A stretch of DNA of 64,000 bases from Macrostomum lignano. Lineage: Eukaryota. Positions 1 through 64,000 of the stretch are shown here, one piece after another. Position numbers and translations under genes: made by a program. The first letter of the stretch is position 1; each line of letters begins with the position of its first letter. The stretch is taken from positions 62,001-126,000 of the forward strand of contig NIVC01001465.1 of NCBI GenBank assembly GCA_002269645.1, read 5' to 3'. The notes beneath the pieces are model-generated. The model made no database searches. It saw nothing but the letters and a program-made list of their open reading frames with translations, and had not been told where the DNA came from.

Positions 1-1742
1 GTAGGGAGTGTAGGGGATGTAGGGGGTGTAGGGGATGTAGGGGATGTAGGGAGTGTAGGGGATGTAGGGGGTGTAGGGGATGTAGGGGATGTAGGGAGTG
101 TAGGGGATGTAGGGGATGTAGGGGGTGTAGGGAGTGTAGGGATGTAGGGGGTGTAGGGGATGTAGGGGATGTAGGGGGTGTAGGGGATGTAGGGAGTGTA
201 GGGGATGTAGGGGATGTAGGGGGTGTAGGGGATGTAGGGGGTGTAGGGGATGTAGGGAGTGTAGGGGATGTAGGGGGTGTAGGGAGTGTAGGGGATGTAG
301 GGGATGTAGGGGATGTAGGGAGTGTAGGGGATGTAGGGGGTGTAGGGATGTAGGGGATGTAGGGAGTGTAGGGGATGTAGGGGTGTAGGGAGTGTAGGGA
401 TGTAGGGGATGTAGGGGATGTAGGGAGTGTAGGCGATGTAGGGGTGTAGGGAGTGTAGGGGATGTAGGGGATGTAGGGGATGTAGGGAGTGTAGGGGATG
501 TAGGGGGTGTAGGGGATGTAGGGATGTAGGGAGTGTAGGGATGTAGGGGATGTAGGGGATGTAGGGAGTGTAGGGGATGTAGGGGGTGTAGGGGATGTAG
601 GGGATGTAGGGAGTGTAGGGAGTGTAGGGGGTGTAGGGGATGTAGGGGATGTAGGGGATGTAGGGGATGTAGGGAGTGTAGGGAGTGTAGGGGTGTAGGG
701 GATGTAGGGGGTGTAGGGGATGTAGGGGATGTAGGGGATGTAGGGAGTGTAGGGGATGTAGGCGGTGTAGGGGATGTAGGGGATGTAGGGAGTGTAGGGA
801 GTGTAGGGGGTGTAGGGATGTAGGGGATGTAGGGAGTGTAGGGAGTGTAGGGGATGTAGGGAGTGTAGGAAGTGTAGGGATGTAGGGAGTGTAGGGGATG
901 TAGGGAGTGTAGGGGATGTAGGGGATGTAGGTAGTGTAGGGAGTGTAGGGAGGGTAGGGAGTGTAGGGAGTGTAGGGAGTGTAGGGAGTGTAGGGGATGT
1001 AGGGGTGTAGGGGATGTAGGGAGTGTAGGGGATGTAGGGGATGTAGGGAGTGTAGGGAGTGTAGGGAGTGTAGGGAGTGTAGGGAGTGTAGGGGATGTAG
1101 GGGATGTAGGGAGTGTAGGGAGTGTAGGGAGTGTAGGGAGTGTAGGGAGTGTAGGGGATGTAGGGGGTGTAGGGGATGTAGGGAGTGTAGGGGATGTAGG
1201 GGATGTAGGGAGTGTAGGGAGTGTAGGGAGTGTAGGGAGTGTAGGGAGTGTAGGGGATGTAGGGGATGTAGGGAGTGTAGGTAGTGTAGGGAGTGTAGGG
1301 AGGGTAGGGAGTGTAGGGAGTGTAGGGAGTGTAGGGAGTGTAGGGGATGTAGGGGGTGTAGGGGATGTAGGGAGTGTAGGGGATGTAGGGGATGTAGGGA
1401 GTGTAGGGAGTGTAGGGAGTGTAGGGAGTGTAGGGAGTGTAGGGGATGTAGGGGATGTAGGGAGTGTAGGGAGTGTAGGGAGTGTAGGGGATGTAGGGGA
1501 TGTAGGGGATGTAGGGAGTGTAGGGAGTGTAGGGAGTGTAGGGGATGTAGGGGATGTAGGGGATGTAGGGAGTGTAGGGAGTGTAGGGAGTGTAGGGGAT
1601 GTAGGGGATGTAGGGGATGTAGGGAGTGTAGGGAGTGTAGGGAGTGTAGGGAGTGTAGGGAGTGTAGGGGATGTAGGGGATGTAGGGGATGTAGGGAGTG
1701 TAGGGAGTGTAGGGATGTAGGGGATGTAGGGGGTGTAGGGGG
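1..1742. repeat. G-rich 9-bp tandem repeat (GTAGGGGAT / GTAGGGAGT / GTAGGGGGT variants)
   Basis: Continuous array of 9-mers visible from base 1; truncated by the window edge. Confidence 0.97.
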
Positions 1743-2397
1743 TGCATGGAACGTAAGGCAATGCATTGGAGAATGCACGGGGAATGTAAATGTCAGAAAA
1801 GTAAACAGTAGCACTACATAAACTATTTGAGCGAATTCCTGCTGTTATTCTATTCAAGCCTTGTGAAAGCTTTCCATAGCTAGTAAGTGCATACAGTTCC
1901 CATCCATGAACTCATACTCACCCCCCCCCCCCCCAGAGAGACATTCGAGCGGCCAGACGAATCCCGAGTTTCACTGTGCGGTAGTCTGCATTATGCAATT
2001 CGAAATGATGGATTTCATTAAGGATGATGGACTGCAGCTCTTAATCCAGCCCGTATTAACCTTTCTGAAGACAGCTATTGCAATGGAGTTCGTCGGAGGC
2101 GATGCCCAGATAACTCTACTATTAGTAGAGAGTCAGTAGTTGCTGTAGTTAATCATGAAGTGCTGGCAAACAATTATTCAGATGCCTTGAGTCAGGATTT
2201 TTGCCCCGCTATTTCGATACGCTGAGAAGCTTCGTAGGACTTGACGGCAAAAAAAACTTCAACAAGAAGTGCACATCGAAAGATCTGAGCTGCTTCATTG
2301 ATGGGCTTCTATGATTAAAAAGCAGCATATTAGATTAATAAGCTGATAAGCGAACCAGCCACTTGACAGGTTTCCGTGGATTCTTGCTCAGGCAGCA

Positions 2398-3137
2398 CTG
2401 TCTCACCTGCCGCACAGTCTACTGTCTCACCTGCCGCACAGTCTACTGTCTCAGCTGCCGCACAGTCTACTGTCTCACCTGCCGCACAGTCTACTGTCTC
2501 ACCTGCCGCACAGTCTACTGTCTCACCTGCCGCACAGTCTACTGTCTCACCTGCCGCACAGTCTACTGTCTCACCTGCCGCACAGTCTACTGTCTCACCT
2601 GCCGCACAGTCTACTGTCTCACCTGCCGCACAGTCTACTGTCTCACCTGCCGCATAGTCTACTGTCTCACCTGCCGCATAGTCTACTGTCTCACCTGCCG
2701 CACAGTCTACTGTCTCACCTGCCGCACAGTCTACTGTCTCACCTGCCGCACAGTCTACTGTCTCACCTGCCGCACAGTCTACTGTCTCACCTGCCGCACA
2801 GTCTACTGTCTCACCTGCCGCACAGTCTACTGTCTCACCTGCCGCATAGTCTACTGTCTCACCTGCCGCACAGTCTACTGTCTCACCTGCCGCACAGTCT
2901 ACTGTCTCACCTGCCGCACAGTCTACTGTCTCACCTGCCGCACAGTCTACTGTCTCACCTGCCGCACAGTCTACTGTCTCACCTGCCGCACAGTCTACTG
3001 TCTCACCTGCCGCACAGTCTACTGTCTCACCTGCCGCACAGTCTACTGTCTCACCTGCCGCACAGTCTACTGTCTCACCTGCCGCACAGTCTACTGTCTC
3101 ACCTGCCGCACAGTCTACTGTCTCACCTGCCGCACAA
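2398..3137. repeat. 24-bp minisatellite (CACAGTCTACTGTCTCACCTGCCG), about 30 copies
   Basis: Near-perfect tandem copies; explains the AAGETVDC/CLTCRTVY repeat ORFs. Confidence 0.97.
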
Positions 3138-3829
3138 TGAACATTCATACACGAACCTAAAATCCAGTACATTCAGGGCAACTATAGGCCTTGCACTTTT
3201 GCGCGAGATCAGGTGGGCAGAGGCGGCTCTGCTACAAAAGAAAAGACAGCCACTACAGGCTACCGTCAGCAACAAAGCGCATATTGATAATAAAGGCCCT
3301 GAGCGGAAAGGCCGATGGACAATGCGCAGCGGGAATGATAGGACACTGCTGCAGTGACCGAAGCCCCTCTGTGCGATACACAGACGCTACACAGAATGAG
3401 GCGACCGGGGCGGATGCAGAATAGGGGGGGGGGTGGAGGTTCGAAGGCAATGGAGGGGGAAACAAACTGCCTGGTTAAAGGGGAAGGCGGGGCTGACTGA
3501 AGGAGAGGCTCGAATGTGAAACGGGAGACGGGGGGGGTAAGACTCCTGCGTTGTAATTAGCCGAGCTGAAGGATAGGGGGTTAGGGGGGGGGGGTGGGTA
3601 CTGCTCAGCTGCTCGACTGAGCGAGCTCGAGCTTTCTATGGGATCGGGGAGGATGGTCTACCGAGGCTGGTTGAGATCAGACATTGCGGCGAAGGAGAGT
3701 AAAATATAAGGTCAAGGTGCTTTTTTTCATGGCCATGCAAATTGACTGCAAACTGAATTTCTGGGATTTTTCTGCGATACGTAATTCAATATTTTAACTT
3801 GTACCATTTCGGCGCTGTGTGTGAGAGAC

Positions 3830-5420
3830 GAAGGGAAGAGGGGGCAGAGGAAAGAAGAGGGGGTATAGGGAGGGGGGAGAGAGACGAAGGGAGACGGGGA
3901 GAGACGACAAGAAGGGGAAGAGACGAGAAGAGACGAAGAGAGAGGGGGAGAGAGACAAAGGGAGAGGGGAGAGAGACGAAGGGAGAGGGGGAGAGAGACG
4001 AAGGGAGACGGGGAGAGAGACGAAGGGAAAGGGGAGAGAGACGAAGGGAGAGGGGAGAGAGACGAAGGGAGAGGGGGAGAGAGACGAAGGGAAAGGGGAG
4101 AGAGACGAAGGGAGAGGGGGAGACGAGAGGAGAGAGGAGAGACGAAGGGAGAGGGGGAGAGAGACGAAGGGAAAGGGGAGAGAGACGAAGGGAGAGGGGG
4201 AGACGAGAGGAGAGAGGAGAGACGAAGGGAGAGGGGGAGAGAGACGAAGGGAGACGGGGAGAGAGACAAAGGGAAAGGGGAGAGAGACGAAGGGAGAGGG
4301 GAGAGAGACGAAGGGAGAGGGGGAGAGAGACGAAGGGAGAGGGGAGAGAGACGAAGGGAGAGGGGGAGAGAGACGAATGGAGAGGGGAGAGAGACGAAGA
4401 GAGAGGGGAGAGAGACGAAGGGAGAGGGGGAGACGAAGGGAGAGAGGAGAGACGAAGGGAAAGGGGAGAGAGAGGAAGGGAGAAGGGAGAGAGACGAAGG
4501 GAAAGGGGAGAGAGACGAAGGGAGAGGGGAAGAGAGACGAAGGGAAAGGGGAGAGAGACGAAGGGAGAGGGGGAGAGACGAAGGGAAAGGGAGAGAGAGA
4601 CGAAGGGGGAGGGGGAGAGACGAAGGGAGAGGAGAGAGACGAAGGGAAAGCAGAGAGACGAAGGGAGAGGAGAGAGACGAAGGGAAAGCAGAGAGACGAA
4701 GGGAAAGCAGAGAGACGAAGGGGGAGGGGGAGAGACGAAGGGAGAGGAGAGACGAAGGGAGAGGGGGAGAGAGACGAAGGGAGAGGGGAGAGAGACGAAG
4801 GGAGAGGGGAGAGAGACGAAAGGAGAGGGGGAGAGAGACGAAGGGAAAGGGGGAGAGAGACGAAGGGAAAGGGGGAGAGATACGAAGGGAGATGGGGAGA
4901 GAGACGAAAGGAGAGGGGGAGAGATACGAAGGGAGATGGGGAGAGAGACGAAAGGAGAGGGGGAGAGAGACGAAGGGAAAGGGGGAGAGAGACGAAGGGA
5001 GAGGGGAGAGAGACGAAAGGAGAGGGGGAGAGATACGAAGGGAGATGGGGAGAGAGACGAAAGGAGAGGGGGAGAGAGACGAAGGGAAAGGGGGAGAGAG
5101 ACGAAGGGAGAGGGGAGAGAGACGAAAGGAGAGGGGGAGAGAGACGAAGGGAGATGGGGAGAGAGACGAAAGGAGAGGGGGAGAGAGACGAAGGGAAAGG
5201 GGGAGAGAGACGAAGGGAGAGGGGAGAGAGACGAAAGGAGAGGGGGAGAGAGACGAAGGGAAAGGGGGAGAGAGACGAAGGGAGAGGGGGAGAGAGACGA
5301 AGGGAGATGGGGAGAGAGACGAAGGGAGAGGGGGAGAGAGACGAAGGGAGATGGGGAGAGAGAGGAAGGGAGAATGGGAGAGAGACGAAGGGAGAGGAGA
5401 GAGACGAAGTGAGAAGGGGA
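3830..5420. repeat. Polypurine low-complexity repeat (GAGAGACGAAGGGA core)
   Basis: Almost pure A/G strand with recurring GAGACGAAGG units. Confidence 0.95.
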
Positions 5421-5864
5421 TGAGTGGGGGGAGATCAAGGGAGGGGAGAGATCAGAGCAGGGTGGGGGCAGATACGCCTGAAAAGAACAGCCGATTCTCA
5501 CATCAGCAGAGCAACTTTGCCTTTTCATTTGCCTCATTTTCTTCAAGCTTCAGTCCTGCGTGCGGTGATTTCGGCTCGGCAGGTATGGCTACAGTTTTCC
5601 CCGAGAAAAAGGAGCTCGAGGTGTCAAATGTGGAAAAAGGAACTCAGCGCGAGAGCCGGGCGCCTGGAAATTCCGACAAAGCTGAAAAAAATGATTACAA
5701 ATGGGATTTTGGGGCGGAATAGGATGAAGTGCAGCTTCACGACTTGTTGATCTGGACAGAATCTGGGTCTTTTGGAAATAAATTCTTTCCAAAAATTATC
5801 ATGATTCTGAGTTCATCTGTATTTTTATCTCCCGACACAGGCTGTTTATCTCTCGCGCCTCAAG

Positions 5865-6450
5865 GACTCGAATAGATAGATTGGATTGCTAATCTAGCCT
5901 GACAATGACTCGAATAGATAGAATGGATTGCTAATCTAGCCTGACAATGACTCGAATAGATAGAATGGATTGCTAATCTCGCCTCTCTTTAAGACTCGAA
6001 TAGATAGAATGGATTGCTAATCTAGCCTCTCTTTAAGACTCGAATAGATAGAATGGATTGCTAATCTCGCCTCTCTTAAAGACTCGAATAGATAGAATGG
6101 GTTGCTAATCTAGCCTACAATTACCCGAATAGCCAGAATGGATTGCTAATCTAGCCTGACAATGACTCGAATAGCCAGAATGGATTGCTAATCTAGCCCC
6201 TTAAAGACTCGAATAGATAGAATGGATTGCTAATCTAGCCTGACAATGACTCGAATAGCCAGAATGGATTGCTAATCTAGCCTCACAATGACTCGAATAG
6301 ATAGAATGGATTGCTAATCTAGCCTGACAATGACTCGAATAGATAGAATGGATTGCTAATCTAGCCTCACAATGACTCGAATAGCCAGAATGGATTGCTA
6401 ATCTAGCCTGACAATGACTCGAATAGCCAGAATGGATTGCTAATCTAGAC
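5865..6450. repeat. 42-bp minisatellite (GACTCGAATAGATAGAATGGATTGCTAATCTAGCCTGACAAT)
   Basis: About 13-14 diverged tandem copies. Confidence 0.95.
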
Positions 6451-7007
6451 CCAATGACCTCAATGAACTTCTTGAAGACTTCCCTCAACTCAAAAATTTT
6501 TCAGGTAAATCACTAACCTAATTAACATTCTAGTGTCATTATGGAGGCAAAACAAAACGCGGAGAAACAGGAGGGCTGTTAATAAGCACTCAGGCTCTCC
6601 CCTAATTGCAATCATCAGTTTTCCAGTTATTAATTCAAATTTTACCTGCACGCTTTGACAGGTAGGGGGTTTCTTCCCAGAGTGTTCAGGACTGTTTCGA
6701 GTCTTCTTTCTTTCTCAGGCAAGCAGAGGCCCATTTGGGAATGGCCAAGCTCAGTGGATCAAGGAACTTAATACCTGTAATTGCAGGCAGCCGGGGGCCA
6801 CTTGCAGGCCTCCCGAAACTTCAAAAGCTGCACTGCAATAGCATGCTTGTGGAGTAAGAGAGTCCGCAGGATCACCTGCTTGGCGTCCGTTGCTATGGAT
6901 ATCGGAATTGAAGACATGCTGATCGCCTCCATAGTGCTAGATCTCCCATAGAGTGGTACAAATGAAAAAAAATTAATTGAATTATCTGTAGTTACCGCAT
7001 TTCGACT

Positions 7008-7835
7008 TTGCCACAGCCACCCCAACCCCATTAGCCACAGCCACCCCAACCCCATTAGCCACAGCCACCCCAACCCCATTAGCCCACAGCCACCCCAACC
7101 CCATTAGCCCACAGCCACACCAGCCCCATTATCCACAGCCACCCAACCCCATTAGCCCACAGCCACCCCAACCCCATTAGCCACAGCCACCCAACCCCAT
7201 TAGCCACAGCCACCCTAACCCCATTAGCCCACAGCCACCCCAACCCCATTAGCCCACAGCCACCCCAACCCCATTAGCCCACAGTCACCCCAGCCCAATT
7301 AACCCACAGCCACCCAGCCCCTTTAGCCACAGCCACCCCAGCCCAATTAACCCACAGCCACACCAGCCCCTTTAGCCACAGCCACCCAGCCCCATTATCC
7401 ACAGCCACCCCAACCCCATTAGCCACAGCCACCCCAACCCCATTAGCCACAGTTACCCCAACCCCATTAGCCACAGCCACCCCAACCCCATTAGCCACAG
7501 TCACCCCAACCCCATTAGCCACAGTCACCCCAACCCCATTAGCCACAGCCACCCAACCCCATTAGCCCACAGTCACCCCAACCCCATTAGCCACAGTCAC
7601 CCCAACCCCATTAGCCACAGCCACCCAACCCCATTAGCCCACAGCCACCCCAACCCCATTAACCCACAGCCACACCAACCCCATTAGCCCACAGTCACCC
7701 CAACCCCATTAGCCACAGCCACCCCAACCCCATTAGCCCCACCCCAACCCCATTAGCCACAGCCACCCCAACCCCATTAGCCCCAGCCACCCCAACCCCA
7801 TTAGACACAGCCACCCCAATCCCATTAGCCACAGC
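7008..7835. repeat. 24-bp C-rich minisatellite (CCACAGCCACCCCAACCCCATTAG)
   Basis: Tandem copies with small indels. Confidence 0.95.
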
Positions 7836-8440
7836 CATTTTCCCCGCATCTAATAACAATAACGAAGGTCGATTTACATGTTAATAACAGCTAACAGTGG
7901 CTTACTGAAACGCTGACCCTTTGTCAGAAGTCTAAGCGTCGTGGTCTATATTTCAGTGGCAATTAATTGACTTTGACGAGAGCGATGCAGGACAGTGAGA
8001 CTTGAAGCAACAATGCATTCATTTTTATAAAACTTAGCTTTGCGTGCCAATTTGGGGACAAAAAACAAGACTGAAAAATAGGTTAATAACTATCACGAGA
8101 AAAACTTACTGGTAGCTAATAACAGGTAGTCACTTTTGCTGCCACGGCTGGTCAAGCTAGCTTAAAATGAATGCATCAACAAAGAACATTTAATCGACTA
8201 AACAGGATTTATTCAAACATGTACATCTACGAGTAGCTTACAAAAAGTTAAAACATTGTGAGGAGTATAAAACTTCACTTTAAATTCTTATCGCTTCTTG
8301 TTTTCGAATATTGCACAATAATTTTACTGAAAAACTTGCTTCCAGCCTATACTTGGCTCCTATTTGTCCCCTCTGTCCTCTCTGTTCAACATTTTCTCAA
8401 TTCAGAATACGCCAGTACTTTGCATAATTGTGCAAAGCTA

Positions 8441-8811
8441 GACACCCCACCTCACGTCCAGTCCCTCTGCCCCAAGATTCTATCCAATTTAGAGTGTACT
8501 ATAGACAATCCCACCTCCCGCTCAGTCCCTCTGCCCCAAGATTCTATCCAATTTAGAATGTACATAGCCTAATTGTACAGAGCTAGACAACCCCACCTCA
8601 CGCCCAGTCCCTCTGCCCCAAGATTCTATCCAATTTAGAATGTACATAGCCTAATTGTACAGAGCTAGACAACCCCACCTCACGCCCAGTCCCTCTGCCC
8701 CAAGATTCTATCCAATTTAGAATGTACATAGCCTAATTGTACAGAGCTAGACAACCCCACCTCACACCCAGTCCCTCTGCCCCAAGATTCTATCCAATTT
8801 AGAATGTACAT
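8441..8811. repeat. 82-bp tandem repeat, about 4.5 copies
   Basis: CCTAATTGTACAGAGCTAGAC recurs at 8568, 8650 and 8732 (period 82). Confidence 0.9.
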
Positions 8812-9879
8812 TGTCGGGCTGAACTAAGCAAGTCAGTCCGTCTCGTCTATTACCTTTCTTTCTGAACCTAACACGACGGTTTGACTTTTTGAGTCAGCTG
8901 CCGGTTGCACGTTGCAAGTCGTAAAAGTGCAAATTTACATTCACATACTTAAACCAAAGCTGATTGTTGGTAAAACAGAAGACGAGACACAACTTCCCAA
9001 AAGTGCTTTACACATCAACCGCCAAATAGGAAAACTAAAATTTTGTACAGGGTGTAAAAAGCTTAGCTTGGTATTGTCAGATAACAGAAAGTTAATTAAA
9101 ATATTTGAGAAAAAGAAACCGAAAAAGCAAGAGGTAAACACAATTGCGTTCCTATAGCTAAAAATTACAAAAGCAGCACACATAGTGGACAATAAATTTG
9201 ATGTGAATCGCGCGTTCTTCGTTACTGAGAGGGCCAACAGATTTTATGAATACCCTTGTGATTGTGGGAAGGTCAGGTGGCAGGAAACGGGAAGATTCAA
9301 GACAATGGGTACCAGGGGTTTCCGGGACTGCCCTGCAGATCACTTCCTCATTCCTCCACTCTCGTCTTGCTCTTGTACCTGAGTATCTGCAGCCCCCCGC
9401 CCCCCTCGAATCCCGGATCGTGATTCGACACAATAGATGAAGGTTAAAAAACAGTGGGGGAATGTTAGAAGACGGGTTATGCACTTTTAGACGCTTTTGT
9501 TAAGGATTTGGTCGAATTGGTTTAGTCAAATTGGCAACTACTAGATAAACTCATATCCAGGCCCTTATAACGAATTCAATTTAAATTGCAACCCAAAGTG
9601 CAAAATGGTTTGAACAATCTGACACGAAATACAAATTTTCGAAACGAACATTTACGAGCGAAGAAAAATTGACTTTTGAACAAATATTAAAACTGATAGC
9701 CCTTTCGCACTCTAGAGTGTCACTCTCTGTCAACTCTGTTGTCACTCTGTCTTTTATTCTAATTTCCCCTTGATTTGTCACTCGATTTGTGACTCCCTCA
9801 GTCACTTTCCGTCACGATTATGCCAATCCATATTTCCCTATGCTATACTTTATTTGCGACTCCTGTCACTATCAGGCAC

Positions 9880-10400
9880 TCTATTTGTCTCTCTTTTTGT
9901 CACTCTATTTGTCACTCTATTTGTCACTCTATTTGTCACTCTATTTGTCACTCTATTTGTCCCTCTATTTGTCACTCTATTTGTCACTCTATTTGTTTCT
10001 CTATTTGTTCCTCTATTTGTCACTCTATTTGTCACTCTATCAGTCACTCTATTTCTCACTCTATCTGTCAGTCTATTTCTCACTCTATTTGTCACACTAT
10101 TTGTCACTCTATCAGTCACTTTATTAGTTACTTTCTTCGTCACTCTATCAGTCACTCTATTTGTCACTTTACAAATCACTCTGTCAACCATTCTATTTGT
10201 GACTCTATCACTCTATTTGTCACTCTATTTGTCACTCTATCAGTCAGTCTATTTCTCACTCTATTTGTCACACTATTTGTCACTATCAGTCACTTTATTT
10301 GTCACTCTAAAAATCACTCTATCAGTCACTCTATCAACCATTCTATTTGTCAATCTATCAGTCACTCTTTTTGTCACTCCATCAGTCACTCTTTTTGTCA
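9880..10400. repeat. 12-bp repeat (GTCACTCTATTT) immediately downstream of the HDAC stop codon
   Basis: Tandem 12-mers, degenerating distally. Confidence 0.93.
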
Positions 10401-10425
10401 CTCTATTTATCACTCTCTTCCCAGC

Positions 10426-13400
10426 TCACGCAAAGCTGAGGCTGCCCAGCAGCCTGGTGGCCTCCTCAACGCTCATCTGCACGGAGTCGGGCAGCAGCAG
10501 GTGCAGAAAGGAGCCCCAGTAGGGCCGGTGCACTTCGGCCACCCGGCAGATGGTGGCCACGGAGCTGGCGTTCGGCCGGCGGCGCAGCTCGGTCTCGGCC
10601 AGGCTGGGCGGCGGCTCGCCCAGCAGCACCCGCAGGCAGGCCTCCACGCACAGCGGCAGCGTCTGCAGGTCGTAGCCGCCCTCCAACGCCAGCAGCAGCT
10701 TCGGGGTGGTCGCAGCCAGTTGGGCGGTCAGCAGGGCGAAGCACTCAGGGCTGACCAGGTAGCCGCCCAGGTGATTCGGGTGCCCCCTGGCCGCGTCGAA
10801 GCCGGCGGAGACGAGCAGCAGGCTCGGCGAGAACTCGTTGAGCATGGGCAGCACGAGGGTGCGGAAGGCGGCCAGGTACTCGGCGTCGCCCATCGGCTCG
10901 CCCTGCCAGGCGATGTTGACGTTGCGGCCGCGGCCGTCGGCCTGGCCAACCTCCTCGATGCCGCCGCTGCCGGGGAAGAAGCGGCCATCGTCGAACCGGT
11001 GCAGCGATATGTACAGCACGGCCGGGTCCGAGTAGAAGGCCGACTGGAAAAGAAGGTCACGATGAACTTTTGTTGGTACGGATGCAGGTGAGGCAACGAC
11101 CCTAAGAAAATAAGGTCATGATGAACTTTAGTAATGTACAAGTATGAACATAGGCAGGGAGATTGAGGACACCTCATTCATCCAATCCAAATCCATCCTG
11201 AATTTTCGGTGAAAACAAAATATCGGTAGATACCTGACAATGAGAAAGCCGATAGGGCCGCTGTGCTCACTGTGTGCATGTGTGACTGTGTGTTCAGGCC
11301 GCTGTGCTCATTGTGTGCTAGCGTGACTATGTGCTCAGGCCGCTGTGCTCATTGTGTGCGTGTGTGACTGTGTGCTCAGGCCGCTGTGCTCATTGTGTGC
11401 TAGCGTGACTATGTGCTCAGGCCGCTGTGCTCATTGTGTGCGTGTGTGACTGTGTGCTCAGGCCGCTGTGCTCATTGTGTGCTAGCGTGACTATGTGCTC
11501 AGGCCGCTGTGCTCATTGTGTGCGTGTGTGACTGTGTGCTCAGGCCGCTGTGCTCATTGTGTGCTAGCGTGACTATGTGCTCAGGCCGCTGTGCTCATTG
11601 TGTGCGTGTGTGACTGTGTGCTCAGGCCGCTGTGCTCATTGTGTGCGTGTGTGACTGTGTGCTCAGGCCGCTGTGCTCATTGTGTGCGTGTGTGACTGTG
11701 TGCTCAGGCCGCTGTGCTCATTGTGTGCTAGCGTGACTTTCAAGCGAGACGTCTCACCTGCGTGCCGTTGCCATGGTGAACGTCCCAGTCGACGATGGCC
11801 ACCTTGGCAGCCTGGCCGGAGCGCACGAGGCTCTTGGCGGCGATGGCCACGGAGTTGAAGTAGCAGTATCCCAGCGGGTGGTCCCAGCCAGCGTGGTGGC
11901 CGGGCGGCCGCACCAGCGCCAGGCCGTTGCGGCAGTCTCCGAGAGCGATGCGCTGGCAGAGCTCCAGCAGGGCGCCGACGGCCAGCCGGCAGGCGTTCGG
12001 CGTCCCCGGCTCCGTCCAGACGGTGTCCTCGTCAACGCCGAGGCCGCCGCAGGGCAGACTGACTGCGCGGAAGCCGGCGAGCAGCGCGGGGTCGAGGTGC
12101 GAGCGTTGCGCCGGCTGCGTGGCGTGCAGGGCGCAGTAGGCGTCGGAGTGGTTCAGCTGCAGTTCCTCCAGGGTGGCGCGCCGGGGCCGCACGAGGACGC
12201 AGCGGCTGACCAGGCCGGTTTCGTTAAGATGGCGCCACACCACCTGGAGAAAGAGAAGAGCGCTGGGGTTGACTTTCTTGGTAAATGTTTTTGGTTACTA
12301 TAAAGTATTTTTATCCACAACTGAACAAATAAAAATTAAAAACGAAAGTCGGAAGAAGAGATGGATGGCAGCACTAGAAGTGAAAATTAACGGGAACTCT
12401 AGAATATTCAGTCTTTGAACAACAAAAAAACAAAAAAAACACCGTTAAAAATTGTAACAAAAATAACAGGATAAAAAACGAAGACAAACAAGATCCTCAC
12501 AAAGAACAGCAGTCGTCATTAAAACAAATCATAACAAAAAGCAACAGCACCGTTAAAACAAATCATAACAAAAAGCAACAGCACCGTTAAAACAAATCAT
12601 AACAAAAAGCAACAGCATCATTAAAACAAATCATAACAAAAAGCAACAGCATCATTAAAACAAATCATAACAAAAAGCAACAGCACCGTTAAAACAAATC
12701 ATAACAAAAAGCAACAGCATCATTAAAACAAATCATAACAAAAAGCAACAGCATCATTAAAACAAATCATAACAAAAAGCAACAGCATCATTAAAACAAA
12801 TCATAACAAAAAGCAACAGCATCATTAAAACAAATCATAACAAAAAGCAACAGCATCATTAAAACAAATCATAACAAAAAGCAACAGCATCGTTAAAACA
12901 AATCATAACAAAAAACAGCAGCATCATTTAAACAAGTCATAACAAAATACAATGAAAACGGACACAGCAACAAACAAGAGAAGCAAATAAATATAGAAAC
13001 AAGATCAATGCTTGAGAAAATGCCCAACGATTGCGAGAAGAAAGTATTCGGTACAAATGCAACCGCCCTGAAAAGCCATCCGCCCTGCACTCTTTCTCGC
13101 GCCCATCTAAATAATTCGAGCCCATATCTATCAATCAATCCTCCCTTTGTGTTGCTGCGGCTATCTATAAACCCCCCCCCCGTCTTTGTGCCCGGCACTC
13201 CGCCTTCTCAAATTCATCCTTTGTGGCGTTGATGTCCATCTTATTATTTTGCCTGAGGCTGCAGTGAGTAGGCATGGATTTACTCTACTATTTGTCACAC
13301 ACTGATTGCCTCTAATCCACATGATAAAACATAGCACTTTATTTTTAAGGAGAAAACGACAAAGGGGCGCCACTCTTAAGTGTTTAGGGGCGCCAATCTT

Positions 13401-14916
13401 GGGAGTTTAGGCGCGCCACTCTTGAGTGTTTAGCGGCACCAGTCTTGAGTGTTTAGCGGCACCAGTCTTGAGTGTTTAGCGGCACCAGTCTTGAGTGTTT
13501 AGCGGCACCAGTCTTGAGTGTTTAGCGGCACCAGTCTTGAGTGTTTAGCGGCACCAGTCTTGAGTGTTTAGCGGCACCAGTCTTGAGTGTTTAGCGGCAC
13601 CAGTCTTGAGTGTTTAGCGGCACCAGTCTTGAGTGTTTAGCGGCACCAGTCTTGAGTGTTTAGCAGCACCAGTCTTGAGTGTTTAGCGGCACCAGTCTTG
13701 AGTGTTTAGCGGCACCAGTCTTGAGTGTTTAGCGGCACCAGTCTTGAGTGTTTAGCGGCACCAGTCTTGAGTGTTTAGCGGCACCAGTCTTGAGTGTTTA
13801 GCGGCACCAGTCTTGAGTGTTTAGCGGCACCAGTCTTGAGTGTTTAGCAGCAACACTCTTTAGTGTTTAGGGGCGCCAAGCTTGGATGTTTAAGGGCGTC
13901 ACTCTTGGATGTTTAAGGGCGTCACTCTTCGGTAAAAATTGGGTATCAGGGGGTCGAACAAAGCGGCAATCAGGAGGTTACTTCCTTCTAGGCTTGCCCT
14001 AAATCTTTGATCTGCCGCTCTTACGCCAGAGCAGCTGCGAGCCCGCCGCATCTTTGAGTTGAAGCGGCCAGCTTGGCAATCTGATCCTTTCGCCCCGCCC
14101 CTGTTTGCGCCTCGGTCCTATTCGGTTGCGTCTAAAAACAGAAGAAATTTTCTTCAGAAGGCTTTCTTCACCCGGAGGAGAAGCCGGAGGTCTTTCTTCA
14201 CCGAAAAGCCTCTACTTGCTGCTCACCCTGCTGCGACTCGGCTATTTTTAGACTTAAGAGGCCGAACAGACAAGCTGAGACTGTTTTGCCGGGTCTAACT
14301 AGCGCCCAATTAAGCGAATTAATTTATTCTGTCAACAGGTGCGTCCACAGCTGAGCCCATCCACCCCCCCCCCCCCCTACCTCCAGCCGCTCCGGGCACT
14401 CAGGGTGCAGCGCGCGCGCCCCGCCGCAGCGACAGCGGTGCTCCAGCATGCCAGCGTCGAAGGCGACGGCGGTGGCAGTCGGCGGCCCCACGGACTCCTC
14501 GGCGATGGGCGACGGCAGGTTGATGACCGGCGTGCTGCTAGTCCGCTCGATGCTCTCCGACGGCTGCTCCGACGAGGACGAGGAGGAGGCGGCGGCGGCG
14601 GCGGCGGCGGCTGCCATTGCGGCGGCGGTGGCGGCAGCGGCGGCGGCAGCGCTGGAGGCCGAGGGAAACTGCAGCAGCGCAGGGTGGCGCCAAGGCAGCG
14701 CCAGGCCGGGCAGCGGCGCCGAGTTCGTCCGGCTGAGCGGCCGCGGCAGGCGGTGGTGGCGCAGGTGCAGCGGTGGCAGCGGCGGCGGTGGCGGGGGCGG
14801 CGGCAGCGGAGGGAGCGGCAGGGACAGCAACGGCAGTTGCGACTCATCGGGCATCGGCATCATCCACTGGTCGGCTCCGTGTTTGTGATGAACCTGCTGC
14901 TGCTGCTGCCAGAGAA

Positions 14917-14947
<31 letters not shown>

Positions 14948-15453
14948 CTGCACCTGCTGCTGGTGGTGGTGAAGCAGCAGCTGCTGGCGCAGGTTCGGCA
15001 TGGAGGCGTGGCACCACAGCAGCGGCGGCAGGCGGCTTGAAGCTCCGACTCCTCCGCTCCCGACGGCTGGTGGCGCCGCTTTGCTGCGCTGGCACCACCG
15101 CCGCCGCCGCTGCCGCCTCCGCCGAACGGGAGGCTGGATGCGTGAATTGGCCGCGGCTTCATCAAGCCGGCCCGCACCTTCAGGTTTGGCTCGGAGCGCG
15201 CCTTCCGCAGCAGGTCGCGGTAGCTGAGGCCGCCGCCGCTGCCGCCTTCGCCGCCTCCGCTGCCTGCGCTTCCGGCGCCGCCTTCGTTGCCGCTGCCGCC
15301 GCTGCCGCCCCCGCCGCCGTCAGAGGTCTCCGACGACGAGGATGGATGCTGCTGGCGACTGCGCCGGGTCAGCAGGAAGTCCTGCAGGCGGGCGCGCACC
15401 TCCGTGTGATTGATGCCGCCGTTGGCTTCCTCGGGTGGCACCGTCGAGTCCAT
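10426..15453 (-). CDS. HDAC4: Class IIa histone deacetylase (HDAC4/5/7-like), three coding exons: 15453-14381, 12243-11758, 11043-10426
   Basis: N-terminal RLQDFLL, 14-3-3-type motifs [17 protein letters not shown] and [12 protein letters not shown], a Q-rich tract, the class IIa Zn-module start (MLEHRCRCG...HPE), and catalytic motifs [30 protein letters not shown] and LEGGY. GT-AG junctions keep phase 0 (RLE|VVWRHL; GTQ|SAFYSD). Exon 1 has one frame discontinuity near 15010-15170. An upstream exon cannot be excluded. Confidence 0.92.
11250..11735. repeat. 41-bp intronic minisatellite with two largely alternating variants (HDAC intron 2)
   Basis: CAGGCCGCTGTGCTCATTGTGTGC(TAGC/GTGT)GTGACT(A/G)TGTGCT units. 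Confidence 0.93.
12500..12930. repeat. 34-37-bp A-rich minisatellite (AAAACAAATCATAACAAAAAGCAACAGCA..) in HDAC intron 1
   Basis: About 11-12 tandem copies. Confidence 0.93.
13365..13930. repeat. 23-bp minisatellite (AGTCTTGAGTGTTTAGCGGCACC) in HDAC intron 1
   Basis: Near-perfect core with diverged edge units. Confidence 0.95.
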
Positions 15454-15874
15454 GACTGGCAACCGAGCTCAGTTGGCGAGCGCTGCACCTGCTGAGCGCT
15501 TTTGTCCCGGGATGAAGGATAAGAGATGAGGCGCCCGAGTCAAGGTAGGACGGTGATTGGTCGAGCGGGCAGCCATTGGGAAAGCTGGGTCTGTCTGTCT
15601 TGTGGCTGTGGCAACCAAACTGAGGCCCGGCACTGACTTTGACACTGGAAGCGGAGGTTTGGAGTTGGAGACTCTGGCAGGGGGGGGGGTCGCATAGAGG
15701 CGCAACGGGACACCGCGGATGCGGAAGCAGCAGAGCCTGGCATCGCTGGCGCTATCACGTGTCAGCAAACAGCCAGGATAGGGTTCACAGTTTGTTTACC
15801 TGCTTCTCATTTGCCTGGTATCTGTCACATTAATGCGACCCTAGACCATATTCCAGTGTTACCATGCTCATTCA

Positions 15875-16560
15875 CCAGAATTGTGAGTCACTGTAACAAC
15901 TCTCATTCACCAGAGTTTTGAGTCACTGTAACAACTCTCATTCACCAGAGTTGTGAGTCACTGTAACAACTCTCATTCACCAGAATTGTGAGTCACTGTA
16001 ACAACTCTCATTCACCACAATTGTGAGTCACTGTAACAACTCTCATTCACCAGAATTGTGAGTCACTGTAACAACTCTCATTCACCACAATTGTGAGTCA
16101 CTGTAACAACTCTCATTCACCAGAGTTGTGAGTCACTGTAACAACTCTCATTCACCAGAATTGTGAGTCACTGTAACAACTCTCATTCACCAGAGTTGTG
16201 AGTCACTGTAACAACTCTCATTCACCAGAATTGTGAGTCACTGTAACAACTCTCATTCACCAGAATTGTGAGTCACTGTAACAACTCTCATTCACCAGAA
16301 TTGTGAGTCACTGTAACAACTCTCATTCACCAGAATTGTGAGTCACTGTAACAACTCTCATTCACCAGAATTGTGAGTCACTGTAACAACTCTCATTCAC
16401 CAGAATTGTGAGTCACTGTAACAACTCTCATTCACCAGAATTGTGAGTCACTGTAACAACTCTCATTCACCAGAATTGTGAGTCACTGTAACAACTCTCA
16501 TTCACCAGAATTGTGAGTCACTGTAACAACTCTCATTCACCAGAATTGTGAGTCACTCAG
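15875..16560. repeat. 35-bp minisatellite (TTGTGAGTCACTGTAACAACTCTCATTCACCAGAA), about 19 copies
   Basis: Tandem copies, each containing TGAGTCA. Confidence 0.96.
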
Positions 16561-17104
16561 ACAACTCCCATTCACCGCAATTGTGAATTGTTATAAAAAC
16601 TGTGTGAGTCACAGAAATTTTGAGTCACTACGATATTCTCTTTTCTTAGATTGGTAAATGACATAACATTCTCATTTACCGAAATGGCGTCAACTGTAGC
16701 ATTTTAAAAAATCAATTTATCACTTTTAAAAATGTTTCACAAATGAACAGATGGGATTCTGAAATGGGATCGCGAATAAATTATAGTATAAACTGACACG
16801 AAAACAACCTTATCAGCAGAAAACAAGATAAAAAAGCTGTTGCCTGAATCCGTCACTCCAGCCTGCATTCCCGCACCTGCGATCAAAATCTATCAAATTG
16901 CTCTCAGTAAATATTATTTTTATAATTCCAACCAGTTCCGCGAGAATTGTGAACTAAGGCCTGGGGTCAAGTTGCAACCTCACGCGAACAACAGGCCCTG
17001 CAAGCTTCCGGGTTGAAAAATTCCGGTTATGTCTAAAGTATGCTACTAATGAAAGTAGGAAAACCCGCATTACAAGCTGCATCTCAGTCTCTATAGCTGA
17101 ATTC

Positions 17105-17850
17105 CGACTCATGACTCGCTCAATGGATTCACAGCTCCCTTAATGGACTCATGACTCATTCAATGGACTCATGACTCATTCAATGGACTCATGACTCATT
17201 CAATGGACTCATGACTCATTCAATGGACTCATGACTCATTCAATGGACTCATGACTCATTCAATGGACTCTTGACTCATTCAATGGACTCATGACTCATT
17301 CAATGGACTCATGACTCATTCAATGGACTCTTGACTCATTCAATGGACTCATGACTCATTCAATGGACTCATGACTCATTCAATGGACTCATGACTCATT
17401 CAATGGACTCTTGACTCATTCAATGGACTCATGACTCATTCAATGGACTCATGACTCATTCAATGGACTCATGACTCATTCAATGGACTCATGACTCATT
17501 CAATGGACTCATGACTCATTCAATGGACTCATGACTCATTCAATGGACTCATGACTCATTCAATGGACTCATGACTCATTCAATGGACTCTTGACTCATT
17601 CAATGGACTCATGACTCATTCAATGGACTCATGACTCATTCAATGGACTCATGACTCATTCAATGGACTCATGACTCATTCAATGGACTCATGACTCATT
17701 CAATGGACTCATGACTCATTCAATGGACTCATGACTCATTCAATGGACTCATGACTCATTCAATGGACTCATGACTCATTCAATGGACTCATGACTCATT
17801 CAATGGACTCATGACTCATTCAATGGACTCATGACTCATTCAATGGACTC
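17105..17850. repeat. 20-bp minisatellite (CAATGGACTCATGACTCATT), about 36 copies
   Basis: Near-perfect tandem copies; most contain TGACTCA. Confidence 0.96.
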
Positions 17851-18182
17851 AAGGCTCACTAGATAGCATCAAAACACAGAATAAACTTGGCCACTCACCG
17901 AACTCTCAATTCTGCAGACAAAGATGGCAAAGCAACTTACGAGTATCAACACATAAACTGATGTACTCTGATGTACTCTGATGTACTCTCATGGAAAATC
18001 TGCATACTCTCACGTAGCAAGCATCTCAGCCATGCACCCATCTTCCGGAATAGATTAAACGATAATTAAACGGTTTCACACCGCGGCTGAGTAGCAGAAT
18101 TGCAGCATCAGCGTGCAGAAAATTTGCTTCAAAAACAGAGCATCAAGCCGGGAGAAACTTTTAAGATTCACAGGTAGGGGAG

Positions 18183-18661
18183 TCTCGCTCGGGCCCGGAG
18201 GCAGCAGTCGATCAGTCTGCTTCCACAGCTGGCGCGTCCTCAGTCCCAGTTCACAGAGTCCCGAGCTGCATTCGCATTTGCACAGCCCGAGACACCTGCT
18301 GGGAGCTGCGTGGACTGCGAGACCAGCTGTGGTCCCAGAGAGCGGCCAACTGGACACCCCTGAGCACACCGGACGGTGTGATTGCGGGGTCGCTGGTGTC
18401 CGAGCGTTGGCGCCCTCCGGAACCGAAGCGAGAGGCTTCAGATGGAAAATTGGCGACGCCGCGGACTTGAAAGCCGCGGCATTGACGAAGTAAGCGAGTT
18501 AGAGGGGACACTTGTTCTTCGACAGGACCCACTTCCAGTCGGTCATGGTGTCAGCCGACTTGCGAAAGCAGATCCAACTGGCCTGCGCTCTCCGCTTGGA
18601 GGCCTCAGGGCGCTCCGGGGCGGCAGTTTTATGTTGCCCAAGCGCAGGTCTATTTTTAGCT
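18183..18661 (+). repeat. Dispersed ~480-bp GC-rich segment, copy 1
   Basis: Near-identical to 19928-20406 (inverted) and 21829-22274 (direct); contains a GTAAGC...TTCTTCGACAG 36-nt intron-like interval at 18490-18525. Confidence 0.92.
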
Positions 18662-18849
18662 CCGTGTGTCACTGCATGGCAAGGTTGTGAAACTCCGCTT
18701 CTCAAAATAGCCTCTGTAATTTCATCATGCCTGCGCTGCCACAGTACGTTAATTCTTTTTTTCTGAAATCATTACAGGTAGGGGGCGCTTACAAAAAGCT
18801 TAAGCTAAATTTATCCCGGTTTCAGGAGTCTCAAAGTGACTGGTGGACA

Positions 18850-19512
18850 TCACTGAACTGCCCTGAGACATTGTAGGCATTGTGAGAATTGTGAGCATTG
18901 TGAGCATTGTGAGCATTGTGAGAATTGTAGGCATTGTAAGCATTGTAGACATTGTAGGCATTGTGAGCATTGTGAGCATTGTGAGCATTGTGAGAATTGT
19001 AGGCATTGTAAGCATTGTAGACATTGTAGGCATTGTGAGCATTGTGAGCATTGTAGGCATTGTAAGCATTGTAGACATTGTAGGCATTGTGAGCATTGTG
19101 AGCATTGTGAGCATTGTGAGCATTGTAGGCATTGTGAGCATTGTGAGCATTGTAGGCATTTTAGGCATTGTAGGCATTGTAAGCATTGTGAGCATTGTAG
19201 GCATTGTGAGCATTGTAGGCATTGTAGGCATTGTGAGCATTGTGAGCATTGTGAGCATTGTAGGCATTGTGAGCATTGTGAGCATTGTAGGCATTGTAGG
19301 CATTGTAGGCATTGTGAGCATTGTAGGAATTGTGAGCATTGTAGGTATTGTAGGCATTGTAGGCATTGTGAGCATTGTGAGCATTGTAGGTATTGTAGGC
19401 ATTGTAGGCATTGTGAGCATTGTAGGCATTGTGAGCATTGTGAGCATTGTAGGCATTGTAGGCATTGTGAGCATTGTGAGCATTGTGAGCATTGTAGGCA
19501 TTGTAGGCATTG
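18850..19512. repeat. 9-bp repeat (CATTGTGAG / CATTGTAGG)
   Basis: Tandem 9-mers between copies 1 and 2 of the dispersed segment. Confidence 0.96.
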
Positions 19513-19927
19513 CGGCCATTTTGGGAATGGTTTTCAATCTAATTTGAATTGAATTGAGATCTGTGCAAAGTTGTCAAATTCCAAGCCAGTTGAGTCTGTG
19601 AGCAAGCTGTTTGATTCTAAGGGGTAGAATTCCCCTTTTCCCCTTTGAGTGAGATTGATTAGACAGCAGACAGCGGATGCATATAATGCACTTCATCTGC
19701 AGAAACTGCACCTGCCGCACAGTTACCTACAAAAATAGAACAACCGGATTGCCATCTGCATCTGTTAGAGCTTGAACAGTGAGCGCTTGGTTGCTATGCG
19801 TGTGGACTTTGAAGCGTCATCTTCTGTATGGCTAAAAATAGCACAAGCAGATATGCAGTTTCTGGGCTTTCGCCTTTGTGGCGCAACCCAGGGCCAAGCG
19901 TCACTCCGCTAATTTGAGCCAATCTGT

Positions 19928-20406
19928 AGCTAAAAATAGACCTGCGCTTGGGCAACATAAAACTGCCGCCCCGGAGCGCCCTGAGGCCTCCAAGCGGAGA
20001 GCGCAGGCCAGTTGGATCTGCTTTCGCAAGTCGGCTGACACCATGACCGACTGGAAGTGGGTCCTGTCGAAGAACAAGTGTCCCCTCTAACTCGCTTACT
20101 TCGTCAATGCCGCGGCTTTCAAGTCCGCGGCGTCGCCAATTTTCCATCTGAAGCCTCTCGCTTCGGTTCCGGAGGGCGCCAACGCTCGGACACCAGCGAC
20201 CCCGCAATCACACCGTCCGGTGTGCTCAGGGGTGTCCAGTTGGCCGCTCTCTGGGACCACAGCTGGTCTCGCAGTCCACGCAGCTCCCAGCAGGTGTCTC
20301 GGGCTGTGCAAATGCGAATGCAGCTCGGGACTCTGTGAACTGGGACTGAGGACGCGCCAGCTGTGGAAGCAGACTGATCGACTGCTGCCTCCGGGCCCGA
20401 GCGAGA
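19928..20406 (-). repeat. Dispersed ~480-bp GC-rich segment, copy 2 (inverted)
   Basis: Reverse complement of 18183-18661; identical peptides appear on opposite strands in the ORF track. Confidence 0.92.
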
Positions 20407-20582
20407 GTGTATGCACATGAGCTCACAGAAAAATGGAGTTTAAATATGTGAGATACGTACGTGTACAGTATACATGTACATGCACACTATGTATCCACAT
20501 GTGCAGTAACATGTACATGTACAGTATGTATTAACGATTCTATATGTACATTTTATATGTACATTTTATATGTACATGTATA

Positions 20583-21255
20583 TGTCAAGGCTTACGGGGG
20601 GGATTGCTGGGATGTCATGGCTTATAGGGGGGAATTGCTGAGATGTCAAAGCTTATGGGAGAATTGCTGGGATGTCAAGGCTTATGGGGAGGAATTGCTG
20701 AGATGTCAAGGCTTACGGGGGGAATTGCTGAGATGGCAAGGCTTATGGGGGGAATTGCTGAGATGTCAAGGCTTAGGGGGGGAATTGCTGAGATGGCAAG
20801 GCTTATGGGGGGAATTGCTGGGATGTCAAGGCTTATGGGGGGGGAATTGCTGAGATGTCAAGGCTTATGGGGGAATTGCTGAGATGTCAAGGCTTAGGGG
20901 GGAATTGCTGAGATGGCAAGGCTTATGGGGGGAATTGCTGGGATGTCAAGGCTTATGGGGGGGAATTGCTGAGATGTCAAGGCTTATGGGGGGAATTGCT
21001 GAGATGGCAAGGCTTACGGGGGTGAATTGCTGGGATGTCAAGGCTTATGGGGGGGGAATTGCTGAGATGTCAAGGCTTATGGGGGGAATTGCTGAGATGT
21101 CAAGGCTTAGGGGGGGAATTGCTGAGATGGCAAGGCTTATGGGGGGAATTGCTGAGATGGCAAGGCTTATGGGGGGAATTGCTGGGCAAGGCTTACGGGG
21201 GTGAATTGCTGAGATGTCAAGGCTTACGGGGGGAATTGCTGAGATGTCAAGGCTT
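20583..21255. repeat. 30-bp minisatellite (GAGATGTCAAGGCTTATGGGGGGAATTGCT)
   Basis: About 22 copies; two inverted units occur at about 21632-21690. Confidence 0.94.
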
Positions 21256-21828
21256 ATTCCAGTAAGGTACTGTTGGCCCAATGGTCCTTTTAAAAACGAA
21301 GCGAAATTGGCGTGAATATACTACTTAGAAGTAGCAGTAGTATCTCAAAATGAATATACTATTTGGTGAAGTCGAATACTAATTTAAGCTTAGCATTAGA
21401 ATTCCTAGGATTATCTTAGGTTTAGGGTTTTTTATCACAAACCTTGTAATTTCTGTAGCCGAGTGGCTTCACAAGCCCTAAATTTTTAAAGGCCAAAATA
21501 CTTTTGCATAGCACTTAAGCGCTTCACTCAGCGTTGTAAAGTATTCTGCTTCACAACGCCCTTAACGTGTATGTTAAAATACATTTGCATATAGACCTTA
21601 AAGGCTTAAAAGTTTTAAAGGCTTAAAAAATTCCCCCCTGTAAGCCTTGACATCTCAGCAATTCCCCCCGTAAGCCTTGAAATCTCAGCGATTGGGACAA
21701 GTGGGAAGCACCGGTACATTTAGTGGCATGCTAAAGTAGCTCGTAGTTTTCGAGTTCTCAAATAAACTAAGCCTCAAGTCCTGTCGAGAAGCAAGCGAAA
21801 CCCCTGATGCCACAGCATGCAGCGAGCA

Positions 21829-22274
21829 GGGGAGTCTCGCTCGGGCCCGGAGGCAGCAGTCGATCAGTCTGCTTCCACAGCTGGCGCGCCCTCAGTCCCA
21901 GTTCACAGAGTCCCGAGCTGCATTCGCATTTGCACAGCCCGAGACACCTGCTGGGAGCTGCGTGGACTGCGAGACCAGCTGTGGTCCCAGAGAGCGGCCA
22001 ACTGGACACCCCTGAGCACACCGGACGGTGTGATTGCGGGGTCGCTGGTGTCCGAGCGTTGGCGCCCTCCGGAACCGAAGCGAGAGGCTTCAGATGGAAA
22101 ATTGGCGACGCCGCGGACTTGAAAGCCGCGGCATTGACGAAGTAAGCGAGTTAGAGGGGACACTTGTTCTTCGACAGGACCCACTTCCAGTCGGTCATGG
22201 TGTCAGCCGACTTGCGAAAGCAGATCCAACTGGCCTGCGCTCTCCGCTTGGAGGCCTCAGGGCGCTCCGGGGCG
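21829..22274 (+). repeat. Dispersed GC-rich segment, copy 3
   Basis: Matches copy 1 apart from very few substitutions; diverges after GGCGCTCCGGGGCGG. Confidence 0.92.
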
Positions 22275-23697
22275 GGCAGCTTTATGCCCCAGCCCTCTTG
22301 TGTGGTGTGGGGTAGAGTTTCTGCGGGCGCGGCCGTGCTCATGCAGGGAGTGCAGCTCGACTGGCTCTTCTCTCTATTGTAATTACAGCTGTACGTTCGC
22401 TGCCATTGACAACGGCTCCATTAGCAGCGATAAGTACATGTAGCTCATTTTCTAGCTTGCAACACTTTTGTGGAATGTAAATACGCCACAGTACATATAC
22501 ACGTGTATTGCACTGACTGAAGGATTTGGCAAATGATGTGCACAGTTGTTTTTGCAGCTCAGGCTACGAGGCAGGAGTGCATTCAATGCATTTACTTTGC
22601 ACATATGTATCGATTTTTAATGTACTGCGCCGCCACCTCTGGAGACAAGGGGACGTACCCCCAGCCCCTACAGTAAAAGCTATGGGGGGGCATGCCAATG
22701 CAGCTTTGTCCCCCCCCCCCCCTACACTTCACCTTGTGACCCGTTGTGGAAATCAATAACTTTGCTTCACGGCGCCAAAATGAGTGCCTGCGCGGCGCCA
22801 AAATGAGAGAGTGCTAATTCAAACACAGATTCTCAAAATGTAGCCAAAAAAATCCATGGCGACACATGTAGCATGTATGTACGAGTGTGCAAGAAAAATT
22901 GTTATCCCACTGTTAAAGTGTAAACGTGACAACGGATCAAGAAAATTTCTCGATCCAAATTCCAGAACCAGAACACGGTTCTGGAACCGATTCTGAAAAC
23001 GGAACAGACAATATGAAAAGCTTCGAACCGATTCTGGTTCTTTGGAACTGCAGGTTCAATCGGTAATACGAAAAGCCTTATAGTGGAATAATCCCACCAC
23101 TGCTACCAAGCTGCTACCATACATTTACTATACGGGTAAATGTATATGCAGCACAGTGTAAATGCGTTATTCTTTCCTTGCATTGAAAGTGAATATTCTA
23201 TCAAATGTAGACGCGCGTCCCAAACCCGTTTATTTTTTATTTGTATGTAAATAAGGGTTTCACCCGCGGTGTTAATCGTTAACCCCGGGGTAGACCCCCC
23301 TTCTTTCTGCTCATTGTAACCCTATCTAACGCAGGATAACCCCTTTTCCACCTGGTGGCTCATCCAGTCTTTAAAAGATTCTGTGCTCGCCCCGCCTTGG
23401 CCAGACTCGATCGTAGAATCCCCATCCCGCCTTATTGTGTGGATCGAACATGCATGAACCTGCACTTGTCTTAAATTTCCAATACCCGAGGTCCCGTACC
23501 TGTAAGCCCAATTTACCAAAATCCCGACCAGAATTCTTTCCCTGACCAATAGCCAGTTGCGTTTAATTATTTTGGTTCTGCATTGCTATTTTAACACTTC
23601 TAATAAATTTAGCCGTAACAGCCAACATCTTTCCTGGCCGCAGCAATTTTCGACGTCGGCGACGTTGGCCGACGTTCCTGACGTCTATCTCAACCTC

Positions 23698-24410
23698 TAT
23701 GCTTGCGCCGTTCCTGTTCGTCCTGCGCTTGACTGGGTTCTGTGGAATGCTCTCCCTTCTAACGACGACCGCGTCGAGGGCGTCCAGCGCCATGCAGCTG
23801 GACCGGCTGGTGAGCGTTGCGGCGAGCGTCGACCTGGTGGTCAACACGCAGAAGACCGTCGTGCTCTGCGTGTCAGACGACATCGAGGCTGCTATTTTCT
23901 GCTGAGGCGTCAGCAGTTCGTCTACCTTGGCGATCTGGTGCCTGACGTTCGCTAGGACCTGCGATGTCGCTGTGGACTTGGCTGAGCTGCTTTCTGCTCT
24001 ATGAGAGCTGTCCTGCAGTCCGAGACCCTGCTTGACCGCCAGAGGGTGGCGTTGTTCCAGGCAGTGATCGAGACCATTCTGTTGGTTCAACACCGACGAA
24101 ACCTGGACGCCTGACGGATTCGCTCGAACAGCAGGTTGATGCGGCGCACGCTGGCCTGCTGCGCGCTGCCTTCAATATCGGCTACAAGCGAGTTACCAAC
24201 GCGGCAGTTTATCGCCGCACCGGGCCCTGTCCCCGTCCAGCGAAGTTTTGCGCCGTCGACGACTCTAGCTGGCAGGCCATGTTCATCTGAGCGGGGAAGG
24301 GACGCACTTGGCGTTTCGTCGACTGCATGCTGGCTGATGCCGGCGCCCCGGACACTGCCGACGCGCGGCCTACGTTCGCACCCAGGCCTTGAAGCGCGCC
24401 AGCTGTGACG
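23698..24410 (+). mobile_element. Decayed non-LTR retrotransposon (RTE-like) reverse transcriptase 3' fragment
   Basis: Frame-hopping peptides LAPFLFVL / LDWVLWNALPSNDD / QLDRLVSVAASVDLVVNTQKT / QQFVYLG / AVIETILL..ETWT follow the order of the RT C-terminal half. The YADD segment is deleted, and there are stops and frameshifts. Confidence 0.75.
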
Positions 24411-27057
24411 TTGTCTGTTGACTGACTGACAGCGTATTTTGTTGTTGTTTTTGTATGAAAAATATTTAGTTTAAAATGACACCGACGTTTAAAAGACGTT
24501 TTCATCCGTACTGCTTAGGACACACAGTGAAATTTTAAAAAATCAGTTTGTTTCTTCAGACTTCGTGACCTCGGATTGAATTTTCTGATTCCTAGTGATC
24601 TAAAACTAAAGAACTCTCAGACTGTTCTAGCTTAGCGCAAGTCTCGGGATTTTTCTCCAATAATTACCGGGGTGGTGGCAGCAACCTTCTTTATTCTACT
24701 CGTAAAAGTAACATTACCGTTCGGCAAATCTCCTACATTCAGCGAAATTCTCCGTATCGGCTTCACGTGCAATCCTATCTGCCCGAATTTCTGAAGGACA
24801 GCATCATCTTCAACCACTCAGCACGACCAAAGCTATTCCATCCCTTGAGCCTGAGAAACCGAGAAACTATGCAGCTGGAGCTCCCATCGCAACCTATAGT
24901 TTGTTTGAATCGACTTGGATCCCCGGAAAAAATAAAGCACCGATTCAAACGCAGCCTAAAGGACAGTCGACTGGTCACCGAATGCTATTTTCTAAGAAAC
25001 ATCATAATCAGAAATGACAGACAGAAGCAATTACCGTCTGTAATTATGAAAAAAATCATCAATTAATACGACAATAAATAGAAACTCAGAATAAAACAAT
25101 GTTAAAATAATTTTATGCACACATCGTCACACCATGGATATCCCGTATTTTAATTTTATCTACCTCGGAAATTGACTTGATTAAGTGTATTGACACAGAA
25201 TCATTACGGTGTGAACTAAAAAAACCAGAGATTTATTCAGAGATTGAAATTCTGTTTTAAGCATATTTTTGCATCATAAAAAATCAAAATCATCAAAATT
25301 ATTTGACTTTTAAATTTTCCCTCGTTAAATAATTTTGAGCGAGGTGTCGAACGGCCACACTGCAGAACTGCAGAATTTTAGTATATTTAGATGTGATTTG
25401 CCTATCCATCTAAATATACTAAATCTCTAAGGTTTGTTTGTATGCTTGTCCTATATACTAAAAATGGGCTGTCGGTAAGTATGTGGGTATGTGATCGATT
25501 TTAGTGGCTATCCGAGCTATAATTGCATATGAATAGACCAAATATGCGTACTTTCACTACAACAGCAACAGTTCATTTATCTTTTAAGTACGCCCTACTG
25601 TTTACACTGATCAGCAAATGCAAAATCTTTAAATATCTTTAAACTTAGTAGTCTAGTGCACTAATAAAAGTAGTGAAGTATTTGTTGTCTTGTCTGTTGT
25701 CTAGAGGCCTTCTGTAGGAGCGCTGCCACCAATGAAGTGTTGTTATATACTTTCCTCGATAGCGTCTTGAGCTCTCCTGGGAAGTCCTCGAGTTGATCTT
25801 GTAGCGTTGGTAGTGCTGCCACCAGCTTCGCAGAGTCGCAGCCTTCGGTGAGGTCGTAGAAGCAAATAACTAAGACGAGAGAAAGAGACTCGCACTTCTT
25901 GCAGATTTAGCAGTTCTCGCGCAGAGGTGCCCACCGTCAGCAGTCCCTGCCGGGCTAGTGCGGGGTAAGAGCGAAAGTGCTAGCTTCGGGCGATCCGAGC
26001 TGGCCTGCTAATTGATAGCAGGAACAATCAGAGGCAATCACGCGCAAAGTCGGGAGTCTTGGAGTTTAAACTTTAGCACACGCGCTGAGCGAAACGGCGG
26101 AGAGGAGAAATGGATACAGAAGAACGCGGAAACGCTTGTCTGAGCCAAGCCATGAGAGGGGCCGCATTTATAGGGAGAATCGATTGCACCATAGCACGAA
26201 AGAGCCCCGCTGAGAGTCATGGGTGACTCTGTTGCTATTTTTAGCAACAAACAAGCGGGCCCTGCCTCAGAGGAGGCAAGTGGGTCCGGGCGCACGTGAT
26301 CTCCCCATAAACACAGGCCCAGTGTACAATGATGAAATCATTGCTCTTTGGACTAAAGAAGGAAGAAGGCCTTGTCATGTGACTGGCTCAAATGACAAAG
26401 GGGAAAAGGCCCACAAGTGAAGGCACTCGTGACCGTGGGACCGGAAAACAGAATGGCACTCCAAATTTGGAGATGCCAAACAGAGAACGAAACAGAGGCA
26501 GGCCAGACCAAGCTGTCTGGGCACTGCGAAATGAGAACACGAGGCAAACGGGGCAAACGAGGACAAGCAGACAGACAGGCAAACGGGCAAGGGACAGGCC
26601 AGAGGACAGGCGGGAAGGGACAGGCAACTGCCCAGCGGCAGACAGAAGCCTGGGCGGGGCGAGGGCAACAGCTGACTAGTGCGGCGCCTAACTAAAATAG
26701 CGACTCACCACAGTAGTAAGATAGAAATACGCAAAATAAAAAGTAGAATTATTCATTAAATAAACAGTATGAAACAAATCTAATTTCGGTTATGCATGCA
26801 ACATCTAATCAGTGAATGCTAGAATGCCTGCTGGTTCTCAACATCTATTTTAGAATTATACAAAAGGTAAACATTAAACTGACAGTGACTCTAAATTTCC
26901 AGAAGTTTTCCTAATTTCCTTTTACAAAACCCCACCGGTCAAGTGTTAAGGTTAAAACCATGATCAAAAGAAACCGGTAGGACCTAAGGTCAAGCCGAAA
27001 TTTTTTATAAATACAATATAATCCGAGCTAACATATCAGACTGTGATCAGTCCCTTA

Positions 27058-29226
<2,169 letters not shown>

Positions 29227-30005
29227 GTTTCGATAACTAATTTTTCAGTTGCTAGCACTTTCTGCAATGGCAATCGAGTCCCAAAATCCTCAGGTAACGA
29301 TAGCAATTAGAGTGTTTAATATTCGAGTGAATTAGAGTTGAATAACAGAGGACAGTCTCAGCGTTCTCATCGCAGATGACTGGAACAGAAACCAGTCAGT
29401 GCGCTTGAGTGCGCTTGATAGGGAAGAAAACTCACGTATAATCTGCCACGTATCGATCGAAATAGGGTGGGTGAAGGTAGGATCATTTTTACGATGCTTT
29501 TTTGTGCAAATTCTTGCCTGGACTGGACCCGAGATTTGCAGCCTCATTTCTATATGGTCTGCGTGTGCACCAGCGGCCTTGCCGAGTTATATAAGGCTGA
29601 GGTACGCAAGGTGAGGGTTGACTCGAGAGCAAATTTTCCTGAGCACTCTCTCCCCACGACTCTCTCCCGCGTACAACGGCCGAGTCGTGTCAAGACGTGC
29701 TCAAAAGCCTTACTCTCACTCCTACTCCAAAGTACACCTATCTGCAAGCGAAGGACTCCGACTTTAGGCCTCGGGTTCTAAGTACATCTAGTCGAGCCTA
29801 TATTCATCGGTCATTATAGTTTCGCCTCTGTTTTCCTGATGCGCTCTTGCATCACCAGTGCTTGAAGTGATTATTTTGGTCACTTTGGTTTCAAGTCTAC
29901 AGATTCGGGTCCTCTTTCTGGTTGTGGTCCTAATCCGAGTGAATCTAGAGAGAAGCGTATGGGGCAGTTTATTAATTCAATTGTAGGTCTCAAAAGCACA
30001 TCACA

Positions 30006-31190
30006 TCAGCCCACGTTAGCAGCCCTGACTCGCAGCCGCATCTGCGGGTCGATGTACACCTCGTCCAGCTGCCTGGAGAGCGTGTTGTGCTCGCACATCC
30101 ACTCGCCCTGACTCCTCTCGTAGCGCAGCCTGCGGGCCGCCAGAGCTGACATCCGGTAGAACGACACGCCCTGGAAGCAGCTCTCCACCTTCACCGGCGG
30201 CAGGCTGCGCGGCGCGTCCCGAAGCGACTTCTCGTAGCTGATCACTGGGTACTTGGTGTCCTCGCCGAAGCGCTTGTTCAGGTGGAAGCTCAGCGTGCAC
30301 GGGTCGTAGAGGTGGCTGTTCTGAGTAGTATGAGCGCACAGCTGCTGCAGTTTGGGCTTGGCCGCAAAGTAGTAAAGTCCCTGGGCGATGCTGTCCAGAT
30401 CCCAGTCCTGCCAGGTGATGTCCGGGTCGATGATCAGCAGGAGCGATACCCGGTCGGCCAGGTGCTCGTAGATGTAGTCCAGGTACATGTTGCGGAGGGC
30501 GGACATGACCAGGCCGCGCTCGACCTCCTCGGTAAAGTTCCGCTTTATGTAGAAGCCGGGCACGTGCCGTCGCCCGCTGCTGTAGCGGATGTCGATGCGG
30601 CACGGCAGCGGGGAGTTGACCCGGCCGCAGCCCAGCAGCCGCACATTCGGGTCGGTCAGCGTCGTGTTGTACAGAAAGCTTCGAGTCGAGTCCGTCGAGT
30701 CGTTCTCAACCAGCACCAGCCAGGACTCGTTGAACAGAGCTCTGAGGCGTTGGATATTGCGCATGGAGCTCGGCATCCCGTCCATGCCGTTGCGCACGGT
30801 GGCCGCCACCACCACCGATTGGCTGCGGAGCCACGCCCTGCCGGCCACCACCCGGTGCAAGCGGCTCCTCTCGGCTTCGGAGAGCCGCATGAGCGGCAGC
30901 AGCCGGCCCGGCCGGTCGAAGCGGTACAGCAACTCACGCATGCGGCGGACGAGACGCCCGTATTGCTCTTGAAAGGCCCTATCGCTCTGGTTTATGCCAA
31001 AGTCAGTGCCGGCAGAGAGTGGCGCGTGAGGCGCTTTGAAACCTTTAAAACTGAAGGCTGCTGACTGAACACATATTAGCAGTAAGACGAATGCGACACC
31101 AGCTGCCGCACTAACTGTTAGGAACAGGTAGAAGATTTTCGATCGAGGACCTACGCTCCTGCAGTTTTTCAATGAAAATCCGCAGTTCAT
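30006..31190 (-). CDS. Intronless 394-aa type II membrane glycosyltransferase-like protein (GT-A-like)
   Basis: ATG at 31190; N-terminal hydrophobic anchor (FYLFLTVSAAAGVAFVLLLICV); motifs VVAATVRN, LVLVENDSTDST, LLIIDPD (DxD), PVKVESCFQGVSFYR and CEH; GC-rich, stop-free frame. Confidence 0.75.
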   Translation of the reverse strand: MNCGFSLKNCRSVGPRSKIFYLFLTVSAAAGVAFVLLLICVQSAAFSFKGFKAPHAPLSAGTDFGINQSDRAFQEQYGRLVRRMRELLYRFDRPGRLLPLMRLSEAERSRLHRVVAGRAWLRSQSVVVAATVRNGMDGMPSSMRNIQRLRALFNESWLVLVENDSTDSTRSFLYNTTLTDPNVRLLGCGRVNSPLPCRIDIRYSSGRRHVPGFYIKRNFTEEVERGLVMSALRNMYLDYIYEHLADRVSLLLIIDPDITWQDWDLDSIAQGLYYFAAKPKLQQLCAHTTQNSHLYDPCTLSFHLNKRFGEDTKYPVISYEKSLRDAPRSLPPVKVESCFQGVSFYRMSALAARRLRYERSQGEWMCEHNTLSRQLDEVYIDPQMRLRVRAANVG

Positions 31191-31529
31191 TTTTATGGCC
31201 GAACGGCTTTTTGCTGAAAACTTTCGATATGGTCTTTCTCTGGATAGAAATATTCAATAAAGTTGATAGTGAAGCGAGCACATCACACTGCCGGATTCTA
31301 GTGTCTTTCAACACTCGTTTTTTCTCTCAGCAGATGGGATGATTCCAAATTTAGAAACAGAATTTCTTGCCCCTCCGCCAATGGGATTTCGTGCAGCCAG
31401 TTCAAAGAGCAGCGGGGAGGGGTTGCTGCTGTGCGAGCATGAGCACCGGCCTGCATCCTCCTCGAAAAAGCGGAGGACAGTAAGCAGAAGGACAGTTTGC
31501 TGTCCTCAGACCGCTGTCTTTCAGTTGCA

Positions 31530-31910
31530 GTCCTCAAGTCGCTGTCCTTGAGTCGCTGTGCTCGAGTCGCTGTCCTCGAGTCGCTGTGCTCGAGTCACTG
31601 TCCTCGAGTCGCTGTGCTCGAGTCGCTGTCCTCGAGTCGCTGTCCTCGAGTCGCTGTCCTCGAGTCGCTGTCCTCGAGTCTCTGTATTCGAGTCGCTGTG
31701 CTTGAGTCGCTGTCCTCGAGTCGCTGTCCTCGAATCGCTGTCCTCGAGTCTCTGTATTCGAGTCGCTGTGCTTGAGTCGCTGTCCTCGAGTCGCTGTCCT
31801 CGAGTCGCTGTGCTTGAGTCGCTGTGCTTGAGTCGCTGTGCTTGAGTCGCTGTGCTTGAGTCTCTGTATTCGAGTCGCTGTCCTCGAGTCTCTGTATTCG
31901 AGTCGCTGAC
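31530..31910. repeat. 14-bp-based repeat (CTCGAGTCGCTGTC/G)
   Basis: Tandem units upstream of the glycosyltransferase-like gene. Confidence 0.9.
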
Positions 31911-33496
31911 TTCATGTCGCCGTCGTCATGCCGCTGTCGGTGTGCAAAAAAACAGATAAAAAAGCCACTTTGAACAATTAGCCTAAAGCGTCATAAAGGA
32001 CAAAGGAAAATTACAGGGCAGCAAAGCCCCTGAGCTCGTCAAAAGAGATCAAAATCAAAATAATACGAAACCTTTTTATTTAGTAAAGCATAAATCTCTG
32101 TCTTTGCTTTTCTCTCCAACGTCAGTACGCATGCTTAGGTGCATCCTTGAACTCTGCTGAAATTACTCTAGGTAGGGCTTCCACAGGCAGGCTGCTTGTA
32201 GAACACTGCTTGTAATAAGTACTCGAAATAATTTAATGGGTTGTAGAGACATATGCGTGAAGGTATTAGCTTTCCCAAAAAATTAAACCGAAGTAACGAA
32301 TGTGATACGACCTAATAGAGTAATCTAGAAAGACTGTTCTACATGTTTTGCTTGGCACACATGGCGAAGTTGTTCGAATATCCTGTGTCTGTCTGGCCGA
32401 CGATCTCACAAGAAAGCCTCCTTTTATACGTTTAAATTATCACCGCGTATCGGAACCTGCTTGAGTGATGCTCATTATTGTAATAAATTGTATTTGCAGT
32501 GCAGAAACGCTTGGCCCTCCACGTAGGGCGGGAGCGCCTATATATATTTGGGCCTTCATTCCTCAGCCATTCATGTGCGGCCACGTGGGCATAACAGGCA
32601 TAAAAGGGGGAGGTAAGCTGGGGGTACAGAGTACAATAAGTGAGCACAGTGCGCGAGCACCTGGCACTGCTAGGCACCCCGTTTAACAACAGCAAGTGAG
32701 TGCAGGGCTGCGGCATGACAAATATATTCAACTGCAGAGATACATTAAAAAATGCTACTGTAAGTAGAGTAACGCAAAAAGTTGCAGCAGAAGTTAAACT
32801 TGAATCATGTTAATGCGTATAACGCAAAAGATGAACCTGTAGAGGTCTCCAAACATAGTAGCCTACTAAAAGTAATAAGATAAAACTATGAATACAAGTT
32901 TAAAAATAACTATGCGTCATACTCTATTTTTTGTAATATCACGCAAACAGCGAGTGACTATGCTATTGTTCGAAAAACCGGTTCTCGACATCTATTTTTA
33001 GAACTTTCAAATAAGGTAAATGTTAACCTGAATGCGACATAATTCTCACCCTTTTCTATTCAAAACCCACCTATCAAATAATAAAATTTCTTTCGTGAAC
33101 TCAAAAAACCGGTTCTGAGCTCAAGGTCGACTCAAGGCCGACAAATGGTGTATAAATACAAACGCAAAATCCGAGCTGAAATCTCAGACTCGGAGCAGCC
33201 TCCAAAGATCTCGGGCTTTGCAAGAGCAGCCAAACGAGGCTATATCTCTGAGGAAGAGATTAAATACCAATTGGTAAGCTTTGAGGCCTCCCTTTTCCTA
33301 AGGGATTGGATAGGATCTGCGGACCGATTCCGATACCCTTAGAGGATTATCGAGTTATTGATTTTGGATTATCCTAGATTAACCGATAGGAGCACACGAC
33401 TCCGATTCCGTTAGTTCTAGAAGAAGACACCCTTTCTGGAGGACCTCGTATTGTTATAGAAGTTGATTTTGTTATTAGGGCGCATCGTTGATATTG

Positions 33497-36400
33497 ATTT
33501 CTGCACTCGAGGAATACATTGAATTCTGCACTCGAGGAATACATTGAATTCTGCACTCGAGGAATACATTGAATTCTGCACTCGAGGAATACATTGAATT
33601 CTGCACTCGAGGAATACATTGAATTCTGCACTCGAGGAATACATTGATTTCTGCACTCGAGGAATACATTGAATTCTGCACTCGAGGAATACATTGATTT
33701 CTGCACTCGAGGAATACATTGAATTCTGCACTCGAGAAATACATTGATTTCTGCACTCGAGGAATACATTGAATTCTGCACTCGAGGAATACATTGAATT
33801 CTGCACTCGAGGAATACATTGATTTCTGCACTCGAGGAATACATTGATTTCTGCACTCGAGAAATACATTGATTTCTGCACTCGAGGAATACATTGAATT
33901 CTGCACTCGAGGAATACATTGATTTCTGCACTCGAGGAATACATTGATTTCTGCACTCGAGAAATACATTGATTTCTGCACTCGAGGAATACATTGAATT
34001 CTGCACTCGAGAAATACATTGATTTCTGCACTCGAAGAATACATTGAATTCTGCACTCGAGGAATACATTGATTTCTGCACTCGATGAATACATTGATTT
34101 CTGCACTCGAAGAATACATTGATTTCTGCACTCGAAGAATACATTGATTTCTGCACTCGAGGAATACATTGAATTCTGCACTCGAAGAATACATTGAATT
34201 CTGCACTCGAGGAATACATTGAATTCTGCACTCGAGGAATACATTGAATTCTGCACTCGAGGAATACATTGAATTCTGCACTCGAGGAATACATTGAATT
34301 CGGCACTCGAGGAATACATTGATTTCTGCACTCGAGGAATACATTGATTTCTGCACTCGAGGAATACATTTATTTCTGCACTCGAGGAATACATTGATTT
34401 CTGCACTCGAGAAATACATTGATTTCTGCACTCGAAGAATACATTGAATTCTGCACTCGAGGAATACATTGATTTCTGCACTCGAGGAATACATTGAATT
34501 CTGCACTCGAGGAATACATTGAATTCTGCACTCGAGGAATACATTGATTTCTGCACTCGAGGAATACATTGATTTCTGCACTCGAGGAATACATTGAATT
34601 CTGCACTCGAGGAATACATTGATTTCTGCACTCGAGGAATACATTGATTTCTGCACTCGAGGAATACATTGATTTCTGCACTCGAGGAATACATTGAATT
34701 CTGCACTCGAGGAATACATTGATTTCTGCACTCGAGGAATACATTGATTTCTGCACTCGAGGAATACATTGATTTCTGCACTCAAGGAATATACATTGAT
34801 TTCTGCACTCGAGGAATACATTGATTTCTGCACTCGAGGAATACATTGAATTCTGCACTTGAGGAACATATTGATTTCTGCACTCGAGGAATACATTGAT
34901 TTCTGCACTCGAGGAATACATTGATTTCTGCACTCGAGGAATACATTGATTTCTGCACTCGAGGAATACATTGATTTCTGCACTCGAGGAATACATTGAA
35001 TTCTGCACTCGAAGAATACATTGATTTCTGCACTCGAGGAATACATTGAATTCTGCACTCGAGGAATAAATGAATTCTGCACTCGAGGAATACATTGAAT
35101 TCTGCACTCGAGGAATACATTGATTTCTGCACTCGAGGAATATATTGATTTCTGCACTCGAGGAATACATTGATTTCTGCACTCGAGGAATACATTGAAT
35201 TCTGCACTCGAGGAATACATTGAATTCTGCACTCGAGGAATACATTGAATTCTGCACTCGAGGAATACATTGATTTCTGCACTCGAGGAATACATTGATT
35301 TCGGCACTCGAGGAATACATTGATTTCGGCACTCGAGGAATACATTGAATTCTGCACTCGAGGAATACATTGAATTCTGCACTCGAGGAATACATTGAAT
35401 TCTGCACTCGAGGAATACATTGATTTCTGCACTCGAGGAATACATTGAATTCTGCACTCGAGGAATACATTGAATTCTGCACTCGAGGAATACATTGATT
35501 TCTGCACTCGAGGAATACATTGATTTCTGCACTCGAGGAATACATTGAATTCTGCACTCGAGGAATACATTGATTTCTGCACTCGAGGAATACATTGAAT
35601 TCTGCACCGAAGGAATACATTGAATTCTGCACTCGAGGAATACATTGATTTCTGCACTCGAGGAATACATTGATTTCTGCACTCGAGGAATACATTGATT
35701 TCGGCACTCGAGGAATACATTGAATTCTGCACTCGAGGAATACATTGAATTCTGCACTCGAGAAATACATTGATTTCTGCACTCGAGAAATACATTGATT
35801 TCTGCACTCGAGGAATACATTGAATTCTGCACTCGAAGGAATACATTGATTTCTGCACTCGAGGAATACATTGATTTCTGCACTCGAGGAATACATTGAA
35901 TTCTGCACTCGAGGAATACATTGAATTCTGCACTCGAGAATACATTGAATTCTGCACTCGAGGAATACATTGAATTCTGCACTCGAGGAATACATTGAAT
36001 TCTGCACTCGAGGAATACATTGATTTCTGCACTCGAGGAATACATTGAATTCTGCACTCGAGGAATACATTGAATTCTGCACTCGAGGAATACATTGATT
36101 TCTGCACTCGAGGAATACATTGATTTCTGCACTCGAGGAATACATTGATTTCTGCACTCGAGGAATACATTGATTTCTGCACTCGAGGAATACATTGAAT
36201 TCTGCACTCGAGAAATACATTGATTTCTGCACTCGAGGAATACATTGATTTCTGCACTCGAGGAATACATTGATTTCTGCACTCGAGGAATACATTGATT
36301 TCTGCACTCGAGGAATACATTGATTTCTGCACTCGAAGAATACATTGAATTCTGCACTCGAGGAATACATTGAATTCTGCACTCGAGGAATACATTGATT

Positions 36401-39400
36401 TCTGCACTCGAGGAATACATTGATTTCTGCACTCGAGAAATACATTGATTTCTGCACTCGAGGAATACATTGAATTCTGCACTCGAGAATACATTGATTT
36501 CTGCACTCGAAGAATACATTGAATTCTGCACTCGAGGAATACATTGATTTCTGCACTCGAGAATACATTGATTTCTGCACTCGAAGAATACATTGATTTC
36601 TGCACTCGAGAATACATTGATTTCTGCACTCGAGGAATACATTGAATTCTGCACTCGAGAATACATTGAATTCTGCACTCGAGGAATACATTGAATTCTG
36701 CACTCGAGGAATACATTGAATTCTGCACTCGAGGAATACATTGAATTCTGCACTCGAGGAATACATTGAATTCTGCACTCGAGGAATACATTGATTTCTG
36801 CACTCGAGGAATACATTGATTTCTGCACTCGAGGAATACATTGATTTCTGCACTCGAGGAATACATTGATTTCTGCACTCGAGAATACATTGATTTCTGC
36901 ACTCGAGAATACATTGAATTCTGCACTCGAGGAATACATTGATTTCTGCACTCGAGGAATACATTGAATTCTGCACTCGAGGAATACATTGATTTCTGCA
37001 CTCGAGGAATACATTGATTTCTGCACTCGAGGAATACATTGATTTCTGCACTCGAGGAATACATTGAATTCTGCACTCGAGGAATACATTGATTTCTGCA
37101 CTCGAGGAATACATTGATTTCTGCACTCGAGGAATACATTGATTTCTGCACTCGAGGAATACATTGAATTCTGCACTCGAGGAATACATTGATTTCTGCA
37201 CTCGAGGAATACATTGATTTCTGCACTCGAGGAATACATTGATTTCTGCACTCGAGGAATACATTGATTCTGCACTCGAGGAATACATTGATTTCTGCAC
37301 TCGAGGAATACATTGAATTCTGCACTCGAGGAATACATTGATTTCTGCACTCGAGGAATACATTGATTTCTGCACTCGAGGAATACATTGATTTCTGCAC
37401 TCGAGGAATACATTGATTTCTGCACTCGAGGAATACATTGATTTCTGCACTCGAGGAATACATTGAATTCTGCACTCGAGGAATACATTGATTTCTGCAC
37501 TCGAGGAATACATTGAATTCTGCACTCGAGGAATACATTGAATTCTGCACTCGAGGAATACATTGAATTCTGCACTCGAGGAATACATTGATTTCTGCAC
37601 TCGAGGAATACATTGATTTCTGCACTCGAGGAATACATTGATTTCTGCACTCGAGGAATACATTGAATTCTGCACTCGAGGAATACATTGAATTCTGCAC
37701 TCGAGGAATACATTGAATTCTGCACTCGAGGAATACATTGATTTCTGCACTCGAGGAATACATTGATTTCGGCACTCGAGGAATACATTGATTCTGCACT
37801 CGAGGAATACATTGAATTCTGCACTCGAGGAATACATTGAATTCTGCACTCGAGGAATACATTGATTCTGCACTCGAGGAATACATTGATTTCTGCACTC
37901 GAGGAATACATTGAATTCTGCACTCGAGGAATACATTGAATTCTGCACTCGAGGAATACATTGATTTCTGCACTCGAGGAATACATTGATTTCTGCACTC
38001 GAGGAATACATTGATTTCTGCACTCGAGGAATACATTGATTTCTGCACTCGAGGAATACATTGAATTCTGCACTCGAGGAATACATTGAATTCTGCACTC
38101 GAGGAATACATTGATTTCTGCACTCGAGGAATACATTGATTTCTGCACTCGAGGAATACATTGATTTCTGCACTCGAGGAATACATTGAATTCTGCACTC
38201 GAGGAATACATTGAATTCTGCACTCGAGAAATACATTGATTTCTGCACTCGAGGAATACATTGATTTCTGCACTCGAGGAATACATTGAATTCTGCACTC
38301 GAGGAATACATTGATTTCTGCACTCGAGGAATACATTGATTTCTGCACTCGAGGAATACATTGAATTCTGCACTCGAGGAATACATTGATTTCTGCACTC
38401 GAGGAATACATTGATTTCTGCACTCGAGGAATACATTGAATTCTGCACTCGAGGAATACATTGATTTCTGCACTCGAGGAATACATTGATTTCTGCACTC
38501 GAGGAATACATTGAATTCTGCACTCGAGGAATACATTGATTTCTGCACTCGAGGAATACATTGATTTCTGCACTCGAGGAATACATTGATTTCTGCACTC
38601 GAGGAATACATTGATTTCTGCACTCGAGGAATACATTGATTTCTGCACTCGAGGAATACATTGATTTCTGCACTCGAGGAATACATTGATTTCTGCACTC
38701 GAGGAATACATTGATTTCTGCACTCGAGGAATACATTGATTTCTGCACTCGAGGAATACATTGATTTCTGCACTCGAGGAATACATTGATTTCTGCACTC
38801 GAGGAATACATTGATTTCTGCACTCGAGGAATACATTGATTTCTGCACTCGAGGAATACATTGATTTCTGCACTCGAGGAATACATTGATTTCTGCACTC
38901 GAGGAATACATTGATTTCTGCACTCGAGGAATACATTGATTTCTGCACTCGAGGAATACATTGATTTCTGCACTCGAGGAATACATTGATTTCTGCACTC
39001 GAGGAATACATTGATTTCTGCACTCGAGGAATACATTGATTTCTGCACTCGAGGAATACATTGATTCTGCACTCGAGGAATACATTGATTTCTGCACTCG
39101 AGGAATACATTGATTTCTGCACTCGAGGAATACATTGATTTCTGCACTCGAGGAATACATTGAATTCTGCACTCGAGGAATACATTGATTTCTGCACTCG
39201 AGGAATACATTGAATTCTGCACTCGAGGAATACATTGAATTCTGCACTCGAGGAATACATTGAATTCTGCACTCGAGGAATACATTGAATTCTGCACTCG
39301 AGGAATACATTGATTTCTGCACTCGAGAAATACATTGATTTCTGCACTCGAGGAATACATTGATTTCTGCACTCGAGGAATACATTGATTTCTGCACTCG

Positions 39401-40882
39401 AGGAATACATTGATTTCTGCACTCGAGGAATACATTGATTCTGCACTCGAGGAATACATTGAATTCTGCACTCGAGGAATACATTGATTTCTGCACTCGA
39501 GGAATACATTGATTTCTGCACTCGAGGAATACATTGATTCTGCACTCGAGGAATACATTGATTTCTGCACTCGAGGAATACATTGATTTCTGCACTCGAG
39601 GAATACATTGAATTCTGCACTCGAGGAATACATTGATTTCTGCACTCGAGGAATACATTGATTTCTGCACTCGAGGAATACATTGATTTCTGCACTCGAG
39701 GAATACATTGATTTCTGCACTCGAGGAATACATTGATTTCTGCACCCGAAGGAATACATTGATTTCTGCACTCGAGGAATACATTGATTTCTGCACTCGA
39801 GGAATACATTGATTTCTGCACCCGAAGGAATACATTGATTTCTGCACTCGAGGAATACATTGAATTTCTGCACTCGAGGAATACATTGATTTCTGCACTC
39901 GAGGAATACATTGATTTCTGCACTCGAGGAATACATTGATTTCTGCACTCGAGGAATACATTGATTTCTGCACTCGAGGAATACATTGAATTCTGCACTC
40001 GAGGAATACATTGATTTCTGCACTCGAGGAATACATTGATTTCTGCACTCGAGGAATACATTGATTTCTGCACTCGAGGAATACATTGATTCTGCACTCG
40101 AGGAATACATTGAATTCTGCACTCGAGGAATACATTGATTTCTGCACTCGAGGAATACATTGATTTCTGCACTCGAGAAATACATTGATTTCTGCACTCG
40201 AGGAATACATTGAATTCTGCACTCGAGGAATACATTGATTTCTGCACTCGAGGAATACATTGATTTCTGCACTCGAGAAATACATTGATTTCTGCACTCG
40301 AGGAATACATTGAATTCTGCACTCGAGAAATACATTGATTTCTGCACTCGAAGAATACATTGAATTCTGCACTCGAGGAATACATTGATTTCTGCACTCG
40401 AGGAATACATTGAATTCTGCACTCGAGGAATACATTGATTTCTGCACTCGAAGAATACATTGATTTCTGCACTCGAGGAATACATTGAATTCTGCACTCG
40501 AAGAATACATTGAATTCTGCACTCGAGGAATACATTGATTTCTGCACTCGAGGAATACATTGAATTCGGCACTCGAGGAATACATTGATTTCTGCACTCG
40601 AGGAATACATTGATTTCTGCACTCGAGGAATACATTGATTTCTGCACTCGAGGAATACATTGATTTCTGCACTCGAGGAATACATTGATTTCTGCACTCG
40701 AAGAATACATTGAATTCTGCACTCGAGGAATACATTGATTTCTGCACTCGAGGAATACATTGATTTCTGCACTCGAGGAATACATTGATTTCTGCACTCG
40801 AGGAATAAATTGATTTCTGCACTCGAGGAATACATTGATTTCTGCACTCGAGGAATACATTGATTTCTGCACTCGAGGAATA
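33497..40882. repeat. 25-bp satellite array (GA(T/A)TTCTGCACTCGAGGAATACATT), about 7.4 kb, roughly 290-300 copies
   Basis: Highly homogeneous array with occasional 1-2-bp indels; the 2000+ aa minus-strand ORFs are artefacts of a stop-free repeat unit. Confidence 0.98.
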
Positions 40883-41354
40883 CTGCGACGTCGATTTTAT
40901 TGTTACCCTCTTGCTTTCGGCTGATTTTAGACTTCAAGAAGATCACCCCGGCAGAAACAGCTCTACGGTGACGAGCTCTGCAGACACGCGCGACAAAGAA
41001 GAGGAGCCCGCAACAGTAAGTGATCACTGATTTTGTTCCCAGGCTTAAGTGTCTGGAAGTGGGAGTCTCGGGTGACTGATCACCTCCCGAAGCAACTCTT
41101 CAAACCAATTAAGTTACCCAGAATATTGTAAAAACGAATCACGAACCCAATGAAGGTAAATGGTGTCCCGAAACCTGTTTCCATTTACTAAAATGTTTTT
41201 GTACTCGTATGTCCATCCATATGCGATTGATTCTATTGAAAGTCTATTCAACTGTTAAGGGGTCAAATTCCTAAGAACTGACCCTTTCACCCCATCAAAA
41301 CGACATTGTTTACGTGAAAATTTCCTTTAAACACAAGCGCTCCAAGAGACGAAA

Positions 41355-41990
41355 AATCTCAGACTCGGAGCAGCCTCAAGACTTTGAGTCCTCTCTAGAA
41401 CTGCCGTCCGAACGAGGCAACCTCTCAGAGGGAACGTATACCGATCGGTAAGCCTTTAACGAAATCTTTTTTCATTTGATTATAAAGAGCTGAGTCGTTT
41501 CCGGTTTTTATTGATCAGTTGATTTCTGTTCAGTTATTGACTAAAATGTCTCTATAAACCCAAGGGATTGGAAAGGATCCATTGAACCCATTCCGATACT
41601 CTTAGACGATTATTGATTTTGATTGACTTTTGGTACACTAGAGTAACAGATAGGGGCACGCGACTCCGACTGTTATTTCTAGAAGAAGACGCCCTTCCTC
41701 GGAGGACCAAAAGGATTGTTATTGAGTTGATTATATATTATTAGGCCGCATCTCTGATATGGAGTTCCGAGCTCGAGGAATACATAAACGCCAACGAATT
41801 GAAGTGATACGTTTATTAAAGTTGCTCTCGTATACGACCGACTTCAGAATTGAAGAGACGCACCCTGGAGAAAAATAAGAAGCCCACGACAGGAGGAGCG
41901 CCCTATAGGAATGCAAGAAGAGGAGTCCACAGTTTAAGTGACCACCCAATTCTCTTCCTAAACTTGCGGTCTGCAAGTGGGAGTTCGTGC
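41355..41990. repeat. Diverged paralog of the segment that flanks the 25-bp array (33180-33500 plus 40880-41090)
   Basis: Shared blocks in the same order: AATCTCAGACTCGGAGCAGCCTC, GGTAAGC, AGGGATTGGA.AGGATC, TTCTAGAAGAAGAC, CTCGAGGAATAC, AAGAAGAGGAG.CC, GTCTG.AAGTGGGAGT. Confidence 0.8.
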
Positions 41991-42007
41991 GTTTAAACAC
42001 TAAACTT

Positions 42008-42011
<4 letters not shown>

Positions 42012-42060
<49 letters not shown>
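42012..42060. repeat. (CT)n microsatellite
   Basis: Direct observation. Confidence 0.97.
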
Positions 42061-42064
<4 letters not shown>

Positions 42065-42072
42065 TCTCTGGT

Positions 42073-42306
42073 GTGCTAAAGCGAACTCTTCAGGAACAGT
42101 GTCCAGTATGTCTGGAGGAAAATTCAGACATGGTGCCAACTTGTGAATGGGGCCACCTAATATGCTTCGCCTGGGACAGCGGCGGCGACGAAAGGGTACC
42201 AACATGCCCGCTGCTTAATCTGTGGCGAGATTGCACCCGTCTTGAGGATATGTCCGGACAGGCACTGGACATGTTTTACTTGTTTCCAAATTTTAGCCCG
42301 TCTTAA
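42073..42306 (+). pseudogene. Degenerate RING-finger-like fragment
   Basis: CPVC-x9-C-x3-H-x2-C...TCPL; two expected Cys ligands are replaced (W, L). Confidence 0.35.
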
Positions 42307-42929
42307 TCTCAACCACTGCCTGGACTGCCTCAAGCCAACATTAGAAGAACTTTTACCTATCGCGGCACTAACCCCGACACATCCGGAACTGCAATTACAC
42401 CCTTAAACACTGGAAGAAACCAGAATGGAAACTCTCATCCACGCCATAAGATGTTGACCGGTTCCGGTACGCCTTGTCGAACACCGGAACGAGTTGCTAA
42501 AAATTGGATACGCCTGTCGCGATAGCCAGTACACCAGGCAACATTATAGCCAGCCAAGCCTATCAGGAAATTTGGGAGAATACAGAGGCAGCTTACATGC
42601 CGCTGCAGGGGCTATTCTGGCCAATGTCCAAACTCGTCGAAAAAATAGTGCAAGTCCGATAACGCCTACTACACCATGCCTTCTTCTGACGGACAAACTC
42701 TGACACAAACTCATAAGCGACACACCTATATGTTATAATCACCAAAAAATTATATATACACTGTTGATACAATAAACGCCGAGTATATAAAATACACCTG
42801 TTATTTGAACCCTGTTATATAAATACGGTCCAGTAAATTCCATTTGCGGCAAAATTGTTTGAATATTAAACAGCGTATCATCAAACGACGTGCCGAATTA
42901 ACCATGTTATTAAAGTACAGTGAACTGGC

Positions 42930-44400
42930 AAATTGGCAAGGCAATATGTACGAAGAAGTATCAACTGGAAGAATGACGCTGGTGGCCGTTTTGCTTCGGC
43001 TCACATCAACGTAAAGGAGACCCTCACTCCTATCCTCAGCATCCTCGCGGCCCCGGGCCGCTTCGCCAGTGCGGACATAGTCGTGTACAGCGACAGCTCG
43101 GCGGCTGTCGGTGCGCTGAACAAGCTCAGCTCGCCATGTAACGACGTAAACCGGCTCCTGCACAGGCTGTCTCTTGCCTGCGATGCGTGGGGTCTGCGGC
43201 TGCGGGCCTTTTACGTCCCAGGCGCCTTCCAGGTCCTGGCAGACCCGGCCTCTCGCCTTGCTTCAAGAAGTAGGGCGCAGAATTTTTTCTCCGCTTCTAC
43301 CGTAGCCTGCATGATTTGGCTGCTGAATCCTGCTGCATCTCGCGCCACGCGCTCTGCTCTGCCTCCACCTCTCTTTTGCTTTTGCAGGTCTGGCGCCTCC
43401 TGCCTCCCGCCTACCCGGGCCGCTCCTTCGCTTCCTCGCTGACTCCTGGGCTCCTAGTACGAGGGCATCGTACGCTTCAAACCTCGAACAGTGGCAGCGC
43501 TTCTGTGACCTCGAGGGTGTTCAGCCACTAGCGGCGTCCCCGGTGCACCTGGTCGAGTACGTGCGACGCCTGGCTAAGCGCGGCGTGGCATCTGGTAGCC
43601 TCGGTGGACACCTGGCGGCCACCAGCTGGAGCTTCAAGCTGGCGCAACTCCCCGACATCACTAAGTCCGGCCTGATCGATCTGGCAGCTAAGAGTCAAAC
43701 AAACAAGCAGCCATTCAGTCAAGCAGAAAGACCCCATCACCCCAGCGGTTCTGCTTTCACTGGAAAGCCAGGTGAACCCAAGGGAACCTGCAGAGGCCGC
43801 CTTTTGGGCCGCCGTGCTCTGCTGCTTCTGGGCGCTTCTCCGGAAAGCAAACGTCTGCGGGCGCCAATCCATTCTCGTCAGTGACACCCCGGCCGATGGT
43901 CAGTGCTGGAGGCTCCGACTTCGACAGTCGAAGACGAACCAGAGCGGACAAGACTACCAGGAGGCGGTGCTGCCAGTAATCGGAAGCCACCCACTTTTTC
44001 CTGTCCAAGCCCAGCGGCGGCATTTTCAGGCTAACAAGCTGCGGTCTGCGCCGGCGCTCACTCGGCTGTTTTGCGTCCACATCTCCGGAAGCTGGTGCCC
44101 GATGACATCGCGTCAATTCGATCGCCGCCACGCTCGTACTCTGACGGATGCGGATTGGGCGGCGACAGCTTTCTCAAGCCACTCTCTACGACGGGGTGGC
44201 GCCTGTCTGGCGTTCGACAGCGGCCTCGACGTGGAGCAGATCAAACGGCTGGGCGGCTGGCGCAACGGCGCCGTTTCACGTTACCTGCCTGCTGGCGAGC
44301 TTCTCCTCAAGCCTGCGCTGGCTGCGCTGCTGCTCGCTGCGCTTGTCCTCTGCGGCCCGGGGTCAGGGAGGTCAGGGAGGTCAAAGAGGGAGCATAGGAA
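42930..44400 (+). mobile_element. DIRS/Ngaro-type tyrosine-recombinase retrotransposon remnant (RNase H plus YR, RT missing)
   Basis: RNase H: IVVYSDSSAAVGALNK...LRAFYVPGAFQVLADPASR. YR: N-terminal WAPSTRASYASNLEQWQRFC and catalytic LLRKAN, SKTNQ, HSLRRGG, GGWR, SRYL. The YR is split across frames 43440-43884 and 43772-44440. Confidence 0.85.
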
Positions 44401-44604
44401 ACATATTTTTTTTAACCAGGCCAATGGTCGAAAAGGATAGTGGAAAAGGTGCCTAGGGGTCAAGGAAGTCGACGCGACAAAGAGGTTTCAGAGGGGTCAA
44501 GGATGTTTAGCTCGTAAACGTGTAATAGGTCAGAGTTGATCTTTGCCCCAGCCAGTTCATCTCCGCCCACAGTCACTTCATCTCGGCAAAATTGAACTGC
44601 CACT

Positions 44605-44978
44605 CTCCAGTCACTCTCCGGTCACTCTCCGGTCACTCTCCGGTCACTCTCCGGTCACTCTCCGGTCACTCTCCGGTCACTCTCCGGTCACTCTCCGGTC
44701 ACTCTCCGGTCACTCTCCGGTCACTCTCCGGTCACTCTCCGGTCACTCTCCGGTCACTCTCCGGTCACTCTCCGGTCACTCTCCGGTCACTTTCCGGTCA
44801 CTCTCCAGTCACTCTCCAGTCACTCTCCGGTCACTCTCCAGTCACTCCCCGGTCACTCTCCGGTCACACTCCGGTCACTCTCCGGTCACACTCCGGTCAC
44901 ACTCCGGTCACTCTCCGGTCACACTCCGGTCACTCCCCGTCACACTCCGGTCACTCTCCGGTCACTCTCCGGTCACTC
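44605..44978. repeat. 11-bp repeat (CCGGTCACTCT) abutting a splice donor
   Basis: Array begins directly at the GTGAGT donor at 44980 on the minus strand. Confidence 0.95.
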
Positions 44979-44980
44979 AC

Positions 44981-47900
44981 TCCTGAACTTCTCCACCTGC
45001 CGCCGGTGCATGTCCAGCATTCTGCCGACCTCATCCTTGCTGAGCCCGAGCTGCCTGTTGAGCTCCTCCTCGGCCTGGGCCTCCCCGCTGCCCTTCTCCT
45101 GCAGAAGGTCGTCACGCAGCGCCGTCAGCTGGTTGCAGTCGCGCGCGTCGCAGTCTTCGTGCATCGTCGCCAGGGCGGAGTCGCGGGCCTCCAGCGTGTC
45201 GGCTAGAGCGTCGGCCGCCCGCTCCGGGTCGCCGGTGTCGGTGCCGGCTTCGACGCGTTCGATGAGCCGGCCGACCGCGGCGGCGAGACGGCGCTCCAGG
45301 TCGGCGGCCTGGCTTTCCCGGGCCTGGCGGAGCCGCTCGGCCAGCGACTTCTTCTGGGACAGGTAGGCTGCGGGTTGGGATGGCCGAGTGACAGTGACTG
45401 GGTGACGGTGACAGAGTGCTAGGGATGGAGTGACAGGGATGGAGTGACAGGGATGGAGTGACAGGGATGGAGTGACGGGATGGAGTGCCATGCCAGGGAT
45501 GCAGTGACAGTGACAGAGTGACGCGGACGGAGTGACAGGGATGGAGTGACAGGGATGGAGTGACAGGGATGGAGTGACAGGGCTGGAGTGCCATGCCAGG
45601 GATGCAGTGACAGTGACAGAGTGACGCGGACGGAGTGACAGGGATGGAGTGACAAGGATGGAGTGACAGGGATGGAGTGACAAGGATGGAGTGCCAGGGA
45701 TGGAGTGACAGGCATAGAGTGCTATGCCAGGGATGCAGTGACAGTGACAGAGTGACGCGGACGGAGTGACAGGGATGGAGTGACAAGGATGGAGTGACAG
45801 GGGTGGAGTGACAAGGATGGAGTGCCAGGGATGGATTGCCAGGGATCGAGTGCCATGCCAGGGATGCAGTGACAGTGACAGAGTGATGCGGACGGAGTGA
45901 CAGGGATGGAGTGACAGGGATGGAGTGACAGGAATGGAGTGAAGTCAAAAATACGGTGTCTTGTGGTCATCGACGACCACAAACCATAACAGGACAGTGT
46001 CAGTGTGACTCACACTTCTCGAAGGCCTCCTTCTGTCTGAGCAGAGACTTCTGATATGCTGCCAGGATTTTCTGACGCTCGCCGTCGCTCAGCTTCTGAT
46101 CGCGGACCAGGCCGACCAGCTGCAGCCGCCGGGACTCCATCAGCTGCTCGATGCTGTAAGTGGCCTCCTCGTCTGCCGCCATCTGCTGGGCCAGCAGCTG
46201 CCGACGGCGAGCCAGGGCCGCCTCCATGTCGGCGCACTGACGGAGCCGCTGGTTGGCCAGCCGGCCTTCCATCCTGGCAACCCCGGCCTGTGGGATGGGG
46301 GAGCGAATTGGGAGTCTGGGAGTTCGCCTCACGAGTGCCTGTAGCCTGTAACCTATAGTCTGTAGCCTGTAGCCTCTAGTCTGTAGTCTGTAACCTATAG
46401 TCTGTAGCCTGTAACCTATAGTCTGTAGCCTGTAACCCATAGTCTGTAGCCTGTAACCCATAGTCTGTAGCCTGTAACCTGTAGTCTGTAGCCTGTACCC
46501 CATAGTCTGTAGCCTGTAACCCATACTCGTAGTCTGTAGCCCTGTAGCCTGTACCCCATAGTCTGTAGCCTGTAACCCATACTCGTAGTCTGTAGCCCTG
46601 TATCCTGTAACCTCTAGTCTGTAGGCTGTGGCCTATAACCTGTAGCCTACGAGATAACCTATAACCTATAGGCTGCAACCTATAACCTGTAGCCTATAGC
46701 CTGGAATATCGGGGCAGTCAACCTCAGCCAATAGCCAGTACAGCTATAAGTTCCAGCCTGTAAGCTCATGGCCACCAGAGAAGTGTTCAGACATTTGAAA
46801 CGTCATCAAAGCATCGCCCTTCCCGCTCCTCACCTTCAGGCCGGCCATCAGAGCGTCCGCCTTCTCGGCGCCGAGCTTCGGCAGGCCAGACAGCCGGCGC
46901 CGCAGCCGCGCCATCTCCTGCTGCGCCGCTGAGTCCAGCCGGGCGGACCGCTTCGCCTCCTTCTCCGACGCCGCCTCTGCCTCCTCCGCCGCGACCACCG
47001 TGGCATCTGTCGACGAGCTCCGAGACAGTTGACGCTTCTTGCGCTCCTCCCGGGCCGCGGCGAGCTCTTCCTCGACCCTGGCCTGGGCGCCGGCCAGCTG
47101 GTCCGTGTGCTCGGCCAGCAGCCTCCGCCGAGTGTCCTCGTCGATGTCACCGGCGGTTCAGCAGCGACCCGGTCAGCTGCCACAAGCCCAGCAGTCGGGC
47201 GCGCCAGAGGTCCCGTTCTTGGCGGGCCGTGGCGGCCCAGTCCTGCTGCAGCAGCTCCTGCTCCCCCTCCTGCCTGCGGGTGGGTGTTGCGGTGCCAAAC
47301 TGGCTTGGCTGGGCCCCAACCTAATACCGGACACCCCAATCTAATACCGGAAACCCCAATCTAATACCGGACGCCCCAATCTAATACCAGACACCCCAAT
47401 CTAATACCGGACACCCCAATCTAATACCAGGCACCCCAATCTAATACCGGACACCCCAATCTAATAACAGACACCCCAATCTAATACCGGACACACCAAC
47501 ATACCAGACACTCCAATCTAATACCGGACACCCCAATCTAATACCAGACACCCCAATCTAATACCGGACACCCCAATCTAATACCAGACACCCCAATCTA
47601 ATACCGGACACTCCAACATACCAGACACTCCAATCTAATACCGGACACCCCAATCTAATACCGGACACCCCAATCTAATACCGGACACCCCAATCTAATA
47701 CCGGACACCCCAATCTAATACTGGACACCCCAATCTAATACCGGACACCCCAATCTAATACCGGACACCCCAATCTAATACCAGACACCCCAATCTAATA
47801 CCGGACACTCCAACATACCAGACACTCAATCTAATATCGGAAACCCCAATCTAATACCGGACACCCCAATCTAATACCGGACACCCCAATCTAATACCGG

Positions 47901-48575
47901 ACACCCCAATCTAATACCGGACACCCCAATCTAATACCAGACACCCCAATCTAATACCAGACACTCCAACATACCAGACACTCAACCTAATACCGGAAAC
48001 CCCAATCTAATACCCGACACCCCAATCTAATACCGGACACCCCAATCTAATACCGGACACTCCAACATACCAGACACTCAACCTAATACCGGAAACCCCA
48101 ATCTAATACCCGACACCCCAATCTAATACCGGACACCCCAACCTAATACCGGAAACCCCAATCTAATACCGGAAACCACAATCTAATACCGGACACCCCA
48201 ACCTAATACCGGAAACCCCAATCTAATACCGGACACTCCAACATACCGGACACCCCAATTCTTTGAATTGAAACTCAAATACATGCATAACTATAATGGA
48301 CACCCAAATCTAACATTGAACACCCGGTCAAATCGCTGGCTCCACAATGTGATGCCGGAAACCTTGAGTATCTCATGGCGGACACCCTGATATTACAGTT
48401 GTGTTGGACACAGACTGTTCAATTCTCCGTGATATTCTGAAGCCTGCAGCATTTCGTACGCCAACCATGGGGATTCTGATTCACTGCCCAGCACCAGCCC
48501 ATCCCGGACTCACTCTGTAACCTGCGCAATCGCGTCAATCATCGCCAGCCGCTCGGCCACCTGTTGACCATCAGC
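44981..48575 (-). CDS. Multi-exon alpha-helical/coiled-coil protein (partial); exons 48575-48514, 47273-46834, 46287-46014, 45367-44981
   Basis: GC-rich E/R/L/A/Q-rich frames joined by GT-AG junctions with matching phases (2, 0, 1). One extra base near 47150 (AACCGCCGGTGA) breaks the second exon. The resemblance to EVC/EVC2-like proteins is an impression only. Confidence 0.72.
45388..45940. repeat. Intronic mosaic repeat, 14-bp core GTGACAGGGATGGA
   Basis: Starts about 20 bp from the acceptor at 45368. Confidence 0.92.
46340..46700. repeat. Intronic ~21-bp repeat (GTAGCCTGTAACCTATAGTCT)
   Basis: Degenerate tandem units between exons. Confidence 0.88.
47320..48260. repeat. Intronic 20-bp minisatellite (CTAATACCGGACACCCCAAT)
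   Basis: About 45 copies with 17-bp variants. Confidence 0.95.
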
Positions 48576-48904
48576 CTGCAGCAGCCACAGCCGGCCCAGG
48601 ACGCCGTCCTCCCCCGCCTTGCCAGATCCGACTTCCGCCGTCGGGGGAACCAGCGACCTCCGGCTGTTGCGAGCCGCTTCCTGCGAAGCCTCCGATCGGC
48701 TGTTCCGCATGGAGCGCATTCGCAGGGAACTGCCGGATGTTGCCGACGCCCGGCGGAGGCTCTGAATCGGGTGGCGGCACAAACTCTCGATTCCTTAGTC
48801 CAGGGGTGGCCAACTCCGGCCCGCAAAGTCTCTCTATCCGGCAATCGGGTCCTTGGACACTTTAGACTGGCGATCCGGCCCGCTCAAGGATTGTCTCTTC
48901 TTAG

Positions 48905-50960
48905 TCATCTCCTCTCATGATCTCCTCTCCTCTCCTATCTCCTCTCATCTCCTCTCTCCTCTCCTATCTCCTCTCTCCTCTCTCCTCTCCTATCTCCTCT
49001 CTCCTCTCTCCTCTCCTATCTCCTCTCATCTCCTCTCTCCTCTCATCTCCTCTCTCCTCTCCTAGCTCCTCTCATCTCCTCTTTCCTCTCCTATCTCCTC
49101 TCATCTCCTCTCTCCTATCCTATCTCCTCTCTCCTCTCTCCTCTCCTATCTCCTCTCATCTCCTCTCTCCTCTCCTATCTCCTCTCATCTCCTCTCTCCT
49201 CTCCTATCTCCTCTCATCTCCTCTCTCCTCTCCTATCTCCTCTCTCCTCTCCTATCTCCTCTCATCTCCTCTCTCCTCTCCTATCTCCTCTCATCTCCTC
49301 TCTCCTCTCCTATCTCCTCTCATCTCCTCTCTCCTCTCCTATCTCCTCTCATCTCCTCTCTCCTCTCCTATCTCCTCTCTCCTCTCCTATCTCCTCTCAT
49401 CTCCTCTCTCCTCTCCTATCTCCTCTCATCTCCTCTCTCCTCTCCTATCTCCTCTCATCTCCTCTCTCCTCTCCTATCTCCTCTCTCCTCTCTCCTCTCA
49501 TATCTCCTCTCATCTCCTCTCTCCTCTCCTATCTCCTCTCTCCTCTCTCCTCTCCTATCTCTTCTCTCCTCTCCTATCTCTTCTCTCCTCTCCTATCTCC
49601 TCTCTCCTCTCTCCTCTCCTATCTCTTCTCTCCTCTCCTATCTCTTCTCTCCTCTCCTATCTCCTCTCTCCTCTCCTATCTCCTCTCATCTCCTCTCTCC
49701 TCTCATCTCCTCTCTTCTCCTCTCTCCTCTCCTATCTCCTCTCTTCTCCTATCTCCTCTCCTATCTCCTCTCTTCTCCTATCTCCTCTCTCCTCTCATTT
49801 TCCATCTCCTCTCCTGATCTCCTCTCCTCTCCTATCTCCTCTCCTCTCCTATCTCCTCTCCTCTCCTATCTCCTCTCCTCTCCTATCTCCTCTCCTCTCC
49901 TATCTCCTCTCCTCTCCTATCTCCTCTCCTCTCCTATCTCCTCTCCTCTCCTATCTCCTCTCCTCTCCTATCTCCTCTCCTCTCCTATCTCCTCTCCTCT
50001 CCTATCTCCTCTCCTATCTCCTCTCTTCTCCTATCTCCTCTCTCCTCTCATTTTCCATCTCCTCTCCTGATCTCCTCTCCTCTCCTATCTCCTCTCCTCT
50101 CCTATCTCCTCTCCTCTCCTATCTCCTCTCCTCTCCTATCTCCTCTCCTCTCCTCTCTCCTCTCATCTCCTCTCACCTCTCCTGATCTCCTCTCATCTCC
50201 TCTCTCCTCTCATCTCCTCTCTCCTCTCCTATCTCCTCTCATCTCCTATCTCCCCTCATCTCCTCTCTCCTCTCCTATCTCCCCTCATCTCCTCTCTCCT
50301 CTCCTATCTCCTCTCATCTCCTCTCTCCTCTCCTATCTCCTCTCATTTTCCATCTCCTCTCCTATCTCCTCTCTTCTCCTCTCTCCTCTCCTCTCTCCTC
50401 TCCTCTCCTCTCCTCTCCTATCTCCTCTCATCTCCTCTCTCCTCTCATTTCCTCTCACCTCTCCTGATCTCCTCTCATCTCCTATCTCCCCTCATCTCCT
50501 CTCTCCTCTCCTATCTCCCCTCATTTCCTCTCTCCTCTCCTATCTCCCCTCATCTCCTCTCTCCTCTCCTATCTCCTCTCATCTCCTCTCTCCTCTCCTA
50601 TCTCCTCTCTTCTCCTCTCTCGTCTCCTCTCTCCTCTCCTCTCCTCTCCTCTCTCCTCTCATTTTCTATCTCCTCTTATCTCGTCTCTCCTCTCCTATTT
50701 CCTCTTTCTTCTCTTATCTCCTCTCTCCTCTCATATCTCCTCTCATCTCCTCTCTCCTCTCCTGCTCTCCTCTCATCTCCTCTCATCTATTCTCCTATCT
50801 CCTCTCTCCTCTTCTCTCTTTTCTCCTTCTCCTCTCCCCTTCTCTCTCCTCTCATCTTATCTCCTTTCTTCTCACTCATTTCTTCTCTCATAGGCTGTCT
50901 CTTGACACTCATCTCTCCTCTCTTCTGTCATCTGTCATCTCCTCGTTCTTCTCTCTCCCC
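48905..50960. repeat. Polypyrimidine low-complexity repeat (CTCCT/CTCCTAT/CTCAT units), about 2 kb
   Basis: Almost pure C/T strand. Confidence 0.96.
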
Positions 50961-51769
50961 ATCCCCTCTCTTTTCCACTCCTAGCTGACCCGCAGTCAAG
51001 AGCTGGATTGTTTATCTGGTCCTAGAGGTAAAAATTTTGCCGGCCCCTGCCTTAGGCATTTCAAGCCGACTCAAAATTAGCGATTTCTGAGACTGTCAGC
51101 TGAGCCAAAACTGAACAAAATGCTCCACCGTTTTAATCATTTAATAAACTGAATTGTAATCAAATCGGTGCCAAAAAAACACTATTAAAACAAATTCAAA
51201 TCACTGTTGAAATACCTTTGAACGCATTATAAAAGTAGGACTTCTAACATTCTTATTCTTCTCTTATTAAACTATTTTAGGCACTTTAATGTGCTTTAAA
51301 GTATTGTGTGTGGAAGGCTTTCAACAAATTTGGCATTGACCAATCATGCCAATTGGCGAGACTGCACCGTTATGTTATCTTCCGAGTTTGGACGGCTGAT
51401 TTACAATATTCTGCCAGTTTGTATGCTAATAAACAAGATGCTTTTTTCTAAAAGAAATTGTTAACAGCTTGTCGACACACGGATTGCTTAAATTGTAACA
51501 TAATTCAAAACCGTTCAGAAAGCTCAACTGGATTTTTGCGGCTCAGGGTTGTAAGCTGCAGGGGAGGGGCATAATTGCCCCCACAAATATGCTGCTCCAC
51601 AAAAACTAAATGAAAGGGGCAACAAAAGTTAACGAATGACAGGAGCTCAATTTTTGCTACCTCTTGGATGTGGCATCCACCGACCTACATGTAGGAGACA
51701 CGGTATGGGCACAATTAGGGCGCGCCTACCAAGAGACTAGAGCGACCACAAAAAAGACGGGCGCCCGCT

Positions 51770-52370
51770 AAAATACAGGGGGCGCCCACTAAGATACAGG
51801 GGGCGCCCACTAAGATACAGGGGGGCGCCCACTAAGATACAGGGGGGGCGCCCACTAAGATACAGGGGGGCGCCCACTAAGATACAGGGGGGCGCCCACT
51901 AAGATACAGGGGGCGCCCACTAAGATACAGGGGGCGCCCACTAAGATACAGGGGGGCGCCCACTAAGATACAGGGGGCGCCCACTAAGATACAGGGGGCG
52001 CGAGAGACAGGGGCGCCCTCCGAGAGACAGGGGCGCCCTCCCAGAAACATGGGGCGCCCTCCCAGAAACATGGGGCGCTCTCCAAGAGACAGGGGCCCTC
52101 TCTCCAAGAGACAGGGGCGCTCTCCAAGAGACATGGGGCGCTCTCCAAGAGATAGGGGCGCCCTCCCAGAAACATGGGGCGCCCTCCAAGAGACAGGGGC
52201 GCTCTCCAAGAGACATGGGGCGCTCTCTCCAAGAGACAGGGGCGCCCTCCCAGAAACATGGGGCACCCTCCAAGAGACAGGGGCGCTCTCTCCAAGAGAC
52301 AGGGGCGCCCTCTCAGAAACATGGGGCGCCCTCTCAGAAACATGGGGCGCCCTCCAAAGGACAGGAGCGC
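51770..52370. repeat. Two adjacent related 21-23-bp repeats (GGGGGCGCCCACTAAGATACA; GGGGCGCCCTCCCAGAAACAT)
   Basis: Tandem units upstream of the PCBD exons. Confidence 0.92.
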
Positions 52371-52419
52371 TCTGCAAGAGACGGCGTATTGGTGCGTATT
52401 TGGCGTAGTGGTGTTGCAG

Positions 52420-52757
52420 TGCAACTGGAAACTGGTTGATGGCCGGGATGCCATCTCCAAGAGTTACAAGTTCAAGGATTTTCAGCAGGTATGGGGACTC
52501 TTTCTAGCTGAATATAATTCTGGATGAGATTTGACTTGCTAAAATCAGTTGATATTTTCTCCCAATTGCAGGCATTTTCCTTCATGACCCACTCGGCTCT
52601 AAATGCTGAGAAGCTTGACCACCACCCCGAGTGGTTCAACGTCTACAACCGAGTTGACGTCACCCTGACCACGCACTCCTGCGGGGGCATATCCAGTCGA
52701 GACGTCCGCTTGGCCAGTGTAATGGACGCGGCTGCGGCCAAGTATTTTGCTCAGTAA
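52420..52757 (+). CDS. PCBD: Pterin-4-alpha-carbinolamine dehydratase (PCBD/DCoH), last two exons 52420-52488 and 52572-52757; first exon not located
   Basis: [21 protein letters not shown]|[39 protein letters not shown]; canonical phase-0 GT-AG intron. Confidence 0.95.
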
Positions 52758-53139
52758 AATTGTAATATTAAATGATTTCGCATTGCACACTACTTGCTTC
52801 GACAAATTCAGTAGCGTGATTCGCGTTTTTATTTTTTCTAATAAAAATTTAACAATAAAAATAATACTATATCACGTTTTTGTACCATCAGCATGCTAAA
52901 ATTGGATTTATGATGAATAAAATCTAGAAAAAGTAAAAATGGTGCGTCTTTGGACAAACAAGTATCTCGGAAAGTTAAATTGCTGTCTAATTTTCTATAC
53001 AGATAGCAATTTAAGACATTTTGAATAAAAAATAAATACATGTGCAGCTGGGTAAAATTTAGAAACTTTGCAGAGTCGCAAATACAAAATAAACACGCTT
53101 ATGCCGTATATTCCGGTAGAATATATACTCATGTTGATC

Positions 53140-54270
53140 TCAGATCTCATGCTGATCCCAGATCCCATATCCCAAATCCCATGCTGATCCCAGATCCCGG
53201 ATCCCATGCTGATCCCATATACCATGCTGATCCCAGATCCTATATCTCATGCTGATCCTATCCCATACAGATCCCAGATTCCATGCTGATCCCAGATTCC
53301 CTGCTGATCCCAAATCCCATGCTGATCCCAGATCGTGGATCTCATGCTGATCCTATCCCATACAGATCCCAGATTCCATGCTGATCCCAGATTCCCTGCT
53401 GATCCCAAATCCCATGCTGATCCCAGATCGTGGATCTCATGCTGATCCTATCCCATACAGATCCCAGATTCCATGCTGATCCCAGATTCCCTGCTGATCC
53501 CAGATTCCCTGCTGATCCCAGATTCCCTGCTGATTCCATATTCCATGCTGATCTCAGATCCTAGATCTCATGCTGATCACAAATCCCATGCTGATCACAA
53601 ATCCCATGCTGATCACAAATCCCATGCTGATCACAAATCCCATGCTGATCACAAATCCCATGCTGATCACAAATCCCATGCTGATCACAAATCCCATGCT
53701 GATCACAAATCCCATGCTGATCACAAATCCCATGCTGATCACAAATCCCATGCTGATCACAAATCCCATGCTGATCACAAATCCCATGCTGATCACAAAT
53801 CCCATGCTGATCACAAATCCCATGCTGATCACAAATCCCATGCTGATCACAAATCCCATGCTGATCACAAATCCCATGCTGATCACAAATCCCATGCTGA
53901 TCACAAATCCCATGCTGATCACAAATCCCATGCTGATCACAAATCCCATGCTGATCACAAATCCCATGCTGATCACAAATCCCATGCTGATCACAAATCC
54001 CATGCTGATCACAAATCCCATGCTGATCACAAATCCCATGCTGATCACAAATCCCATGCTGATCCCAGATCCCAGATTTCATGCTGATCCTATCCCATGC
54101 AGATCCCAGGTCCCATTCTGATCCCAGATCCCATGCTGACGCCAAATCCCAGATACCATGCTAATCCCAGATCCCATTATGATCCCAGATCCATGCTGAT
54201 GCCAAATCTCAGATCCCAGATCTCGTGCTGATCCCAGATCCCAGATCTCATGCTGATCCCAGATCCCATG
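53140..54270. repeat. GATCCCA-family repeat with a homogeneous 18-bp core (CATGCTGATCACAAATCC, 53570-54062)
   Basis: Perfect central array flanked by diverged units. Confidence 0.96.
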
Positions 54271-54281
54271 GTGATCCCCAG

Positions 54282-56321
54282 TCAATACTTAATTCGACCT
54301 CCGTTGTTGTCCACGACCATTTGGCATCGCCTCGGCATGCTCCCCACCAGTCTCGCCGCCACGCCTTCCTCGCCCATTCGCCGCCACTCCTCTTTGATGA
54401 TTTGTTTGAGCCTTGCCGAATCCTCACCGGCGCGGTCGCCCCGCCCCAGTAGTAGTTCGTGCCGCCTTTGCCGCACTCGGCTTTTGAGCAGCGCCCAAGC
54501 GTTTTCAATCGGGTTCAGGTCGGGCGACCGGGCCGGCCAGTCTTGGACGGTCGCGAGTTCGAGCCGCCGCTTGGCCTCGGCGACCAGCACCGTCCGATGG
54601 TGCGGCGCGTTGTCGTCCATGAGCTGGCAGCTTTCGGGCAGGTGGCGCCGGCAGTAGGGCGCGGCCACCGCCTCCAGCAGGCGGGCGTAAGCCGGGCCGG
54701 TCAGGCTGTCCGGGAAGACGGCCTCGCTCTGGCCGGTCAAGTGGATGCCAGCCCAGAGCCACACCGAGGGGAACTGGCGCCACTGCGGCTGCTCCTGCTG
54801 TACGCCCGGAGCTTGTGACCTGCTTCTGAAATGTGGCAGCATACAAGTTTGGCCCTCGCAAATCGACCGTCGGTCAGCATGCAGTTGGGTTGGGGGGCAA
54901 GGGGGCCGCGGCCCCCTCCCCCTGATCATTTGGCAAAAACATATGCACCCCCTCGCGGTAGCTTTGGCGCCCCCTAGAAGTAGCTTTGGCGCCCCCTAGA
55001 AGTAGATTTGGCACCCCCTTGCGGTAGCTTTGGTGCCCCCTTGGAGGAAGTAGCTTTGGCGCCCCTTGCAGTAGCTTTGGCGCTCCCCAAAATATAATGG
55101 CGATCCCCAATAAAAAATCGTGGCTACACTCCTGACGCTGAACCCTGAGCACACACTCTTGAGACTTCACAGCGACCTGAATTTCTCATTCTCAGTAATG
55201 AGCAAACTTATTAACTTTCAGATGTAGTTAGGCGGCTGTATCCAGATTTCTATGGCTAAACTGAACGCACAAGCCATCAATGTCACTTTGCTTACCTTGT
55301 GAGGCGTTGCTCACCTGGCTGCCCATGGCCCGACGCCTCTGCCTCCGGATTCCTGCGCTCTTCCGTCACTCTCGAAGATTTTTTCCTGCTCAGATTTTTT
55401 ATTCGCCATTGACGACCTCGGCAGGTAAAGTCGGTCAGCTTGAAGCAGGTCTCGTCCGTGAACAGAACTCTGCAATGCAATCAGAGCTGACCAGCTCAGA
55501 GTCTCACCTGTGCTCAGTGCAATCAGAGCTGACCAGCTCAGAGTCTCACCTGGCCCAGTGCAATCAGAGCTGACCAGCTCAGAGTCTCACCTGTGCTCAG
55601 TGCAATCAGAGCTGACCAGCTCAGAGTCTCACCTGTGCTCAGTGCAATCAGAGCTGACCAGCTCAAAGTCTCACCTGGCCCAGTGCAATCAGAGCTGACC
55701 AGCTCAGAGTCTCACCTGTGCCCCGTGCAATCAGAGCTGACCAGCTCAGAGTCTCACCTGTGCCCAGTGCAATCAGAGCTGACCAGCTCAAAGTCTCACC
55801 TGGCCCAGTGCAATCAGAGCTGACCAGCTCAGAGTCTCACCTGGCCCAGTACAATCAGAGCTGACCAGCTCAAAGTCTCACCTAGCCCAGTGCTCCGGTC
55901 TCCAGTGCAGCCGTAGCCGAGCCCACTTCAGACGCGCCGCGCACCAGGCCCTGAACTTGGCGCTTCCGGCAGGCGCGGAGTTGCCCCGATCCGCCCGACT
56001 GCGGAAGCCCGCCGAGATGAGCCGCCGCCTGACGGTGTGCCTGGACGCCGGCACGGACCAGGCTCGAGCCAGAGACTCGCAGGACAGGTGCGGGTGCGCT
56101 GCGGCCAGGCTGCACAGCTCTGAGTCCTGCCGAGGTCCGCTGATCCGGCTGAGTCTCCTGGGCTGGTTGGCTACGGTGCCCAGCAGGCGGTGCTTGGCGG
56201 CATTGTAGTGCGCGGCGCCGAGGGAGATGCCCAGCCGGCTGGCGATCTGCCTGTAGGAGGCGCCGGCCATGCGCATGCCAACCAGTTGCTGACGCTGCTC
56301 AGTGCTGAGCTGTGGCGGCAT
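54282..56321 (-). CDS. Tc1/IS630-superfamily DD35E transposase-like gene, three exons (56321-55882, 55469-55296, 54825-54282), 385 aa when spliced
   Basis: HTH (SYRQIASRLGIS), second HTH (SRHTVRRRL), RLKWAR, VLFTDET, VWLWAGI, MDDNAPHH, WPARSPDLNPIEN and SMPRRC...NGGRIKY. Both introns are GT-AG phase 2, and the exon lengths 440+174+544 give an uninterrupted ORF. Confidence 0.9.
55472..55881. repeat. 41-43-bp tandem repeat that makes up essentially all of transposase intron 1, about 10 copies
   Basis: Minus-strand unit GTGAGACTCTGAGCTGGTCAGCTCTGATTGCACTGGGCCAG. Confidence 0.95.
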
Positions 56322-57667
56322 TTGGCACCGGCGGATTTTGTAGAGGGGTGGAGGCTGGTATAAGGCTAGCAATATTTTATGCAGCTTAGCGCAGACTGGG
56401 TAATTTATATTCATAATTAACTGCCCCCCGCTGCTCCGCAATGCAGCTGTTATTGTCCGGGGCTACGTGTAGCCCCCCCCCCGCATAGAGTCAGCCAAGA
56501 ATACAGCCGTCTGTGCTGGGCTGCAAGTATTTTTGCGCCATCTGGGTGGGGGTCCATTGTTCCTCAGATCAGTGCTTACTGCAATATGCGCTCAGGCTAA
56601 AAGCGTTTTTGCAAGCGAACTCAGTCAGTAACTTCTATTTATCGAACATGTACATATAGTATCTCATTTGGCGAAAACGCGATCAAAATCGGTGAAGAAT
56701 TGCAGTCTCTAGAGCGTTATGGACAAACATACAAATATTAGAGATTTAGTATATTTAGATTATTTACGGTATTCACATACTGCTATAAAGAAGCCCAACT
56801 AACTAACAAAATTACTAAGGAGACCGTGGGAGAAAGTGTTTGGAACAACGAATAATTATTTTGTGGTGGCTAAACTTGTACTTGTATTAAAGAAGTTAAA
56901 CCCTAGCCCAGCTGTGCCTGTATAGTTCGTGACGCTGATCCAGGTTTATACATTTTTCAGATATTTATTGACAGCGTATTTGGTGAGATATGAATTAAGG
57001 CTATTTATGTGCATGTAGGAGTATGAGTACTATACATGCAGCTTATGTAGTACATGCATGTATAATCACCAAAGATGCTAATTTACCAAATGGTGACATA
57101 ATAATAAAAGGAATATTTTTTCTTCACAACAGCAGTAAATAATTACTCAAATTTTAAGCATCTCGATCTTTGCCAATTGATCCATGTCATCGACTGCACT
57201 CTGTTGTAGTACAGAAGGACTCTTGGCAACTCCGGAATCACGGGAAAAATTGAAAGCAGATTTTTTCACGATGCGGATCTACCTGCCACTCTGCTCCTCA
57301 TTTTCCTCACTGCTTCTACTAAACAGTGGTTCTCTTGTTCGTTAGGAAAATGCGTATAAATTATCAAAAATTTATTTTATTACAATTCGGCTTTGATTTT
57401 AAGCACATTTATTTAGTTTCGAAAACAGTTTTCTTTAAATTTTCAATATTACAAGCAAATATAGATTATCATATTAAAATGCTATAAATATTTTAAATCA
57501 CTAATTAAGAAGCGACTTATGCAGCTTGTTTGTTATAAATATTGCTGGCATTGTAAACAGTTGCTAGAAATCGCAGTTTTGAACAAACAAGTTCGGACCG
57601 ATTTATTTTAATCTCTTTACCAATACAGTTTGCTCCAAGGAGGCTTTCCTTTACAGCTTCTGGAAAA

Positions 57668-58960
57668 ATGACTCGGCCAATAACTAATGAAGAGTTCCAA
57701 GATGTTGTTCGCCAATTAAGCTGTTCTTCAGTCGATAAAAGAAGAAAATTTGAAATCCTTAAAAATAATAGCAATGGAATTATTACGTCTCGGCAGGTTA
57801 GTTAGTTGACCCAATTTCTCAAGTTTTTTTTAACATGTGAATATGAATTGGCTGGTAAGATTTCGGTAAAAATGTTTGAAAACAAAGCAAAAAGCAAATA
57901 GTATATTTTTAAAAAAAGTATTTTTCTTGTATATTGTGTGGATATCTTTAAATAAAAAAGTAAATGACATTTAGGTAAATGCTTTAAATATGAATTTTTT
58001 ATTTTATGCAATACTTAAGAAAGTGCTGATATAAAGAATATCAAGTTCATTTTTTTATTTTTGTATAGCAAAAGAATCTCCGCAATAGTTGAACTAATAA
58101 TCTTCAGTTTTTATTTACCTGATTAATCATTTGAGTTTTACCCAACAATTGGCAATATTACTACATGTGCATTTATTTATTAAAATCCACTGCTTCAGGC
58201 TATCGAGATCCTGCAGAAGTTCAAGGATGCCGCAGACAGAGTCAAGGCAATCCGTCTACTGGAACCGGTGTGTAAATTGCATCTATTTTTCGCCATATGG
58301 GCACAATGGGTTAAAATTAACAATCGCCTTCGCTTTGCCTTTGCAGCGCTTTGGTCGGATGACTTGCCAAGAGGCGGCTCAGATTCTTGGCGAGTTCTCT
58401 CTGTCTGGCACGGACAGGCTGATGGCGCTGGAGTGCCTGAAGCGGTGAGTGTCTCCCATTTATCAGCTTTAGATAGCATGTCTCGATTCTTTACCAATAT
58501 CAATATTAAATACAGTAATAAGTCCTGTGGACATATCATATACCATGCCCAGTCAATCTTGGGATATAAGAAATTTAGGGAAATTTGAAATACAGATATG
58601 TTAACAACTTGAAGGTTCTTGATACTACGTTTTTAAGAAGCATTTTATTTAAAGTATTTTCCTTATGCTTTTACTATCAGTAAAGTATAAGATAGAAGTA
58701 AAACTGACTCTTTAAATGTAATATTCTGCTATTTTACTAACGACAACAAATGACCATAACACCATCATTTGAGTCTATTATGGCAGATTTTTTGCCGGAA
58801 AAATGAATGCAATGCAACCGTAGAAAAATGTTTAACCCGATTTGTCCCTCACTATTTCAGCTACCTGATTGACCACCAGTCAACCGCTGGGGTTGAGTTT
58901 CTGCTGTCCGCATTTGACAACGAGAAGGACAAACAGTGCGCCCTGAGCATCGCGCAGACG
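57668..58960 (+). CDS. DUF4476-like (PROSER1 N-terminal-like) helical repeat protein, partial; exons 57668-57796, 58199-58267, 58347-58444, 58861-58960
   Basis: Spliced product MTRPITNEEFQDVVRQL...ITSRQAIEILQKFKDAADRVKAIRLLEPRFGRMTCQEAAQILGEFSLSGTDRLMALECLKRYL...LLSAFDNEKDKQCAL. All junctions are GT-AG with consistent phase, and there are two copies of a T-x-x-Q/E-A-x-x-I-L-x-x-F...D-R-x-x-A-x-x-x-L motif. Confidence 0.75.
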
Positions 58961-58974
58961 GTAAGACGGCCGTT

Positions 58975-59232
58975 GGAGCTGGCATAGGGGGGTGGGAGTG
59001 AGGTTGGTGCTGGCATAGGGTTGGGAGTGAGGTTGGTGCTGGCATAGGGGGTTGGGAGTGAGGTTGGTGCTGGCATAGGGGGTTGGGAGTGAGGCTGGTG
59101 CTGGCATAGGGGGTGGGAGTGAGGTTGGTGCTGGCATAGGGGGTTGGGAGTGAGGTTGGTGCTGGCATAGGGTTGGGAGAGAGGTTGGTTCTGGCATAGG
59201 GGGTTGGGAGTGAGGTTGGTGCTGGCATAGGG
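58975..59232. repeat. ~30-bp intronic repeat (GGCATAGGGGGTTGGGAGTGAGGTTGGTGCT)
   Basis: About 8-9 copies between the exon donor and the LINE tail. Confidence 0.92.
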
Positions 59233-59323
59233 TTACTTACTTACTTACTACTGACGGGGGCGCAGGCGCCGCGAATAGGCCGCGAGGCCCCTATCGCAAC
59301 CCCAAGGTAAAAGAGCACAAGGA

Positions 59324-63998
<4,675 letters not shown>

Positions 63999-64000
63999 TG

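What the first reader, a model, noticed from the sequence alone, without database searches (positions are those of the whole stretch)
54282..56321. Intact, two-intron Tc1-like DD35E transposase gene with no visible terminal inverted repeats
Seen in the sequence: three exons splice with canonical phase-2 GT-AG junctions into a 385-aa ORF that keeps both HTH regions and the full triad (FTDE, MDDNA, and PIE with 35 residues between D and E). It also has a roughly 30-aa charged insertion after the first catalytic D, spanning exon 2 and exon 3. The introns have filled with repeats while the ORF stayed open, and I could not find TIR/TA ends in the flanks. Known: Tc1 itself and some Tc1-like families carry introns, and transposases are sometimes domesticated. 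Inference: this is either a host-domesticated transposase under purifying selection or an unusual intron-bearing DD35E lineage.
Basis: partly seen in the sequence, partly recalled or inferred. Interest (0 to 1): 0.72.

Follow-up and report, generated by a model that had tools for sequence, protein, structure and literature searches.

The report
Stationary intron-bearing Tc1-derived transposase gene
A flatworm (Macrostomum lignano) gene derived from a Tc1-type jumping-gene enzyme has lost its mobile ends, gained two introns and stayed at one chromosomal spot with its protein kept intact by selection, so it is probably being used by the host; similar cases are already known in bivalves and flies.

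Summary
On the minus strand, three exons (56321-55882, 55469-55296, 54825-54282) join through GT-AG, phase-2 junctions into a 385-aa Tc1-like protein. It has two HTH regions and the triad D152/D276/E312, with 35 residues between D2 and E. A 34-aa disordered insertion follows D1. No TIRs occur within ±8 kb.

The window is Macrostomum lignano. By fetching the neighbouring PCBD gene from the Mlig_3_7 assembly I recovered seven related loci. Four "type-1" loci carry the gene at the same place: one is identical to the window, one is a second intact 385-aa copy, one has a 25-nt duplication, and one is 5'-truncated. Three older paralogous loci hold only a decayed exon-3 remnant. Every copy found is syntenic.

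Among the four type-1 copies, 43 coding sites vary, 24 synonymous and 19 nonsynonymous (omega 0.26-0.37, P≤0.001). No change hits a conserved column. Intron lengths vary (intron 1 122-574 nt; intron 2 470-4130 nt), largely through minisatellite copy number.

Best reading (confidence about 0.6): a stationary Tc1-derived gene under purifying selection, a candidate domesticated transposase. "DD35E" is a private one-residue insertion in a DD34E-clade protein, not the Traveler family. The closest precedent is TLEWI in bivalves. Expression and conservation in other species are untested.

The parts
55882..56321 (-). Exon 1 (ATG at 56321; codons 1-146 plus 2 nt). It encodes both HTH sub-domains and the linker.
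   Evidence: AF2 helices 7-47 and 63-103. Identical in L009; 4-5 substitutions in L005, L007 and L008.
55470..55881 (-). Intron 1, 412 nt. It looks like an ancestral intron of about 38 nt, enlarged by tandem copies of a 41/42-nt unit that spans the exon 1/intron 1 junction. It holds ten AG|GTGAGAC donor motifs, nine of them decoys. The acceptor TTGCAG is unique.
   Evidence: The same intron is 122 nt (3 units) in L005, 574 nt in L007 and 417 nt in L008.
55296..55469 (-). Exon 2. It holds catalytic D152/E153 (FTDE) and the first half of the 34-aa insertion.
   Evidence: The M. lignano ML2 gene models use the same boundaries.
54826..55295 (-). Intron 2, 470 nt, with a 22-bp minisatellite at 54958-55088.
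   Evidence: It is 761 nt in L007, 2125 nt in L005 (array expanded to about 1.7 kb) and 4130 nt in L008 (with a TE-related insertion).
54282..54825 (-). Exon 3. It holds the second half of the insertion, D276 (54614-54612), the extra residue D300, E312 (54506-54504), a 9-aa insertion after E, and the canonical C-terminus ...SMPRR...GGRIKY, with the stop at 54284-54282.
53130..54278 (.). 18-bp satellite (about 60 units) that abuts the stop codon and takes the place of any 3' UTR or TIR of the ancestral element. It is also present at the paralogous type-2 loci.
   Evidence: window 53130-54075 matches L006 13232-14159 at 82%.
56322..56630 (-). 5' flank of 309 nt shared with the other haplotypes or duplicates. 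At 56630/56631 the window haplotype diverges: at least 7.4 kb of AT-rich DNA plus a LINE. L005 and L007 continue instead to a boule-like RRM gene about 2.2 kb upstream on the same strand; L008 carries the same upstream gene but has lost this flank.
52420..52760 (+). Last two exons of the host gene PCBD (pterin-4a-carbinolamine dehydratase), convergent with the transposase gene. It served as the synteny anchor for all related loci.
   Evidence: Pterin_4a 1.1e-19; 100% to BOX15_Mlig009500g2.

Best explanation
This is a stationary, TIR-less gene in Macrostomum lignano derived from a Tc1-clade (DD34E-type) transposase. It has the architecture of a host gene: three exons, two spliceosomal introns and GC-rich exons. 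It sits at a fixed position between a boule-like RRM gene (or, in this haplotype, an inserted LINE) and PCBD.

Shown here:
- The spliced ORF is intact, and the predicted fold is a complete Tc1/mariner transposase, with a bipartite HTH DNA-binding domain and an RNase-H-like DDE domain.
- All recoverable copies are syntenic.
- Protein-changing substitutions among the copies are under-represented (omega about 0.3).
- An older paralogous copy has decayed while this lineage stayed open.

Inferred:
- The gene is maintained by host-level selection, that is, it is domesticated or in the course of domestication.
- Its product is a nuclear, sequence-specific DNA-binding protein that may still cut DNA.
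- It cannot move its own locus, because no ends remain.
- The 34-46-residue disordered, charged insertion in what I take from memory to be the clamp-loop region, the missing glycine-rich strip and the missing GRPR motif suggest that canonical paired-end complex formation is altered.
For: 1. Identity and integrity. The AF2 model has pLDDT 84.9, and Foldseek matches Mos1 and Sleeping Beauty at about 1e-11. The protein keeps all 13 invariant columns and 25 of 26 near-invariant columns of a 70-sequence alignment.

2. No mobility features. No TIR was found within ±8 kb. A satellite starts 4 nt after the stop codon.

3. Synteny. Four type-1 loci from GCA_002269645.1 (L009, identical to the window; L007; L005; L008) all carry the gene about 1.5 kb downstream of PCBD, tail to tail. 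The three ML2 UniProt models (A0A1I8FF32, A0A1I8GLN2, A0A1I8ILK9) map to these same loci. No non-syntenic copy turned up in 1.84 billion representative proteins.

4. Purifying selection. L007 holds a second intact 385-aa ORF. Among the four copies 43 sites vary, 24 synonymous and 19 nonsynonymous; omega is 0.26-0.37 for kappa 1-10, with P from 1.7e-5 to 9e-4. None of the 19 nonsynonymous changes hits any of 38 conserved columns. Against the window, pN is 0.9% (L007) and 1.8% (L008), while non-coding divergence is about 2.7% and 3.8% (my sums from the table) and pS is 4.5% and 5.4%.

5. Age. The type-2 PCBD paralogues have PCBD pS 0.30. They keep only an exon-3 remnant with a W220 stop, deletions of 116 and 109 nt (one removes D276), small indels, and P302T and S305W. 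Exons 1-2 are gone, and its substitutions look neutral (6 synonymous, 16 nonsynonymous).

6. Host-like composition. GC3 is 0.78, within the 0.69-0.88 of host genes in the window.
Against: - Two of the four type-1 copies are damaged. L005 has a 25-nt tandem duplication that shifts the frame of the last 24 residues. L008 has lost the first 110 nt of the CDS and its upstream region.
- There is no expression evidence. The Mlig_3_7 annotation calls no gene here, although that annotation excluded transcripts overlapping repeats (PMC5730564).
- No poly(A) signal lies between the stop codon and 1.15 kb of satellite.
- No orthologue from another species is available. The next relative is only 41% identical.
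- All the selection evidence comes from paralogues or haplotypes within one assembly, which is only about 64% error-free by REAPR.
- Part of the variation lies in a 170-nt tract that may come from gene conversion with an unseen copy.
- The genome itself could not be searched at the DNA level, so dispersed copies cannot be excluded.
Confidence: 0.6

Rival explanations
1. It is an immobilised relic with no present function. On this view a Tc1-like element lost its ends long ago, and the intact ORF and the synonymous bias reflect past constraint plus chance. The gene is now drifting to pseudogene status in a redundant, hidden-polyploid genome.
For: Two of the four type-1 copies already carry disabling lesions. 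The type-2 copies are dead. The L008 lineage, which is truncated, has a higher ratio (my tally from the table: about 11 nonsynonymous to 10 synonymous). No gene is annotated here in Mlig_3_7. There is no nearby poly(A) signal.
Against: Omega is 0.26-0.37 with P≤0.001, and no conserved column is hit. Two independent intact 385-aa ORFs (window/L009 and L007) persist. Over the same period the type-2 copy collected at least 7 ORF-breaking lesions in 544 nt of exon 3. At that rate about 15 would be expected in 1158 nt, so an intact ORF by chance has a probability of roughly 1e-6 (my estimate).
Confidence: 0.22
2. It is an ordinary member of a still-mobile, intron-bearing Tc1-like transposon family. 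Its ends are merely hidden or destroyed at this copy, for example by the satellite at the 3' end and the insertion 309 bp upstream.
For: Intron-bearing Tc1-like transposase genes exist (TLEWI, bioRxiv 10.1101/656579; Tc1, Tc3 and Minos from memory). The closest relative, P0122/L001, is a canonical intronless element with 38-nt inverted repeats at both contig ends. The conversion-like tract in L005 and L007 hints at a further diverged copy somewhere. DNA transposons make up 3% of the genome.
Against: All seven recovered loci are syntenic with PCBD. The introns, the 18-bp satellite and the 22-bp array are shared even with the old type-2 paralogues, so the copies arose by duplication of the region, not by transposition. 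L005 and L007 share their upstream sequence well beyond the window breakpoint, and still no inverted repeat appears. Only three M. lignano protein models match, and all come from this locus family.
Confidence: 0.12
3. The splicing is fortuitous. On this view the "introns" are minisatellite or foreign insertions in a dead intronless ORF that merely happen to be bounded by GT and AG.
For: Both introns hold tandem arrays (intron 1 almost wholly, intron 2 in part), and 22 in-frame GT-AG combinations exist around intron 2.
Against: Removing intron 1 restores the conserved W..V(L/I)FTDE block without gain or loss of a residue. Splice sites and exon boundaries are identical in L005, L007 and L009, and apart from the deleted 5' end of exon 1 also in L008, while intron lengths change several-fold. 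The last array unit runs into a unique TTGCAG acceptor, so the intron predates the array. Host introns nearby (HDAC-like, PCBD) carry the same kind of array. Independent ML2 gene models use the same junctions.
Confidence: 0.05

Closest known systems
TLEWI (Tc1-Like Elements With Introns) of pteriomorph bivalves (Puzakov et al., bioRxiv 10.1101/656579)
   Same: Low copy number, no TIRs or TSDs, and 2-5 spliceosomal GT-AG introns in the transposase ORF. The GRPR-like motif is absent and the G-rich box is depleted of glycine. The full DDE triad is kept. Some copies are intact and others carry duplications or frameshifts. Domestication has been proposed for them.
   Different: TLEWI is DD36E with a YQDNDSKH motif and a D1-D2 spacing of 81-89 aa. 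This gene is DD35E with MDDNAPHH and a D1-D2 spacing of 123 aa, because of the 34-aa insertion. The host phylum is different (Platyhelminthes). Its nearest relatives are DD34E elements, so it is probably an independent case. A direct phylogeny with TLEWI was not made.
Canonical DD34E/Tc1 elements, represented by the closest relative P0122 on Logan contig L001 and by the Sleeping Beauty catalytic domain (PDB 5cr4)
   Same: The same domain order and fold, and the same motifs: (V/I)LFTDE, DDNAP.H, WP(A/S)RSPDLNPIE and SMPRR...GG..(K/R)Y. The catalytic half is 41% identical to P0122, including LMWAGIHLTG.
   Different: L001 has no introns, is 1.45 kb long, has 38-nt inverted repeats at both contig ends, carries a GGGGS strip, has a spacing of 34 and is AT-rich. 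The window gene has two introns, no TIRs, a spacing of 35, no G strip, no GRPR motif, and insertions of 34 aa and 9 aa.
Drosophila CG14478, a domesticated Tc1/mariner catalytic-domain gene (PMC13548663)
   Same: No TIRs or TSDs, low copy number, the DDE fold retained, purifying selection, and a one-residue insertion between D2 and E relative to ancestral transposases.
   Different: [quoted passage not shown] This gene keeps both the DNA-binding and catalytic modules. That paper says such a combination has not been observed among domesticated Tc1/mariner genes. Here the only evidence comes from paralogues within one species, with omega about 0.3.
Traveler (DD35E/TR) family (PMC7093834)
   Same: 35 residues between the second D and the E, and derivation from DD34E/Tc1.
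   Different: Traveler elements are TIR-bearing, about 1.5 kb, encode a 338-aa transposase, occur only in vertebrates, and are more than 80% identical between species. The window protein is about 26-31% identical to the salmonid Tc1-like proteins among its hits, and its 107 best homologues are all DD34E.

Membership tests
Tc1/mariner (IS630-Tc1-mariner) superfamily transposase | N-terminal bipartite (PAI/RED) helix-turn-helix DNA-binding domain | tested here: met
   HTH_Tnp_Tc3_2 at residues 67-138, E 2.6e-6 (below the gathering cut-off), and weak HTH_38/HTH_23 hits at residues 4-34. AF2 gives two three-helix bundles, residues 7-47 and 63-103, with pLDDT above 90.
Tc1/mariner (IS630-Tc1-mariner) superfamily transposase | RNase-H-like catalytic domain with a DDE/D triad | tested here: met
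   DDE_3 scores 7.9e-12. D152, D276 and E312 sit in invariant alignment columns. Foldseek matches Mos1 (3hot) and Sleeping Beauty (5cr4) at about 1e-11.
Tc1/mariner (IS630-Tc1-mariner) superfamily transposon (mobile element) | Terminal inverted repeats flanking the transposase gene | tested here: not met
   No inverted repeat above chance was found in ±2.5 kb, by local alignment of the flanks, or in ±8-10 kb.
Tc1/mariner (IS630-Tc1-mariner) superfamily transposon (mobile element) | TA target-site duplication at the element ends | not testable with these tools
   The ends cannot be defined. The 3' side is replaced by a satellite 4 nt after the stop codon, and no empty site exists among the seven related loci.
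DD34E/Tc1 family | 34 residues between the second D and the E | tested here: not met
   35 residues, because of the extra D300 in VQDWPARSPD. All 107 aligned homologues have 34, and so does Sleeping Beauty.
DD34E/Tc1 family | Closest sequence relatives are DD34E elements | tested here: met
   The best non-Macrostomum hits P0122, P0126 and P0127 (38-41% identity) and 107 of 107 further homologues are DD34E. No formal tree with named reference families was built.
DD35E/Traveler family | Membership of the monophyletic Traveler clade (more than 80% identity between species, vertebrate hosts, TIRs, 338-aa transposase) | tested here: not met
   The spacing of 35 is shared. But identity to the salmonid Tc1-like hits is only 26-31%, and no DD35E protein is among the 107 best homologues. 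The family description comes from PMC7093834. No Traveler reference sequence was aligned directly.
Domesticated (host-co-opted) transposase gene | Loss of TIRs and TSDs | tested here: met
Domesticated (host-co-opted) transposase gene | Low copy number at a fixed, syntenic position | tested here: met
   Four type-1 loci and three type-2 loci all lie beside PCBD. All three UniProt models come from these loci. Limitation: the genome was not searched at the DNA level.
Domesticated (host-co-opted) transposase gene | Purifying selection on the coding sequence | tested here: met
   24 synonymous and 19 nonsynonymous changes among the four syntenic copies; omega 0.26-0.37; P≤0.001. These are within-species paralogues or haplotypes only.
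Domesticated (host-co-opted) transposase gene | Orthologues conserved in other species | not testable with these tools
   No other Macrostomum sequence appeared in either protein search. The next relative is 41% identical and comes from an unidentified Logan sample.
Domesticated (host-co-opted) transposase gene | Expression as a spliced mRNA | not tested
   No RNA data are reachable with these tools. The ML2 gene models use the same junctions, but how they were built is unknown to me.
TLEWI-like intron-bearing Tc1-like genes | Spliceosomal introns in the ORF, no TIRs, low copy number, degenerate GRPR motif and G-box | tested here: met
   Two GT-AG introns; no TIRs. No G[RK]x[RK] motif lies between the HTHs, although 74 of 107 homologues have one. 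There is no glycine strip, although 88 of 107 have one.
TLEWI-like intron-bearing Tc1-like genes | DD36E signature, YQDNDSKH motif and common descent with the bivalve clade | tested here: not met
   The spacing is 35 and the motif is MDDNAPHH. A phylogeny with TLEWI sequences was not made.

The most novel reading that the evidence does not exclude
A flatworm host gene encodes a Tc1-derived protein that keeps both the DNA-binding module and a catalytically competent DDE module. PMC13548663 states that this combination has not been observed among domesticated Tc1/mariner genes. In this reading the protein acts as a programmed endonuclease or recombinase on host DNA. A germline role is imaginable, because the ancestral arrangement puts the gene about 2.2 kb downstream of, and on the same strand as, a boule-like RRM gene. 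So is a role in the turnover of the minisatellite arrays that fill this genome. The enlarged, disordered clamp-loop insertion would then serve as a new interaction surface.
Probability: 0.12. Interest if true: 0.8.

Novelty: new member of a known kind. Interest (0 to 1): 0.5.

Why it matters
Domesticated Tc1/mariner genes are few. The known ones keep either the DNA-binding module or the catalytic module, not both.

If this gene is truly maintained by the host, it would be a case in Platyhelminthes with both modules and the full triad intact. It would also be an independent parallel to the bivalve TLEWI genes. The shared features are introns, loss of TIRs, loss of the GRPR motif and erosion of the G-box, which points to a repeatable path from transposon to gene.

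M. lignano has RNAi and transgenesis, so function could be tested directly.

The locus also shows concretely how exons are held constant while introns change length several-fold, largely through minisatellite expansion. One of these arrays is made of duplicated exon/intron junctions carrying decoy splice donors.

Tried and rejected
1. TIR search. I ran the inverted-repeat finder on ±2.5 kb, a Smith-Waterman alignment of the 5' flank against the reverse complement of the DNA beyond the satellite and of the satellite itself, and the finder again on 46-64 kb. Nothing rose above shuffled controls.

2. P0001 (A0A1I8FF32) as a second, independent, frame-shifted copy. Rejected. Its downstream "exons" map at 100% to window 48516-48664, and it also uses the antisense strand of the PCBD last exon. 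It is therefore this same locus in the error-rich ML2 assembly.

3. Alternative splice patterns that would remove the 34-aa insertion.

4. Intron 1 created by tandem duplication of an exonic AGGT segment. Rejected. The acceptor TTGCAG is unique, and the spliced junction (TAG|AGT) has no AGGT. The array is a later expansion of an existing short intron.

5. Other Tc1-like remnants in the window. None was found.

6. Exact-sequence look-ups of the exon-1 and exon-3 ORFs and of P0001. Nothing is on record.

7. A second homologue search with the C-terminal half alone. It found no further M. lignano model.

8. Wasik et al. 2015, the ML2 paper. It is not held in the library.

9. tRNA and Rfam scans of the window. 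Both were empty.

10. Membership of Traveler (DD35E). Rejected.
Full report
**Observation**

The gene lies on the minus strand. From the ATG at 56321, exon 1 runs to 55882 and ends ...GGGCTAG|GTGAGA. Exon 2 (55469-55296) follows ...TTGCAG| and ends ...ACAAG|GTAAGC. Exon 3 (54825-54282) follows ...CATTTCAG|. Both junctions are phase 2, and the spliced ORF is 385 codons. Around intron 2 there are 22 GT-AG pairs that keep the frame open.

The product matches Pfam DDE_3 at 7.9e-12 and, below the gathering score, HTH_Tnp_Tc3_2. An AlphaFold2 model built on a 70-sequence alignment has mean pLDDT 84.9 and pTM 0.73. Only residues 176-221 fall below pLDDT 50. Its best structural matches are the Mos1 and Sleeping Beauty transposases, with SETMAR among the weaker matches.

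In an alignment with 107 homologues the catalytic residues are D152, D276 and E312. All 107 homologues have 34 residues between D2 and E; this protein has 35, because of one extra residue (D300). D1-D2 is 123 residues instead of about 90, which is a 34-aa insertion straddling the exon 2/3 junction. The alignment with PDB 5cr4 shows the same extra residue. The protein lacks the glycine strip found in 88 of 107 homologues and the GRPR-like motif found in 74 of 107.

Intron 1 is almost wholly a 42-bp array, and intron 2 holds a 22-bp array. An 18-bp satellite begins 4 nt after the stop codon. No terminal inverted repeat was found by three approaches out to ±8 kb.

**Organism and the apparent second copy**

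The only close protein hit in the first search was a Macrostomum lignano UniProt model, P0001 (A0A1I8FF32). It matches in blocks of 100% identity broken by frame shifts. It is not an independent copy. Its further exons map at 100% to window 48516-48664, and it also uses the antisense strand of a neighbouring gene's last exon. That model comes from the PacBio ML2 assembly, which is redundant and rich in errors (PMC5730564). The window is therefore M. lignano.

An exhaustive HMMER search found two more ML2 models, P0121 (A0A1I8GLN2) and P0123 (A0A1I8ILK9). The next relative is only 41% identical. It is P0122, an intronless DD34E element on a 1.45-kb Logan contig with 38-nt inverted repeats at both ends.

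**Comparative loci**

The gene downstream of the transposase, on the other strand, is PCBD (Pterin_4a). Searching with its protein returned two M. lignano clusters from the Mlig_3_7 assembly. Fetching their contigs gave seven loci.

Four "type-1" loci carry the transposase gene in the same place and orientation:
- L009 is identical to the window.
- L007 has 21 substitutions and a second fully open 385-aa ORF.
- L005 has an L007-like coding sequence, window-like flanks, and a 25-nt tandem duplication that shifts the frame of the last 24 codons.
- L008 has lost the first 110 nt of the CDS and about 420 nt upstream, but is open thereafter. It is the source of model P0121.

Splice sites are the same wherever the exons are present. 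Intron 1 is 122, 412, 417 or 574 nt, and intron 2 is 470, 761, 2125 or 4130 nt. Much of this variation comes from array copy number; the 4130-nt intron in L008 also contains a TE-related insertion.

Three "type-2" loci (L006, L010, L011) belong to an older duplicate of the region. PCBD there has pS 0.30 and pN 0.02 against the window, and alignable non-coding DNA is about 80% identical. These loci still have the 18-bp satellite and the 22-bp array. Of the gene they keep only an exon-3 remnant, which carries a stop at W220, deletions of 116 and 109 nt (one removes D276), several small indels, and changes at residues that are invariant or nearly so (P302T, S305W). Its substitutions look neutral, 6 synonymous and 16 nonsynonymous.

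**Selection**

Among the four type-1 copies 43 coding sites vary: 33 transitions and 10 transversions, 24 synonymous and 19 nonsynonymous. Expected nonsynonymous fractions of 0.75 to 0.68 (kappa 1 to 10) give omega of 0.26 to 0.37 and one-sided binomial P of 1.7e-5 to 9e-4. None of the 19 nonsynonymous changes falls on any of the 38 invariant or near-invariant alignment columns. Pairwise pN/pS is 0.19-0.34.

Against the window, non-coding divergence sums to about 2.7% for L007 and 3.8% for L008 (my sums from the table). For the same pairs pN is 0.9% and 1.8%, and pS is 4.5% and 5.4%.

These copies are syntenic, so the differences arose in place. They cannot be credited to selection among transposing lineages.

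A rough, inferred calculation adds to this. The type-2 copy acquired at least 7 ORF-breaking lesions in 544 nt of exon 3. At that rate about 15 would be expected in 1158 nt, so two lineages with none would be very unlikely without selection.

**Anatomy of the introns**

Read on the coding strand, intron 1 consists of units GTGAGACTCTGAGCTGGTCAGCTCTGATTGCA + CTGGGC(C/AC)AG. The tail of each unit copies the last bases of exon 1 (..CACTGGGCTAG), and the final unit runs into a unique TTGCAG acceptor. So a short ancestral intron of about 38 nt was enlarged by tandem duplication of the exon/intron junction. The lengths 122 nt and 412 nt fit three and ten units. Every unit carries a decoy AG|GTGAGAC donor, and using any donor but the first would bring a TGA into frame.

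Nearby host introns (HDAC-like gene, PCBD) hold comparable arrays. About 43% of the window is tandem arrays. The repeat filling is therefore a habit of this genome, not a peculiarity of this gene.

**Context**

In L005 and L007 a boule-like RRM gene lies about 2.2 kb upstream on the same strand; L008 has the same upstream gene. The window haplotype (L009) diverges from L005 and L007 309 bp upstream of the ATG, at 56630/56631. From there it carries at least 7.4 kb of AT-rich DNA and a LINE. GC3 of the gene is 0.78, like host genes in the window.

**Interpretation**

The evidence best fits a stationary Tc1-derived gene under purifying selection, that is, a candidate domesticated transposase (confidence about 0.6).

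What it does is inferred only. It should bind DNA through a paired-like domain, and it may still cleave DNA. It cannot mobilise itself. The disordered insertion lies in what I take, from memory of the Mos1 and Sleeping Beauty structures, to be the clamp-loop region. That insertion, together with the loss of the G strip and the GRPR motif, suggests altered synapsis.

Rival explanations:
- A functionless relic (0.22). This is favoured by the two damaged copies and by the lack of expression evidence.
- A still-mobile family with hidden ends (0.12). This is disfavoured by strict synteny.
- Fortuitous splicing (0.05). This is disfavoured by precise restoration of the conserved block and by splice sites that stay constant across copies.

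**Comparison with what is known**

The nearest precedent is TLEWI in bivalves. These are low-copy, TIR-less, intron-bearing Tc1-like genes without GRPR and with a glycine-poor G-box, but they are DD36E and in a different clade. Drosophila CG14478 shares the loss of TIRs, the purifying selection and a one-residue insertion between D2 and E. Traveler shares only the number 35.

I therefore rate this as a new member of a known kind. It is the first such case I could find for flatworms in the held literature, and it is notable for keeping both the DNA-binding and catalytic modules.

**Limits**

The genome could not be searched at the DNA level. No RNA data and no congeners were reachable. The selection test rests on paralogues or haplotypes from one assembly of moderate accuracy.

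Noticed in passing
window 1-64000: About 43% of the window (27,387 nt) is tandem minisatellite arrays of many unrelated units (9-84 bp), plus a 2.2-kb (AGTT)n microsatellite at 27060-29226 and a 7.4-kb array of a 25-bp unit at 33493-40883. Arrays also sit inside host introns: HDAC-like gene at 11256-11738, and PCBD at 51759-52382.
   Followed up: partly
window 55470-55893; L005 14667-14788; L007 and L008 intron 1: The intron-1 array is built from duplicated exon 1/intron 1 junctions, so each unit carries a decoy 5' splice site. Intron 1 is 122, 412, 417 or 574 nt in the four copies; 122 and 412 nt correspond to 3 and 10 units. Using any donor but the first would bring a TGA into frame.
   Followed up: yes
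L005 (NIVC01001405.1), CDS positions 876-1044: L005 has window-like flanks (99.5-100% identity) but an L007-like coding sequence. This includes a 170-nt tract with 12 lineage-specific changes, 8 of them synonymous. It could be a recombinant haplotype, gene conversion from an unseen fourth copy, or an assembly chimera.
   Followed up: partly
L006 14159-14464, L010, L011 compared with window 54334-54857 and PCBD 52420-52750: The dead exon-3 remnant at the older paralogous loci differs from the window by only 8-9% (pS 0.09), although the adjacent PCBD exons have pS 0.30. Either gene conversion occurred later between the paralogous regions, or both copies were under constraint for a long time first.
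   Followed up: partly
window 56630/56631; L005 15537/15538: There is a haplotype breakpoint 309 bp upstream of the ATG. The window and L009 carry at least 7.4 kb of AT-rich DNA plus a LINE. L005 and L007 continue to a boule-like RRM gene on the same strand; L008 has the same gene upstream. The ML2 model A0A1I8GLN2 fuses that RRM gene with the transposase.
   Followed up: partly
window 59327-63998 (-): An apparently intact non-LTR retrotransposon. ORF2 is 1139 aa with endonuclease, reverse transcriptase and RNase H domains (Pfam E 2e-21, 2e-30 and 4.5e-13). An upstream ORF1-like frame lies at 63144-63998. A 31-bp array at 58972-59232 sits just 3' of ORF2.
   Followed up: partly
window 43327-44437 (+): Overlapping ORFs give weak matches to Phage_int_SAM_1 and Phage_integrase, below the gathering scores. 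This could be a Crypton- or DIRS-like tyrosine-recombinase element.
   Followed up: no
window 10429-12294 (-) and 30009-31253 (-): Host-like genes. Two exons of a histone-deacetylase-domain gene score Pfam E 3e-35 and 6e-40. A 415-aa ORF matches CAP59_mtransfer weakly.
   Followed up: no
window 18079-18687, 19797-20439, 21740-22440: Three copies of a repeat of about 0.4-0.6 kb, one of them inverted, with identical long ORFs in several frames. Its nature is unknown.
   Followed up: no
window 54958-55088 and 51759-52382: The 22-bp repeat in transposase intron 2 and the 21-bp repeat in the PCBD intron share a GGCGCCC core. They may be related minisatellite families.
   Followed up: no
window 52826-54281 (-): No canonical poly(A) signal lies between the transposase stop codon and the end of the 1.15-kb satellite. 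The first AATAAA on the minus strand is near 52.83 kb, in the PCBD 3' UTR region, so a transcript would need a 3' UTR of about 1.45 kb made mostly of satellite.
   Followed up: no
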